A stretch of 64,000 nucleotides of DNA, taken from positions 736,001-800,000 of the forward strand of contig CAVSHR010000005.1 in the NCBI GenBank assembly GCA_963727625.1, written 5' to 3'. This document shows, one piece after another, positions 1-64,000 of this stretch; within the stretch, counting starts at the first letter, position 1; the number at the start of each line of letters is the position of its first letter. Below the pieces are notes generated by a model, which did no database searches, was not told the DNA's origin, and saw only the letters and a list, made by a program, of their open reading frames with translations. The translations under genes and the position numbers were made by a program. The DNA comes from an uncultured delta proteobacterium (lineage in GTDB: Bacteria; Desulfobacterota; Binatia; UBA9968).

Positions 1-215
1 ATCGGCGTTTCGCTCCAATCGCTGTCCTCGGCGCGCCGGAAAAGCAGCGCGCAGGAAATCACTTCGTGACCGTCAACGAAAACATCGGCTTCAACGGCGA
101 CCCGCTCACCTGCTGTGCGCTTGATTGAAAACAGACCGCCGTCGATCTCGGGCACCACGCCTTCGATGACGATGCGGGTTCGCCCTTCATGCAATGGTTT
201 CCATAGTTCTTCCAT
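1..215 (-). CDS. glgE: Alpha-1,4-glucan:maltose-1-phosphate maltosyltransferase, N-terminal part (runs off window edge)
   Basis: Not in the ORF track. Manual translation from ATG at 215 gives MEELWKPLHEGRTRIVIEGVVPEIDGGLFSIKRTAGERVAVEADVFVDGHEVISCALLFR, matching the GlgE N-terminal pattern (R-x-x-I-E-x-V-x-P-E-I-D-G-G...KR..GE...VEAD.F.DGH). Overlaps the treY stop. Confidence 0.85.
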   Translation of the reverse strand, partial: MEELWKPLHEGRTRIVIEGVVPEIDGGLFSIKRTAGERVAVEADVFVDGHEVISCALLFRRAEDSDWSETP

Positions 216-3060
216 CTGAGTTTTCCTTAATGCTCGGCAACTCGCCCGAGGTTTCTTCGTTGCGCAGCAACGCCACCGGAAAATCTTTGAAGACGCCGCC
301 GAGTTCAAGTGTTTTATTCGGCGCCGCAAGCGCCGTTTTCAGAGTATGACCGGTGAGCACGTCGACCCACCGGCCTGGCGCCGAGTCCGGCAAACTAAGA
401 GCTGTGCCGCGCCAAAACTCGTCGCCCAGCGGCGTGCCGCCGCGATAAGCATCTCTGCCGATCAAGCGCGGCACGATCGCCAGTACCCAAGTCTGATCCT
501 TGCGCCGAGCAAAAGCGCAAACCCGATCGGCCATCTCGCCGCTGGCGTGTAACGGCAAATAATCGCCCGTACCGAACAGCTCGCGATGGTCACGGCGAAA
601 GCCCAACAGCTTGTGCAGCAAATAAAGCTTGATCCTGCCATCACGCCATTGGGAAATCAGCTCGCGCAGCAGTGCTGCACGATCTTTCGACTCACTGATC
701 TTGAGCTCGCCCAGCAGGCGCCGCCGGGCGGCGAAATCCACCGGGCGGCGGTTATCCGGATCGACAAAGCTCAGATCCCAGAGCTCCGTTCCCTGAAAGG
801 TGTCCGGGATGCCGGGCGCGACGATTTTCAGCAGTGTTTGCGCCAGCGAATTGAACATGCCGGCGTAAGCGACCTTCTCGACAAAGGGCAGAAACTCGTC
901 GAGGAAACCGTTGTCCGCTGAGGGGGTCAGAATCGCGTCGGCAAATTTCACGAAGGAGGTCTCGTAAGCCAGATCCGGTTTGAGCCATTCCGTGTGCACC
1001 TTGGCTTCCCGCACCGCTTTGATGAGATAAGCGTTGAGTCTTTCCGAAAAGCCCGGGTCGGGCGCGTCTTGCAGCGGATAAGAGCCGATCAAGGTCTGGT
1101 ATAAGAAATATTCGTCATTACGGTCGGGGACTTCGAGGCCTTTAATCTTGCTCTTTTTCGCTCGGTTGGTTCGGCTCCACGATTTGAGCCGATTGTCCCA
1201 CTCCTCCGGCAACTCCGAAAGCAGATTGATTCTCGCGCGTGCGTCCTCACCGCGCTTGCCGTCGTGGGTGGCGGTGGCGTTCATCGTGTAAGGCCAACTC
1301 TTAAGGCGCCGCCGATTAAACTCATGAAACTCCTGCGGCGAGACGCCGAAACGATCCGGGTCGCCTCCGACATCGTTGAGCGAGATCAAGCGATTGTAAA
1401 CGTAGAACGTCGTATCCTCGAAGCCCTTGGCCATCAGCGGCCCGGTCAGCTGCTGGAAGCGCATGACGAAATGGGTCCAGCTGTGTTTTTCTTCATCGCT
1501 GTGATGATTGGCAAAATCGAGCAGTAAAAACCGTTCGATGAACTTGAGTTCGAGCAGCAAGCCGGCGTTAGCGGTCTTGGCGCGTTCGACGGCGGTATTC
1601 AACCAGGCGCGGTCCGCGACGCTGAAGTGGCCCGGGCTGACGTAGCTTCGATAGACTGGAAAAAACGCCAGCACTTCCACCAGGGCACGTTTGAGGCCGT
1701 ACAGGGTCACGTCGGCGGCGTGGCGGTCGCGGCTGGAAACGGTTTTCAACAAATAGGCCAGGCTTTCGATATCGCCGGCCATGTACTTGCCGATGATCAA
1801 GCGTTTTTTCTCGACCAGCAGCGCGCCGCAAGAAGTTTCGCTGTCGGCGAAACGGCTATAAATTTGGCTGAACTTGCGGCGTTGCGCGCGCGCGCAGAAC
1901 AGGCCGTTGACGAAATTTAGAAACTCATAGCCGGTGGTTCCCTGAACCGGCCAATTTTCCGGCAACTCTTCATCGAAGCCAAGAATTTTCTCCACCGCCA
2001 GATAGACGTCGCCGGCGGCGCGGCGCAGTCGTTGCAAATATTCCAGCGGGTCATACAAGCCGTCCACGTGATCGATTCTGAGCCCGGTAAATTGGCCCTC
2101 GCGAGCGAGCTTCATGATCAGCCCATGGGTGTGATTGAAAACTTTCTCGTCCTCCATGCGCAGCGAAATCAGCTCGTTGATGTTGAAAAACCTCCGGTAG
2201 TCGAGCTCCTCCGCCGCGACCTTCCAGAACGACAGGCGATACCATTGCTGCGCCAGCAGCCGCTCGAGCAGGTTGAAGCTTTCCGGCTTGCCTTCGCTGC
2301 CGTTGAAACGGCTGAGATTGGCGTCGAAATGGCGCTTGATCTCCGCGTCGCCGCTATAAAGCTCCCAGAGCATGTGCTTGACGAATGCGATCTGGTCCGC
2401 GCGCTCGCGGCTCTCTTCCTTCGGCGGAATGTTTTTGAGCGTGTAGAGAATTCCCAACAGCTTGATGAAATCCAGATGACTGGCGCCCAGCCGTTTGCGC
2501 AACGCGCCAAGATCATGGGCGATCACGTCGGCGTAGGATTCGATGTTGACGGGAAACTGCATCGAAGCATAACGGATGCTCAAGCCGTTCTGATCATAGT
2601 TCAGCGTGATCTCGCCGTGCTCCAGACAATCGCCGTAGAATCCGCCGAGGAACGGCGCCAAAATCTTACCTTTCATGCTGTCGTAGGGGTGATTCCAATC
2701 GACATCGAAGAAATCGTAATACGGCGACGCCGGGCCGTTTTCGAGCACGTCCATGAGCATGTGATTTTGCCGGTCATAGGCCATGTGATTGGGCACGATA
2801 TCCTGAAGCCAGCCGAGATCGCGTTGGCGCGCCGCATCAGTCAACGCGTTGAAATCGGCGGCGCTACCAAGCTCGGGATTGAGCCGGTTCGGATCGACCA
2901 CGTCGTAGCCATGCTCGCTGCCCTGTCGGGCATGAAAGATCGGCGAGGCATAGATATCGCTAATGCCCAGCGCTTCAAGATAGTCGAGGATTGCCTTCGC
3001 GTCCTTGAAACCGAAGGATGGTGTAAACTGCAATCGGTAGGTCGACGCGGGTATTCTCAT
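187..3060 (-). CDS. treY: Malto-oligosyltrehalose synthase (GH13)
   Basis: 957 aa; IPASTYRLQF start, GSEHGYDVVD, DIVPNHMA, YRRFFNINEL, GLRIDHVDGL, VEKIL, ATHDGKRGED, DPDNRRPVD motifs. Confidence 0.95.
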   Translation of the reverse strand: MRIPASTYRLQFTPSFGFKDAKAILDYLEALGISDIYASPIFHARQGSEHGYDVVDPNRLNPELGSAADFNALTDAARQRDLGWLQDIVPNHMAYDRQNHMLMDVLENGPASPYYDFFDVDWNHPYDSMKGKILAPFLGGFYGDCLEHGEITLNYDQNGLSIRYASMQFPVNIESYADVIAHDLGALRKRLGASHLDFIKLLGILYTLKNIPPKEESRERADQIAFVKHMLWELYSGDAEIKRHFDANLSRFNGSEGKPESFNLLERLLAQQWYRLSFWKVAAEELDYRRFFNINELISLRMEDEKVFNHTHGLIMKLAREGQFTGLRIDHVDGLYDPLEYLQRLRRAAGDVYLAVEKILGFDEELPENWPVQGTTGYEFLNFVNGLFCARAQRRKFSQIYSRFADSETSCGALLVEKKRLIIGKYMAGDIESLAYLLKTVSSRDRHAADVTLYGLKRALVEVLAFFPVYRSYVSPGHFSVADRAWLNTAVERAKTANAGLLLELKFIERFLLLDFANHHSDEEKHSWTHFVMRFQQLTGPLMAKGFEDTTFYVYNRLISLNDVGGDPDRFGVSPQEFHEFNRRRLKSWPYTMNATATHDGKRGEDARARINLLSELPEEWDNRLKSWSRTNRAKKSKIKGLEVPDRNDEYFLYQTLIGSYPLQDAPDPGFSERLNAYLIKAVREAKVHTEWLKPDLAYETSFVKFADAILTPSADNGFLDEFLPFVEKVAYAGMFNSLAQTLLKIVAPGIPDTFQGTELWDLSFVDPDNRRPVDFAARRRLLGELKISESKDRAALLRELISQWRDGRIKLYLLHKLLGFRRDHRELFGTGDYLPLHASGEMADRVCAFARRKDQTWVLAIVPRLIGRDAYRGGTPLGDEFWRGTALSLPDSAPGRWVDVLTGHTLKTALAAPNKTLELGGVFKDFPVALLRNEETSGELPSIKENSDGRTMETIA

Positions 3061-5267
3061 AGCAGCGCGCCATTCTTTCTTCCGCGCCTTGAGCGTCGCG
3101 TCACGACGCGGGGCTCACTCTTTTCGGCGTCCGCTTCAACGTTTTTCGGCAAGCGCATCAATACCAGTGAACGGGAACTGATCTCGTACGGCTCGCCGCC
3201 GCGCACTCGCCGCGGTTTTCTGACGTCCAGGCTCGTATCATAGGTGTCAAAAATCACTTGCCAACGCAGCTTGCGCCGATGGGCCGGCAAGGTGAACGAA
3301 ACCGCTTCGTGGTGCGCGTTGAGGAGAATTAGCAATGTGTCGTCGACGATTCGGTTGCCCCGGCCATCCCGCTCCTCGATGGCGTCGCCGGCGAGGCGCA
3401 GCGCGAAGCAACGCGTCTCGGGATTGCTCCACTCCTCGTCGCTCATCTCTCTTCCGTCGGGACGAAACCAGGCAAGGTCTTTCACCTCCGAGCCGCGAAT
3501 GTGCCGGCCTTGAAAAAAGTTGCGGCGCCGGAGCACCGGATGGGCACGCACCAGTCGAATCATAAAGCGCGTGAATTCAAGCAGCTCGCGCCGCGGCCGA
3601 TCCAATTGCCAATCGATCCAGGAAAGCTCGTTGTCTTGGCAATAGGCATTGTTGTTGCCTTTTTGGGTTCGCCCAAATTCATCGCCCGACAAGAGCATCT
3701 GCACACCCTGGGACAAAAACAGCGTCGCCAGGAAATTCCGTTTTTGCCGCTCGCGCAGTGTCAGCACTTGCGGGGCGTTGGTTTCGCCTTCCACGCCGCA
3801 GTTCCAGCTGAGATTGTCGTTGTGGCCGTCGCGGTTTTCTTCGCCGTTGGCCTCGTTATGCTTGTCGTTGTAGCTGACCAGGTCATTGAGCGTGAAGCCG
3901 TCGTGGGCAGTAATGAAATTAATGCTGGCGTAGGGTAACCGGCCGTTGTGTGCATAGAGATCGCTCGACCCTGTGAGGCGAAAGCCGAGGCCGCCGACTT
4001 GGCCGCCGTCGCCTTTCCAGAAGTGCCGCACGGTATCGCGGTAAGCCGCATTCCATTCGCCCCAGAGAACCGGGAAATTGCCCACCTGATAACCGCCCGG
4101 TCCCAGGTCCCAGGGTTCAGCGATCAGTTTTACCTGAGAGAGGATCGGGTCCTGCTGAATGATGTCGAAGAACGCGCCGAGACGATCGACGTCGTGCAGC
4201 TCGCGCGCTAAAGTTGAAGCCAAATCGAATCGGAAACCGTCCACGTGCATCTCCATCACCCAGTAGCGCAGGCTGTCCATGATCATCTGAAGCACGCGCG
4301 GATGGGTCATATCGAGTGTATTGCCGCAACCGGTGTAGTCCATGTAGTAGTGCCGGTCGTTCTCCACCAGTCGGTAGTACGAAGCATTGTCGATGCCGCG
4401 GAAGCACAGCGTCGGGCCCATGCGGTTGCCTTCACCGGTGTGGTTGTAGACAACATCCAAGATGACTTCGATGCCTTCGCGATGCAGCGCCCGCACCATG
4501 CTTTTAAATTCTGTGACCTGCTGGCCGATGACCCCGGCGCTCGCATAGCGCACGTCGGGCGCGAAGAAACCGATTGAATTGTAGCCCCAATAATTGGTCA
4601 GACCGCGGTCTTTCAAGTGCTTGTCGGCGACGAACTGATGCACCGGCATCAATTCCACCGCGGTGATGCCAAGGCCCTTGAGGTAATCGATGACCTCCGG
4701 ACAGGTGAGCGCGGCATAGGTGCCGCGCAGCTCCGGCGGCACCGCCGGATGGCGCATGGTGAAGCCTTTGACGTGCAGCTCGTAAATGATCGTCTCGTGC
4801 CAGGGTGTGTTCGGCGGCGCGTCGTTGCCCCAACTGAACGCCGGATCGACGACCACGCATTTGGGTATTCCCGGGGCGCTGTCGGTATTGCTGCGCGAAA
4901 GATCTTGGTCCCTATGGCCGATGGCGTAGCCGAATAGCGCGTCGCTCCACTGAATCGTGCCGGCGATCGCCTTGGCGTAAGGGTCTAAAAGCAATTTCGC
5001 AGGATTGAAGCGATGACCAGATCGGGGTTCGAAGGGACCATGCACGCGATAACCGTAAAACTGCCCGGGCCGCGCCTCAGGCAAATAAAGATGCCAAACC
5101 TGATGCGTTTGCTCCCTGACCGGGATGCGGGTTTCCCGCTGCGCATCGGCGCCGTCGAACAAGCAGAGCTCGACCTTGGTCGCGTTCTCGGAAAAAAGCG
5201 AGAAATTCACCCCGGCACCGTCCCAGGTCGCGCCCAGCGGATAGGGTTTCCCCTGCCAGATCTTCAT
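3057..5267 (-). CDS. glgX: Glycogen debranching enzyme (isoamylase type)
   Basis: Probable start MKIWQGKPYPLGATWDG at 5267 (ORF track extends to 5393 into treZ). NYWGYN, DVVYNHT, GFRFDLA, AEPWD, TAHDGFTL, GNNNAYCQD motifs. ATGA overlap with treY. Confidence 0.95.
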   Translation of the reverse strand: MKIWQGKPYPLGATWDGAGVNFSLFSENATKVELCLFDGADAQRETRIPVREQTHQVWHLYLPEARPGQFYGYRVHGPFEPRSGHRFNPAKLLLDPYAKAIAGTIQWSDALFGYAIGHRDQDLSRSNTDSAPGIPKCVVVDPAFSWGNDAPPNTPWHETIIYELHVKGFTMRHPAVPPELRGTYAALTCPEVIDYLKGLGITAVELMPVHQFVADKHLKDRGLTNYWGYNSIGFFAPDVRYASAGVIGQQVTEFKSMVRALHREGIEVILDVVYNHTGEGNRMGPTLCFRGIDNASYYRLVENDRHYYMDYTGCGNTLDMTHPRVLQMIMDSLRYWVMEMHVDGFRFDLASTLARELHDVDRLGAFFDIIQQDPILSQVKLIAEPWDLGPGGYQVGNFPVLWGEWNAAYRDTVRHFWKGDGGQVGGLGFRLTGSSDLYAHNGRLPYASINFITAHDGFTLNDLVSYNDKHNEANGEENRDGHNDNLSWNCGVEGETNAPQVLTLRERQKRNFLATLFLSQGVQMLLSGDEFGRTQKGNNNAYCQDNELSWIDWQLDRPRRELLEFTRFMIRLVRAHPVLRRRNFFQGRHIRGSEVKDLAWFRPDGREMSDEEWSNPETRCFALRLAGDAIEERDGRGNRIVDDTLLILLNAHHEAVSFTLPAHRRKLRWQVIFDTYDTSLDVRKPRRVRGGEPYEISSRSLVLMRLPKNVEADAEKSEPRVVTRRSRRGRKNGALL

Positions 5268-5298
5268 GTAGCCTTCAATAATCGCGCTCGCCTTAGGC

Positions 5299-7146
5299 TC
5301 ACGCACTCGTTTCACTTCGAAAAAGCGCCAGCGAGCGTGCCGGCAGCGTAAATCGCTGTGATGCGCCACCCTTGATTTCGTCGGGCAGCACACTGCCGGC
5401 GCCGCGCCATTCGGGCTCCGCCGAATCGATGATCTTGAGCCAGCGTCCCGCTGGTACGGACAGTTCGACGGACGCCGCGGCCAAATCCAAATTAGCGATC
5501 ATGAGCGCGCGATCGTCGCCGCTCCGGCGCTGTACCAGCAACAATTTTGTTTCTTCAACCGCCGTGACGTCCATGTTTTGCTTGGTCAACTCGGCGAGAG
5601 CGGGCGTGGTCTTTCGCAACCGGATCAGCTCGCGATAAAAATCCAACAAGACTTTATGCTCGCCGGTGTTCGCTAATTCATGACGCAGCTTCGCGCTGAC
5701 AAACGTCGCCTCGTCCTGCGGATCGGGGATCTCGCCTTGCCATTCGAAGCTGGCAAATTCCATGCGCCGGCCGCGCCGCACCGCTTCTATGAGCCCGGCA
5801 TCGGAATGGCTGACAAAGTAAGGAAACGGCGCCTGCTCACGGTATTCTTCGCCCATGAATAAAAGCGGAAGGTATGGCGACAAAATGACCAAACCAGCAG
5901 CAAGCTTGAGATTCTCGAAAGACACCGTCTCGGTCAAACGGTCGCCGCGCATGCGGTTGCCGACCTGATCATGGTTTTGCGCGAACACCACGAAGCGCTG
6001 CGCCGGCAGATCGCGCGACGAGCTGCCATGGCGATGGCGGCGAAACTCGGAGTACTCGCCCGAATAGGCGAAGCCTTCGCGATAGGCTTTGACCAGTTGG
6101 GCGATCTCACCGTAGTCGCGGTAGTAACCGTTTCTTTCGCCCGTGAGCAAAGCGCGCAGGCAATGATGAAAATCATCGTTCCACTGCGCATCCAGACCGT
6201 ATCCGCCGCGCTCGCGCTCGCGCACCAAACGAGCGTCGTTGGTCGCGCTTTCAGCGATCAGAAACATGCGCCGGTTGAGCCGCTCCGCTTCGGCATGAAC
6301 GGCAACGGCCAATTCTTCGAGAAAAGTAAACGGCGAATGGTCGAGAATCGCGTGCACCGCGTCGAGGCGCAACGCATCGACGTGAAAATCGACAAGCCAA
6401 TGAAGCGCATTTTGGATGAAAAACTGGCGCACCTCGTCGCTCTGCGGGCCGTCGAAATTGAGCGCCGCTCCCCACGGTGTCTGGTAGCGCTCGGTAAAAT
6501 ACGGTCCGAAGTCCGAGAGGTAATTGCCCTCCGGTCCGAGGTGGTTGTAGACCACGTCTAAAATCACGGCGAGACCGCGCTGGTGACAGGCGTCGATCAG
6601 CCTTTTTAAACCTACAGGTCCGCCGTAGGAATTTTGCGCGGCGAACGGCAACACGCCGTCGTAGCCCCAGTTTCGCGCGCCGGGAAATTGCGCCACCGGC
6701 ATGAGCTCTATCGCCGTGATGCCGACGTCCTTCAAATAATCGAGAAATGGAATAACCGCCTCGAAGGTGCCCGCCGGCGAAAAACAGCCGACATGAAGCT
6801 CATAAATAACGTAATTTTCGAGTGCGATGCCGGACCAGTCGGTATCGCTCCAGCGAAACTCATCTTCGAGGACGGCCGACGGTCCATGCACGCCCTGCGG
6901 TTGGAATCGCGATGCCGGATCGGGACGCTGCTTATCCGGCCCTAAATGGTAAAGATAGGGATCGCCCGGATGAACGTCTTCGACCACCGTTTCATAATAA
7001 CCGCGCCCGGTTCGTTCCAGCGGGATCAGCCGATCGGTTCTCAGCAGCCGCACGCCAAGCTGAGCGATCGACGGCGCCCAAACCCGAAAGCGGCACGTAT
7101 TCTTGCCCAGGTAATTAGCACCGAGTCTGTTCAGGATTTGCTCCAT
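5299..7146 (-). CDS. treZ: Malto-oligosyltrehalose trehalohydrolase
   Basis: FRVWAP, PDPASRFQPQGVHGPS, NWGYDGV, LRLDAVH, QNHDQVGNR, IPDPQDEATF motifs. Confidence 0.95.
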   Translation of the reverse strand: MEQILNRLGANYLGKNTCRFRVWAPSIAQLGVRLLRTDRLIPLERTGRGYYETVVEDVHPGDPYLYHLGPDKQRPDPASRFQPQGVHGPSAVLEDEFRWSDTDWSGIALENYVIYELHVGCFSPAGTFEAVIPFLDYLKDVGITAIELMPVAQFPGARNWGYDGVLPFAAQNSYGGPVGLKRLIDACHQRGLAVILDVVYNHLGPEGNYLSDFGPYFTERYQTPWGAALNFDGPQSDEVRQFFIQNALHWLVDFHVDALRLDAVHAILDHSPFTFLEELAVAVHAEAERLNRRMFLIAESATNDARLVRERERGGYGLDAQWNDDFHHCLRALLTGERNGYYRDYGEIAQLVKAYREGFAYSGEYSEFRRHRHGSSSRDLPAQRFVVFAQNHDQVGNRMRGDRLTETVSFENLKLAAGLVILSPYLPLLFMGEEYREQAPFPYFVSHSDAGLIEAVRRGRRMEFASFEWQGEIPDPQDEATFVSAKLRHELANTGEHKVLLDFYRELIRLRKTTPALAELTKQNMDVTAVEETKLLLVQRRSGDDRALMIANLDLAAASVELSVPAGRWLKIIDSAEPEWRGAGSVLPDEIKGGASQRFTLPARSLALFRSETSA

Positions 7147-7662
7147 TGAAAAGTTTCGATTTTTCCGCCCAGCCGGTCAGCTTGAACAACGATGAAAAGC
7201 ACCGCTGGCGCAAAGCCAAGTGCGATTTTTCCGTTTTCGTCCACAAGCCCAATAATAATAAAATTTGACGCTAAAAAAATACGCTGCAGCGGATAAATTG
7301 CGGCGCTCGGTCGCGTCCCAATCACAGCTCCCAGGTTTCTAAACGGCCTTTGGAAAGAATCGACTTCTCGACGTGCGCTAAGACAACTTGTCTCTTTTCG
7401 CCAGTGTCCCTATCGGCACTCACCGAACCCAACGTCCGCGCTCAATTCGAGCGGAGACTGAGATTTTTTCGCTCGAGGAGTTTAGTTTACACTATCTTGA
7501 GCTTCAGGCAACGCCGAAACGTATCGTCATCGGCGGTGGTTGTTCTCCATGCTCACCGTGAGTTCCCGCGTTACCCACGCGAAGGCTGTATTTACGGGCG
7601 ACGGCAGGTCTTGAGCCGCGCTTGACCGATCCTGCAACGATCGAATAGGGTAGGGATGGACA

Positions 7663-9072
7663 ATGGATGACACGACTTCCAAGCCGATCGCCAGCATTTT
7701 GTACGTCGAAGACGATTTAGCCTCGGGACGGCTAGCGCATGCCATCGTCGAGCGCGAAGGTTATGCCGTCAAAGTAGTGTCAACCGGACAAGAGTTTTTG
7801 AAAGCTCTCGCAGAGAACAAACCGGATTTGATCCTGGTCGATCTCCACTTGCCCGACGCATCGGGATTGGATCTGCTGGCAAAATCGCGCCTTCGTTATC
7901 CGGAAGTGCCGGTGATCGTCGTGACCGCGTCCAACGCGGTGAGCGACGTGGTCAGTGCCCTCAAAGGCGGCGCCACCGATTATGTTACCAAGCCGGTGGA
8001 CCATCAACGGCTCATCGTCTCTTTGGCCAACGCGCTAAAATTGCTGCGCCATCAGCAAGACCTTGCCAAGCTCCGCTCCGAGCTCAATGAAACCTATCGG
8101 CTCGAACATATCATAGGCAGCGGGCCCGCCATGGAAAATGTTCGCCATATGATTCGTCAAGCAGCACCGAGCGATGCCACGGTGATGATCCTGGGCGAGA
8201 GCGGCACCGGAAAAGAGCTGGTTGCCCGGGCGCTGCATCACGCGAGCCCAAGAGCCGGCAAGCCCTTCGTCGACGTTAACTGCGCCGCGCTTACCGAGAC
8301 TTTGATCGAAAGCGAACTTTTCGGTCACGAACGGGGCGCCTTTACCAGCGCGATTTCCCGGCGCCGCGGTAAATTCGAACAGGCCAACAGCGGCTCGCTG
8401 TTTCTCGACGAGATCGGCGACATGCCGTTGTCGACCCAGGGGAAAATTTTGCGCGTCTTGCAGGAACGCAGCTTTCAGCGGGTCGGCGGCGAGGACCATA
8501 TCACGGTCAATGTGCGCGTGATTTGCGCGACCAACCGCAATATCGAGGAAGCGGTTCAAACCGGCGCGTTCCGAGACGATCTATTTTATCGCATCAACCT
8601 GTTCGCCATCGAAGTGCCGCCACTGCGCGAGCGCATCGCCGACATCCCCGAGCTGGCGCGCCATTTTTTGGCGGTGAGCAGCCGGTCCGGCAAATACCCT
8701 GCGCGCATTCTCTCGGATGCTGCCATTGCCGCGCTGTGCGAACATCGCTGGCCGGGAAACGTCCGCGAGCTGCAAAATACCATCGAGAGAGCGATGATGG
8801 TATGTCCCGACGAGGAGATTCAAGTCTCGCACCTGCCCGCGACGGTGCTGCAGCGTCCGCGCGGCAATTCCCAATCGGCGCAATCTGTTTCGTCCAAGCC
8901 AAGCCAAAATTTAGTTGAAGCGGTGGAAGCGTTCGAGCGCGCGAAGATCATCGAAGCCTTGGAAAAGTGCGATTGGAACAAAACTCAAGCGGCGCGCCAG
9001 CTCGGTGTCACCCGGCGGATTTTGTCATACAAAATGACTACCCTCGGCATCGAAAAAGCACCCACCGAGTAG
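7663..9072 (+). CDS. Sigma54-dependent response regulator (NtrC/AtoC family: REC-AAA+-Fis HTH)
   Basis: REC (YVEDD...LVDLHLPD...KP), GESGTGKE Walker A, ESELFGHERGAFTSA, LFLDEIGD, WPGNVRELQN, C-terminal NKTQAARQLGVTRRIL HTH. Confidence 0.93.
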   Translation: MDDTTSKPIASILYVEDDLASGRLAHAIVEREGYAVKVVSTGQEFLKALAENKPDLILVDLHLPDASGLDLLAKSRLRYPEVPVIVVTASNAVSDVVSALKGGATDYVTKPVDHQRLIVSLANALKLLRHQQDLAKLRSELNETYRLEHIIGSGPAMENVRHMIRQAAPSDATVMILGESGTGKELVARALHHASPRAGKPFVDVNCAALTETLIESELFGHERGAFTSAISRRRGKFEQANSGSLFLDEIGDMPLSTQGKILRVLQERSFQRVGGEDHITVNVRVICATNRNIEEAVQTGAFRDDLFYRINLFAIEVPPLRERIADIPELARHFLAVSSRSGKYPARILSDAAIAALCEHRWPGNVRELQNTIERAMMVCPDEEIQVSHLPATVLQRPRGNSQSAQSVSSKPSQNLVEAVEAFERAKIIEALEKCDWNKTQAARQLGVTRRILSYKMTTLGIEKAPTE

Positions 9073-9268
9073 TCCCAAAAGCTCCCGGCAAACCTGCCAA
9101 AGCATCTATCCCGCACCGGCGAATCTAATGGTGATTTTCGCTGGCTTTGCGTCGAAATGTCCAATTTTGTCCGTTTTTGTAAGATTAAGTTCGATCCACG
9201 TTTAAAATTATTCATCCCTTTTCGCCAAAATAGTCGGAAATTCAAGAACTTGACAGCAACTACGCCAC

Positions 9269-9285
9269 TTGGCTCGGTGGTTGCT
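9269..9285 (+). promoter_or_regulatory. Sigma54 (-24/-12) promoter upstream of the kinase cluster
   Basis: TTGGCTCGGTGGTTGCT = GG-N10-GC, close to YTGGCACG-N4-TTGCW. IHF-like ATTCAAGAACTTG ~30 bp upstream, and TGTCC repeats ~100 bp upstream (possible activator sites). Confidence 0.7.
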
Positions 9286-9365
9286 TTTTGATCGTTTGGT
9301 CGTGATTTATAAGCCCGCCAATTCCTGTGCGTGGCTAGTGACAAGGGAGTCAGGCAAATCTCGAT

Positions 9366-11180
9366 ATGAAAAGACCGTTAGGTCGAAGTCTTAGCGCGTG
9401 CTTGGCGGACGCTTGGTTCGGCGGCACAACGCTCACACTCAAGCCGATTCGCGCGCTGATCGACGCCAGCGCAAAGCTGGGCAAAGGCGACCTGAGCACC
9501 CGTACCGCCATGGAACAGCTTCGTGGCGGGATCGGCCAATTAGCCGGCGCGATCGATCAGATGGCCGACGCGATTCAGGTTCGCGACGCCGAACGCATAA
9601 AATCCCAGCAAACCCGCGCCCTGCTTGCCGCCATCGTGGAATCTTCCAGTGACGCCATCATCAGCCGCACCCATGAGGGCATCTGCACGAGTTGGAACAA
9701 GGGCGCGCAAGATCTTTTCGGCTATAGCGCCGACGAAATAATCGGCAATTCACTTATGGTCCTGGTGCCCGAGGATCAGGTGGATCGGGTGCTGCAAAAC
9801 TTCGACATAGTCAAGCGCGGCAGTCCTATCGACTCATACGAAGCGGTGCGAATCAGAAAAAATGGTACCACAGTCGACGTTTCAGTTACCGTATCGGCCA
9901 TCATCGCCGAAGACGGCAGGGTTATCGGCGCCGCTTCGATCATGCGAGACATCAGCGAGCACAAGCGCTCCGAACGCGAGCTGCGCGCGCTGCACGAAAT
10001 TAATTTGGCGATCTCGTCGACCCTGGACCGGCAAGCGATATTGCAGATTTTACTGGAAAAGATCGAATTGCTGCTTCCCTACTCCGCCAGCCACATCAGA
10101 CTGGTCAATGAAGCCACTGGAAAACTCACGCCCGTGGCCTGCCGCAACTTGGACGAGACAGCGTGGAAGGCAGGCGACTCACCATCGGAGGGTTCGATTC
10201 TAAACTGGATCCTTCGGTCTCGACAGCCTGTAGTCTTGCGCAATTTGCACGCCGAAAAGCGGTTTCGGCGCCCGGAATTCTATCACCAGCAAGGGTTAGT
10301 TTCCTACCTCGGCCTGCCGTTGATGGTCAACGAAGAAGCAATCGGCGTGCTATCGCTTTTGACTAAAGAAGAACACGAGTTTACCCAGGACGAGATCCGC
10401 TTCGCCCAAACTTTGGCCAAGCAAGCGAGCATCGTCATATACCATTCCCAACTTTACGAGGAAACCAAAAGTCTCGCGGAAAAGCTGGAGGTGGGCGGCG
10501 AGCACATTCGAGCGCTGGCCAGTGGGCTGATACGCGCGCGCGACGAAGAAGCTAGACGCATCGCGAACATCTTGCATGACGAGTCCGGGCAGATCCTGGC
10601 CATGGTCTACATCTCGTTGGATGAGTTGGCGAAAGGACTCTCCGACTCCGACCGAGAACGGGTGCAAAGGATCAAGAATTTGTTGGATGAGATCGAGAAT
10701 CGGCTGCGCGATCTTTCCCACAACCTTCATCCCGCCCTGCTCGATCATTTGGGGTTGGCGCCCAGTCTCGAAAATCTCGCCGCTCAGATTTCCAAACGCT
10801 CTGGAATTCAGACCATGATTCATAGTCAATTGAACGGGCGGCTCCCGCCGCCGTTGGAACTGACCCTCTACCGCGTCCTCCAGGAAGCGATTAGCAACGC
10901 GGTCCGCCACTCGCGCGGGAAAACGATCCGGGTCCGACTCTTGGAAAACAACGGGCTGGTCCAGTGCGCGATTCAGGACGATGGCATCGGCTTTCAGTCC
11001 GCCAGTCTCGCCCACGGCAGCAAACCGATGACCCGCGGCCTCGGCATTCCCGGCATGCGCGAGCGAATCGAAGCCATAGGCGGAACCTTTCAGATCCTTT
11101 CCAGCCCGGGCGAAGGAACCAAATTGTATCTATCCATTCCACTGGAGAAACCCAATGACGCAGCGAATCCTGATTGCTGA
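9366..11180 (+). CDS. Sensor histidine kinase, HAMP-PAS-GAF-HisKA_3-HATPase (NarX/UhpB type)
   Basis: HAMP-like N-terminus, PAS (AIVESSSDAIIS...SWNKGAQ), GAF, EEARRIANILHDESGQ, YRVLQEAISNAVRH, DDGIGF, GLGIPGMRER. Confidence 0.9.
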   Translation: MKRPLGRSLSACLADAWFGGTTLTLKPIRALIDASAKLGKGDLSTRTAMEQLRGGIGQLAGAIDQMADAIQVRDAERIKSQQTRALLAAIVESSSDAIISRTHEGICTSWNKGAQDLFGYSADEIIGNSLMVLVPEDQVDRVLQNFDIVKRGSPIDSYEAVRIRKNGTTVDVSVTVSAIIAEDGRVIGAASIMRDISEHKRSERELRALHEINLAISSTLDRQAILQILLEKIELLLPYSASHIRLVNEATGKLTPVACRNLDETAWKAGDSPSEGSILNWILRSRQPVVLRNLHAEKRFRRPEFYHQQGLVSYLGLPLMVNEEAIGVLSLLTKEEHEFTQDEIRFAQTLAKQASIVIYHSQLYEETKSLAEKLEVGGEHIRALASGLIRARDEEARRIANILHDESGQILAMVYISLDELAKGLSDSDRERVQRIKNLLDEIENRLRDLSHNLHPALLDHLGLAPSLENLAAQISKRSGIQTMIHSQLNGRLPPPLELTLYRVLQEAISNAVRHSRGKTIRVRLLENNGLVQCAIQDDGIGFQSASLAHGSKPMTRGLGIPGMRERIEAIGGTFQILSSPGEGTKLYLSIPLEKPNDAANPDC

Positions 11181-11787
11181 TGATCACACCATTGTCAGAG
11201 ACGGCCTGAAGGGCGTTTTGCTCGGCCAAGGTTTCGAGATCGCGGCCGAGGCATCAAACGGACGCGAAGCCGTGGACTTGAGCCGCAAGCTGCGTCCGCA
11301 CATCGCCATCTTGGACATTGCGATGCCGCTTCTCAACGGTATCGACGCGGCGCGGGAAATCGCCGGCGCCTGCCCGAACACGAAAACTATTCTACTGACC
11401 ATGTACAAAGAGAGGCAGTTCATTCTCGAGGCCTTGCGCGCCGGCATCAAAGGCTACGTGCTAAAAACCCAGGCCGCCGCCGATCTCGTCAACGCGATCC
11501 ACGCGGCGCTGGCAGGCGAAACTTATCTCAGCCCGGGGGTTTCCGACAGCATCGTGCAGGCCGCGCTGACCAAGGACTCGCCGGCCCTCGACCCGTTGAC
11601 TCCACGGGAACGGGAAGTTTTGCAGTTGATTGCCGAAGGGAAAAGCAACAAGGAGGTTTCCCAGCAGCTCGGGATGAGCGTAAAAACCGTCGAATCCCAT
11701 CGGCGCAACGTGATGACCAAACTCGATATTCATGAAACCGCAGGCTTGGTTAGACACGCGATCAAAATCGGTCTCATCCCTCCATAA
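11155..11787 (+). CDS. NarL/FixJ-family DNA-binding response regulator
   Basis: ILIADDH, LDIAMP, LTPREREVLQLIAEGKSNKE LuxR HTH. Overlaps the upstream HisKA_3 kinase, so is the probable cognate. Confidence 0.93.
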   Translation: MTQRILIADDHTIVRDGLKGVLLGQGFEIAAEASNGREAVDLSRKLRPHIAILDIAMPLLNGIDAAREIAGACPNTKTILLTMYKERQFILEALRAGIKGYVLKTQAAADLVNAIHAALAGETYLSPGVSDSIVQAALTKDSPALDPLTPREREVLQLIAEGKSNKEVSQQLGMSVKTVESHRRNVMTKLDIHETAGLVRHAIKIGLIPP

Positions 11788-11936
11788 TCCCCGCCATCAA
11801 TCCCCGATCCGCTCCATCCGTGGGGTGTTTTATTGCAAGATCTAAGGTTTTTACCCGATATCACTCCCCTAACCGATAGTCTACGCTTTTTATCGGCGGA
11901 TCGGCACTGGGGCCAATCATCGCCAGCGAGGGAGTT

Positions 11937-12734
11937 ATGACCGCGACGATAGTGACCGTGGATGACGATCGGAGTTTCCGCGATATTGTGAGGGGACTGC
12001 TGCGCCAAGACGCCGGAATCACGTTAATCGGCGAAGCAGAGAACGGCGAGGAAGCCGTGCGCCAGACGCGCGCGCTTCATCCGGACGTGGTTCTGATGGA
12101 CCTTACCATGCCGCGGGTCAACGGCTTCGATGCGACTCGGAGAATCAAAGCGTACCAGCCGCAAACTAGAGTCATCATCCTGACTGTTCATGCCGAATAC
12201 GACTATGAACAAGCGGCGCTCGGCAACGGTGCCGACGCCTTTATCGCCAAAAAGCGGCTGAGTTCGGATCTGCTGCCGACCATTCACGCCTTGACGGAGC
12301 CGAAGCGACCCGAATCGGCAGCGCAGGATGAAGACTTGGATGCCATCCTCTTGATCGATAACGACAGCGAGTTTCGCGGTCTGACCGCGGCTTACCTTCG
12401 CGCCAACTTGAATACGGTGATCGAAGAATGCGCCAGCAACGAAGCCCAGACCCTGACGTTGCCCGCCGGCTTGAAGCCCAGAGTCGTTGTGGTCGATGCT
12501 GCGCACGACAACGCGAAATTTCTGAACGGCCTGCGCGGGCGTTTCCCGGTTTTTGGCATTATCGCGCTTACCTCCGGCAACTCTGCAAGATTCAAAGAAT
12601 CCGCCCTGGCGCCGGGGGCCGATGCCTGGGTCGCCAGGAATCGAATCACCATCGACCTTATTCCGGCAATCAGGGCATTGATCCCCTTTCCGTCGAAATT
12701 GGACCGGGCTCTCTATATAGCGGACGAGCTTTAA
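11937..12734 (+). CDS. Tandem-receiver response regulator (canonical REC + divergent REC, no HTH)
   Basis: First REC VDDD...LMDLTMP...LT...IAK; second ILLIDND...VVVVD...LT...WVAR. GGGAG SD before ATG. Confidence 0.85.
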   Translation: MTATIVTVDDDRSFRDIVRGLLRQDAGITLIGEAENGEEAVRQTRALHPDVVLMDLTMPRVNGFDATRRIKAYQPQTRVIILTVHAEYDYEQAALGNGADAFIAKKRLSSDLLPTIHALTEPKRPESAAQDEDLDAILLIDNDSEFRGLTAAYLRANLNTVIEECASNEAQTLTLPAGLKPRVVVVDAAHDNAKFLNGLRGRFPVFGIIALTSGNSARFKESALAPGADAWVARNRITIDLIPAIRALIPFPSKLDRALYIADEL

Positions 12735-12980
12735 ATTTATCGTCAACGGCAGTTGCGAAGGGAAATAAATTGCTTACGGGCAAAACAAACGTTAGCGATT
12801 TTTTTGGATCGGCTCAGCAATCTGCTTGTCAAACACGGAAGGAAAAATTGGCCGGCCATCACCGCGCTCGCTTTTATTCTACGCGGCGCGGCCGTCTGAC
12901 TGAAACAATCGATGTCGTCCAAGCCGCTACCGGAAAATCAGCGACGCGGTGGCAGCGGCGCAAGAGCTTGAAAATCGACG

Positions 12981-15107
<2,127 letters not shown>

Positions 15108-15145
15108 ATTTTGATTATCGCGGAACCCGAGCTCGGAGGGCAATT

Positions 15146-15538
15146 ATGGCGCCGGAGTCTGTCTTGATCGTCGACGACAATGTGGTTAACACAAAACTCG
15201 TTCGCGTCCTGTTGGCGGGAGAAGGCTACGAGGTGCGCACGGCCGGCGACGCCGACGAAGCATTGCAAGTTCTGCACCGGTTTCATCCGGGGCTGATTCT
15301 CATGGATATCCAATTGCCGGGCATCGACGGCATCGAGCTGATTCGACGCCTGAAAGCGGAGCCTGCGACGCGCGACATCCCGGTCATCGCACTGACGGCC
15401 TACGCGATGAAAGGCGATAGGGAACGCATCATCGCCGTCGGTTGCGCCGGCTATATTTCTAAGCCGATCGACACGCGGGCTTTGCCCATTTTCATCAAGG
15501 GATATTTGCAAAGAACGGCACCCAAAAGCGGCCATTAG
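15146..15538 (+). CDS. Single-domain response regulator (DivK/CheY-like)
   Basis: GGAGG SD then MAPESVLIVDDN; LILMDIQLPGIDG, IPVIALTAYAMKGDRE, YISKPID. Confidence 0.9.
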   Translation: MAPESVLIVDDNVVNTKLVRVLLAGEGYEVRTAGDADEALQVLHRFHPGLILMDIQLPGIDGIELIRRLKAEPATRDIPVIALTAYAMKGDRERIIAVGCAGYISKPIDTRALPIFIKGYLQRTAPKSGH

Positions 15539-15971
15539 TAGGCATTCGAGCAACCCTCGCCGCAGCACAGGACGCGCAATCGGTCGTAAAACTCCTCTCA
15601 GCGTACTCAACCTAGCTCCAGATCATAGACAAGAGGGTACTTGCGGCGCGCCTATCCAAGACTGAGCTCATTGCTGGACCTACCCGCGGGATCGGGTCTG
15701 GAACCGAAATTGCTCAAAAATCAGATGGTCCGAAAATGAGACTTGGTACGACGAGAAAAATTAAGACAATTTTGGCAATGCCGGGAAATTGTTCGCCCGT
15801 AATGGGACTTTGGCGTAGGTTACAAAATGGCTGGTTGCGAGCGAAATTTTGAAACATTGTCCAGCGCCGACGCCAACTGTCCAGTGGATTGCGTGAATTT
15901 ATCAAGAACCTCTATCGAGCCGATGACTACCGGCCTCGCAAACGCGGCCGCTGGAGGAGACGGCTAGCGCC

Positions 15972-18806
15972 TTGCCAATTCTCGCTCAAGATCGGCGCGC
16001 CGCCGCTTACCTCGACTACAGCATCCTCGCTTCGTCGGTGTTGTCGGCGGCCCTGGGACTTTTGAGCACCGCCGAATGGTACAGCGGCAACACGGCTCTG
16101 CTAAAAATTCTTGCCGGGGCGGTCGCCCTGCAACCCATCACGGCCATCGGCTTCATACTCTGCGGCGCGGCCCTGTTTACGGCGCAACGCGGCGCGCGTG
16201 GGGCTACGTTGCTAATCGGCGCCGGCACCGGTTTGTTGGGATTAGTGACTATCTCGGAGTATCTCATCGGCTTCGATCTGCGCATCAACGAAGCTCTCTT
16301 GGGAATAACCTCCGGTCCGGTAGCCGCCGACCTCGCCCGAATGGCGCCATCGACGGCACTATGTTTTCTTTTTGCCGGAACGGCATTCTCCCTCGCATCC
16401 CTTGGCGAAAACGCGCCAATCCAGCCGATGTTCGTCGGTTTGCTGGGCGGCGTCCTTTTCAGTATCGGAGCGATCGCCTTTGCCGGCTACTTGACCGGCC
16501 TCAGCGCCACCTATGAATGGGATCAGCTCAACGGCATGGCACTGCCCACAGCAATGGGGTTTGTAACCGTGGGAGGCGGTTTGGTCGCCCTCGGCTGGCG
16601 CCATGGAAGCGGTGTGGCAAACAGGTCGCTGCCCTGGCTGCCTCTATTCGTGGGCGTTAGCGGCCTGACGGCGACGCTGATCCTCTGGCATGCTCTTCTC
16701 GCCTCGGAGGATTCGAAAATCCACCAGCTCATCCGCAACCAGGAAATCAATGTCCATAATCGAATCACGTTGAACATCAACTCGACCCTGTTTGAGTTGA
16801 TGCGCAGCGCCACGCGTTGGCAACGCTTCAATCTCGAGTCCCCCGCGCGAATCCAAGACGAGGCGGGACTGCTCATTCAGTGGCTGCGCGGCTTGCGCGC
16901 CATCGGCTGGCTCGACGAAAATAACCGCTTACGCTGGATTATCCCAAAAGGAGAATACCCAACGCTGGTCGGCGCCGATCTGAGCGCTGATCCGCATAAT
17001 CAGGCGGCGCTGGAAACCGCGCGCGCCGAAGGAATGGCACTGATCGCGGCGCCCGATGGAACGCCGGGCAGCGATCGATATTTCATCTACGCGCCGATCT
17101 CCGACAAACGGAAATCTCGCGGCTTCATGATCGGCATTTTCCATGCCCAAGAATTGTTCGACCAGCTAATCGACGATGAAGCTTTCATCGGTTACTCGAT
17201 CGAATTGTTTGACGGCGGTCAGGAAATCTATCAGCGCAGAGGCTCCGACTCGCAATACCGTGCTTGGGCCGAGGAGTCGTTGATATCGCTTGGTAAGATA
17301 ACCTGGACCGTCCGGGTTTGGGCCAAGCCGTCCACAATGGCCGCCATGGACTCCAACGCGGATCTGCTGGCGCTGCTGATCGGCCTGTTGGCCACCGCGC
17401 TAATTACCGCCGTCACCTATCTAGCCCAGAGCGCGCGGCGGCGTGCCCGGCAAGCCCAGGCAGCCAACGACCGGTTGGAAAGCGAGATCGCCGAGCGCCG
17501 GCGCGCCCAAGAGCAAATCCAATTACAGTTGGAACGAATATCGATCCTGCGGGAAATCAATCTGGCGGCGACGTCGACTCTAAGCCTCCAGCCGATGTTG
17601 AATTTGCTGCTGGAGACCATCCAGCGCCTGCTGCCTTACAGCGCACTGCTGGTTTGGCTCAAGGACCCGGTCAGCGGCGACTGGAAGCGCGCCGCCTGCC
17701 GCAACCTGGATGAAGAGGACTGGATGGGCAGAGCGCTCCCAGCGGTCCCGAAACTCGTGCTCGCCGCCGCGGAATCCAAGAATGCCGTCGTCATCAGCGA
17801 TATCCGGAGCGACCCGAGAACCCTCGATCGCGCCTTTTATCAACGGAACGGGTTGATTTCCTACCTCGGCGTCCCGCTGCTGACCAAAGGCGAGACCTTG
17901 GGGTTGCTGGTCTTTCTGACCCGCGCGGCGCACGAATTCACCGAAGACGAAGTCCAATTTCTCTCTTCGGTGGCGAGCCAAGCGGCCGTGGCCATACACA
18001 ACTCGCAGCTCTACGAGAAAATCCAGACACAAGCGCGTGCGCTCGAAGAAGCCAACAAGCTTCAGGCAGATTTTACCGCGATGATCGCCCATGATTTACG
18101 CTCGCCGCTCTCTAACGTCATCGGCATCGCCGAGATGATGGACCAGGGGCTTTTCGGACCGCTTTCGGAAGAACAAAAGAACTGGCTTGGCCGCATGCGC
18201 AATAACGCCAAGAATCTCGTCAGCTTGGTGAGCGACTTTCTCGACGTATCCAAGCTCGAAAGCGGGCGTATCGAACTGCATCGGGCTTTAACCGACGTCG
18301 CCGACCTTGCCTGCGCGACGGTCGCAAACTATAAGTCTGTCGCGGCAGCCAAGATGATCGCCTTGACCTACAGCGGCGACCCGTCGATCCCCCATATAGA
18401 GGTCGACGCGCGGCGGCTCGATCAGGTGATCACCAATTTGATCACCAACGCGATCAAGTTCACCAATGAAGGCGGCAGGATTCAAGTGCGCGTCCTACCC
18501 GGCCAAGAAAAAGAAATAAGGATCGAAATCCAGGACAGCGGCGTCGGCATTCCCCGCGCCGAAATCGCCAAGCTATTTCAAAAGTACCGCCAGGCGGATA
18601 ACGCGCGCGCTCTCGCCGATAAGGGCACGGGATTGGGCTTGGTGATCTGCAAGATGATCGTCGAAGCCCACGGCGGGAGAATTTGGATCGACAGCGACGA
18701 GGGGAAAGGCACCACTTTCTCATTTACTTTGCCGATCGGGAACAACCTGCAAGCTATTCCCGAAGGGGAGAGCCTCAACCCAGCCAGTGAAGAACTAAGG
18801 TCTTAA
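15972..18806 (+). CDS. Membrane sensor histidine kinase: multi-TM N-terminus, CHASE-like periplasmic domain, GAF, HisKA, HATPase
   Basis: GGAGGAG SD with TTG start; ~7 hydrophobic segments; periplasmic region ending WTVRVW plus TM; GAF; AHDLRSPL; NAIKFT; GTGLGL. Confidence 0.88.
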   Translation: MPILAQDRRAAAYLDYSILASSVLSAALGLLSTAEWYSGNTALLKILAGAVALQPITAIGFILCGAALFTAQRGARGATLLIGAGTGLLGLVTISEYLIGFDLRINEALLGITSGPVAADLARMAPSTALCFLFAGTAFSLASLGENAPIQPMFVGLLGGVLFSIGAIAFAGYLTGLSATYEWDQLNGMALPTAMGFVTVGGGLVALGWRHGSGVANRSLPWLPLFVGVSGLTATLILWHALLASEDSKIHQLIRNQEINVHNRITLNINSTLFELMRSATRWQRFNLESPARIQDEAGLLIQWLRGLRAIGWLDENNRLRWIIPKGEYPTLVGADLSADPHNQAALETARAEGMALIAAPDGTPGSDRYFIYAPISDKRKSRGFMIGIFHAQELFDQLIDDEAFIGYSIELFDGGQEIYQRRGSDSQYRAWAEESLISLGKITWTVRVWAKPSTMAAMDSNADLLALLIGLLATALITAVTYLAQSARRRARQAQAANDRLESEIAERRRAQEQIQLQLERISILREINLAATSTLSLQPMLNLLLETIQRLLPYSALLVWLKDPVSGDWKRAACRNLDEEDWMGRALPAVPKLVLAAAESKNAVVISDIRSDPRTLDRAFYQRNGLISYLGVPLLTKGETLGLLVFLTRAAHEFTEDEVQFLSSVASQAAVAIHNSQLYEKIQTQARALEEANKLQADFTAMIAHDLRSPLSNVIGIAEMMDQGLFGPLSEEQKNWLGRMRNNAKNLVSLVSDFLDVSKLESGRIELHRALTDVADLACATVANYKSVAAAKMIALTYSGDPSIPHIEVDARRLDQVITNLITNAIKFTNEGGRIQVRVLPGQEKEIRIEIQDSGVGIPRAEIAKLFQKYRQADNARALADKGTGLGLVICKMIVEAHGGRIWIDSDEGKGTTFSFTLPIGNNLQAIPEGESLNPASEELRS

Positions 18807-18807
18807 C

Positions 18808-21800
18808 ATGAAGATTCTGGTCGCCGACGACGATTCGATCAACCGCAAATACCTCCATGCTCTGCTCAGCCATGAAGGACATACGGTTATCGAATGCGAC
18901 AATGGCCTGGCCACCCTCGCCTGGCTTGAAAAAAACCCCTGCGACGCAGTGATTTCAGATGTGCTGATGCCGCAAATGGACGGCTACCGGCTATGCTATG
19001 AAATTCGCACGAATAAAAATCTCAAAAACACTCCGGTCATTCTCTACTCCGCAACTTATCTCTCGGCCGCCGATGAGAAAGCGGCGATGGCGATGGGTGC
19101 CGATAAATTTATGCGCAAACCCGCGCTGCCGGAACAGATCCTCGAAGCACTCAACGAGGCGATCGAGAAGCCCCGCACTGAGCATTCGGAAGCGCCGCCA
19201 GAAAAACCTGGAGACATGCCCGCGCTGCGGGAGTACAGCGAATCGCTGGTGCGGAAACTCGAGGAAACCATCATCGAGCTCTCGGTCGCCAACGCCGCAT
19301 TGGCGGAAAACGAGCGCCGCCGGCGCGCGATCATCGAGTCCGAACCCGAGTGCGTCAAGATTCTTGCTCGTGACGGAACTCTTTTGGAAATGAACCCCGC
19401 CGGCCTGCGTATGTTCGAAGCCAATTCAGCGGAGCCGGTGATCGGAAAAAAGGTCTACCCGTTGATCGTTCCAGAGCACCGTCGCTCCTTTCAGGAACTC
19501 ACCGAAGCCGTGTTTCGGGGCGAATCGGGTACCCTTGAATTCGAGATCCTCGGACTCAAAGGCACGCGCCGCTGGCTTGATACCCATACCGCGCCCCTGC
19601 GCAATTCCAATAGCGAGATCGTCGCCGCCCTCGGTATTACGCGCGATATCACCGAACAAAAGCATAACGCAACGCTCTTGAGCGGCCAGATGCGCGTTCT
19701 CGAAATGATCGCCCGGGGTGCGCCCCTGCCCGCGACGCTCGACGCGTTACTGCGTGTGATCGAAGAGCAATCCAGCGACATGCTCTGCTCGATTCTTTTG
19801 CTCGACGCCGAAGGCAAACACCTGCGGTATGGCGCTGCGCCGCGGCTTCCGGAGCGTTACCAGCAGGCCATCGACGGCGCCGCTATCGGCGAAGGCACCG
19901 GCTCCTGCGGTAGCGCAGTCTATCGGCGGGAACAGGTCATCGTCGAAGACATCACGAGCGATCCGTTGTGGCAGGACTGCCGGCAGATTGCGCTGGCCCA
20001 TGGTCTGCGCGCCTGCTGGTCGACACCGATCTTCGACGCCCAGCAGCGGGTGCTCGGCAGCTTCGCGATGTATTTTCATGCGCCGCGCCGGCCCGAGGAA
20101 CAGTACTCAAGACTGACAGACATCGCCACCCGCATCGCCGCCATCGCGATTAGCAAACAACGCGAAGAAGACGCGCTGCGCGAAAGTGAATCTCGCTTCC
20201 GCGAGATGGCGGATAGTGCCCCTGTGATGATCTGGATTACGAGCGCGGACGGCTCCTGCACCTACCTCAATAAGCAATGGCAGGATTTTACCGGCCAAAC
20301 CGATGAAACCGGCTTGGGTTCAGGATGGCTGGATGCTCTGCATCCGAATGACCGCGAGCGTGCCGGCCGGGAATTCGCGGACGCAAATCGCCGCCATGAA
20401 TCATTTCGTATGGAATTTCGATTGCGCCGGCGTGAAGGCGAGCATCGTTGGGTGATCGACTCGGCGCAGCCGCGCCTGAGTGAGCGCGGTGAATTTCTCG
20501 GTTATATCGGATCGGTTTTCGATATCAGTGAACGCAAGCAGGCGGAAGACGAGCGGCAACGAAGCCTCAATCGGGTTCGCGCCCTGCATGAAATCAATCT
20601 GGCCATCACGTCAACGATGAACCGGCAAAGCCAGCTCGATATGCTGCTGGAAAAGATCGAGAGCTTCTTCGCCTTCCCGATTGTTTCATCGATGCGTTTG
20701 TTCCGACCAGAAACGGGACGGCTCGAGTGCCTCGCCCAGCGCGGAGTCATAGTAAGCGAATGGCTTAGCCGCGAGCCGGGGCGAACCCTCCACCGGGCAT
20801 TGCAGGTCGTCCAGAATAAGGCGCCCGTGATCGTCCCCGATATCCACAGTGATGTCCACGCAAAAGATCGACCCATGCCCGCGAGTTTCGGTCTAGTCTC
20901 CTACGCCGGCGTGCCGCTGATCGCGCGCGATCAAGTCATCGGCGTGCTCGGCGTCTATACCCAGGAGCTCCACGAGTTCAGCGCCGAAGAGATCGAATTC
21001 CTGACGACCTTGGCGGGACAGGCCGCAGTCGCCCTCGAAAACGCGCAGCTCTATGAGCAAACCGTACGGCGCCGGCGCGAGGCGGAAGCGCTGGCGAAAA
21101 TCGCCCGCTCGCTGACCGAGACCCTCGACATCAGCGCCATAGGCGAACGAGTCGTCAGCAGCGTAATGGAATTGTTTAACGTAAAGGGCGCGACGCTGCG
21201 GCTGCGCCAGCCCGACGGCTCTTTGATTCGTCTCGCCGCGGCGGGCGATGTATTTTCACAGATCCCAGGCGGTGCGGTCATACCGCCGGCAACAGGCATC
21301 GCCGGCCTCGCCTTCGCTGAACGCAAGCCCATTGCGTCCGCTGACATGCTGAACGACCCCGCCATTCAGGTAAGCGAGGCGATGCGTGATTACATCCGCT
21401 CGAGCGGCAACGGTTCGATCCTCGCTGCGCCGCTGAGCGCCCGTGAGAATCTCATCGGCATACTTTCCCTCACCGATACGGTTGGGCGCAGCTATATGGA
21501 CAACGAAGTAGCGCTGTTGCAAAGTTTCGCCGATCAAGTCGCGCTGGCGCTTTACAACGCGCAGCTCTATAAGGAATCCGAAAACCATCTCAAGCAGGTG
21601 CAAGCGCTGCGCGAGATCGAACGAGCGATTACCTCCACTTTGGATCTCGATTCCGTTCTCCACCTATTGTTAGAGAAAATTGATGTATTTCTGCCGTCCT
21701 CGGCGGTCACGACCATCCGCCTATTCAATCACAACACCGGAAAGTTTGATGACACCGCTTGTCGCAACCTTGACGAGAAAGCATGGCGCGGCAGGGCCAG

Positions 21801-23988
21801 GCGCATGAAGAGTACGATTTCGGAACAGATTGCCCAAACAAAACGTCCCGTGATCATTCCAAAGATTCAAGAAATCGCGGAAGGGGACAGGTTTTCTTTC
21901 TACCGCCAACACGGCCTCGTCAGCTATCTCGGGGTGCCGTTAATTGGTAGGGATGACGTGCTTGGGATCCTCGGTGTTTACACCACCGCCTTTCACGAAT
22001 TTACCGAACAAGAAATCGACATATTCCTGTCCGCCGGGAGTCAAGCCGCCATCGCGATCAACAATGCGCGCCTTTTCGACGACATTACGCTTGCGAAGAA
22101 TCAACTGGAGGTCACAAATCAGTCGCTGGACCGCTCCCTCATGCACCTCGATAGTCTTTATGCGACCCTCGCCCCGTTGACTCCCGGCGCCACCCATCAG
22201 GAAATTCTGAACGTGGTCATCGGCCGGCTCATCGAAACCACCGGCGCCGACGCCGGCCTGATCCGGGTCTGGGATGCTGAGGCGAAGAACTACCGGATCG
22301 TCAGTCACAGCGGCTACCCGAAGCCTTTCCTGACCCGCTTAGAGAAAATCCCGCCAGGAGGCGCCGTCGACTGGGTGGCTCAGCACTGCGAACCGATTCT
22401 GGCGCCGGACATCGCCGCCGAGGAGCGCTTTCAAGGTAAATCTCAGATGGAGTACGGTTTTCGTTCGAGCGCTATGTTGCCTTTGATCACTCAGGATGAC
22501 GTGCGCGGTGTTATACAATTGTCGAGTAAACAACTGGGCCGATTCGACCAAGAGCATCGAGACCATCTCGTGGCGATAGCCCGGCAATTGAGCATCGCCT
22601 TAGAAAACCGCCGGCTTTTCGACGACCTTAAGTCATCCCGAGACGATCTCGAAAACGCCAACGCGGCGTTGACCGATAGCAATCGCATGCTGACTGCCCT
22701 GCACACGGTCGCGTCCGTGTCCAGCCAGTCGTTGAAACTAGAGCTGATCCTAAACGCAGCGATTCAAAAAATCGCCGAAATCTTTAATTTCGATGAAACC
22801 CTCGTTCATCTTTACGACAGGAACAAAGATGCTTTCATCCTCCGAGCGGCTTTCGTGGACGATCCGAAACTCTTCTCCTCGACGCGGTCATTCAAAATGG
22901 GCGACAGCGTTGTCGGAGCCGTCGCTCAGTCCGGCGAAAAAATGATTTTTTTCGATGCGCCGAACGATCCCCGGTACCGGGCACTCAGCCGTACGAGCAC
23001 GATGAGCCAAGACGGTTACCGTTTTTTGGCGGTGTTCCCGATCAGGGGAAAAATGGCGAGTCTCGGTACCATCGACTGTATAAATACGCGCCCCCGCTCT
23101 CTCTCAACAACCGAGGTTCAATTGCTCGAAGCGATCTCGGACCAGTTGGCCGTCGCCATTGAGAACAGCTGGCTTTATGAAGACGTGCGGTCAAAAGTCG
23201 ATGAGCTCCAATTCAAGACCATCGAGCTTGAACGCGCCAATAAAGTCAAAGACGAATTTCTCGGCATGATTTCCCACGAGCTGCGCACCCCGATCAATGT
23301 CATCATGGGCTATACCTCGCTGTTCAAAGACGGCGTGCTCGGAGCAATTGGGCCACAGCAGGAAAGCGCCCTGGCGAAAATCGCCCGCGAAACCAAGGAA
23401 CTGTTGGAAATGGTCAATACGCTCCTGTATGCGACCACGCTGGAAACTGAACAGGTCACGATCGAAGCCCAGGAGTTCAGTCTGGATTCTTTGTTGGCCG
23501 AATTGCGCGCCAACTATGCGGTGACGGCACCGCAGCAGGTGATCATGGAATGGCGCTACCCTGCCGACTTGCCAAACCTCAACACCGATCGGCTAAAGCT
23601 CAAGCAGGTCCTCGACAATTTAATCGGCAACGCAATCAAGTTCACCGAAGAAGGCAGCGTGACCGTCGCCGCGCGGGTCGCCGATGGCAACGAGCGTGGC
23701 GCAAAGAGCATAGCGCCTGGCTCTGAGCCCTCAGCGCTAAGCCCTCAGCCCCCGTTTCTTGAAATCACCGTAACCGACACCGGCGTCGGCATGCCCAGCG
23801 ATAAACTCAGCACGATCTTTGAAAAATTTTACCAGGCGGACAGCTCGGGGACGCGCTGCTTCGGCGGCGTCGGCTTGGGCCTTTATATCGCAAAGCATTT
23901 TACCAATCTGCTCGGCGGGGAACTCAGCGTCACCAGTACCGAGGGCGTCGGGTCGGCGTTCACGCTGACGATTCCCTTGGGATCTTAA
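18808..23988 (+). CDS. Giant cytoplasmic histidine kinase REC-PAS-GAF-PAS-(GAF)x5-HisKA-HATPase
   Basis: 1726 aa. N-terminal REC (ILVADDD, SDVLMP), two PAS/PAC, six GAF-like repeats (five closing with Q/L-A-x-A-I/L-x-N), SHELRTPIN, NAIKFT, GVGLGL. Confidence 0.92.
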   Translation: MKILVADDDSINRKYLHALLSHEGHTVIECDNGLATLAWLEKNPCDAVISDVLMPQMDGYRLCYEIRTNKNLKNTPVILYSATYLSAADEKAAMAMGADKFMRKPALPEQILEALNEAIEKPRTEHSEAPPEKPGDMPALREYSESLVRKLEETIIELSVANAALAENERRRRAIIESEPECVKILARDGTLLEMNPAGLRMFEANSAEPVIGKKVYPLIVPEHRRSFQELTEAVFRGESGTLEFEILGLKGTRRWLDTHTAPLRNSNSEIVAALGITRDITEQKHNATLLSGQMRVLEMIARGAPLPATLDALLRVIEEQSSDMLCSILLLDAEGKHLRYGAAPRLPERYQQAIDGAAIGEGTGSCGSAVYRREQVIVEDITSDPLWQDCRQIALAHGLRACWSTPIFDAQQRVLGSFAMYFHAPRRPEEQYSRLTDIATRIAAIAISKQREEDALRESESRFREMADSAPVMIWITSADGSCTYLNKQWQDFTGQTDETGLGSGWLDALHPNDRERAGREFADANRRHESFRMEFRLRRREGEHRWVIDSAQPRLSERGEFLGYIGSVFDISERKQAEDERQRSLNRVRALHEINLAITSTMNRQSQLDMLLEKIESFFAFPIVSSMRLFRPETGRLECLAQRGVIVSEWLSREPGRTLHRALQVVQNKAPVIVPDIHSDVHAKDRPMPASFGLVSYAGVPLIARDQVIGVLGVYTQELHEFSAEEIEFLTTLAGQAAVALENAQLYEQTVRRRREAEALAKIARSLTETLDISAIGERVVSSVMELFNVKGATLRLRQPDGSLIRLAAAGDVFSQIPGGAVIPPATGIAGLAFAERKPIASADMLNDPAIQVSEAMRDYIRSSGNGSILAAPLSARENLIGILSLTDTVGRSYMDNEVALLQSFADQVALALYNAQLYKESENHLKQVQALREIERAITSTLDLDSVLHLLLEKIDVFLPSSAVTTIRLFNHNTGKFDDTACRNLDEKAWRGRARRMKSTISEQIAQTKRPVIIPKIQEIAEGDRFSFYRQHGLVSYLGVPLIGRDDVLGILGVYTTAFHEFTEQEIDIFLSAGSQAAIAINNARLFDDITLAKNQLEVTNQSLDRSLMHLDSLYATLAPLTPGATHQEILNVVIGRLIETTGADAGLIRVWDAEAKNYRIVSHSGYPKPFLTRLEKIPPGGAVDWVAQHCEPILAPDIAAEERFQGKSQMEYGFRSSAMLPLITQDDVRGVIQLSSKQLGRFDQEHRDHLVAIARQLSIALENRRLFDDLKSSRDDLENANAALTDSNRMLTALHTVASVSSQSLKLELILNAAIQKIAEIFNFDETLVHLYDRNKDAFILRAAFVDDPKLFSSTRSFKMGDSVVGAVAQSGEKMIFFDAPNDPRYRALSRTSTMSQDGYRFLAVFPIRGKMASLGTIDCINTRPRSLSTTEVQLLEAISDQLAVAIENSWLYEDVRSKVDELQFKTIELERANKVKDEFLGMISHELRTPINVIMGYTSLFKDGVLGAIGPQQESALAKIARETKELLEMVNTLLYATTLETEQVTIEAQEFSLDSLLAELRANYAVTAPQQVIMEWRYPADLPNLNTDRLKLKQVLDNLIGNAIKFTEEGSVTVAARVADGNERGAKSIAPGSEPSALSPQPPFLEITVTDTGVGMPSDKLSTIFEKFYQADSSGTRCFGGVGLGLYIAKHFTNLLGGELSVTSTEGVGSAFTLTIPLGS
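23692..23754 (+). repeat. Nine degenerate tandem heptamers (GnnCnnn) inserted in-frame in the HATPase domain
   Basis: gagcgtg gcgcaaa gagcata gcgcctg gctctga gccctca gcgctaa gccctca gcccccg; 63 nt = 21 codons. Confidence 0.6.
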
Positions 23989-24006
23989 GGTCGCAAAGCT
24001 CCAAGC

Positions 24007-24032
24007 GCGGCGCGACGCCGCTTTGCTGGTTT
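24007..24032 (+). terminator. Possible intrinsic terminator after the giant kinase
   Basis: GCGGCG-cga-CGCCGC followed by TTTGCTGGTTT. Confidence 0.35.
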
Positions 24033-24162
24033 TGGCTTAATTTCAGTGCCGCAGGAGTTCATTTTTGGCAAAACCTTTCAAGAACTTACCGAAAAATCGC
24101 TGCCACGTCTGTTGGCATAGAGCTAACTGGCTATATTCACAGCGATTTACGAATTCCAAAGT

Positions 24163-24179
24163 CTGGCATGTTAGCTGCT
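24163..24179 (+). promoter_or_regulatory. Sigma54 promoter
   Basis: CTGGCATGTTAGCTGCT = GG-N10-GC; IHF-like TTTCAAGAACTTA at ~24076. Confidence 0.6.
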
Positions 24180-24198
24180 ATAGTTAGCGTATAGCTGG

Positions 24199-25602
24199 TT
24201 GTTTGAAGTAGCCAAAAGCACTTCTCGTGCGATCGGAACCACAAATCGGAACTCAGGGCAATTTACCGTGATGATCGAATCTTTATTTCACTGGCCCATG
24301 AGAAATGGCAGCCCCAAGTCAAAACCGAGCGCGGCCAACTCAGCCGGTTCGACGAGCATTGACGGCCGGTTACGGCACGCAGATCGAAAAGACATCACCG
24401 CTGTCCAATGGTTGGTTGCGATCGCCGTTTCTTATTTCGTCCTCACCACAAACGATCTCAATCTAACCGAACCGCTGCCCGCACTTTTAATTTTAATTTC
24501 CCTCGTCTCCGCGGTCCTGCTGCAGCGCCTCCCCGAGGCCTTATTTGAGAAACGGATAGTCGAGCCCGGACTTCTCCTTGTCGACTCGTTACTCATCTTT
24601 TCAGCGATTACGACGTCGCAGCAGATACCCTGGGACCTGCTGATCCTGTTTTTCTTCTGTGTTTTTCTCGCGGCCATAGGCGAGAACCTGGTACAAATCG
24701 GCGTGGGATCCGTCCTGCTGAGCCTAGTCTTCGTGATGTTTGTTTCCCCAAACGCGGCGGAGTTTTCGACTGTCCACCCGAATTTTCTTTTCCGCGTGCC
24801 ATTCATGTTCGGCATCTCGATCTTTTACGGCTATCTGGTCAGTCAAATAAAAAAACAGAAGAAACGGGCGGAACGGATGGAAGAAGCTTCGAGATTGAAA
24901 CGGCAACTGGTCTGCGCCCTGGCGCATGACATCAAAACGCCGCTCAACGTCATCTTCGGCCACGCCGAGCTGCTTGCCGATCCGTCCGGCGGGTACTCGA
25001 CTCCGGCGGAAAGAAAAAATTCATTCAACTGCATTCGAGATAATATCGACCGGATCGTTAAGTTGATCACGGATTTTTTGGACGTTGCAAAATTGGAAAC
25101 GGCGAATCCGCAAGACGCGCTACACTTGGTTCAGTTGAATGACATCGTCCAAGATGTGGTCCGAGAGCAAATGATCATGGCTCGCGAGAAAAACCTCAGC
25201 CTGCTGCTTCAACTTGACGCCGAGCTTGAACCGGTCTTCGGCGACCCCGATCAATTGCAACGCGCGTTAAGCAATTTAGTCAGCAACGCGATTAAGTTTA
25301 CCCCAGGCGGCGGGCGCATCACCCTGTCATCTCAGATGATCGAGAAAAAAGTCGTGATGCGGGTGAGTGACACCGGGATAGGCATTCCCACAGACGAGGT
25401 CCCAAGTTTGTTCTCTGAATTCCGGCGGCTCAAAGGAGCCGAGAACATCGAGGGAACCGGACTGGGGCTTTTCATCGTCAAAACCATCGTCGAGGCTCAT
25501 GGCGGCAGCGTCTCAATGGAAAGCGAAATGGGCCGAGGGACGACTTTTACAATCCAGCTGCCACCGGCGTCGAAAGCCGTGGCACTCAGGCAAGCAGCCT
25601 AG
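24199..25602 (+). CDS. Histidine kinase with 6-TM integral membrane sensor domain
   Basis: Six hydrophobic helices, then LAHDIKTPLN, NAIKFT, DTGIGI, GTGLGL. The true start may be the ATG at 24271 or 24298. Confidence 0.88.
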   Translation: MFEVAKSTSRAIGTTNRNSGQFTVMIESLFHWPMRNGSPKSKPSAANSAGSTSIDGRLRHADRKDITAVQWLVAIAVSYFVLTTNDLNLTEPLPALLILISLVSAVLLQRLPEALFEKRIVEPGLLLVDSLLIFSAITTSQQIPWDLLILFFFCVFLAAIGENLVQIGVGSVLLSLVFVMFVSPNAAEFSTVHPNFLFRVPFMFGISIFYGYLVSQIKKQKKRAERMEEASRLKRQLVCALAHDIKTPLNVIFGHAELLADPSGGYSTPAERKNSFNCIRDNIDRIVKLITDFLDVAKLETANPQDALHLVQLNDIVQDVVREQMIMAREKNLSLLLQLDAELEPVFGDPDQLQRALSNLVSNAIKFTPGGGRITLSSQMIEKKVVMRVSDTGIGIPTDEVPSLFSEFRRLKGAENIEGTGLGLFIVKTIVEAHGGSVSMESEMGRGTTFTIQLPPASKAVALRQAA

Positions 25603-25799
25603 CAAACCCCAGGCACCAACACTGCCTTGAATGGCACACCGCAAAGCCCGCGAACACACGGTGCCTTCAAACGGTCTCGCCAGATTGTTTTAGAACCGTC
25701 CAGTAGTTTAAGCGCCCCGCGGATAATCATTGAATTTGACGCAGCGATCAGGAGCAAGTTACCTAGCGAATCGCTAGCAGGGGGCGGAGCAAGACCGGC

Positions 25800-28700
25800 A
25801 TGAAGTTGCGCAACCAACTCGTCATCCTCACCACCGCGACCTGTTTGCCAATCTTAATCTTCGCGGCCCTCCTCATCTTTTTGCAGAGCAAAAACGAAGC
25901 CGCCGGGCAACGGCAAAGACTTTCCGAAATCGCTAACGAGTTGTCATCCAACATCGATCGCGAGCTGCGCGCCGCGATTGATCGGTTGGAAGTTTTAGCG
26001 ACCTCGAGTTATTTGGATTCGGGTGATTTAGGGCGATTCTACCAACAGGCCGTGCGGGTTCTCGATATTCACGCTCCCTGGGAAGCTTTCGTGCTCGTGG
26101 ATCCGTCCGGCCAACAGGTCGCCAATACCCGGGTGCCATTTGGCTCTCCACTTCCAATGACCGGCATTCCGGTGTTTAACGCGGCGGTAGTCAAGACCCG
26201 GCAGCCGGTTGTCTCCAATCTATTTTTGGGCGGTGTCGTCAAGACCCCGGTGATCGCTATTGGCGTCCCGGTGATTCGCAATGGTGCAGTCAAGTACACG
26301 CTCACGTCGAGCGCGGCGCGGCATTTCCTAACCGACTTGTTAAAGCGACGAATGCTTCCGGCTGGCTGGCTCGCAATAATACTCGACCGCAACCGGGTGA
26401 TCATTGGCAGGCTCACCCATACCGAGCAATTTTTCGATCAACCCGCGACCCCTCTTTTCTCGGCCAAAAGCAAGAGCGAACCGCAAGGAATTTTTACCGG
26501 CGTCACCAAGGAAGGAATCCCGGTGAGCGCGGCATACCGGCGCTCCGAATTTACCGGCTGGACAGTCGGCGTCGCGGTGCCCACCGTACTCCTCGAAGCC
26601 CCCATGCGGCGTTCATTTCTGATGCTTGCTCTCGGTGGCACTGCTCTACTCATGATTGGATGCGCTTTGGCATTTTACTTCGTCAGACGCATCACCCTGC
26701 CTATCGCCTCATTATCGGAAAGCGCGGCAGCCCTGGGACGGGGCGAAACACCAGTCCCGCTGTCGTCGCCTATTTTGGAAATCAATCAAGTTGCCCAGGC
26801 GATGCAAAATGCCGCAGCCGAGCGATTCCGGGCGGAAGCGGAGCGGACACGGTTACTCCGCGCGCTGGAATCGAGCCTCAACGAAATTTATATCTTCGAC
26901 GCCGACACCTTGATCTTCGAGTTCGTCAACCACGGCGCATGCCGCAACCTCGGCTTTTCGTTGGAACAACTGCGGCGTATGACGATTTTGGATATCAAGC
27001 CGGAGTTCAGCGAAGAGTCGTTTCGTAAAACGATCGCGCCGCTGGTTCGCGGCGAAACCGAATTTCAAGTCTATTACAGCGAGCATCTCCGCTCCGACCG
27101 CAGCCGCTATCCGGTGGAAGTTCATCTCCAGAAGGTCCAGGAGATCGGCCGTGTCAGTCTGCTTGCCGTCATCCTGGACATTACCGAACGCAAGGTAAAC
27201 GAAGCGCACATCCAACAATTGAATCGGGTCTACGCCGTTTTGAGCGAGATCAATAAAGCCATCGTCCGTGTGCGCGATCCTCAAGAGCTGTTGCATCAAG
27301 CATGCCGCATCGCGGTCGAAAAAGGCAAATTCCTCATGGCCTGGACCGGACTGCTCAATGCCGAGACCGGCTTGATCAAACCCATAGCCCAGGCTGGCCT
27401 GAGCGAGGGCTACGTCGAAAATCTGCAAATCGAGGCGAGTCTGAAAACGCACGCCCTCGGCCCCACGGCCACCGCCCAGCGCGAGGGCATCCACGATGTC
27501 TGCAACGACATCGAGAACGACCCGCGAATGGCGCCGTGGCGGGACGAGGCGCTACGGCGCGGCTACCGCTCCTCCGCCGCCTTTCCGCTCAAAATCGGCG
27601 TTGAGGTGGTCGGAACCTTCAATCTTTACTCCGCCGAGCGCGGCTTTTTTAATCCGGAGGAATTGACAATTCTAGACGAGTTGGCGGCGGATATCGGTCT
27701 CGCCTTGGAAATTCACCGCTACGAATCGGAGAAACTCCGGGCCGAAAATTCCTTACGCGAGAGCGAAGAGCGCTTTCGTCAACTTACCGAAAATATCCAT
27801 GAAGTCTTCTGGCTGAGCACTCCGGACAAAAGCCGCATGATCTACGTAAGTCCGGGTTACGAATCGATCTGGGGACGCAATTGCCGGAGCCTGTACGACT
27901 CGCCGCGCGACTGGCTGAACGCGATTCACCCAGAAGATCGCGACAACGTGCTCCGAGCGGCACTGCGCGAACCGGAAGACGGAGCGTACGACCAAGAATA
28001 TCGCATCGTGCGCCCGGACGGCGCGATCCGCTGGATACGCGACCGCGCCTTTCCCGTGCGCAACGGTGCCGGCGCGGTTTACCGTATCGCCGGGATCGCC
28101 GAGGACATTACCGACCGCAAAAGAGCTGAGGAGACATTGAACAGAGCGCACGAGCAACTCGAAGCGACGGTCAACGAGCGGACCCGTGAGCTCAGCGAGG
28201 CAAACGTCAAGCTGCAGGAACTGGACCGGCTCAAATCCCAGTTTTTAGCCAACATGTCGCACGAACTACGCACCCCTCTCAACGCCATCATCGGCTTCAG
28301 CGAGCTCATGCACGACGGCAAAGCCGGCAGCCCGGTCTCCGCCGAGCACAAAGAATATCTCGGCGATATTCTCGACAGCGGCAGGCATCTGTTGAATCTC
28401 ATCAACGATATCCTCGATCTTTCTAAAGTCGAGGCCGCCAGAATGGAGCTGCTCAAAAGCACGGTCTCCATCGAGCAGATCATCGTCGAGGTCGTACAAA
28501 ACATCGCCCCGATCATGACGGTCAATTCGCTCAAATTAATCCGCGAAATTCCACCAAACTTGCCTCCCATCACCACCGACAAGCGTAAACTCCTGCAAAT
28601 CGTTCTCAACCTGGCCAGCAACGCGGTGAAGTTCACCAGCCATGGAGAAATCACTATCCGCTGCGAGGTTGTCGGTGGAAATATGAACGTGTGCGTAAGT

Positions 28701-28913
28701 GATACCGGAATCGGCATCAAATCCGAGGAGCTGCAATATCTATTTCAACCGTTCTCACAGATCAATGACAGCCTGAGAAAGCGCTATGAAGGCACGGGCC
28801 TCGGACTCTATCTATCCAAAAGACTGGCTCAGCTTCTCGGCGGAGACGTCAGCGTCATCAGTGAATATGGTAAAGGCTCAACCTTTACCTTAACCGTTCC
28901 GGTAAATGACTAG
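25800..28913 (+). CDS. Sensor histidine kinase TM-Cache-TM-HAMP-PAS-GAF-PAS-HisKA-HATPase
   Basis: Periplasmic dCache-like region (PVVSNLF...GWTVGVAVP), HAMP, PAS, GAF, PAS_3, FLANMSHELRTPLN, NAVKFT, GTGLGL. Confidence 0.9.
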   Translation: MKLRNQLVILTTATCLPILIFAALLIFLQSKNEAAGQRQRLSEIANELSSNIDRELRAAIDRLEVLATSSYLDSGDLGRFYQQAVRVLDIHAPWEAFVLVDPSGQQVANTRVPFGSPLPMTGIPVFNAAVVKTRQPVVSNLFLGGVVKTPVIAIGVPVIRNGAVKYTLTSSAARHFLTDLLKRRMLPAGWLAIILDRNRVIIGRLTHTEQFFDQPATPLFSAKSKSEPQGIFTGVTKEGIPVSAAYRRSEFTGWTVGVAVPTVLLEAPMRRSFLMLALGGTALLMIGCALAFYFVRRITLPIASLSESAAALGRGETPVPLSSPILEINQVAQAMQNAAAERFRAEAERTRLLRALESSLNEIYIFDADTLIFEFVNHGACRNLGFSLEQLRRMTILDIKPEFSEESFRKTIAPLVRGETEFQVYYSEHLRSDRSRYPVEVHLQKVQEIGRVSLLAVILDITERKVNEAHIQQLNRVYAVLSEINKAIVRVRDPQELLHQACRIAVEKGKFLMAWTGLLNAETGLIKPIAQAGLSEGYVENLQIEASLKTHALGPTATAQREGIHDVCNDIENDPRMAPWRDEALRRGYRSSAAFPLKIGVEVVGTFNLYSAERGFFNPEELTILDELAADIGLALEIHRYESEKLRAENSLRESEERFRQLTENIHEVFWLSTPDKSRMIYVSPGYESIWGRNCRSLYDSPRDWLNAIHPEDRDNVLRAALREPEDGAYDQEYRIVRPDGAIRWIRDRAFPVRNGAGAVYRIAGIAEDITDRKRAEETLNRAHEQLEATVNERTRELSEANVKLQELDRLKSQFLANMSHELRTPLNAIIGFSELMHDGKAGSPVSAEHKEYLGDILDSGRHLLNLINDILDLSKVEAARMELLKSTVSIEQIIVEVVQNIAPIMTVNSLKLIREIPPNLPPITTDKRKLLQIVLNLASNAVKFTSHGEITIRCEVVGGNMNVCVSDTGIGIKSEELQYLFQPFSQINDSLRKRYEGTGLGLYLSKRLAQLLGGDVSVISEYGKGSTFTLTVPVND

Positions 28914-29030
28914 CCGTGACGCCGCGCGCAGCGAAAGCGCGAGGGAGCGGAAGATGGATACGGCGCACGCGCTTCTGCGGAGGAGAAAGCCCGCATGAAG
29001 GAGCCACTGCGAATTCGTATCGATTAGGGG

Positions 29031-29429
29031 TCAAACCATCAACGGCTGCAGGCGGCTCGGACCTTCGAGGAGCTGCTCGATGATTGAAAGCAGCTCGCCA
29101 TGGTCGACGGGCTTTTGGAAAAACGCTTTGGCGCCGGCTTCCAGACATTGTTGTCGGTTACTTCCTTCATCCCGGGCGGTCAAGACGACCACAGGGATCG
29201 ACGCCAGGGCGTCGATATTCCCGAGCCTTTCCATCACCAGATACCCGTCGCCGGCCGGAATGCCGAGATCCAGCAAGATCAAGTCCGGCGATTCCTTGAT
29301 CGCCTGACTGATCGCGGAGACGGTGTCGGCCGCCAGAACCGTGACATAGTCGTGGGCGCGAAAAAGAATTCTCAACCCCCTCGAGACATCTTCGCAATCT
29401 TCAACGATCAAGATTTTTTTCTTTGCCAT
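29031..29429 (-). CDS. Single-domain response regulator
   Basis: GGAGAGG SD, MAKKKILIVED, LILLDLGIP, LTAR, FFQKP. Confidence 0.88.
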   Translation of the reverse strand: MAKKKILIVEDCEDVSRGLRILFRAHDYVTVLAADTVSAISQAIKESPDLILLDLGIPAGDGYLVMERLGNIDALASIPVVVLTARDEGSNRQQCLEAGAKAFFQKPVDHGELLSIIEQLLEGPSRLQPLMV

Positions 29430-29470
29430 GAGCCTCTCCGTTATTTGTGGCATCGCGGGCCGCGTCCGCC

Positions 29471-29875
29471 TTAGCAAATCGACGATTCGATCAGCCTGGG
29501 CTGTTCATCGTCAAGCTCTCTATGGATTGCCATCATGAGCGCGTCGTTATCGAAGGGCTTCTCGAAGTAGTCCCTGGCGCCGGCCAAAATCGCGGCATCC
29601 CGATACACCTCGGCGGGCCGTGCGCTAACCACGATGATCGGAAGATTCGCCGCCGAATTTAGCTGGCTGACGATTTCCATCACGACAAACCCGTTGGTGT
29701 CCGGCAGGCCTAAATCCATCAGGATTAAATCCGGTTTACGCATCGCCGCCAACTGGATCGCCGATGCGGCATCCGGAGCCGACAAGGTCGTGTAGCCTCG
29801 CGCGAGCAAGCGCACGCTCATCGCCAGCATCAAGTCTTTATCGTCCTCGACAATCAATATTGTTTTCGACTTCAT
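29471..29875 (-). CDS. Single-domain response regulator (paralog of neighbour)
   Basis: AAGGAG SD, MKSKTILIVEDD, LILMDLGLP, VSAR, YFEKP. Confidence 0.88.
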   Translation of the reverse strand: MKSKTILIVEDDKDLMLAMSVRLLARGYTTLSAPDAASAIQLAAMRKPDLILMDLGLPDTNGFVVMEIVSQLNSAANLPIIVVSARPAEVYRDAAILAGARDYFEKPFDNDALMMAIHRELDDEQPRLIESSIC

Positions 29876-29969
29876 AATCGCTCCTTTTAAAAACCGACTC
29901 GCCCGTTTAGCTAGGATGACATTGTGATCGTTCGCACCGGTTTCGCGATACGCCGTTGAAAGCCACCGC

Positions 29970-31733
29970 CTAGGCGACAGCCGCATAATCGTTTGGCCCG
30001 CCGCCGTCCAAGCTCAGTTGTTGGCGACCGGCTTTGTCGCGCTCCGCTTGAAATACCGCCTGAGAAATTCGCGCATCGATTTGCGCGGCGAGTCCATCGA
30101 TATCGAGCCCATCCGCTATCGTCGGCATTTCTATGGCCGACACGGAGCTGCGAACTCGACAATTCGCGGCGCGAAATTGCTTGCCGCGGCAGATTTCTTT
30201 TTCGACTCGCGCTGCAAGCTCTCGGCCCGACTCCAGGTCCTTCGCTTGGAGCAAATGAAAAAGTCCGCGCTCGCCCGCCAAGAAAATGTTGGGAAAGAGT
30301 GCTGCCCGCTGCGGCAGTTCCATCTGATTTAAGGCGAGCCAGGTGGTTTCATGCACGGCTTTGGCCACATCCAGAGAAGTCGCAGAATCGTATAACAATT
30401 CCACGGCAATGAGCGACAAAACGTTGGCCGCCGGGCCCTCTTGTTTCAGCAAGGACTGCAACACCTGTTGGAGCGAGAACAGCGGCACTATAAAATGGAA
30501 CTGCGTACCTTTGCCCTCTTCGCTTTCCAGCCAAATTCTGCCTCCCTGCCGTACCACCAACTCCTTGGTAATGTGCAGTCCCAAGCCCAGGCCTTTTCGA
30601 TTGCTTTCGAAGGTATTCTCCACCTGATAGAGGCGGTCGAAAATCTTTTCGGCGTCTGCCGGACTAATGCCGCAACCGGTATCGGCGACGGATACATGGA
30701 TAAACTCGCGGTCTTCCTCAAAGACCTCCGCGCACACCGTGATTTGACCGCCTTTGGGTGTAAACTTTAGTGCGTTATCGACCAGATTGGTAAGGATCTG
30801 TTTGACTCTGCGCGGGTCGACATAGAGCAGCGGCAAGTCGCCGGGAATGTTCTCCAATAGCTCGACCCCCTTGTGGCGCGCGTTTGCCGAGAAAATCCCC
30901 AGGGTCTCGGCGACGGACAAACCCAACGACACGCCGCTCGGGTGCACCGCCAACTTGCCGTTCTCGGCCCGGGTCGCTTCGAGCAAATCCCCGACCATCG
31001 CTTGCAACTGTTTAACGTTGCGCAGCGCAACTTCGAGATATTCCTTCTGCTCCGGTTTCAGCTCCCCGGCTAACCCGTCTAAAACAATCGTGACGAACTG
31101 GTACACGGCGGTAAGCGGAGTGCGCAGTTCGTGCGAGACGTTGGAGAAAAACTGGTCTTTGGTCAAGAGCTGCTGCCGGCGGTTCATCTCGAGCGCGGCA
31201 ACCTTGCGCTTTTCTCGTTTTACTTGGTCGGCCAAGTAGCCGTAGACAAGCGAGGAACCGAGCAGCAACGGAATTCTTAACAATGTATTGGAGTCGAGCG
31301 AGAACTGGGAGCCTGTCGAGACCGGGATGATGAATACTGAAAAAATTCCGACAACCAAGCAGCCGCCAATGATTTGCAGGAGGTTTTCGCCGATCGCCGC
31401 TATCAAGACGCCGGAGAAAAACACTAAGATAAGATCCCAGGGACTCTGCCGGTTGATAATAACTGCCAAACAAATCAGCACCGTGTCGACGGCAACCATG
31501 ACTTGCGGAAACGCGCGATGCGCGAAGACACGCTCAGGAAGACGCAAGAAAACCAGCATCAAGGTCAAGGGCGCAGCGAGCATCAAGAGGCTCAAGGAAT
31601 CTTGCACCAACCGATCCTCTTGCACGAGCAGCAGGTAAGAGCAGGCGATGACGACAAACCATTGGATTTGAATCAAATCACGCCGTCGCTCGCTGCCGTT
31701 CGTAATCCCCAAATGTAAAACAGTCGATAACAT
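29970..31733 (-). CDS. Histidine kinase with 6-TM sensor and degenerate GGDEF-like C-terminal domain
   Basis: Six TMs homologous to the 24199 kinase, VSHELRTPLT, NALKFT, DTGCGI, GLGLGL, then a ~150-aa tail. Confidence 0.88.
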   Translation of the reverse strand: MLSTVLHLGITNGSERRRDLIQIQWFVVIACSYLLLVQEDRLVQDSLSLLMLAAPLTLMLVFLRLPERVFAHRAFPQVMVAVDTVLICLAVIINRQSPWDLILVFFSGVLIAAIGENLLQIIGGCLVVGIFSVFIIPVSTGSQFSLDSNTLLRIPLLLGSSLVYGYLADQVKREKRKVAALEMNRRQQLLTKDQFFSNVSHELRTPLTAVYQFVTIVLDGLAGELKPEQKEYLEVALRNVKQLQAMVGDLLEATRAENGKLAVHPSGVSLGLSVAETLGIFSANARHKGVELLENIPGDLPLLYVDPRRVKQILTNLVDNALKFTPKGGQITVCAEVFEEDREFIHVSVADTGCGISPADAEKIFDRLYQVENTFESNRKGLGLGLHITKELVVRQGGRIWLESEEGKGTQFHFIVPLFSLQQVLQSLLKQEGPAANVLSLIAVELLYDSATSLDVAKAVHETTWLALNQMELPQRAALFPNIFLAGERGLFHLLQAKDLESGRELAARVEKEICRGKQFRAANCRVRSSVSAIEMPTIADGLDIDGLAAQIDARISQAVFQAERDKAGRQQLSLDGGGPNDYAAVA

Positions 31734-31899
31734 TGCGTAATTACCGTTGCCGAATCCAAGTTCCGCAATTGCCGCGCCCCATCGCGCGGTCCACCCGGTC
31801 GAGAAAGGTTGCTACAAGCTCTATTTCCCGTTGCGTTAGTCGATCCTACTTGGACCACCCTTAATGATTGTTGGCCTTTTGCGATCCCTTGTTTATTAA

Positions 31900-31916
31900 G
31901 GCAATATCCAGACCAA
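31900..31916 (-). promoter_or_regulatory. Sigma54 promoter for the minus-strand HK-REC-REC operon
   Basis: Minus strand reads TTGGTCTGGATATTGCC (GG-N10-GC, TTGC at -12). IHF-like TTTCAGCTATTTA at ~31967 and GTCC-N6-GGAC palindrome at ~31994 lie upstream. Confidence 0.55.
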
Positions 31917-32829
31917 CTCCGGTGGAACCCGTCCAGTCCCGTGGAGATCTAAATTTGTCGCTCTATTTTCAGCTATTTACAGAAGCACGGCCAGTCCTAA
32001 AGCGGACCCGCCACAGGCTATACGAAGCTCAGCTTGGATGGTCACTGCACACCCGAACAATTGCGTACATCGTCAGCGGGCGAAGCCGGTTGCAAAACTG
32101 ATCGCGATCTATCCTCTGAAGACGTAATTCGGAACAGTTCCCGAACTATTTCCGCAAAAGGGGACTTTGCAGCACTTCAGACCAATGAATTGAGCGCTTT
32201 GGCGGACGTACTCGTCATATTCACCACCGGACGAGGGACATCAATGCTATGGTGGCGGCAACAGAAGTCATCCGCGACTCCAGCTCCCTGCGCTGGAGCG
32301 CCGAAAAGCGTCAAGCTTCGCCGGTCAAACGCCGTAATGGGGGATTTTTGGAAATTGATCGCGCCTAGCCCCGTGCTTAGAGCAAACTCGCCAATATATT
32401 TGCTGGTGAAATTTCGATCGCCGTTGTTTCAACCTCTACGGGTCAAATTCCCCGAAGCTTGCAACGGGGTAGTTCATCAGCCTCCAAGTTTGTTTAGCTG
32501 CCACTGGTTCAAGTTATTTCAACCCGGCACGAGATAAGTTCGTGTCGATGAAGAGCAACGCGAACACCGGCGCATTGCGGTGAATTGACCCGTCGAACTG
32601 GCGCAAAATAGAACCCATCGTGAGGCGGCGGTTATCGATATCCCCATTGCCGGATGCACGGTCCGCACCACCGTGCGGCGTAACCGAGCCAACTGGGAAC
32701 CTTCACCAATCCGCCAATTCGAACACAGATTACGAGCTTGACCTTTTGACAACACCGCCAGTCGATTTTCACGGCTAGCTGCCTTTACCGGGGTCGGCCG
32801 ACATGCTAGCTAATTGGTTTTCGACAAGA

Positions 32830-32924
32830 GGAGAAGGAAGGTGCCCGGTGGTGCCGCTGGTCTTCAAAACCAGTCTGGGGGTCGTAAGGTCCCCGGAGGG
32901 TTCGACTCCCTCCCTTCTCCGCCA
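32830..32924 (+). tRNA. selC: tRNA-Sec (anticodon TCA)
   Basis: 8-bp acceptor stem GGAGAAGG/CCTTCTCC, 6-bp D stem GGTGCC-CGGT-GGTGCC, anticodon arm CTGGT-CTTCAAA-ACCAG, long variable arm with GTAA loop, 5-bp T stem GAGGG-TTCGACT-CCCTC, GCCA end (8/5 fold). Confidence 0.96.
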
Positions 32925-33029
32925 TTCCCCCACCAAGGCAGCACAGATCACCATGGGAAACGCGTGGCTGCGCTGACCGAAGTGCCTATTGTGAAATAAT
33001 CAGGTTGGTTTTCTTGGCCTGGCTAAGAG

Positions 33030-33335
33030 TCATTTGATCACCGCTTCGAGCCAGTCACGGCTCAGCGGATCTGCCATCGTCAGCGTCAGAAGGATCAGCA
33101 GCCAGAAGAAACCCGCGCCAGCGAAGACCCAGGTCAGGCGGCTGCTGTAACGAACATGCATAAAAAATAGAATCACCAACAGCGCCTTGACAATCGCAAT
33201 CGTCAGGGCGGCGATGGTGTTCAGTTCTCCGCCGAGATCGACGAAGGCGACGCCGGCGGTGGCCAGAGTAAGCAGCAGCAATGCACCGAAGATTGTCGCG
33301 TAGAGTTTAATCGAAACGATATGCTGGGAATTCAT
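33030..33335 (-). CDS. ctaF: Cytochrome c oxidase subunit IV (caa3 type)
   Basis: Probable start [12 protein letters not shown]; AIVKALLVILFFMHVRYS motif, 3 TMs. Confidence 0.88.
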   Translation of the reverse strand: MNSQHIVSIKLYATIFGALLLLTLATAGVAFVDLGGELNTIAALTIAIVKALLVILFFMHVRYSSRLTWVFAGAGFFWLLILLTLTMADPLSRDWLEAVIK

Positions 33336-33982
33336 CCGAAATGCCTTCCGACCAGATACAGCAGAGGAAAAAGGAAAATCCACACGATATCGACGAAATG
33401 CCAGTATAAACCGACCAGCTCGACGGGCGTATAATAACTGGGTGAAAAGCGCCCACGCGCGGTCTTGACGATCAGACTGGCGAGCAGACCGACGCCGATG
33501 ATCATGTGCAGCGCATGCATCCCGGTCATGGCAAAATAAAACGAGAAAAAGATTTCCGCTCCGCCCGCGACCGAGCCCTTGTAGGCAAAAGCGCTGCCCG
33601 GCACCAGATGCTCGACGAATTTGGCGTGATACTCGGTAAACTTTATTCCTAGAAACGCCGTGCCGAGAATGATCGTCAAGAGTAAAAAGATCATCACCGG
33701 CTTGCGCTGGCCGAGCTGCGCGGCACGCACCGCCAGGGCCATGGTGAAGCTGCTGCAAATCAGCACCGCGGTGTTGACGGTTCCCAGCCAGACATCCAGA
33801 TGATTGCTCGCGCCGGCAAAAGCTTGCGGGTAAGAGGTACGATAGATCGTGTATCCCAAAAACATCCCGCCGAAGAACATCACTTCGGTCGCCAAAAAGA
33901 CCCACATGCCGAGCCACGAAGCCTCGTGCTGTTGTCGGATATCGTCGAAATGGTGCGCATGAGACGCGGCGGTATCAGACAT
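33332..33982 (-). CDS. ctaE: Cytochrome c oxidase subunit III
   Basis: [12 protein letters not shown]...[40 protein letters not shown]. Confidence 0.92.
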
Positions 33983-35618
33983 CTGCCGGCCTCCCCGATG
34001 GATAGATGATTTCGGGTTCCACGGTTTCATAGGCATAGGCGTCCTGTACGACCGTGGGCGTGATATCGAAGTTGCCCGTCGGCGGCGGTGAAGGCGTCTG
34101 CCATTCCAAACCGCGCGCTTTCCAAGGGTTCGCTCCGGCGATCGCGCCGTAGCGCAACGACCAGACGAGATAAACCAGGGGCAGCACATAACCCACCGCA
34201 AGGATCGATGCACCGGCAGTCGACATCACGTTGAGCACCTGAAACTCCGGCGGATAGACGTGATAGCGGCGCGGCATGCCGAGATAACCGAGCACGAACT
34301 GCGGAAAAAAAGTCAGGTGGAATCCGAGAAAAATGATCACGGCAGCCAGCCGCGCCAAAGTTTCCGGGTATTTTCTTCCGGTCATTTTCGGCCACCAAAA
34401 ATGGATGCCGCCGAGATACGCCATGACCGCACTGCCGACCATGATGTAATGAAAGTGCGCGATCACAAAGTAGGTGTCGTGAACGTGGACATCAACTCCC
34501 AAGGTCGCCAGAAACAAGCCCGTCAAACCGCCGATCGTAAACAGTCCGATGAAGCCCAGGGCGTAAAGCATCGGCGCGTCAAAGGAGATCGAGCCTTTGT
34601 AGAGCGTCGCCGTCCAGTTGAATACTTTTACGGCCGAAGGGATCGCCACCAGCATGCTCAAAAGAGAGAAAATCATACTGGCATAGACCGACTGCCCGCT
34701 GACGAACATGTGGTGCCCCCAGACGAGAAAGCCGAGCACGGCGATCGCCAGGCTGGAGAAGGCGATGAAGTCGTAGCCGAAAATCCGTTTGCGTGAAAAG
34801 CAGGTGATCAACTCGCTGATCACGCCCATGCCGGGCAGGATCATGATGTACACCGCCGGATGGGAATAAAACCAGAAGAGATGTTGGAACAAGAGCGGAT
34901 CACCGCCAACCTCGGGATTGAATATACCCAGGTGAAACAAACGCTCCAACGCTACAAGCACAAGCGTGATCGCAATCACCGGAGTGCCCAGGATAAATAT
35001 GATGCTGGTGGCGTAGTGCGCCCATACGAATAACGGCATGCGAAACCAGGTCATGCCCGGCGCGCGCATGGTGTGAATCGTCACGATGAAGTTGAGACCT
35101 GTAAGAATCGACGAAAAACCGGTGATGAATATACCGACGACCGTCAAGGCGACATGGGTATTGGAATAGATGCTGCTGTACGGCGTATAAAAAGTCCAGC
35201 CGGTGTCCACGCCGCCGGCTGCTGCCGCGCTGAGGGTAAACAGTCCGCCCAGAATGTAAATATACCAGCTCGCCAAATTGAGACGCGGGAACGCCAAATC
35301 TCGCGCGCCGATCATCATCGGGATCAGAAAGTTGCCCAACACCGCGGGAATCGACGGTATGAGAAAAAAGAAAATCATCGTGACGCCGTGCATGGTGAAT
35401 AACTTGTTATAAGTTTCCGCCTGCACTAGGTCGCCCTGCGGCGTCAATAATTCCAAACGAATCAACGTGGCAAACAGTCCGCCGACGAAGAAGAAAAAAG
35501 TCACGGAAACTAAATACAGCCAGGCGATGCGCTTGTGGTCCGTCGTGAACAGCCACGACTTGAGACCGTAGTTGACATTCAAATAATGCTGCCGGGGTTC
35601 CTCGGTGACTTCACTCAT
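33975..35618 (-). CDS. ctaD: Cytochrome c oxidase subunit I (heme-copper oxidase, A2 type)
   Basis: [27 protein letters not shown] (YS motif of type A2), VWGHHMF, AHFHY, GMPRRY. Confidence 0.96.
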
Positions 35619-36571
35619 TTCTTTCCCTGCGCCCCTTCTTCCCGTTTGAGCGATTTGAGATAGGCAAGTATTTGCATTAGGCCGTCTTCACTGATCTGGC
35701 CCTTGAAGGTCGGCATGATCGGTTTGTACCCAGCCACCACCTTGGCCTGCGGATTCAGGACGGATTCGCGGACGTAGGTTTCGTCTGCAGCCACCGAACC
35801 GCCGCCCTGCAGTTGCACTTTTTTGCCGATTAAACCGACCAGCGACGGCCCGCGGCCCGTGTCATTTGGCAGGTGGCAGGTCACGCAACCCAGTCTTTGA
35901 AAGAGTTTTTCACCTGCGCTCGCCATCGACACCCCCGCGGTCCCGCCGCTCAGCCAAACCTGAAATTCAGTCGGCTCCATGACGATGATCCGGCCCACCA
36001 TGCCGGAATGCTGCGTGCCGCAATACTGCGCGCAAAATAATTGATACGAACCCGGTTTAGTCGCTTCGAACCAAAGCGTCGTGTAGCGTCCCGGCAGCAC
36101 ATCCTTTTTCACCCGGAAGGCCGGAACAAAAAAATCATGGATGACGTCTTGCGAGGTCATCACCAGCTTGATCGGCCGCCCTGCGGGAATATGCAATTCG
36201 TCGATCTCCGACTGTCCCTCAGGATGCTGCACCTTCCACATCCATTGTTTGGCGACGACGGTAATCTCCAGCGCGTCGCTGGGCGGATAATAAGTCACAA
36301 AATACAGCCTGGCACCCCAGACAAAAATAACCATGGTCAATGCGAGCGGAATCGTCGTCCACAAAATTTCCAGGTACAGATTGCCCGGAATCGCTCGCGG
36401 CCGGTCGTCTTCGTTGCGGCGCCGGTACTTGATCGCGAATACGACGATCAAGACAAAAATCAAGGTTGCAAAGAGCGCGCTGACGGCGACGAGGAAATAG
36501 AATAGATCGTCAACGCGCCCGGCCATAGTCGAGGCCTGCTCTGGGAACAGGGGAAAGCCCAAGGTGGACAT
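35615..36571 (-). CDS. ctaC: Cytochrome c oxidase subunit II with fused cytochrome c
   Basis: KQWMW, DVIHDF, CuA motif [13 protein letters not shown]-terminal CVTCH heme c. Confidence 0.94.
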
Positions 36572-36576
36572 GACGG

Positions 36577-37377
36577 CTATGTCGCTCCCCCGCCCGTGGA
36601 TGCATGGGACCGCTCGCGCCGCAGCATCACGAAAACGAATCCGCCCAGAAGCAAAACTGTGAAGCCGCCGGCGAGCTTGATCACGTTTGTGATCAAGAGC
36701 CCGTATTTTCCGGTGACCGGATCGTAGTGATAACAAAACAGCAGGAGCTGGTCGATCGGCGAGCCGATTTTATCCGCGGCAGCTTCGATCAGCCCCAAGC
36801 GCAGATCGCGCGGTGAAAATTCGATGCCGTAATAATAGCGCGAGGTTTTTCCCGCAGGCGTGATCAGCACGATTCCCGTGGCGTGGCCGAACTCTCCGGT
36901 TTGAGGATCATAATGGTAACGAAAACCAACCGCGCGTGTGAGTTTTTCGATGGCCGCTTCGTCGCCGGTCAGGAAATGCCATCCAGTCTCCGCCCCGGGC
37001 CTGGCGTAGCGTTGGACAAAATCCCGCTTTTTCGCAGCCGCCAGCGTGGCGTCATCGTGCGGATCGAAACTTACGGTCAATACCGTGAACTGGTTTCCGA
37101 TCTCGAAGGAGAGCGCCCGCAGGGTTCGTACCATCCCGTCCAGAAGCAACGGGCAAAGATCCCGGCACTTGTAATAGACAAAGTTAAGGATGACGGGTTT
37201 TCGCCCGAAGTATCGGCTAAGCACGACGCTTTTTCCGGTTTCATCGCGGAACGTGAGACCGAGCGGGATTTGCTGGTTTAGCTTCTGGTCAAAGGCGACG
37301 TCGCGCAGCGCCGCCGGCCGGCTGTTGTCATGCGCGCCAGCCACACCCACAATCCCCATAACGAAGACCAACGACAT
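36577..37377 (-). CDS. SCO1/SenC copper chaperone
   Basis: CRDLC (CxxxC), VSFDP, WHFLTG, conserved His (FGHA), C-terminal TM. Start uncertain (ORF open to 37596). Confidence 0.88.
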   Translation of the reverse strand: MSLVFVMGIVGVAGAHDNSRPAALRDVAFDQKLNQQIPLGLTFRDETGKSVVLSRYFGRKPVILNFVYYKCRDLCPLLLDGMVRTLRALSFEIGNQFTVLTVSFDPHDDATLAAAKKRDFVQRYARPGAETGWHFLTGDEAAIEKLTRAVGFRYHYDPQTGEFGHATGIVLITPAGKTSRYYYGIEFSPRDLRLGLIEAAADKIGSPIDQLLLFCYHYDPVTGKYGLLITNVIKLAGGFTVLLLGGFVFVMLRRERSHASTGGGAT

Positions 37378-37471
37378 CCCGGCAGCTCGCAACCAATTTC
37401 CAAGCTTGATCCGCGTCAAACCCTCGGGCGCCGCCGTGGGTTTAGAGCTCCATGCGCGGACTCGCTCATGC

Positions 37472-37930
37472 TTAATTTGCTTTAACGTTTCTTTGCCCCT
37501 TTCGCCGCGGCGGTCGTTTTTCTGCATCCGGCCCGTTGTTCTTAGCAGTCCTCGCCGGAAGTCCCCTCTGAGCGACAATCGCGATCGCGCGCTCAATCGG
37601 GATTCGAACGATCCCCTTGTCTCGATCGACCCAGTCGTAGTTATTCAGAATCCTGCTTTCCTCCGCTCGCACAGCCTTCAATTCATTGCCTGGCTTGACC
37701 AACAAATGAGGCTCCGGCGTCGGCTCTCGGTTATAGGACAGCGGGCTCGGCAGCGGCCGGGCTCGCGTGACGCCGGTGTATAAAAAATCGAACAAGGCGT
37801 AGCTAGCCAACAGCGTGGCGCCAATGACCACCGCTAAGGTCGCGCCGAACAACGCGATGTTGCGGGGGTTCAAATCGCTCAGCTCGTGGCCGGCACCCGT
37901 GCTATTTGCCGGATTTTTACGCTCAGCCAT
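37472..37930 (-). CDS. actG: Alternative complex III subunit ActG-like
   Basis: GHELSD, one TM, PEPHL, LNNYDWVDRDKGIVRIPIERA motif; position after actF. Confidence 0.75.
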   Translation of the reverse strand: MAERKNPANSTGAGHELSDLNPRNIALFGATLAVVIGATLLASYALFDFLYTGVTRARPLPSPLSYNREPTPEPHLLVKPGNELKAVRAEESRILNNYDWVDRDKGIVRIPIERAIAIVAQRGLPARTAKNNGPDAEKRPPRRKGQRNVKAN

Positions 37931-39116
37931 TTTGCGCCAATCCATGCTCCTCGACGATGGCGATAAATCGCGGGTCGCGGTACGGCAGTAAGGGCCGCTT
38001 TTTTAATTCCGACAAGAACGCAAACAGCCAAACGCCGCCGATGCCGATCGGAGCCAGAAACATCGTCCAATGAATCGCAAAACCGTCGGGATGAAACGTC
38101 GGCGCGACGAACCAGAACAGCTCGATCTGATGCATGAGCGCGATGCCAATGGCGACGGCGCATAACATCGCCGCTCTACGCTTCACAGTGCGCGACAGCA
38201 GCAAAATAAACGGCAGGGCAAATTGCAGCGCGATCAGCGCCATGGCGACCACCGCCCAGCCGCCGCTCATCCGATGAAGATACCAAGGAATTTCATGTTG
38301 GAGATTTTCTACCCAAACAAGCAAAAACTGTGAGAAAGACAGGTACGCCCATAACATCACGAAGGCCAAGAGCAGATTGCCCAGATCGTTAAAGACCCAG
38401 GGCGCGATGACACTCGAGAGCGGCTCGCGGCGCGAGAGAAAATAACTGACGCAGATTACGAAGGTCAAAGCCACCAGGCCGTGGCTGACCATGAAGATCA
38501 TGCCGAAAATCGTCGAATACCAGCGCGGCTCGATCGACATCAGCCAATCGATGGCGGAAAACGTCACGGTCAAACCGTAAAGGATCAGCCCGGGCCCGCT
38601 CAGCGTCTGCAGCCGCTGGGTCAGCGCGGGGTCGGCGCTGCGATCCTGTTGTTTCGACCAGCGGGCGAATAGAAACCCCAAAACAATCCATACGGCGAAA
38701 TAAATGACCGAGCGCGCGATAAAGGCTGGAACGTTAAGATAGGCGGCTTTTTGCTGGAGGATCGGATCGTGTGCGACCACTCCCGGCTGCGCCCACAAAA
38801 ACAGCTCCGGCAAACCGAACAGAATCGGCAGGAAGAGCAACGCCATAATCGGAAAGGTCCGGATCGACGACTCGAGAGCGCGTTGGATGACAAATCCCCA
38901 GGTTCCGCCAACCAGGTGATGGATCATCAAGATGCCCAGACAACCGAGCGGGACCCCGAGCCAAAAGATATAGGCGGTGAGATAGGAGCGAAAAAATTGC
39001 TGCCGGTCAAAATACCCGCCGACCAAGCAAAGCAGCAGCGCCACGCCGCCGATGGCAATGGATATTCGCGATGCCGGATCCAGTTCCGTGGTGAGCTGCG
39101 TATCTAAACCGCTCAT
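37923..39116 (-). CDS. actF: Alternative complex III subunit ActF
   Basis: ~10 TMs, AIDWLMSIEPRWYSTIFG, DLGNLLLAFVMLWAYLSFSQF; ATGA overlap with actE. Confidence 0.88.
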   Translation of the reverse strand: MSGLDTQLTTELDPASRISIAIGGVALLLCLVGGYFDRQQFFRSYLTAYIFWLGVPLGCLGILMIHHLVGGTWGFVIQRALESSIRTFPIMALLFLPILFGLPELFLWAQPGVVAHDPILQQKAAYLNVPAFIARSVIYFAVWIVLGFLFARWSKQQDRSADPALTQRLQTLSGPGLILYGLTVTFSAIDWLMSIEPRWYSTIFGMIFMVSHGLVALTFVICVSYFLSRREPLSSVIAPWVFNDLGNLLLAFVMLWAYLSFSQFLLVWVENLQHEIPWYLHRMSGGWAVVAMALIALQFALPFILLLSRTVKRRAAMLCAVAIGIALMHQIELFWFVAPTFHPDGFAIHWTMFLAPIGIGGVWLFAFLSELKKRPLLPYRDPRFIAIVEEHGLAQNG

Positions 39117-39703
39117 GGTTTTTTCTCGAGGAGCGCACGACGTTCCGGCTCCGGCACGTCGCCGATTACTGCGTTTTGGCTCAACTGCAAGGCGCGGATG
39201 TAAGCCGCGATTGCCCACCTGTCGCGCGCTGAAATTTGCGCGGCATAATCCGGCATGGCGCCGAAACCATGTGACATGACGTCAAAGAAATGACCCGGCG
39301 GGGCGGCGCGCAAGCGCTCGATGTGCAACGACGGCGGCGGCCGATAGCCACGCCGCACGATCATCCCCTGCCCGCTGCCAACCCGATCATGACAAGGAGA
39401 ACAGAAAATGTCGAAACGTTCCCGGCCGCGCCGCAGGACTTCCCTATCGATTGGAAAAGGAAAAGTCTTCGCAGGCTCACCGCCGACCTTCCCGCTGTAA
39501 AGTTGCTCGTCGGCGTCGAGATGGCCGCGCGCGACCGTTCCTTCGACGAGCGGGCGCGAAGCGCGCTGATCGTCGAAGAATTGGCTCTTTTGCAGCGGTT
39601 CGTAGCGCGGCTGATCCGCCATTTTTTGCTGGCACCCGGTTAACCAAAAACAAGCCATTAGCAAACACCAACGCCGCAGTCTTCTTGATCGTTTTATTTT
39701 CAT
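39113..39703 (-). CDS. actE: Alternative complex III monoheme cytochrome c lipoprotein ActE
   Basis: Lipobox LTGC, MADQP, GTVARG, CSPCH heme motif, DRWAIAAYIRALQ. Confidence 0.9.
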   Translation of the reverse strand: MKIKRSRRLRRWCLLMACFWLTGCQQKMADQPRYEPLQKSQFFDDQRASRPLVEGTVARGHLDADEQLYSGKVGGEPAKTFPFPIDREVLRRGRERFDIFCSPCHDRVGSGQGMIVRRGYRPPPSLHIERLRAAPPGHFFDVMSHGFGAMPDYAAQISARDRWAIAAYIRALQLSQNAVIGDVPEPERRALLEKKP

Positions 39704-39708
39704 CGCCG

Positions 39709-40266
39709 TCAGGGATCGACTTCGTAGATGCCTTGCGCGCCCACGGTTTCGAAGAATTCTCGGATACCTTTCAAATCAAATTTGGGATCCTTCGCCTCAA
39801 CGCAGAGAAAAAACCGATTGCGGCTCGCCAGCTCAAAACGCTCGACGTTGAAGACCGGATGATAGGGCATCGGCAAGCCGTTCAGCGCCAGGACGCCGAA
39901 GAACGCCGCTAGCGCCGCCAGAAGAATCGTCACTTCAAAAGTGACCGGAATGAAAGAGGGCCAACTGTTCAACGGTCGTCCTCCCACGTTGATCGGATAA
40001 TTGATGACCGAAGCCCAATATTGCAGGAAGAATCCGCCGAGGCAGCCGAGGACCCCGCCGATCAGGACGATCAGCGGCACGCGCGAGCGATGGAAACCGA
40101 TCGCTTCGGCCAGCCCTTCGACCGGAAATGGGGAATAGGCGTCCATGCGGCGGAACCCCGTCGCGTAAGCGCGCCGCCCCGCTTCGAGCAGCGCTTCCGG
40201 GCTGTCGAACTCGGCCATGAGCCCGTAAATGGAAAACCTGTTGATCGAAGATCCTGGGTCAGCCAT
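39709..40266 (-). CDS. actD: Alternative complex III subunit ActD (DUF3341)
   Basis: MAEFD, DAYSPFPVEGL, YPINVGGRP, FIPVTFE, NGLPMPYHP. Confidence 0.9.
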   Translation of the reverse strand: MADPGSSINRFSIYGLMAEFDSPEALLEAGRRAYATGFRRMDAYSPFPVEGLAEAIGFHRSRVPLIVLIGGVLGCLGGFFLQYWASVINYPINVGGRPLNSWPSFIPVTFEVTILLAALAAFFGVLALNGLPMPYHPVFNVERFELASRNRFFLCVEAKDPKFDLKGIREFFETVGAQGIYEVDP

Positions 40267-40275
40267 AAGTACGAT

Positions 40276-41658
40276 TTATTCGCTTTTCGCTTCTTCCTCG
40301 TGAACCAGCTCGCGCATCTCAAAAATCGAAATCATCGGCAGCAGGCGAATGAAAATAAACAACAGACAAACGAAAAGGCCAATCGAGCCCGCGAGCACCG
40401 CATAGTCCACGATCGTGCCCGAGTACATGCCCCACGCCGACGGCATAAAATCTCGGTGCAAGCTGGTTACGACGATGACGTAGCGCTCCAGCCACATGCC
40501 GATGTTGACCGAAATCGCGATCACAAAAAGGATAAAAACGTTAGTATGCAAGCGGCGAAACCAGAGCGCCTGCGGAATCAGAATGTTGAAGAGAACCAGC
40601 AGCCAATACATCCACCCGTAGGGACCGAACATACGGTTCATCATCATGTACTTTTCGAAAATATCGCCGCTGTACCAAGCCATGAAGGTTTCCATCAAAT
40701 AGCCGTAGGCAACGATCATCCCCGTGGCGAGCATGACGATGCCCATGTTTTTCAGATGGCGCAGGGTGATGAAGTCTTCGAGCCCGTAAAGCTTGCGCAA
40801 CGGGATGGCAATCGTCAGCACCATGGCGAAGCCGGAATAGATTGCACCGGCGACAAAATAAGGTGGAAAGATCGTCGAGTGCCACCCGGGCACGAGCGCC
40901 ACGGCAAAATCGAAACTGACAACGGTATGAACGGAAACCACCAGCGGCGTGGCCAGACCGGCCAACAGCAAATAGGCCATCTCGTAGCGATGCCAGTGGA
41001 TCGCCGAGCCGCGCCAGCCCATCGCCAACATGCCGTAGATAAAGCGCGGCACCCGGCTGCGTGTCCGATCCCGCAGCGTGGCGAGATCGGGAATGAGTCC
41101 CAAGAACCAAAAGAGCAGCGAAACGGTGAAGTAAGTGGAAACCGCAAAAACATCCCAGACCAACGGACTGCGAAACTGGGGTTGAATCGCCATGGTGCTC
41201 GGGTAAGGAAACAGCCAATAAGCAAACCACGGCCGGCCGAGATGGAGTATGGGGAATAATCCGGCGCAGGCGACGGCGAACAGCGTCATCGCTTCGGCGA
41301 AACGATTGATCGACTGGCGCCACTTCTGCCGCAGCAATAACAGGATCGCCGAGATCAACGTTCCCGCATGGCCGATGCCGATCCACCAGACAAAATTGAC
41401 GATGGCAAATCCCCAAGCCACCGGGATCATGATGCCGAACAGGCCAACGCCGACGGAAATGATCGCCGCGATACAAAAGAAAAGAACCAAAACCAGGACG
41501 AACGACAGCGCAAAACCGACGTACCAGAAGCGCGGTGTTCGGCGAGTCAGAACGATGGAGCTGATCTTGTCGGTAATCGATCCCAGGGTATGGCCGGGCT
41601 CGATGATCGGCAAAGAGCCGGCGGTGTTGGTCCTTTCACCCTGTTGGTCTGTGGCCAT
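40276..41658 (-). CDS. actC: Alternative complex III quinol-binding subunit ActC (NrfD family)
   Basis: NFVWWIGIGHAGTLISA, RFAEAMT, HLGRPW, SPLVWDVFAV, SVHTVVSFDFA, MWLERYVI. Confidence 0.93.
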   Translation of the reverse strand: MATDQQGERTNTAGSLPIIEPGHTLGSITDKISSIVLTRRTPRFWYVGFALSFVLVLVLFFCIAAIISVGVGLFGIMIPVAWGFAIVNFVWWIGIGHAGTLISAILLLLRQKWRQSINRFAEAMTLFAVACAGLFPILHLGRPWFAYWLFPYPSTMAIQPQFRSPLVWDVFAVSTYFTVSLLFWFLGLIPDLATLRDRTRSRVPRFIYGMLAMGWRGSAIHWHRYEMAYLLLAGLATPLVVSVHTVVSFDFAVALVPGWHSTIFPPYFVAGAIYSGFAMVLTIAIPLRKLYGLEDFITLRHLKNMGIVMLATGMIVAYGYLMETFMAWYSGDIFEKYMMMNRMFGPYGWMYWLLVLFNILIPQALWFRRLHTNVFILFVIAISVNIGMWLERYVIVVTSLHRDFMPSAWGMYSGTIVDYAVLAGSIGLFVCLLFIFIRLLPMISIFEMRELVHEEEAKSE

Positions 41659-41662
41659 GGGT

Positions 41663-44600
41663 CTATTCGTTCTCGATTTCCGGATTGGGATTTCTCAGCT
41701 TCGCCCCGTAGGTCGTCCGCGGTTTGGTGTTCAGCTCGGCGAGCAGGCCATAGTTCAGGGGCCGGGATTTCAGTTTAACCACGTGGCTGTCCGGTTCGTT
41801 GATGTCGCCAAAGACAATCGCCTGCGTCGGACATGCCTGCTGGCACGCCGTAACGATTTCGCCGTCGCGCACTCGGCGGTCTTCTTTTTCGGCGCCGATC
41901 TTCGCCTGATTGATGCGCTGCACGCAGTAGGTGCATTTTTCCATGACGCCGCGCGAGCGCACGGTCACATCGGGATTCCGCGAAAGCTTCAAACTCTCGG
42001 TCTTAAAGTCGCTGTAGAGAAAAAAATTGAAGCGGCGAACTTTGTACGGGCAGTTGTTCGAGCAGTAACGAGTGCCGACACAGCGATTGTAGACCATGTC
42101 GTTCAGCCCCTCGTGGCTATGATTGGTGGCACCCACCGGGCAGACCAACTCGCAAGGCGCATTTTCGCATTGCATGCACGGCACGGGCTGATGATAGGTT
42201 TGCGGATTATTCAGATCGCCTTTGTAATAACGATCGATACGGATCCAGTGCATCTCGCGGCCGCGCATCACTTCCTTTTTGCCGACCACCGGTCCGTTGT
42301 TTTCGGCTTCACAGGCGACCACGCAGGCGTTGCAGCCGATGCAAGCGTTGATATCGATGGACATACCCCAGGCATAGCCGTCATATTTGAAGCCCGGATA
42401 AAGACTTTCCGCGTGTTCCACTTCCCCCGCCATTTCGTGGACAAACTTCGGATTCTTGCGATATTCATCCAGCGTGCCGACACGCAGCAGATGACGCCCT
42501 TCCATCAAGTGGTGAAACTGTGTGCAGGCGAGCGGATAGCGCTCGCCGGTTTTGCGAAGGCGCAGCCCCGCCCCCTGTGAAACAGCGGACGAGGTTAACA
42601 GCGCGGTCGCGTTGAAGCCGAGATTCGTTCCAACCTTGCCCGCTCGCGTTCGCCCGTATCCTAAGTGCAGCGTCACGCAATCGTCGGCGTGGCCGGGTAA
42701 AATCCACGCTGGCCCGCTCAGCTTTCGCCCGCCATGCTCCAGCTCGACCACGTCTGCGTGAAGGGTTCCATGTTCCCCGCCGGTCGAACCGATCTGGTAT
42801 GAAATCCCAAACTTCTTCGCCGTCGCCGGGCTGATGAGTACGGCATTGTCCCAAGTGATCTTGGTGAGCGGCTTAGGCAACTCCTGGAGCCAGCCGTTGT
42901 TGGCAAAGCTGCCGTCGAGGATCGTCGGATCGCAGCGCAAGATGAACTCCAGAGACCTCTCCGCATCGGCCGCCGGACTCTTGGCACGGAGCGCGGCGTC
43001 CGAGTCTTGCGCCTCGAAACTCCCGGCAACTTTGATTTGCACCGGCTTCGGCCCGAAGGCGGTGCCGGCCACCACGCCATCGTGCAACGCCAGGCGCCAT
43101 GCCGCATCAAAATTTTTGCCGGACAACTGGCGGCGCCAATAGTCACGCACGATCTCGTAGCTCGATCGTCCCGGGTTACCGACGACGGCGGCGAGAACTT
43201 CATGCGCCGTGCGCCCGCCGTAGATGGGCGCGATCAGCGGCTGCAAGATCGTGGCGGTGCCGTCAAACGCGCGCACATCGCTCCAAGACTCCAGGTAATG
43301 GGCTTCCGGGATATGCCAGTGACACAACGCCGAGGTTTCATCGTCGTAAAGCGATAGATGGACGTTGAAATTCGATTTCACCAGGTGCCCGGCAAAGTCG
43401 AGATCCGCCGGCGCGGTGTACACCGGGTTGCCGCCGATCATGATTAGCACCTGCACCGTATTGGCTTCCATGTCGCGCACCAGATCGCGCAGTGATTCGA
43501 TTTGATTGATCGGATTCGCGACGACGGAATCCGTGTAGATCACGGTGGCGCCAACGTTTCCCAAGGAGTGATTCATCGCGTGCGCGAGAGCGTGAACGAT
43601 GGGCGGCTGTTCGTCCCCCGCCAAGATAATGCTGCGGCCTTGATGGCGCTGCAGATCACGGATCAAAGCGCCCAGCCATTTTGCCTGCGGTTTTGAAATA
43701 TCCGGCTTTTCTCCGGCGGCTTGCAAGCCCAAACCATTGGCGAGCAGGCGGGTAAAAGCCTCGATGGCGCTCGGACCGAGAGCGAGCCGATGATCAGCCA
43801 TCGCACCGGTCACGCTCGGCGCGCTTTCCACGGAATAGAGTCGGTTCATTTGGGCCTTGGGGCCGTCGACCCGGCGCTTGCTTGCAAAGTCGCGCGCGTA
43901 ACGAACGCTGCCGGGACCGTGAAATAAAAAATCCGCGTCGATGGACAGGATCACGTCCGCGGCATCGAACCGATAAAGCGTTTCGACGACGGCGCCGAAA
44001 GCGAGCCGTGAACCTTTTTGAGCAGAATCTCTTGGCAACGCTTCATACTGATGCCACTTGGCTCTCGGATACTTGGTCAATAGCTCTTTGAACTGCTGCG
44101 CCAAAGTCGGCGAGGTCACTGTCTCCGTTAAAATACGCAACCCCGACCCCTGGCTCAGACGCTGCGATTCGAGCTCCGTGTTGAGCGCCGTAAAAAACCC
44201 ATTCCACGTGCTGATGCGACCCGCGTTGTTGATCGCATGGGAGCGATCCGGATCGTAGAGGCCGAGCACCGAAGCCTGCGTAATCGCGTCCGTCGCGCCG
44301 AGACTTGCGGGATGTTCCGGGTTTCCCTCGACTTTGGTCGGTCGGCCCATATGGCTTTCGACCAGCACGCCGCGCCCGAAGCCGCGCAGCGGCATCGCCG
44401 TCGCAAAATAAAGCGGTTTTCCAGGGACGATCTCCTCGGGTTGCTTGACGTAAGGGACGATCTTTTCATCCGGCGGGGCCGGGGCCGAGCTCACGCAGCC
44501 ACCCAGGCCGGCCAGCGCAAGCGATGCGCCCATCAGCTTTAAAAAATCCCGCCGGTCCACGGCGTCGAGCCACGCCGCGGCATGACGCGGAGCTTCGCGA

Positions 44601-44710
44601 CTGACCAGCTCTTTGAACTCCGCGCTGTCGGCGAGTTCTTCGAGACAGCGCCAATACTCTGGACCGCGCGCGCCGGAAAGACGCTGGCGAATGGCCTTTA
44701 GATCGTGCAC
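41663..44710 (-). CDS. actB: Alternative complex III subunit ActB (molybdopterin-oxidoreductase-like domain fused to Fe-S domain)
   Basis: YWRCLEEL, Tat RRDFLK, GRPTKVEGNPEHP, C-terminal CIGCNACVVAC, CMQCENAPCELVCP, CVGTRYCSNNCPY, CTYC...CQQACP. Confidence 0.94.
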   Translation of the reverse strand: MHDLKAIRQRLSGARGPEYWRCLEELADSAEFKELVSREAPRHAAAWLDAVDRRDFLKLMGASLALAGLGGCVSSAPAPPDEKIVPYVKQPEEIVPGKPLYFATAMPLRGFGRGVLVESHMGRPTKVEGNPEHPASLGATDAITQASVLGLYDPDRSHAINNAGRISTWNGFFTALNTELESQRLSQGSGLRILTETVTSPTLAQQFKELLTKYPRAKWHQYEALPRDSAQKGSRLAFGAVVETLYRFDAADVILSIDADFLFHGPGSVRYARDFASKRRVDGPKAQMNRLYSVESAPSVTGAMADHRLALGPSAIEAFTRLLANGLGLQAAGEKPDISKPQAKWLGALIRDLQRHQGRSIILAGDEQPPIVHALAHAMNHSLGNVGATVIYTDSVVANPINQIESLRDLVRDMEANTVQVLIMIGGNPVYTAPADLDFAGHLVKSNFNVHLSLYDDETSALCHWHIPEAHYLESWSDVRAFDGTATILQPLIAPIYGGRTAHEVLAAVVGNPGRSSYEIVRDYWRRQLSGKNFDAAWRLALHDGVVAGTAFGPKPVQIKVAGSFEAQDSDAALRAKSPAADAERSLEFILRCDPTILDGSFANNGWLQELPKPLTKITWDNAVLISPATAKKFGISYQIGSTGGEHGTLHADVVELEHGGRKLSGPAWILPGHADDCVTLHLGYGRTRAGKVGTNLGFNATALLTSSAVSQGAGLRLRKTGERYPLACTQFHHLMEGRHLLRVGTLDEYRKNPKFVHEMAGEVEHAESLYPGFKYDGYAWGMSIDINACIGCNACVVACEAENNGPVVGKKEVMRGREMHWIRIDRYYKGDLNNPQTYHQPVPCMQCENAPCELVCPVGATNHSHEGLNDMVYNRCVGTRYCSNNCPYKVRRFNFFLYSDFKTESLKLSRNPDVTVRSRGVMEKCTYCVQRINQAKIGAEKEDRRVRDGEIVTACQQACPTQAIVFGDINEPDSHVVKLKSRPLNYGLLAELNTKPRTTYGAKLRNPNPEIENE

Positions 44711-44735
44711 CTTGTCGCTCCTCTGCGTTTTCCTC

Positions 44736-45386
44736 TTAGCGATGGCAAGTCGAGCAGCTCGTCAGTTTTTGTATCTTGTATTCTTTGACCAATTTCTCAC
44801 CCAGCGCAATTTGATCGGCCGGCTGCTGATAGTCCATGTCGAATACATACTCGCGCGGCCGCACGTAACGTTCCGGCGCGCGGTGACATTCGAGGCACCA
44901 GTCCATGTACAGGGTGTTTTCACGCCACATAAGCGGCATCTTGTCGACCCGGCCGTGACAAGTCGAACAGCCAACACCTTTGTGAATGTGAATGCTGTGG
45001 TCGAAGTAGACGAAGCCGGGCAGGTTGTGCACGCGCGTCCATTGAATCGCTTTGCCGGTGCGAAAACTGTCCCGCACCGGCTCCAAAACCGGACTATCCG
45101 ACCAGATCTGCGTGTGGCAATTCATACAGGTTTTGGTGGGCGGGATGCCCGCGAAAAAACTTTCTTCGACGGAAGTATGGCAATAACGGCAATCGATACC
45201 GTCGTCACCGACGTGATGCTTGTGACTGAACGGCACAGGCTGGCCCCGCGCCACGCCAACCTCGGTAATGTAAGGGGATTCGTTGATTGCCGCGACCGCG
45301 GCCACTAAGGCGACGACGAGTAACACACCGCCAAAGATGGTGAGTCTGGAGATCGTGTTTGTGCTTGGATGAAATATCTGGGCCAT
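44736..45386 (-). CDS. actA: Alternative complex III pentaheme cytochrome c ActA
   Basis: N-terminal TM, QPVPFSHKHH, five CxxCH motifs (CRYCH, CMNCH, CSTCH, CLECH, CSTCH). Confidence 0.93.
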   Translation of the reverse strand: MAQIFHPSTNTISRLTIFGGVLLVVALVAAVAAINESPYITEVGVARGQPVPFSHKHHVGDDGIDCRYCHTSVEESFFAGIPPTKTCMNCHTQIWSDSPVLEPVRDSFRTGKAIQWTRVHNLPGFVYFDHSIHIHKGVGCSTCHGRVDKMPLMWRENTLYMDWCLECHRAPERYVRPREYVFDMDYQQPADQIALGEKLVKEYKIQKLTSCSTCHR

Positions 45387-45779
45387 CGGCTTTTACCAAG
45401 CTGCTGGCCGGGAACGCGTGCTCAAGAGCAAAATCCTCTGCAGTCGTAATTCCCGCGTCCGAACATGAAACTCGCGACGCGCGTTGACCCAATCGTCACG
45501 CGCCAGATTTTCAAGAACTGATGATCTTCGCGACTCCCAAATTCACATATGCGGTTCAGTATTGATCCTACACCCGGAGTTTTTGCCGTCAATAACTCTC
45601 CAGATCAAATTAGCAATAGACCACTGTGAGCTATACTGGTGTCAGCAGCTAGCCGACCGAGAGGGTTGTTTAGCGGCACCGGGTGACACTCGCATCTTGG
45701 CGATTCGCCATTGCGCGAGGAGCGTAAGCAACCCTGGGGCATCAACGAAACTAGGAAGAGCACCCGTCGAACGAAAGTT

Positions 45780-45803
45780 CCCGTCGCAAGCCCATGCGAC
45801 GGG
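45780..45803 (-). terminator. 9-bp hairpin, possible terminator
   Basis: CCCGTCGCA-agccca-TGCGACGGG, with a weak U-tract (AACTTTCGTT) on the minus strand. Confidence 0.35.
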
Positions 45804-45943
45804 GTGGAAATTTAAAAACTGATGATTACCCGAAGACAGGCCGTCGCAACAGCGGGCCCGTAGAGAAGAATACTTCGAGAGTCGGCGAGTTCAATCGCCG
45901 GATCGGTAAGGAAATGTCATGATCGAATCCGCCGGATGGCTAG

Positions 45944-46171
45944 TCAATTCCACGTGACCATGTCCGTGATCACGATTTCTTCTGAAGAAACCAAAGAGCG
46001 GGTGCCGTCATCCCAACAGACATTGACCAACTGGCCGCCCTCGCCTTCGAGCTCATAGACGATCGTTCCTTCGGTCGCGGCGCCGATGGTGCCATCAATA
46101 TCGAGGATTTCGCTAGCCGCGCGACAGCGAAGTCCCTTGAGACTGACATCTATCATTCCTTGCGCCTCCAT
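45944..46171 (-). CDS. Small acidic hypothetical protein (SH3-like beta barrel?)
   Basis: 75 aa with a beta-strand pattern: TEGTIVYE...LVNVCWDDGTRSLVSSEEIV. Confidence 0.6.
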   Translation of the reverse strand: MEAQGMIDVSLKGLRCRAASEILDIDGTIGAATEGTIVYELEGEGGQLVNVCWDDGTRSLVSSEEIVITDMVTWN

Positions 46172-46334
46172 CGATTCATAAATCTAAAAATGCCCTTTTC
46201 CCCTTTTAAAAATTGGCACTCTAATCATGAATAAATGGTCAATTCAAGCCTGCAGCGATTAAAACCTAAGCCTGTCTTCGCAAGGCGGTGAAGCCGTTAA
46301 AATTTTCCAACTTTTTGAAATTAGGTTTCACTTC

Positions 46335-46351
46335 ATGGTACAGGCTTTGCG
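46335..46351 (+). promoter_or_regulatory. Sigma54-like promoter with no downstream plus-strand CDS
   Basis: ATGGTACAGGCTTTGCG = GG-N10-GC with TTGC; IHF-like site (minus strand TTTCAAAAAGTTG) at 46308-46320. Confidence 0.45.
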
Positions 46352-46502
46352 GACGCCGCGAGCAGGACATTTGCTCCACCACCACGGCCATCCGCGCCGC
46401 GGTAGGACACAATCCAGACTGAGGCCCGAGCCTATTCAACGGTTCAAGTGAACCTCTGGAAGGATCTAAAGCTTCCGAAGAAATTTATCGAGCAGGGAAA
46501 AC

Positions 46503-46889
46503 TTAGAAAAGGCGGAAACCGCCAAAGCCATATTCTCCGATCGGCTTCCCGGTTTTGGCGTCGAAGATATCGATGAGCATGAATTTGTCCGGATGACCGG
46601 CGAGAAAGTGAGAGAATGTGTCTATAAACTCTTCCTGGTGCGTGGCGTCGGCATGCATAAAACCTTCGCCGACATAAAGCCGGTGCGGCCGTTTGGTGCT
46701 GTCCAATCTAACCCAATAGCGAGAGCCGTTGGCTCCAGCTTTGTCTAACCACTTTCGATATTGGGCAACCCGAGCGTCGATCTCCTTGAAACTGATATTT
46801 TCAGCCGTCGCAAACGTCGGAAACAACAATGCGGATGCTAAGAGGAAAATCTGAATTCTTCCTAGCACCCGCATTGAGAACTCTCCCAA
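46503..46889 (-). CDS. Secreted hypothetical protein
   Basis: Signal-peptide-like N-terminus (FLLASALLFPTFATA-E) and globular domain ending GEYGFGGFRLF. Directly downstream of ompA; the start may be the internal ATG (MRVLGR). Confidence 0.75.
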   Translation of the reverse strand: MGEFSMRVLGRIQIFLLASALLFPTFATAENISFKEIDARVAQYRKWLDKAGANGSRYWVRLDSTKRPHRLYVGEGFMHADATHQEEFIDTFSHFLAGHPDKFMLIDIFDAKTGKPIGEYGFGGFRLF

Positions 46890-46902
46890 CTATCCTTCTT
46901 TT

Positions 46903-47622
46903 CTAGTTAACTTTAACTTCAACTCGGCGGTTCTTCGCCCGACCTTCTCGAGTCTTATTGTCCGCAATCGGCTTGCTTTCGCCGAACCCTTGTCCGGATA
47001 CGCGATTCCCGGCAACGCCCTTCTTCACGATATAGTCTCTGACCGAATTGACGCGCCGTTCCGACAGAGCCTGGTTGTAAGCTTCCGTGCCAATGCTGTC
47101 GGTGTGACCGGACAGGGACACTTTCTTATCTTTGTTCTCGTTCATGAAGGTGACCAAGCGATCCAAGATCGCCGCGGCTTCCGGTTTGATGTTGCTCTTG
47201 TCGAAGTCGAAAAGAACATCATCGAGGATGATCGTCCGCTCAACCCTTGGTGCCGGCTTTGGCTTTGGTGCCGGCGGCGGCGGAGGCGGCGGCGGAGCCG
47301 GTCTCGGCTTTGGTTTGGGACGCGGCTTTGGTGCCGGCGGCGGCGGTGGTGGTGGAGCCGGTTTAGGTTTTGGCTCCTCCGCCAGTAAATAAGCTAATCC
47401 ACCGCAAATGAGAGCCCCCGTCACTGCGCCGATCGCTGCGCCTGCCCCTTCGTTGCGACGGTCGCCAACGTTATGCCCTACGGCACTTCCCCCGGCACCG
47501 CCTACAGCACCGCATACGGCGGCGCCTGTAAGAGCCGCCTTCTGCTTATAGGTCATCCCCGCGCAACCAGACGATAGGAAAAACCCGGCCGCAATCAGCG
47601 CTAGATGCTTATTCTTGCCCAT
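46903..47622 (-). CDS. OmpA-family peptidoglycan-binding lipoprotein with glycine zipper and Pro-rich linker
   Basis: Lipobox LSSGC, GAAIGAVTGA zipper, poly-Pro linker, LFDFDKS, GHTDSIG..YNQALSERR, NRRVE. Confidence 0.93.
   Translation of the reverse strand: MGKNKHLALIAAGFFLSSGCAGMTYKQKAALTGAAVCGAVGGAGGSAVGHNVGDRRNEGAGAAIGAVTGALICGGLAYLLAEEPKPKPAPPPPPPPAPKPRPKPKPRPAPPPPPPPPAPKPKPAPRVERTIILDDVLFDFDKSNIKPEAAAILDRLVTFMNENKDKKVSLSGHTDSIGTEAYNQALSERRVNSVRDYIVKKGVAGNRVSGQGFGESKPIADNKTREGRAKNRRVEVKVN
47246..47375 (-). repeat. Low-complexity Pro/Lys codon repeat (two poly-Pro blocks)
   Basis: Encodes PKPKPAPPPPPPPAPKPRPKPKPRPAPPPPPPPPAPKPKPAP. Confidence 0.8.
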
Positions 47623-48262
47623 CTATGCCTCCCAGCAAAATTAGTGTAAAAAGTTTCATCCAAACTAAAATAGGATCAGTTCAATGTCAAGCAGTTTCTT
47701 ATATATCTTTCAAATACCGCAATGCCCATTTCAGAGGTCTTTTGCCCCGCTAGTTAATGATCTTATAGCTCTTTTGTCAAGAATTTTTGGCCCCAAACCG
47801 GTATGAAAGCCAGAATTTCAAAATCAAGACGCCCACTAGCAAAACGCTAAGACCTTTGGTCGAGGTCGGCGCGGCGGATTTTATTGACCCTCGCGGGTCG
47901 GACAGAACGGACCCGGGAAAAAAATCGAGGGTGAACCCGCGATCGCGACGCGTTCAAAACACGCTGCTTGCCGCCGCTGGGGCAACCCTTTGGCGCGGGC
48001 CGCGACTCTGGCATCTATCCCAAGCACGCCTAAGCACGGCAATTTTTTGACTCCATTATCAGAAGGCACTGGCAGGCGTAAGCAAGTCAAAGAACTTTTT
48101 TGCGGCCCAAACTTGAAGATCGTCATTTTTGCTTGCCAAGCCATACAGCAATCCGCCCTTCGCAATTCATCGTCGTCTCGGAATCACTATGGCACCGTCG
48201 CATTCCGAGAAAGCATCATCCCGATCGCGCCAGACAACAAAGCGAGATCCATATCATCCAAC

Positions 48263-48694
48263 TCAATTTAGATTCGACGTGCAGTGCGCACATTTTGTCG
48301 CGTTGACAGGAATCGCGGACAGACAATGCGGGCAATCTTTGGTGCTCGGCGCCGCTGCCGGCGCCGGTCGCTGCATCCGATTGATCTGTTTGATGAGCAG
48401 GAATATCGCAAACGCAATGATTAAAAAATTAAGAATGTTATTAAAAAAGATGCCGTAATTGAGCGTCGCCGCCCCCGCCGCCTTGGCCGCCGCCACGCTT
48501 GGATATTCCTTGCCGGATAAATTGATGAATAGATTTGAAAAATCCACGTTGCCCAAAGCTAAACCGATGGGCGGCATAAGCACGTCCTCGACGAGCGACG
48601 CCACGATCTTACCAAACGCCCCACCGATCACGACGCCGACGGCCAAATCCACGACGTTCCCCCTCATGACAAAAGCTTTAAACTCACTATACAT
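48263..48694 (-). CDS. mscL: Large-conductance mechanosensitive channel with C-terminal CxxC-CxxC motif
   Basis: [42 protein letters not shown], tail CPHC...CAHC. Confidence 0.95.
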
Positions 48695-48905
48695 TTTCCT
48701 CTCCTTTCCAATAATCCGATTGATCCCTCGCGCTCAGTTAAAAGGGGCAATCCGTGGGAAGCTTATATGTCATGGAAAAATGTGATGTCAATCCAATGGG
48801 CAGACAACTTGGATAGATTTGGACAGTCTAAGAGATGTGCCAATGAACTTAATCGATTGGCGCAAAATCCAAGCTTAAACTTCGGTTGCTGAGCCATTTT
48901 TCAAC

Positions 48906-51827
48906 ATGTATCGTTTTTCCATGACCCCCACGGCGCGCACCGGGCTAAGGTTCATTAGCATATTCTTCGCTTTACTTGCGTTCATTTACGTCTCGCTCTT
49001 TTTCGTTGTTCAGTCGGCCAAGGTTCGAACCTGGATACAGGCAGAGCTGTCGGGACGAAGCGGCACTGAAATACGCGTTGCGTCGCTTCACCTGCTTCCG
49101 CCGATGATTATCCGTGCCGACGGTGTGGAGATTTCCAAGCCTGGGGAATTTCTGCTGAAGAGTCGCCGGCTAACCGCGACGATCACGCCGCTGGATCTTT
49201 TTTCAAAAACCATTCATCGCTTAAAATTCGAAGAGCCGGTGCTTGAGCTCGACGTCCTCGAAATGAGCCAATCGCCGGACAAAACAACCGGCCAAATCGC
49301 GCTCCGCAATTTAAATGTTCAAGGTGGCACAATCATCTTAAAAAAAGGCGAGAGTGTTATTTTTGAGCTACCGAAGATCAACTTGGACGCGCAGAATTTT
49401 AACCTTGGCGAGCAAGCCGGGATGAAGCTTCAAGCCGATATTCCCCAGCTCGACGGCGCAGCGGAGCTTCGGCTCGCCGGTCGACTTTCCGGCCTACAAG
49501 CGGAGATCGTCATCCGTCCGAAGAAGACGCCGCGCCCGTTTGGCACGCAAAAAACCGACGGCGCAGCGCCCGAGTTATTGCATCTCAAGGCCAGCATGCA
49601 TCTGCCGGACCAAGGGGCCGCCGAAGCCGAGATCGAGACTAAATTTCAAGGTTTAGGAATTGGTGACACCAAGTTTAGCGGCTCACTCGACGCGCGCGTC
49701 GGGCTCAACCGTGAATTCACCGCCGCCGAATTCACCGGCCAATTAACTTTAGAAAGCTTGCCCCAAGCGCTCGTGTCGGCGGCGTTCAAGATTCCCAATG
49801 GCTCCAGTGCCGCGAATTTTTTCGGCAGACTTGCGATTCCTGAAAAACGACTGACATTTAAATTACTGCGGCTCGTCTCACCTATGGGCAGCGGCACCGG
49901 CGAGGGTGAAATGGTTTTTGTTGCGCAACCGCATATTTCAAAAGCGAATCTGCGCTGGCGCGACGCGCCGCTAGAAATTTTGCAACCGCTCCTTCCCGCG
50001 CCTTTGACTCGCTGGAATTACAACGGGCGCGGGCAAATCAACGCCGAGTTAACGGGAGCGTGGAATGCGCCCCAGGTCAAAGGTATCGCGCGCGGGGACA
50101 GCATCCAGGTTCGCAGCGATAACGTCAAGGTCGCGAGTGTCAAATTCGTAGCACCCTTCGAGTGGAATTCTCCGACCTTGCACATAAAAGAAGCGACGCT
50201 CGACGCGGCGAATTTCATTTACGTTCGCGAGAATCGCTGGCAGTTGGCGGCCGCGCGCATCCAAGCGAGCGCGTCGTCCACATTCACGGCCAACGAGCCG
50301 TGGAAAATCAGTGGCCGCTTCGAAACCACTGGCGGCAAGTTCAATTCGCCCGACAGCGCCAAGGTCGGCGAGAATTTGGCGCTCAGCGGATCTTTCGAAG
50401 CCGCGCCTCGTTCCGGCGCCGACTCCCTCAGTCTGGCCGGCAAAGTCAAAGTTAGCACCGGAGAATTGCTTTGGGGCAAATTTTTCGGTGATCTGAAAAC
50501 CCAAAAGCCGGAACTCGATTTCGACGCGGATTATTTTAAAAGCGCGGATCGACTCGACTGCCGACGCTGCAGTTTAAGTCTCGCCGATGTCGGCACAGTC
50601 GACGGGAGCGGCTCCATCAACCGCATCAGCACCGCTCCCGAGCTCCGCCTGCGGGCGCGCAGCGGGAATTTTTCGCCCGGCGCATTCTTCAATTTTTTTC
50701 TGCGCGAAACCTACAATCGTCGATTTCCCCTGCTCGACCAGCTCGCTTTGAGCGGGCAGCTCGCTTTTCAAACTGAAATACGCGGCGGCCTGAGCGATCT
50801 TTCGGTCGAAGGCGAGCTCGCGTTCAAGGCCGGCGAGATTCGAGTGAAATCCTGGAACTGGCAAATCGGGCCGCTGGCATTGAACCTTCCTTTCCAAGCC
50901 CGCTGGCCCGATGCCAAGAAGACTTCGCCCGGCGAGCAACGAATCGGCTCGCTGACCATCGACAGGGCACGATTCGGCGACCAATCGTTGGGGCCGATCA
51001 AGACCACCCTCTCCCTGGCCAACAACGCATTGCGCTTTCACCAACCGATTCGCTTGGCGCTGTTCGGCGGCGAGGTTTTGCTTGGAAATCTTTCCTGGCC
51101 GAATGTGCTGAAAGACCCAAAACAACTATCGTTCTCGCTTGAAAGCAAGCAACTGGAGCTTCAAGGACTTACCCGAGCTTTTAATTGGCCGCCTTTCAGC
51201 GGCACCTTGACCGGCTCGATTCCTGAAGTGCAATCGGTGGGCAATACGCTCAGGACCAACGGCGAGATTCAAGCGAAACTTTTCGGCGGCCGCCTAAGCA
51301 TGAGCAAGCTCGAGTTGGAAAATCCATTTTCATCCCTCGCCGCGTTCAAACTCGATGCCAAATTGGCGGATATTCAGCTCGAACAATTATCGAAGACCTT
51401 TGCCTTTGGACGAATCTCGGGCATTTTGGAAGGGACCGTCGATGATCTCATCGTTTCCGACGGCCAACCCGCCGAATTCAGCGCCGACCTGCATTCGGTG
51501 GATCGCGGCGCCGAGCAAAGGATCAGCGTGGAAGCGCTCAACAAGATCACCGTTTTGAGCTCGGGACAAAATGCCGGCGCTTTGTACGGCGGTCTCGCCG
51601 GTTTTTTCGACAGCTTTCGCTATAGCAAGTTGGGCTTCAAAGCGGTCTTGCGCAACGATCGGCTGACGTTACGCGGAGTCGAAACCCGCGGCGCAGAGGA
51701 ATATCTTGTCGTCGGCAGTTTTCTTCCGCCGACGGTAAACATCGTCAGCCACACTCAGAACATCGCCTTTTCCGAGCTCATGCGACGCTTGAAAAGAATT
51801 AAATCGAACAAACCCGAAGTCAAATAA
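48906..51827 (+). CDS. AsmA-like / YdbH-like intermembrane bridge protein
   Basis: N-terminal TM anchor, long repeated beta-strand body, C-terminal FRYSKLGFKAVLRND...PTVNIVSH; followed by a YdbL-like gene. Confidence 0.7.
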   Translation: MYRFSMTPTARTGLRFISIFFALLAFIYVSLFFVVQSAKVRTWIQAELSGRSGTEIRVASLHLLPPMIIRADGVEISKPGEFLLKSRRLTATITPLDLFSKTIHRLKFEEPVLELDVLEMSQSPDKTTGQIALRNLNVQGGTIILKKGESVIFELPKINLDAQNFNLGEQAGMKLQADIPQLDGAAELRLAGRLSGLQAEIVIRPKKTPRPFGTQKTDGAAPELLHLKASMHLPDQGAAEAEIETKFQGLGIGDTKFSGSLDARVGLNREFTAAEFTGQLTLESLPQALVSAAFKIPNGSSAANFFGRLAIPEKRLTFKLLRLVSPMGSGTGEGEMVFVAQPHISKANLRWRDAPLEILQPLLPAPLTRWNYNGRGQINAELTGAWNAPQVKGIARGDSIQVRSDNVKVASVKFVAPFEWNSPTLHIKEATLDAANFIYVRENRWQLAAARIQASASSTFTANEPWKISGRFETTGGKFNSPDSAKVGENLALSGSFEAAPRSGADSLSLAGKVKVSTGELLWGKFFGDLKTQKPELDFDADYFKSADRLDCRRCSLSLADVGTVDGSGSINRISTAPELRLRARSGNFSPGAFFNFFLRETYNRRFPLLDQLALSGQLAFQTEIRGGLSDLSVEGELAFKAGEIRVKSWNWQIGPLALNLPFQARWPDAKKTSPGEQRIGSLTIDRARFGDQSLGPIKTTLSLANNALRFHQPIRLALFGGEVLLGNLSWPNVLKDPKQLSFSLESKQLELQGLTRAFNWPPFSGTLTGSIPEVQSVGNTLRTNGEIQAKLFGGRLSMSKLELENPFSSLAAFKLDAKLADIQLEQLSKTFAFGRISGILEGTVDDLIVSDGQPAEFSADLHSVDRGAEQRISVEALNKITVLSSGQNAGALYGGLAGFFDSFRYSKLGFKAVLRNDRLTLRGVETRGAEEYLVVGSFLPPTVNIVSHTQNIAFSELMRRLKRIKSNKPEVK

Positions 51828-51838
51828 CTGGAGGAATT

Positions 51839-52414
51839 ATGCTTAAACGAACGATCTTTCTTGCGGTATTTTTCGCCAGCTCCTGCGTGACCGTGAATAT
51901 TTATTTTCCCGCCGCCGCGGTGGAACGGGCCGCCGATCAAATCGTCAAAGAAACCTGGGGCGAGGCGGGAAAAACCCCGGCCAAACCCCAGAGCCGCGCA
52001 TGGGAAATTCCGTTCCGCCTTGCAGCGTTGGGGTATGTCGGCCAAGCCGAGGCCCAGGAAGCGGACATCAACATATCGAACCCGGCGATTCGCGCACTCA
52101 AAAAATCGATCAAAGCGCGCGCCGATGCGATCAAACCCTTCATGGACCGCGGCAACATCGGTATAGCGCAAGACGGACTGTTGATGATACGCACGGCCGA
52201 CGGTCTCAATCTCAAGGAACGCGCCGAGACCAAGCAATTGGTCGATGCCGAGAATCGCGATCGCGAAGCTCTCTACGCCGAGATCGCAAAGGCGAATAAT
52301 ATTTCCAAGGACAGTATCCCGAAAATCAAAGCGATCTTCGCTAAAAGTTGGATCGAGCAGGCGCGACCCGGATGGTGGATCCAGGACAGCCAGGGCAATT
52401 GGAAAAGAAAATAG
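51839..52414 (+). CDS. YdbL (DUF1318) family lipoprotein
   Basis: GGAGG SD; lipobox-like FASSC then VTVNIYFP; DGLL...LVDAENRDREALYAEIAKAN...ARPGWWIQDSQGNW. Confidence 0.82.
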   Translation: MLKRTIFLAVFFASSCVTVNIYFPAAAVERAADQIVKETWGEAGKTPAKPQSRAWEIPFRLAALGYVGQAEAQEADINISNPAIRALKKSIKARADAIKPFMDRGNIGIAQDGLLMIRTADGLNLKERAETKQLVDAENRDREALYAEIAKANNISKDSIPKIKAIFAKSWIEQARPGWWIQDSQGNWKRK

Positions 52415-52478
52415 GATCCAATTTTCTCTTGCGCGACAAAGACAAGATTAAATGACTTGGGAAAGTCACGGCGGGTTG

Positions 52479-55400
52479 TCAGTAGCGCTTGTGCCAGATG
52501 AGGTCGATGCCGTTGGAACCGGTGCTTGTGGTGGAAGTGCCGAACTTCCAGTCCGGCGCGAGCCGGTATTCGACCGAAACTTCGCGGCCGCGCTCGCCGG
52601 AGAGCTCCTGGGAAGCTGAAACATAGGTGTCGCGCCCGACGTACCGGCCGAAGCCGACCCGGCCGCCGGTAAAGTCCACCTCGCGGATATCCACTCCCAA
52701 GCTATCGAGCCCGAGCGCCTCGGAAACCGAATTGGCGATTCTCCCGGCGACGTAACCGCCGGTGATGTTGAGCGCACTTTGTTGCAACGAACCCTGCTCC
52801 TTTTGATTTAACGCCGCAGTGGGTTTGCCGAAGATCAACAGCGCGAGAATATCGGCTTGTTCCAGGCGCGGCTGGCTGGTCAGGGTTAACGACGGTTTCT
52901 CGGCGGTTCCGCCGATGATCGCGTCCACCTGATACTGCGGCAATCGATATTGGGCCAAAATGTCGAGGGCGGGATTGATTTTGTCGCCGCCGCTAAATTC
53001 GATACTGCCACGCGTCAGCTCGAACCGCCGCCCCTGGAATGCGAACCAACCCCGGGCCATCTCGATGCGACCGGTCAAATCCAGATCTTGGTTCGGCGCC
53101 TTGCGCGCCTGGATTTCACCTGAGAGCTCCGAGACCAGCTCGGGATGCCGGATCCAAAGATTACCTGGGGCTCGCAACTTGAGATCCAGGCTGAGTTTCT
53201 TGAAATATTCGCTATCGGTTAGATTGGCGCGCTGCGGTTTTTGCGGCAGCGGCTGCCGCCCTGCGCCGTTGTTTTTCACGATAACGATCGTCTGGTCGCG
53301 CTTCAGCGACACCTTGCTGACCTCCAAAAAAGCTAGATCCGGACGCAGCGAACCTTCGATCACCTCGACTTGCCCGGTTATTTTGGGCGCGACCAAGGTT
53401 CCTTGCACCTCGACGTTACCGGCGATCTTGACTTGATGGCGCAGCGTTTCTATCGCCGGCCAGCGCCGTGCATTGAGCGCGAGCTTGAACGCGCCGACGT
53501 CTAGATTTTTGAGCGCAAGCGAGCCGTTGCCGCGGATCTCGCCGTCTTTGGCTTTGGCCGTAAGCTCCCTGAAGGTCAACACCTGTGACGCCAAATTGCC
53601 CGCGACGGCGATCTCGTTAATGTCGATGCCAATGGGAACGATCTTCGCCTTGCCATCGCGCAAGCGAAACTGGCCGCGCAGATCCGGCTGCTTGAGCGAG
53701 CCGCGCGCCGTCATGTCGAGAGAGACTTCACCGCCGATGTCTTCGACCGTCTTGCCGCTAAAAGCATTTAGGAAGCCGAGACTGATTCCCGCACTTTGAA
53801 CGCGAAAATCGACACCCTCGGCAAGTTCGGCGCGCATGCCGTTATGCCAACTTAGATCGACCGGCAATGTCCCGCCACCGTTGAGGACATGGGTAGGATC
53901 CTGACGCACCGCCACGCGCAGCGTAACCCGCTTGTCTTTATAGCTCGCGTCGGCGCTCGCGCCCGCATAGGCTTGACCGGCAAGGGTCGCATCGCTCAAG
54001 CGCACCGACGCCGCGATCTCCGGCGCCGATGCCGTGCCGGCGATCTGCGCCTTGAGCGCAACGAGTCCGGTCATGCTGGGCTGCTTCGGCAAGTACTCCG
54101 AAAGCGTTTTGAGCGGCAGGCCGTCCGCATCGAGCATCAAATTTTGCGGTCCTGAAAAACCGAAGGTACCCCGCAACGATGCTTTTTGTGTGCCGTTCCG
54201 CAGGGTCAGCGAGTCGATGACAAACATCGCTTCGCGTTGATTCAGCGTCGCCGGTTGCACCAGTTTCCACGAACCGTCGGGTAAAGCCAGCGAAGCTTGG
54301 TCGAGATGCACCGTCAAGCCGCCGGATGGAAATTGCACCGATCCGGCGAGCGTGTGCTTGCGGTTGCGCTCATCCTGCGCGGAGATGTCGAGTTGAATCA
54401 CTTTAGCAGGCTGCCGAACCAGCTTCGCGTTGGCATCGACCCGGCGCAAAGATAATCCCGCGTCAAGCGCGGTTAGACGCAGGGTGACGGTTCCCTGCGG
54501 AAACATTTCTTCCTTTGATCCCTGCAGAGCGAATGTGATGCTACCTTCGCGGAGCGAGGTCCCGTCCATCCGCACACCCGCCAGGCGCGCGCTCCCTTCG
54601 GTTCTGAGGTCTGCGAGATTTCCGCGCACTACACCGGTGAGATCGATCGCTCCGGAACCTTTGCGTTGGATCAGCGCCAGCCACGGGGAAACATCAGCGA
54701 CGCGCAGCCGGTAGTCGAGCTTGCCGCCCACTTTAGCGTCGAGCCCGAGCTCGCCGGTGGCGCTGAGTGTCGACTCCGCCGTGCCGAGCACAGCGCGCGC
54801 GATGCGGAATTTCTTATCGCTGAGGAGCGCGCTCACCTCGCCCTGTTTAATTTTCACCGGGCCCAAGGTCGATGGCAGGATGCGCAACTCGGCACGTGTG
54901 TGCATAGCGGCGAGACTGAATCCCTCACCCTTCACGGTACCGCGAAAGTTGAGCTTCCCCTTCAGCGTTTCGTCGCTTCGCATGGTTTTTTCCACGTCGA
55001 GATCTTGCACCGACAGCGCCAATTCGTAGGTTGGCCGTCGTTCGCCAAACGCTATCTTACCGCTCCAGTTGGCGCCACCCAACTTACTCTTGAGATTGCC
55101 GTCGAACGCAGCCACGCTGTCCTGCAGGCGGCCGTCCAGCGCCACCAGGCCGAGAGCCCACCCTTGTGCTTCGGCGGAGTGAATTTCCAAATTTGCTTTG
55201 GCTCTGGTATCCGCCAACGCAAAGCCGTCGCCGCCCGCTTCTACCGTTCCGCTGACGACTCCGGCCAATTCCTGGTTATCGAGCCAGCGGCGCAGATCCA
55301 AACCGCTGAGTGTCATTGTCGCCGTGTAACGCGGCCTGTCATGCGCGACATCGGCGCGGAACCTGCCGACGATCGTCGCCCCCGCGGCACCGAGCGCCAG

Positions 55401-56279
55401 GTCGCCATGTAGAGCGTCGAGAGTGCCGTCGATGGACAGACGGCCCACGATATCGTGCTTCAATCGCAAGTCCGGCGCGAAGAAAGCGATGTCCGCCGGC
55501 GCCAGCTTCTCCAGCGCCGCCCGCGCGGTAATTTTCAGCGCCTTACCTTCGGCGATTTGACCGTTCAGCTTTACGCGTGAATTACGGCTGACAGCCCAGA
55601 GATCTTTTATGTTCAAAACACCGGGCGAAGCGGCGCTCTGGCGGTAGTCGAGCCCGCCCTTGAGACGCAGCTCCGGCTGCCCTGCGGCGGTCAGCAGGGT
55701 TGCGAATTCCGGCAGATTTACGGCGATGCCTGCGGGTCGCACCGCAAGATCGCCGCTCAGGTTAAAATCTTTCAGTTGATAGTTCTTGGCGCCGGCGAAG
55801 TGGAGCTCAATGGCGGCATGGCTTAAACGGATCGACCGCACCGTGACCGTTAAACCACCGGGCGATTCAGGCTCCGGCCGTCGCGCTGATAGCGCTTCGA
55901 TCACGTTCCATTTTCCACCTTGGTCCTGTTGCAACTTAGCCTCAGCTTGCGCGGCCTCGATTTGCCCAACCTGCAATCGACCAAAAATTAGCGGCAGCAA
56001 GGAAAAGCCGACCTGCAAGCGGGGAAGTTTAACGATTTCGGCCCGGTCGTCGCGCAGCGTGACATTATAGAGCGTCAGGTTACCCCAGACCGAGCCCTCC
56101 AAGCGTTCGACCGCCACAGAACCGCAAATCGCGTCGTTGATCGCCGTGATCATCTGCTCGCGTGCCCAACGGTTAAAATTCTCCGTTCGGCTGTAAAGCG
56201 CCGCCGCCACAATGACAAGGGTTAACAGCAAGCCAAGTCCGAGCGCCGACCATTTTATGAAGGGCCAAAATCTCCGCAA
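52479..56279 (-). CDS. tamB: Translocation and assembly module TamB (AsmA-like, DUF490 C-terminus)
   Basis: N-terminal TM, 1266-aa beta-rich body, C-terminal NPALDILA...LTSQPRLEQADILALLIFG...GRYV...; TTG start abuts the tamA stop. Confidence 0.88.
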   Translation of the reverse strand: MRRFWPFIKWSALGLGLLLTLVIVAAALYSRTENFNRWAREQMITAINDAICGSVAVERLEGSVWGNLTLYNVTLRDDRAEIVKLPRLQVGFSLLPLIFGRLQVGQIEAAQAEAKLQQDQGGKWNVIEALSARRPEPESPGGLTVTVRSIRLSHAAIELHFAGAKNYQLKDFNLSGDLAVRPAGIAVNLPEFATLLTAAGQPELRLKGGLDYRQSAASPGVLNIKDLWAVSRNSRVKLNGQIAEGKALKITARAALEKLAPADIAFFAPDLRLKHDIVGRLSIDGTLDALHGDLALGAAGATIVGRFRADVAHDRPRYTATMTLSGLDLRRWLDNQELAGVVSGTVEAGGDGFALADTRAKANLEIHSAEAQGWALGLVALDGRLQDSVAAFDGNLKSKLGGANWSGKIAFGERRPTYELALSVQDLDVEKTMRSDETLKGKLNFRGTVKGEGFSLAAMHTRAELRILPSTLGPVKIKQGEVSALLSDKKFRIARAVLGTAESTLSATGELGLDAKVGGKLDYRLRVADVSPWLALIQRKGSGAIDLTGVVRGNLADLRTEGSARLAGVRMDGTSLREGSITFALQGSKEEMFPQGTVTLRLTALDAGLSLRRVDANAKLVRQPAKVIQLDISAQDERNRKHTLAGSVQFPSGGLTVHLDQASLALPDGSWKLVQPATLNQREAMFVIDSLTLRNGTQKASLRGTFGFSGPQNLMLDADGLPLKTLSEYLPKQPSMTGLVALKAQIAGTASAPEIAASVRLSDATLAGQAYAGASADASYKDKRVTLRVAVRQDPTHVLNGGGTLPVDLSWHNGMRAELAEGVDFRVQSAGISLGFLNAFSGKTVEDIGGEVSLDMTARGSLKQPDLRGQFRLRDGKAKIVPIGIDINEIAVAGNLASQVLTFRELTAKAKDGEIRGNGSLALKNLDVGAFKLALNARRWPAIETLRHQVKIAGNVEVQGTLVAPKITGQVEVIEGSLRPDLAFLEVSKVSLKRDQTIVIVKNNGAGRQPLPQKPQRANLTDSEYFKKLSLDLKLRAPGNLWIRHPELVSELSGEIQARKAPNQDLDLTGRIEMARGWFAFQGRRFELTRGSIEFSGGDKINPALDILAQYRLPQYQVDAIIGGTAEKPSLTLTSQPRLEQADILALLIFGKPTAALNQKEQGSLQQSALNITGGYVAGRIANSVSEALGLDSLGVDIREVDFTGGRVGFGRYVGRDTYVSASQELSGERGREVSVEYRLAPDWKFGTSTTSTGSNGIDLIWHKRY

Positions 56280-58115
56280 TTAAAAATAGGCTCCAATGCT
56301 AAAATGAATTTGCCAGGGCTTGTCTCCGGGCGGCGCTTTAAATGGAAATCCCACGTCCAGTCGCAGCGGTCCCACCGGGGTGGCGTAGCTCAGGCCGAAA
56401 CCGCCGGAGAACTGTAAATTCCCCAACGGCGGATCGAAGGCGCGCTTCGATACCTGGCCGAAATCGATGAACACCGCACCACTTAATTCTTTCCAGATCG
56501 GCCGGCGCAGTTCAACCGAGCCTTCGATAAGACTGAGACCGCCGAGAGGATCGTCGCTGGCGGTCAGGGGACCGAGCCGGCGCCGACCGTAACCGCGCAC
56601 ACTCTTCTCACCGCCGGAATAGAAACGTTCGAATAGGGGATAGTTCTTGTCCGAGCCGATGGCGTCCGCGAGACCGAGTTTCAGACGGCTGGCGAAAACC
56701 GTCTGCCAACCGATATCGACGTACTTCTTCGCTTCCGCGGTTATTTTATAAAAGCTGAAATCACCGCCCCAAATCGCTCCGGCCTGACCGAACACCAGCG
56801 AAATGACTTCGCCCTTCTTCGGGTTGAACGGATCATCCGCCGTGTTCCAGACCATTCCCGCCGTCGGTCCCGACACGAAGCCTTCGCGCCGTAATTCTCC
56901 CAACGCCTGTGCCGTCGCCGCGGCGATGTCGTTGAGCTTGTTGTATTCGAATCGATAACCGATAAAGCCGGTGAGCGAGGAGGAAAAGCGATGATCCAGG
57001 CGCGGCGCCAAGCGAGAAACGTTGCGCAAATAAGTCTGCTCGATTTCTTGATCATAACGGAAATCGACGATTCCTCGCGTGCGCGGCGTAAGAAAATGGG
57101 GCTGAATAAAGTTCACCGCCCCGGCAATATTGATCGAGGAGTATTTCCCCAGCACCGATAGACGCCGTCCGCCGCCCAGCCAATTCAAGTGGCGCCATTC
57201 CAGTTGGATACGGAATTGATCCTCGGTGCCGTAGCCCAGCGCGAGCTTTATATCCCGATAGGATCTTTCGCTAACTTCCACTTCCATCGGCACCACCGGC
57301 GAACCGTTCGCCGTCGGCGCCGGACCGACCCGGACAGCGCTAAAAAGTTCCAGCGCCAATAGTTTTGCCCGGGTTTCGACGACTTTCGACTGCGCATAGG
57401 TCTCACCGGCGTGATAGGCGAGCTCTCGGTAAATCAGCTCCGGATCAACCGACTCGGTCCCCTTCACTTCCGTTTGGCCGAAAACCGCAAGCGGACCAGG
57501 GTTGACCGAATAACGAATGCGGGCACGCTGTTCATCCAAGTCGACCTCGGCCTTGCGCTCGGTTTGCGCGTGCGCGTATCCCTCTTCCAGGAAGGAATTG
57601 CGCAGGTTCTGTTCCGCCTGCTGGTACTCAGCTTCGGAGAAGACATCGCCTCTCTTTACCGGCAAACTTTCCGGCAGCGACGGCGGCTTTTGACTGGGAT
57701 CGGTAGCCCTAACCGCAACATCCACTTGAGAAATTAGAACCGGCCGGCCTTCGTGCAGCGCGATCCGCGCGCTGACGAGCCCGCCCTCGTCGTCGACCGA
57801 CAGATCGTACGTCACAGCCGCGTCGTAGTATCCTCTTGCCTCGTAAAAACGCCGCAGTCGCTCCAGGTCGGTATCAAAAGTGATCGGATCGAACACCGGC
57901 CGCTCCTCCCAGAAGCGATACCAGGGACGCGTCGTCGTGACGATCGCGGCGCCCAATTCGTCCGCCGAAAACTTTTTATTTCCGGAGAATTCAATTTGCT
58001 CAACGCGCCATTGCCGCGCCGGATCGAGCGCGTCGATTAAAATCGCCGAAGCGCATTGCGGAAGGAGGAAAAATCCTGACAGAATACAGATGAGAATTTT
58101 ACTGCGCCGTTTCAC
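56280..58115 (-). CDS. tamA: Omp85/TamA-family outer membrane protein
   Basis: Signal peptide, POTRA repeats (IEFSGN, FYEARGY, EEGYAHA), RFYSGGEKSVRGY, TPVGPLRLD, C-terminal HFSIGAYF. Confidence 0.88.
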   Translation of the reverse strand: MKRRSKILICILSGFFLLPQCASAILIDALDPARQWRVEQIEFSGNKKFSADELGAAIVTTTRPWYRFWEERPVFDPITFDTDLERLRRFYEARGYYDAAVTYDLSVDDEGGLVSARIALHEGRPVLISQVDVAVRATDPSQKPPSLPESLPVKRGDVFSEAEYQQAEQNLRNSFLEEGYAHAQTERKAEVDLDEQRARIRYSVNPGPLAVFGQTEVKGTESVDPELIYRELAYHAGETYAQSKVVETRAKLLALELFSAVRVGPAPTANGSPVVPMEVEVSERSYRDIKLALGYGTEDQFRIQLEWRHLNWLGGGRRLSVLGKYSSINIAGAVNFIQPHFLTPRTRGIVDFRYDQEIEQTYLRNVSRLAPRLDHRFSSSLTGFIGYRFEYNKLNDIAAATAQALGELRREGFVSGPTAGMVWNTADDPFNPKKGEVISLVFGQAGAIWGGDFSFYKITAEAKKYVDIGWQTVFASRLKLGLADAIGSDKNYPLFERFYSGGEKSVRGYGRRRLGPLTASDDPLGGLSLIEGSVELRRPIWKELSGAVFIDFGQVSKRAFDPPLGNLQFSGGFGLSYATPVGPLRLDVGFPFKAPPGDKPWQIHFSIGAYF

Positions 58116-58378
58116 CCATTATTATTATCATCTCGATGGAGCCTAAGGAATAAGGCTTGGCGGCACGCGCTAAAATAAATTCCTTGGACCGCATTCGTGA
58201 TCGGGATGATCCCGGCAGAGAAGAAAATGAACCGTCGCCATTGAGCAGTGGTTGCAGCGCAACTTCGGGGTGAAGCCATGTTGAACCGAGCCGCAGGATT
58301 TTCATAGACGGATCACACGGCGAATGGAAACCCGCTCAGATCAAACTCAAAACGCGAGAGCCGAGACGCAAAAAAGAC

Positions 58379-59194
58379 TTAACCTCCCTTGCCTAACTCC
58401 CGGGACCGTTTCGTCGCGCTCACCACTGCGTCCATCACCGTGCCGCGAAAACCCTTTTGTTCCATGGCGTAAATGCCGGCGATGGTGGTACCACCGGGAG
58501 AGGTTACTTCATCCTTCAACTCGCCGAGATGCTTGGTGCTCTCGAGCGCCATGCGCGCGGCGCCGTAAACCGTCTGCATCGCCAGCTTGAGCGCGACCTC
58601 GCGGGTGAGCCCTACCTGAACGCCTCCGTCGGCGAGCGCTTCCATGAACAGAAAAACATAAGCCGGCCCGCTGCCACTCAGCCCGGTGACCGCGTCCAAA
58701 TATTTTTCTTCCACTGCCATTCCAACGCCAAAACTATTAAGAATCGCGCCGACTTTTTCCAAGTCCGATGCCGTGGCATGAGCCCCGCCGGCGTAGCCGG
58801 CGGCGCCGGCGCCGACGACACAGGGGATATTGGGCATAACGCGCACCACTCGCGCGCCCGGCTCCAGTTGTGCTTCGATGCGCGCCAGCGGCACTCCGGC
58901 GGCGACCGAGACCAACAGCTTGCTCTTGCCGAGTTTCTTGGCGATCTGCTGGGCCACAGGATCGACGATCTGCGGTTTAACCGCCAAGATAACGATATCG
59001 GCGAAGTTACAGAGTTCCAGGTTGTCCGCCGTGGCGCGGATGCCGAGCTCCTCAGTAGCGGACTGCCGAAACGCTTCGCTCACGTCGCTGGTTATGACCT
59101 GTCCTTTGGCCACAAGCCCGGCATGAATGACCCCACGAGCGATTGCGGAACCAATTTTTCCCGCGCCGATAACGCCGATTTTTTCGGTCAACAC
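58379..59194 (-). CDS. proC: Pyrroline-5-carboxylate reductase
   Basis: IGVIGAGKIG, LAVKPQ, RVMPN, GLSGSGPAY, VTSPGGTT. Start placed at the GTG after GAGG. Confidence 0.95.
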   Translation of the reverse strand: MLTEKIGVIGAGKIGSAIARGVIHAGLVAKGQVITSDVSEAFRQSATEELGIRATADNLELCNFADIVILAVKPQIVDPVAQQIAKKLGKSKLLVSVAAGVPLARIEAQLEPGARVVRVMPNIPCVVGAGAAGYAGGAHATASDLEKVGAILNSFGVGMAVEEKYLDAVTGLSGSGPAYVFLFMEALADGGVQVGLTREVALKLAMQTVYGAARMALESTKHLGELKDEVTSPGGTTIAGIYAMEQKGFRGTVMDAVVSATKRSRELGKGG

Positions 59195-59276
59195 TGGAAC
59201 CTCCTGCGCAATCATCGATTGTCCGCCAGCATAAATCGTCAGGCCGGGAACTTCAAAGTCTCAGGCCGCCGGGCAA

Positions 59277-59311
59277 ATAAAAAAGCCCCCGCGGGCTTGC
59301 CAGGGGCTTTA
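59277..59311 (-). terminator. Intrinsic terminator after the spermidine-synthase-like gene
   Basis: Minus strand AAAGCCCC-tggcaagcccgcg-GGGGCTTTTTATT: GC stem followed by U-tract. Confidence 0.7.
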
Positions 59312-59337
59312 GCTGTAAGTCTGGGAACAACTCCCCG

Positions 59338-62300
59338 CTAGTAGCGCTTGCCAAGGTCCTGGAGCGCCTTAAAGGCTTCGGCGTCGTCGGGCGCGAGCGC
59401 GAGAATTTCCCGGTATTTTTGCTCCGCCTCTTTGAACTTGCCTAATTGGGCATAGGCTTGGCCGAGCGAAAAGCGTAAGTCGTTGCGCCGCCGGCGCATC
59501 CGCAGCGCGTCGCGATATTCTTGCACCGCCTTTTCCCACATGGCAAGCTTGTAATAGACGATGCCGAGCTCCGTGTGGACGGTCGCCGAGTCCTCGCCCT
59601 TGGTTTTGGCTTTTTCCAGCAACGCCCTCGCCTCCTGCAATTCTTCTTTTGCTTTCGCCTCGTCGGTCTGAAGCTGCGCCTTCGCCGCCACCAAACGCCC
59701 CCACGCGAGTAGAACTGCGGGATGCTCCGGCTGGAGGTCGCGCGCCCGCACAAACCATTTCTCAGCCTCCGGCAAATTGCCGCCGTGAAGCGCGATATTA
59801 CCCAAGCCGAGATAAGGCAACACCTCTTTGTTACCCATATCGATCACCTTTCGGTAAACCGCCTGGGCCTCGGGCAGGTAGAATTCATCGCTCATCGCCA
59901 ATACTTCGGGAATATATTCCTTACCGTTCTGTAGCGCGGCAAACGCCTCCCTGGCTGCCTCGACGCTCTTGTCTTCGTCGAGAAAGATTCGCATTTTCAA
60001 AAGATGAAACGCGGGGTTTTTCGGTTCGAGGCGAAGCGCTTCGTCGATCTCTTTGAGCGCCCGGCCGCGCAATTGGCTCACCAGATGGGCTTGCGCCATG
60101 TAGTAATGATGCATCGCCTCGGGCACCGCCAGCGGCTTGTTTTTCAACCAGGGCGGTGCATCGACTAGATAGGGTGTCATGAGTTTACGATTAAGATCGG
60201 TGGTCGCGCGGCGAAGATTTTTCGGCGCGGAGAACTCCAGCTGCGCGCCGTCGTCGGTGTTGATGGCGGCTCCCTTGGAGAACGCCAGAAAGCCGTCCCG
60301 GTCCATCCGGTAAAACCCCTGCACCGCATAAACGTCGGAAAGACCCAAGTAGTCGAAATCGGACTGCATCGTTTTGTTGCTGTCGTAAATCTTTTTCACC
60401 GCCGCGTAATCGAAAACCTGCTGCTTCTTACTGCCGACCAGGAGAAAATCGCTTTCCTTCATACCCCATAGCGAGACGTAGGGGAATGCTTCGGCGAAGG
60501 TGCGAAACACCATCCGGAAATCGTCCGGCGACATGGAGTAGTTATGAAACCACTGGGCGAAAATCCCGTCGTCCTTAATCTTGGACCTAATGACTTGATA
60601 AAATTCTCGGGTATAGAGATTGGCGATGCCGGCGATCCAGGGATTGGACGGCTCGGCGCTAATCACGTCGTAGAGCTCGGGGGTTGCTAAAATGTAATTT
60701 CTGCCGTCGGTCGGGATCACACGCACCCGTGGATCTTCGAGCACGCTCGAATGGCGCGATTGGCGGGCGTTGCGCGACAATCGGTCGATGGCGCCGCGGT
60801 AGTCGACATCGTCCGAGCGCTTCAACAATTCGGCGCGCGCGTCGCGCTCCATCACTCCCTTATAGTACAGCCGCTTTTCCTTGGCGTCGTACCACACCCG
60901 GCCCTTCGAGCCGTCGGCGGGAAAGGTCACACCCGGCGGTAGTTTCTCGAGCTCCACCCAGGCACGGTTGAAATACTTGCTCGCTTCGATCATCGCAGGC
61001 TCGATCTCGATGACTTCGATCGATTTGATCGACTTGAAAGCCGCCACCGCCTTGGCCGACATGCCGGTGCCCAAGCCAATGATGACCGCATTTTTCGCGG
61101 TCGGATGCAGCAACATGGCGATGTATCCGGTCATCAGCTGGCTCAACGCATCGCCATAAGAACCATCGATCTTGCCGTTTGATCTGAAATAAAGGTAGTC
61201 GCTGCCGGGAATGCTGTGGACGCTCACGGTCGTGGTCAAGCCTTCGCGATAATAGAGCACATCGTCCCGCTTCATCTCTTCGACGCGCAGCGAGTCGGTC
61301 GGCAGGGACTCGTAGCGATCGGCGTAGATCGTTACCCCGCTCGTAAGGATACTTGGATCCCAGCGGCGGATTTTAAACGGCACGATCACCGCCAGCGCGA
61401 GCACGGCCACACCGAGAGCGTAGCGCGGCACCGAGGAAAGTTTCGCGTCGCTGATGACTAGCCATGCTCCGATCAAAAGATTCATCACGACGGCGAAGAT
61501 GATCGTATTTTGCACGCCAAGATTCGGAATCAATAGAAAACCGCCGGCAAAGGCGCCGAGCACCGCGCCCACCGTGTTGGCGGCGTAGGAATTGCCAACG
61601 CCGCTGCCCACCCGATACAGGCTTTGGGTGAACAAGCGCGCGACCAATGGAAAGGTCATGCCCAACAGTACCGTTGGAATAAACATGACCAGCGCCGACA
61701 AGAAGACCTGCAAATTGATAAACACGGTGAATGTATCGCCGAAACCTTGAAGCAGCCGAACGAAAATTAACGGTAATTTCTCGAACAGCGGAATGGTCGC
61801 CAGTGCAGACAACCCGACCCACAGCTCGATCAAACCGAAAGTGCTCAAGCGCGGTTCGCGCCCGCTGAGAAACCGCGCGTAAATAAAGCCGCCGAGGGAT
61901 AAACCGACGAGAAAAGTCACCAGCATCGTCGAGAAGGAATAGATGGAGCTGCCAATGACCATCGTGAGCGATCGCGTCCACGCGTTTTCGTAAACCAGAG
62001 AGGCGAAACCGGACAAAGCGAACGAAGTCAGCAGCACCCAGCGCAATTTCGACGAGCTCGATATCTCCGTCGTCTCCCTCGCCTCCGCGGGCGCCACGAC
62101 CGCTTCCGGAGCGGTGATCATCGGGGATTTATCGCGAAAGACATCGGCGATTAAAATGACCGCCGCGATAATCAAGTTGGACCCGGCGGCGACGAAAACG
62201 GTCATGCGCATGCCCAAGGCCGGGATGAGAAAGAATCCCGCGGCGGCGCAGCCGATCACCGCACCGAGGGTATTCGTGGCGTAAAGATCGCCGACGCGCT

Positions 62301-62784
62301 GGCCGAACTGCGCGAAGCTGCGCACGAAGAATTTACTGAGCACCGGCAAAGTCGCGCCCATCAACAGCGTGGGGAAGACCAGCAAGACAAAGGACAGGAA
62401 GAAAAGCACCAGGTTGAAGAGAAATGGATAGGATTCGTTCAGTCCGAAAATCGGCCCGTAGATTTTCTCCGTCATGCTGAAAATCCACGGCACCAAGAAA
62501 CCGTACACGCCGACGCCGGCTTCGAGGACGCCGTATAATAGGAAATCGTTTTTGCCGCGGTCGGCGATCTGTCCGAAGAGATAGCTACCTATGGCCAGCC
62601 CCGCCATAAATGCCGACAAGACGGTCGCGATGGCGTAGGTCGTGTTGCCGAAAATTTGCGTTAGCATGCGGGTCCACACGACTTGATAGATCAAACCCGC
62701 CGCGCCGGAGAAGAAGAAACAAAAGAGACCGACAAGCAACAGCCAATCTTGTTTCGAACCCTGGGCACGATCCGTCATACGCAC
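59338..62784 (-). CDS. Fused multi-TM (MFS-like) / spermidine-synthase-like SAM-binding protein with C-terminal TPRs
   Basis: Two repeats of SGxAxLxYxxxWxRxL...GxxYAxNTxGA membrane halves, IIGLGTGMS, IEIEP, DGRNYI, YDVISAEPSNPW, C-terminal TPR helices. Confidence 0.88.
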   Translation of the reverse strand: MRMTDRAQGSKQDWLLLVGLFCFFFSGAAGLIYQVVWTRMLTQIFGNTTYAIATVLSAFMAGLAIGSYLFGQIADRGKNDFLLYGVLEAGVGVYGFLVPWIFSMTEKIYGPIFGLNESYPFLFNLVLFFLSFVLLVFPTLLMGATLPVLSKFFVRSFAQFGQRVGDLYATNTLGAVIGCAAAGFFLIPALGMRMTVFVAAGSNLIIAAVILIADVFRDKSPMITAPEAVVAPAEARETTEISSSSKLRWVLLTSFALSGFASLVYENAWTRSLTMVIGSSIYSFSTMLVTFLVGLSLGGFIYARFLSGREPRLSTFGLIELWVGLSALATIPLFEKLPLIFVRLLQGFGDTFTVFINLQVFLSALVMFIPTVLLGMTFPLVARLFTQSLYRVGSGVGNSYAANTVGAVLGAFAGGFLLIPNLGVQNTIIFAVVMNLLIGAWLVISDAKLSSVPRYALGVAVLALAVIVPFKIRRWDPSILTSGVTIYADRYESLPTDSLRVEEMKRDDVLYYREGLTTTVSVHSIPGSDYLYFRSNGKIDGSYGDALSQLMTGYIAMLLHPTAKNAVIIGLGTGMSAKAVAAFKSIKSIEVIEIEPAMIEASKYFNRAWVELEKLPPGVTFPADGSKGRVWYDAKEKRLYYKGVMERDARAELLKRSDDVDYRGAIDRLSRNARQSRHSSVLEDPRVRVIPTDGRNYILATPELYDVISAEPSNPWIAGIANLYTREFYQVIRSKIKDDGIFAQWFHNYSMSPDDFRMVFRTFAEAFPYVSLWGMKESDFLLVGSKKQQVFDYAAVKKIYDSNKTMQSDFDYLGLSDVYAVQGFYRMDRDGFLAFSKGAAINTDDGAQLEFSAPKNLRRATTDLNRKLMTPYLVDAPPWLKNKPLAVPEAMHHYYMAQAHLVSQLRGRALKEIDEALRLEPKNPAFHLLKMRIFLDEDKSVEAAREAFAALQNGKEYIPEVLAMSDEFYLPEAQAVYRKVIDMGNKEVLPYLGLGNIALHGGNLPEAEKWFVRARDLQPEHPAVLLAWGRLVAAKAQLQTDEAKAKEELQEARALLEKAKTKGEDSATVHTELGIVYYKLAMWEKAVQEYRDALRMRRRRNDLRFSLGQAYAQLGKFKEAEQKYREILALAPDDAEAFKALQDLGKRY

Positions 62785-63117
62785 TCCTTAACGCCCCCGG
62801 TAAAATAATCCAGGCAGTGATAGCAGGCCGTTGGCGAACTGTAAAGGGTCGCCGCTTACACGGTCATCCCGCCGCATGAAATCGCGCGACAACCGCGCCG
62901 GGAGCTACAGGCTCAGTCACTCCGTTCGTTGACTTCAGCGAAAATGTCGTATAAGCATGAATACCGTCTAGGCGTCCTGAATCTGAGAACTCACTCCTAA
63001 TTTATTATCTGACTGGCCCTGGGAAGTTCGTCTTCTTTCAGGACAAAACGTTATTTATACACAACAATCCAACGACTCCGGCTAAGTAAAAGATCGAAAC
63101 ATTTTTGGAGGAAAGCA

Positions 63118-64000
63118 ATGGCACACGCAAAGCGAGACGGCGCATCACCGGAAGAAGTCAGAGACCTGCGGCACGCGATTGAATGGATGAAGAAAGAAGG
63201 GGATATCCTGATCACGGATAAAGAAGTGGATCCCGACCTCGAGATCACCGGCATCCAAAAACAACTCGACGGCGGCTGCCCGATTCTGTTCAACAACGTT
63301 AAAGGCAAACCCCATCACCGTTGCATCACCAATCTTTTTGGCGACATGAACGTCATCAACAAGATGTTCGGCTGGAAAGACCACGCCGATCGCACACGCA
63401 AGCTCGCCTACGCCGTCACCCATCCCATCGCGCCGATCGTCGTCGATCAAAAAGACGCGCCGGTCCAAGAAGAAGTCTTCGAAAAGCCGGCCGAAGCCAA
63501 TGAATACGTCGTGCCGATCCGCCATACCAACATCGAGCCCGAGCTGACCGTCGGTTCGGGCAATCGTTTGATTTCCGGCGAGCACTTCAACGGCGGAACC
63601 GATCTCGGCTACAACCGCATGAATTTCCGTTGGGGTAACGTCGGTACCTTTCAAATTTCCCCCGGCTCGCATATGTGGCAGGTGGTAAGCAAATATTACA
63701 AAGACAATCAAATGGTACCGATCACGATGAACTTCGGTTTGCCGCCGGCTGGTTCTCTACTCGCCGGCGCGGGCTTTGATTACGTGATCCTACCGCAGGG
63801 TTGCGATGAAGTCGGTATCGCCGGCGCCGTGCAGGGCGCGCCCATGCGCATAGTGAAAGCTCGCACCGTTGACGCCTATGCACTCGCCGATGCCGAAGTC
63901 ATATTGGAAGGCTACGTCAATCCGCGCGACCGCCGCTTCGAGACCGCGGAGTCGGAAAAAGCCGGCGTTCAAGGCCGTTTTCATTTTCATCCGGAGTGGG
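63118..64000 (+). CDS. UbiD-family prFMN-dependent decarboxylase, phthaloyl-CoA decarboxylase-like (partial, runs off window edge)
   Basis: Not in the ORF track. GGAGG SD, then MAHAKRDG...EVDPDLEITGIQKQLDGG...GYNRMNFRWGNVGTFQISPGSHMWQV...AGAGFDY.ILP.GCDE.GIAGA.QG...EGY...QGRFHFHPEW; open to the edge. Confidence 0.88.
   Translation, partial: MAHAKRDGASPEEVRDLRHAIEWMKKEGDILITDKEVDPDLEITGIQKQLDGGCPILFNNVKGKPHHRCITNLFGDMNVINKMFGWKDHADRTRKLAYAVTHPIAPIVVDQKDAPVQEEVFEKPAEANEYVVPIRHTNIEPELTVGSGNRLISGEHFNGGTDLGYNRMNFRWGNVGTFQISPGSHMWQVVSKYYKDNQMVPITMNFGLPPAGSLLAGAGFDYVILPQGCDEVGIAGAVQGAPMRIVKARTVDAYALADAEVILEGYVNPRDRRFETAESEKAGVQGRFHFHPEW

Follow-up and report, generated by a model that had tools for sequence, protein, structure and literature searches.

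Described GAF systems closest to the window domains

We know of no ligand for most GAF domains. The GAF domains considered here occur in three histidine kinases (K1, K2 and K3) encoded within a 64,000-nucleotide stretch of DNA from an uncultured delta proteobacterium, hereafter the window. A profile search identified the cAMP-binding GAF domain of Lcd1 (PDB: 5w10, E = 3.2e-13) as the top match. It was also the top Foldseek match (E = 7.3e-11, TM = 0.77) and the closest structure; it belongs to the cNMP-binding GAF domains (PDE / CyaB / Lcd1), which are marked by pocket residues in contact with the nucleotide. The Lcd1 ligand pocket is closed by the β2/β3 strands and helices (PMC11800159). At the position of the window motif Lcd1 reads IAEGIQFNHI, and its GEGIAG segment is absent from the GAF domain of K2 and from GAF 'd' of K3. 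Nothing in the analysis points to cAMP binding by the window GAF domains.

The GAF domains of PtsP (Enzyme I-Ntr; PDB: 3ci6 and 3trc, profile E = 3.7e-11 and 2.4e-10) likewise stand as best sequence matches of solved structure. They have the GAF_2 layout including the N-terminal helix, with a Foldseek TM of 0.75–0.78. Unlike the window domains, they have ASKGLN or ATQGLN in place of the motif, lack the tryptophan, and are not joined to a histidine kinase; the sequence identity is only 19–22%. Equivalog models gave the same picture of generic GAF likeness only: PtsP scored 32.5–34.6 bits (cut-off 583), nifA had the best score among the NifA/FhlA/PtsP models at 48 bits (cut-off 528.85), and NorR of the non-heme-iron type (NF003451, cut-off 476) scored 15.6–23.4 bits on three of the four GAF domains compared and nothing on K3 'd'.

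Other described systems bear on a cysteine. CSK/Hik2 resembles the window kinases in having a kinase GAF domain with a single conserved cysteine and uses a [3Fe-4S] cluster dependent on C19 for redox sensing (PMC6949291). C19 lies near the protein N-terminus whereas the window cysteine is located mid-domain at the end of β2. In MsmS (MA4561), a Methanosarcina sensor kinase, the GAF domain carries a c-type heme (PMC8396549). MsmS and the window proteins both have a sensor-kinase GAF domain, a likeness considered at the level of the fold. The heme of MsmS is reportedly linked through a GAF cysteine (Molitor et al. in 2013), which we take to occupy the phytochrome chromophore site and not β2.

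The GAF domains that bind bilins are marked by a chromophore-binding cysteine, either in a Cys-His pair in the GAF helix or as the second cysteine of a DXCF motif; a DIP motif is a further hallmark. While the DXCF cyanobacteriochromes and phytochromes share the GAF fold and sensory cysteine residues with the window domains, the latter are without the canonical Cys-His, DXCF and DIP elements. No bilin-binding cysteine of either type was present in the GAF domains of K1, K2 or K3 'd'. Solved phytochrome and CBCR chains align at profile positions 110–177 only, which is the C-terminal third and a cysteine-free stretch. Heme oxygenase (PF01126) had no match in the 98.45%-complete genome that contains the window, while three of 14 control genomes were positive. 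The initial annotation had set the motif apart from the phytochrome/CBCR type, and these observations bear it out. The heme GAF domains of DosS/DosT, which are marked by a proximal histidine ligand and a heme pocket, gave partial alignments that, depending on the search, spanned between a third and three-fifths of the query at its C-terminal end (E = 1e-4 to 1e-5). The free methionine-R-sulfoxide reductase GAF domain has several catalytic or resolving cysteines. The window domains do not group with it, since they usually have one cysteine and the Foldseek matches (PDB: 3mmh and 4mmn) were only 12–16% identical.

Three kinases share one motif

All genes described here are encoded on the forward strand. 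From open reading frames, translations and Pfam matches, K1 (9366..11180, 604 aa) is organized as HAMP-PAS-GAF-HisKA_3-HATPase_c. K2 (15972..18806, 944 aa) is a membrane kinase with a CHASE-GAF-HisKA-HATPase_c arrangement, and the giant kinase K3 (18808..23988, 1726 aa) is composed of REC-PAS-GAF-PAS-GAFx5-HisKA-HATPase_c. A REC-GerE response regulator of the NarL/LuxR type (11155..11787, from Pfam) overlaps the K1 stop codon and is a likely partner of this HisKA_3 kinase. Against the Pfam GAF models (PF01590 and PF13185 GAF_2; gathering cut-offs of 22.4 and 28.6 bits), K1 scored 68.2–68.4 bits, K2 scored 53.3–68.8 bits, and six stretches of K3 scored 300–319 bits in total.

Translation places ACRNLDETAW in K1 (10137..10166), ACRNLDEEDW in K2 (17694..17723) and ACRNLDEKAW in GAF 'd' of K3 (21757..21786), exactly where the initial annotation had located ACRNLDE-x-x-W. 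The further blocks it had listed, EI-xx-A-xx-STL, FY-xxx-GL-[VI]-SYLG-[LV]-PL and HEFT, are common to all three motif-bearing domains. It had also described a fourth copy with the tryptophan and without the cysteine. This copy, GAF 'b' of K3 (20548..21084), reads ECLAQRGVIVSEW; the alignment sets AQRGVIVSEW (20734..20763) against the motif, with a glutamine (20737-20739) opposite the cysteine and the tryptophan kept.

A six-frame scan of the whole 6.6-Mb genome produced 120 matches to CRN[LIFVM][DNSEPTG], among which only three read ACRNLDE, all at the K1, K2 and K3 sites. Chance was rejected as an origin: 13 million six-frame residues should contain any particular 7-mer about 0.01 times, and the motif is located in homologous domains. 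Recent duplication or gene conversion among neighboring genes would be in keeping with three genes lying within 12 kb and with the absence of ACRNLDE elsewhere in the genome. Within the four-GAF set, however, pairwise identity to the K1 domain is only 38–39%, and of the seven codons for the shared ACRNLDE, five differ at synonymous sites (GCC/GCC/GCT, TGC/TGC/TGT, TTG/CTG/CTT, GAC/GAT/GAC and GAG/GAA/GAG), in line with the divergence at synonymous sites that had been noticed. On a tree, the nearest neighbor of each window GAF domain is a domain from another genome and not another window domain; the row nearest to K2, L002, carries AACRNLDETNW. Identity, codons and tree together refute a recent copy, which we regard as virtually excluded. 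From the low identity and the codon differences, the shared motif reflects conserved homology.

A distinct GAF_2 subfamily

An HMM was built from the four domains, which scored 285.8 bits for K1 (9951..10481, aa 196–372, also modeled with AF2), 278.3 bits for K2 (17508..18053), 286.0 bits for K3 'b' and 290.3 bits for K3 'd' (21571..22116). Per-domain scores had a bimodal distribution, the valley of which spanned about 100–160 bits, such that members lie above ~150 bits and generic GAF domains below ~100 bits. Within the genome of origin, the four model copies (278–290 bits) were followed by domains at 206.6, 157.5, 148.5, 138.0 and 93.5 bits, and all others were at 70.2 bits or less. The three motif-bearing domains and the fourth copy thus form one distinct GAF_2 subfamily, as the scores support.

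The subfamily signature may be written as A-C-R-N-[LIV]-D-E-x-x-W followed by L-V-S-Y-L-G-x-P-L and T-x-x-x-H-x-F. In a comparison of 34 members with 928 generic GAF domains, the specific columns were Cys (82% vs 2%), Asn (88% vs 8%), Trp (97% vs 8%), Thr (91% vs 8%) and His (88% vs 13%). Asp (76%) and Glu (79%) are also conserved in the subfamily.

Neither Pfam nor NCBIfam holds a model specific to these domains, and NCBIfam gave weak generic GAF likeness only. Profile and Foldseek searches identified no close solved structure, and the ESM Atlas returned generic GAF clusters only, at 0.91–0.93. A literature search did not find the strings ACRNLDE, ACRNIDE, CRNLDE or ACRNVDE, nor any work joining Binatota with a histidine kinase. 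The domain class is uncharacterized, as the initial annotation had proposed. Its view that the domain is reused in different kinases also stands, with many kinase architectures containing it.

Fold and position of the motif

The AF2 model of the K1 domain (pLDDT = 85.3, from an input alignment of only four sequences) has a generic GAF fold with five strands and flanking helices. Foldseek returned 429 PDB matches at E<=0.001, which were GAF folds throughout among the matches listed, and the best were Lcd1 (5w10) and PtsP (3ci6/3trc) with TM values of 0.75–0.78. In the model, the cysteine is at the end of a strand (59-65) and the tryptophan is in a helix (69-73). The motif is therefore predicted to cover the C-terminal end of strand β2 together with the next, short helix. 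ACRNLD aligns with the ASKGLN and ATQGLN of PtsP (3ci6 and 3trc), and the motif takes the place of A-[ST]-x-G-L-x-x-E, which is canonical at this point in ordinary GAF_2 domains.

Lcd1 and PtsP have a G-E-G-[IL]-x-G segment that the K2 and K3 'd' domains do not retain, so the pocket may have changed or be missing. In a mean-field covariation analysis of 1366 sequences (Meff 1257), the cysteine column was coupled to Trp, Asp and Glu within the motif (0.84, ranking 72nd among all pairs), although this may be a subfamily signal only. For the strand register and the faces of the neighboring Ala and Arg, the signals were contradictory.

Conservation of the cysteine and the tryptophan

Three samples that were not motif-selected had the cysteine in 28/34, 52/76 and 69/85 domains, and the tryptophan in 33/34, 65/76 and 83/85. 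The near-invariant residue is the tryptophan, not the cysteine. A word-index protein search had the cysteine in 143 of 158 domains but is biased towards the motif by shared 5-residue words and was not used as an estimate. At a share of about 68–85%, the cysteine is replaced in 15–32% of members, most commonly by Ser and Ala and also by Phe, Gln, His, Gly, Thr, Leu and Arg; Tyr is tolerated as well. A tree from which the motif columns were left out requires at least 19 changes between Cys and non-Cys states. In the collinear ortholog of K3, L005 (56% identity over 986 aa), the slot that has glutamine in the window reads ACHNLDAAEW.

The conserved thiol of the initial annotation, taken strictly, does not hold, and the variability among homologs that it had named as a counter-indication is present in part: the cysteine is the majority state (68–82% in the samples that were not motif-selected), yet many residues replace it. 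What remains of that interpretation is a distinct, reused subfamily that is not bilin-like. The cysteine is usual but replaceable, and the data do not support a mechanism for which a thiol would be obligatory. Where a cysteine is present it is mostly the sole cysteine of the domain (41/55 and 51/69 Cys-bearing domains), and the K1, K2 and K3 'd' domains have one each.

As a separate observation, the frequency of the cysteine is far above the 2% of generic GAF domains and persists at 38% identity, so something beyond chance favors it.

Proposed function and alternatives

With slightly better than even confidence, we read the three motifs as anciently diverged paralogs of a lineage-restricted GAF_2 subfamily that would sense a ligand and in which the cysteine is replaceable; the fourth copy has lost this residue. 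The domain is a cytoplasmic module that sits between the kinase core and the input domains upstream of it (HAMP-PAS, CHASE, PAS/GAF arrays). As in other kinase GAF domains, it may serve as a dimeric sensing and transmitting module with a long C-terminal helix that would lead into the DHp helix or whichever domain comes next. The tryptophan, its Arg/Asn/Asp/Glu neighbors and the downstream T-x-x-x-H-x-F may shape a subfamily-specific site for a small ligand. In such a site the cysteine would be the preferred, replaceable occupant of one position, and the mechanism of the family would not depend on thiol chemistry.

In a thiol sensor, the single cysteine would instead act as a switch for redox state, persulfide or electrophiles, or would bind a metal, Fe-S cluster, heme or another cofactor, and the paralogs with Ser, Ala or Gln would either not respond or be tuned differently. 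The enrichment of the cysteine over generic GAF domains, its solitary state in most members as in one-Cys sensors, the conserved Asp, Glu and His nearby as possible co-ligands, and the C19-dependent cluster of CSK/Hik2 (PMC6949291) are in keeping with such a sensor. Its frequent replacement with repeated changes on the tree, the bulky Phe, Tyr, His and Gln accepted at its position, and the orthologous giant-kinase slot that holds Cys in one species and Gln in the window make a thiol sensor unlikely. The domain also has no partner cysteine for an internal disulfide, conserves its tryptophan better than its cysteine, and matched no cofactor-type family in Pfam or NCBIfam. Narrower still is the idea of a new one-Cys sensory GAF class with Cys-Trp(-His) as the reactive center for redox, persulfide, electrophile, non-tetrapyrrole cofactor or metal sensing, and we hold it to be somewhat less likely again. 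If it were true, as many as twelve kinases in a single genome of this soil lineage would read the same cue, and natural copies that carry Ser, Ala or Gln (the second giant-kinase GAF, for example) would be built-in insensitive variants.

In a module with no ligand at all, a Trp-centered motif would only stabilize β2-helix packing or a domain joint in GAF arrays, and the cysteine would be a small residue, neutral in effect and kept by common ancestry. In favor of such a module are the alignment of the cysteine with Ser/Thr in the canonical GAF_2 motif, the lead of Ser and Ala among replacements, the common tandem arrays, and the loss of the GEGxxG-like segment from K2 and K3 'd'. The subfamily-conserved polar block (Arg, Asn, Asp, Glu, His and Thr) exceeds the usual needs of packing, and a tightly packed core site would hardly accept Phe, Gln, His or Arg, so a purely structural role is also doubtful. 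A cysteine acting like the second cysteine of DXCF or the heme-linking cysteine of MsmS draws on the CBCR/phytochrome GAF domains among the Foldseek matches (PDB: 6oap and 8w26) and on a position shortly after β2, presumably about where the DXCF region lies. Given the missing second cysteine and Cys-His pair, the match confined to the C-terminal third, the genome without PF01126 and a cysteine that is not invariant, a bilin or heme GAF is very improbable.

The domain subfamily is real yet probably an ordinary one, and it does not amount to an established thiol sensor of a new kind; its present status is that of a family-level annotation with no new mechanism shown. As a cleanly separable, uncurated group with a sharp signature, it offers a defined target for ligand discovery. 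Natural Cys/Ser/Ala/Gln variants, some in orthologous slots, make the thiol hypothesis cheap to test.

Distribution among genomes

The subfamily was found in all 24 searched genomes of the genus to which the window belongs, in 3/5 and 1/11 genomes of two other families of the same order, and in none of 200 genomes sampled from the rest of the phylum (E<=1e-45). It is confined to, and multiplied in, a single lineage of uncultured bacteria from soil and groundwater, and within the genus it grew through duplication and domain shuffling. The searched genomes of the genus have 2–12 matches each (E<=1e-20), and tandem arrays of two or three copies are frequent (e.g., P0015, P0019 and P0034).

The ACRNLDExxW motif and its host kinases

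Translation placed the ACRNLDExxW motif described in the initial annotation at 10137–10166 (ACRNLDETAW), 17694–17723 (ACRNLDEEDW), and 21757–21786 (ACRNLDEKAW), within the GAF domains of three sensor kinases. According to Pfam, K1 (9366–11180, plus strand, 604 aa) is organized as HAMP-PAS-GAF-HisKA_3-HATPase, K2 (15972–18806, plus strand, 944 aa) as CHASE-GAF-HisKA-HATPase, and the giant kinase K3 (18808–23988, plus strand, 1726 aa) as REC-PAS-GAF-PAS-GAFx5-HisKA-HATPase. The blocks EI-xx-A-xx-STL, FY-xxx-GL[VI]SYLG[LV]PL, and HEFT are present alongside the motif. As had also been observed, a fourth copy (K3b, 20548–21084; ECLAQRGVIVSEW) retains the Trp without the Cys; alignment places a Gln in the Cys column.

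When all six frames of the 6.6-Mb genome were scanned with the pattern CRN[LIFVM][DNSEPTG], 120 matches emerged, of which just the three window sites read ACRNLDE. Across the four window GAFs, identity to the first domain is only 38–39%, and the three motif copies differ synonymously in five of the seven identical motif codons, a divergence recognized at the outset. The shared motif thus represents conserved homology; both chance and a recent copy are rejected as its source.

K1 begins within its own HAMP region and has neither a Cache domain nor a first membrane segment (9342–11180). Homologues with 57–74% identity over the GAF region are approximately 880–890 aa long, and protein P0170 has dCache-HAMP-PAS-GAF. 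Since the K1 reading frame is open only from 9342, K1 is a shortened and probably soluble paralogue. A fourth in-frame ACRNL (GACRNLGFSLEQL) near 26939 (C5:762939 of the genome) lies in the PAS-rich part of the kinase at 25800–28913, outside any subfamily GAF, and we take it as a chance match.

A discrete and lineage-restricted GAF subfamily

An HMM was built from the four window GAFs and run on all ORFs of the same genome, yielding 75 domain matches in 23 ORFs. The four model copies scored 278–290 bits, the next five 206.6, 157.5, 148.5, 138.0, and 93.5 bits, and the remaining GAFs at most 70.2 bits. In the nine top domains, the Cys column reads C, C, C, Q, C, L, A, H, A. Outside the window, a 410-aa ORF (C4:647352–648581, minus strand) contains a GAF with SARNIDEDAW at the motif, Ala occupying the Cys column. 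Its score of just 93.5 bits and an insertion in its SYLGxPL region make this GAF a possible decaying copy.

The profile was also searched against 1.84 billion representative proteins without a word index, and all GAFs in the 150 top-scoring proteins were rescored individually. The per-domain scores were bimodal: 34 domains reached at least 120 bits, about 930 generic GAFs fell short of 100 bits, and the interval from 100 to 160 bits was almost empty. The distribution kept its shape when the matches of a word-index search were added. When subfamily domains were compared with 928 generic GAFs, the distinguishing columns were the Cys (82% versus 2%), the Asn two residues after it (88% versus 8%), the Trp (97% versus 8%), the Thr four residues before the HEF His (91% versus 8%), and that His itself (88% versus 13%), together with one more Phe, Leu, Pro, and Lys. 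Neither Pfam nor NCBIfam holds a model specific to the subfamily; the NCBIfam likeness is just 14–48 bits to the GAF parts of NifA, PtsP, FhlA, and NorR, where the cut-offs are 476–830 bits. The motif strings did not occur in the literature searched. The window GAFs belong to a discrete and uncurated group, a new and sharply defined member among the GAF domains.

The group is also restricted by lineage. At E ≤ 1e-20, the other 24 genomes searched in the window's genus all contained it (2–12 matches each); of two other families of the same order, 3 of 5 genomes in one and 1 of 11 in the other had matches. In an even draw of 200 further genomes from elsewhere in the phylum, none had a match at E ≤ 1e-45; this search, limited to 17 scored candidates per genome, recovered all six matches of the window's own genome at that threshold. 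The best 80 loci with named records come from 43 assemblies, soil and groundwater MAGs, labeled by their submitters as Candidatus Binatia (37), generic "Deltaproteobacteria" (30), and Syntrophobacter-type with a few others. Architectures include REC-GAFx3-HisKA, dCache-HAMP-PAS-GAF-HATPase, and PAS-GAFx3-PAS-HisKA_3; the subfamily has multiplied by duplication and shuffling. Roughly 200 members were collected in this analysis. A sister clade scoring 125–162 bits has lost the motif altogether and reads AAKGFDTKER or AARGFK instead (loci L062, L070–L075, L078, L079, and others); many genomes of the genus carry it, the window's own among them (C5:603296–605203).

Conservation of the cysteine

The initial annotation had proposed a sensory thiol that would be refuted by variability of the Cys. 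Three samples, none selected on the motif and with genomes overlapping between them, bear on this point. Among representatives at 120 bits or more (sample A, n = 34, including the four window domains), the column held Cys in 28, Ser in 5, and Gln in 1, with Trp in 33. Among 41 genomes of the window's order at 150 bits or more (sample B, n = 76), it held Cys in 52, Ala in 10, Ser in 7, Gln, His, and Arg in 2 each, and Leu in 1, with Trp in 65. Among species-representative genomes at 150 bits or more (sample C, n = 85, located via peptide patterns outside the motif), it held Cys in 69, Ser in 8, Phe in 4, Ala in 2, and Gly and Thr in 1 each, with Trp in 83. In full, sample B comprises 105 domains at 90 bits or more, nine from the window's genome, and leaves out three matches from genome G005, along with any below about 114 bits that fell outside the fetched loci; 55 of the 105 have Cys, as do 52 of the 69 that keep the Trp. 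G005, which is flagged unpublished, enters sample B as row L010 (Cys) and also the genus tally; without it, Cys is found in 51 of 75. A word-index sample (143 of 158 Cys) is biased toward motif words and was not used as an estimate. Cys is thus the majority state in every sample and is replaced by nine other residues. The signature is centred on the Trp, with Cys as the usual but replaceable residue.

A FastTree tree of 135 subfamily domains and 6 generic GAFs, calculated with the motif columns removed and having 49 of 136 inner forks unsupported, requires a minimum of 19 switches between Cys and non-Cys and a minimum of 8 changes of the Trp. In it, the row nearest to each of these GAFs comes from another genome, namely L004 for K1, L002 for K2, and L031 for K3d (the ACRNLDEKAW domain of K3), so they are old paralogues. 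Locus L005 encodes a collinear ortholog of K3 (L005:493–3531, minus strand; 56% identity over 986 residues) that has the Cys-Trp motif in both subfamily GAF slots. In both L031 and the window's genome, the first slot has become AQRG...W. L005 reads LACHNLDAAEW and K3 reads LAQRGVIVSEW, so that Cys and Gln alternate at the same orthologous position while the kinase is otherwise conserved.

Position of the motif in the fold and possible function

In the AlphaFold2 model of the K1 domain (residues 196–372 of K1; pLDDT = 85.3, pTM = 0.82, from an alignment of only four sequences), the fold is that of a standard GAF. Strand 59–65 carries the Cys at its C-terminal end, and the Trp lies in a short helix (69–73). 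Foldseek returned generic GAFs, among them Lcd1 (5w10) and PtsP (3ci6/3trc) at TM 0.75–0.78, and many others. In PDB sequence searches, ACRNLD aligns to ASKGLN and ATQGLN in the PtsP GAFs and to (I)AEGIQ in Lcd1. The motif is thus this lineage's variant of the canonical A-x-x-G-L segment; PtsP has Ser or Thr in the slot of the Cys. Covariation ties the Cys column to other residues of its motif alone (0.84, rank 72), with contradictory signals for its neighbours.

The subfamily GAF would function as kinase GAFs generally do: a ligand or conformational signal would reach the kinase via the C-terminal helix, and the polar residues particular to the subfamily would make up a specific site. The evidence does not support an obligatory thiol mechanism because replacements of the Cys are frequent, independent, partly bulky, and found in orthologous slots. 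Cys-bearing members may still use the thiol in a modulatory role, as Cys is far above background and, of the Cys-bearing domains, 41 of 55 in one set and 51 of 69 in another have no other Cys. The observation in the initial annotation stands, and its interpretation in part: the uncharacterised GAF group is upheld, the strictly conserved thiol is not.

A bilin or heme GAF is unlikely. Cys-His is lacking, solved phytochromes align just to the C-terminal third, and PF01126 heme oxygenase is absent from the 98.45%-complete genome, with control genomes positive. Among known Cys-using kinase GAFs, the GAF Cys of CSK/Hik2 is described as C19, near the protein N-terminus (PMC6949291), and differs in position from the subfamily Cys. 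MsmS is described as having a c-type heme (PMC8396549).

Genomic neighbourhood

The three kinases lie in a dense signalling island (7663–31733) of seven histidine kinases and four response-regulator genes. Besides K1–K3, the kinases are at 24199–25602, 25800–28913, and 29970–31733 (minus strand), with a hybrid kinase at 12981–15107. The response regulators are a sigma-54 activator (7663–9072), a GerE type (11155–11787), and those at 15104–15538 and 11937–12734; the last has a Pfam receiver domain at residues 5–113, and its approximately 150 further residues have no Pfam match at E ≤ 0.001. Three adjacent alpha-amylase-family genes on the minus strand (187–7146), one with CBM_48 and an isoamylase C-terminal domain, look from Pfam alone like a glycogen/trehalose-type cluster.
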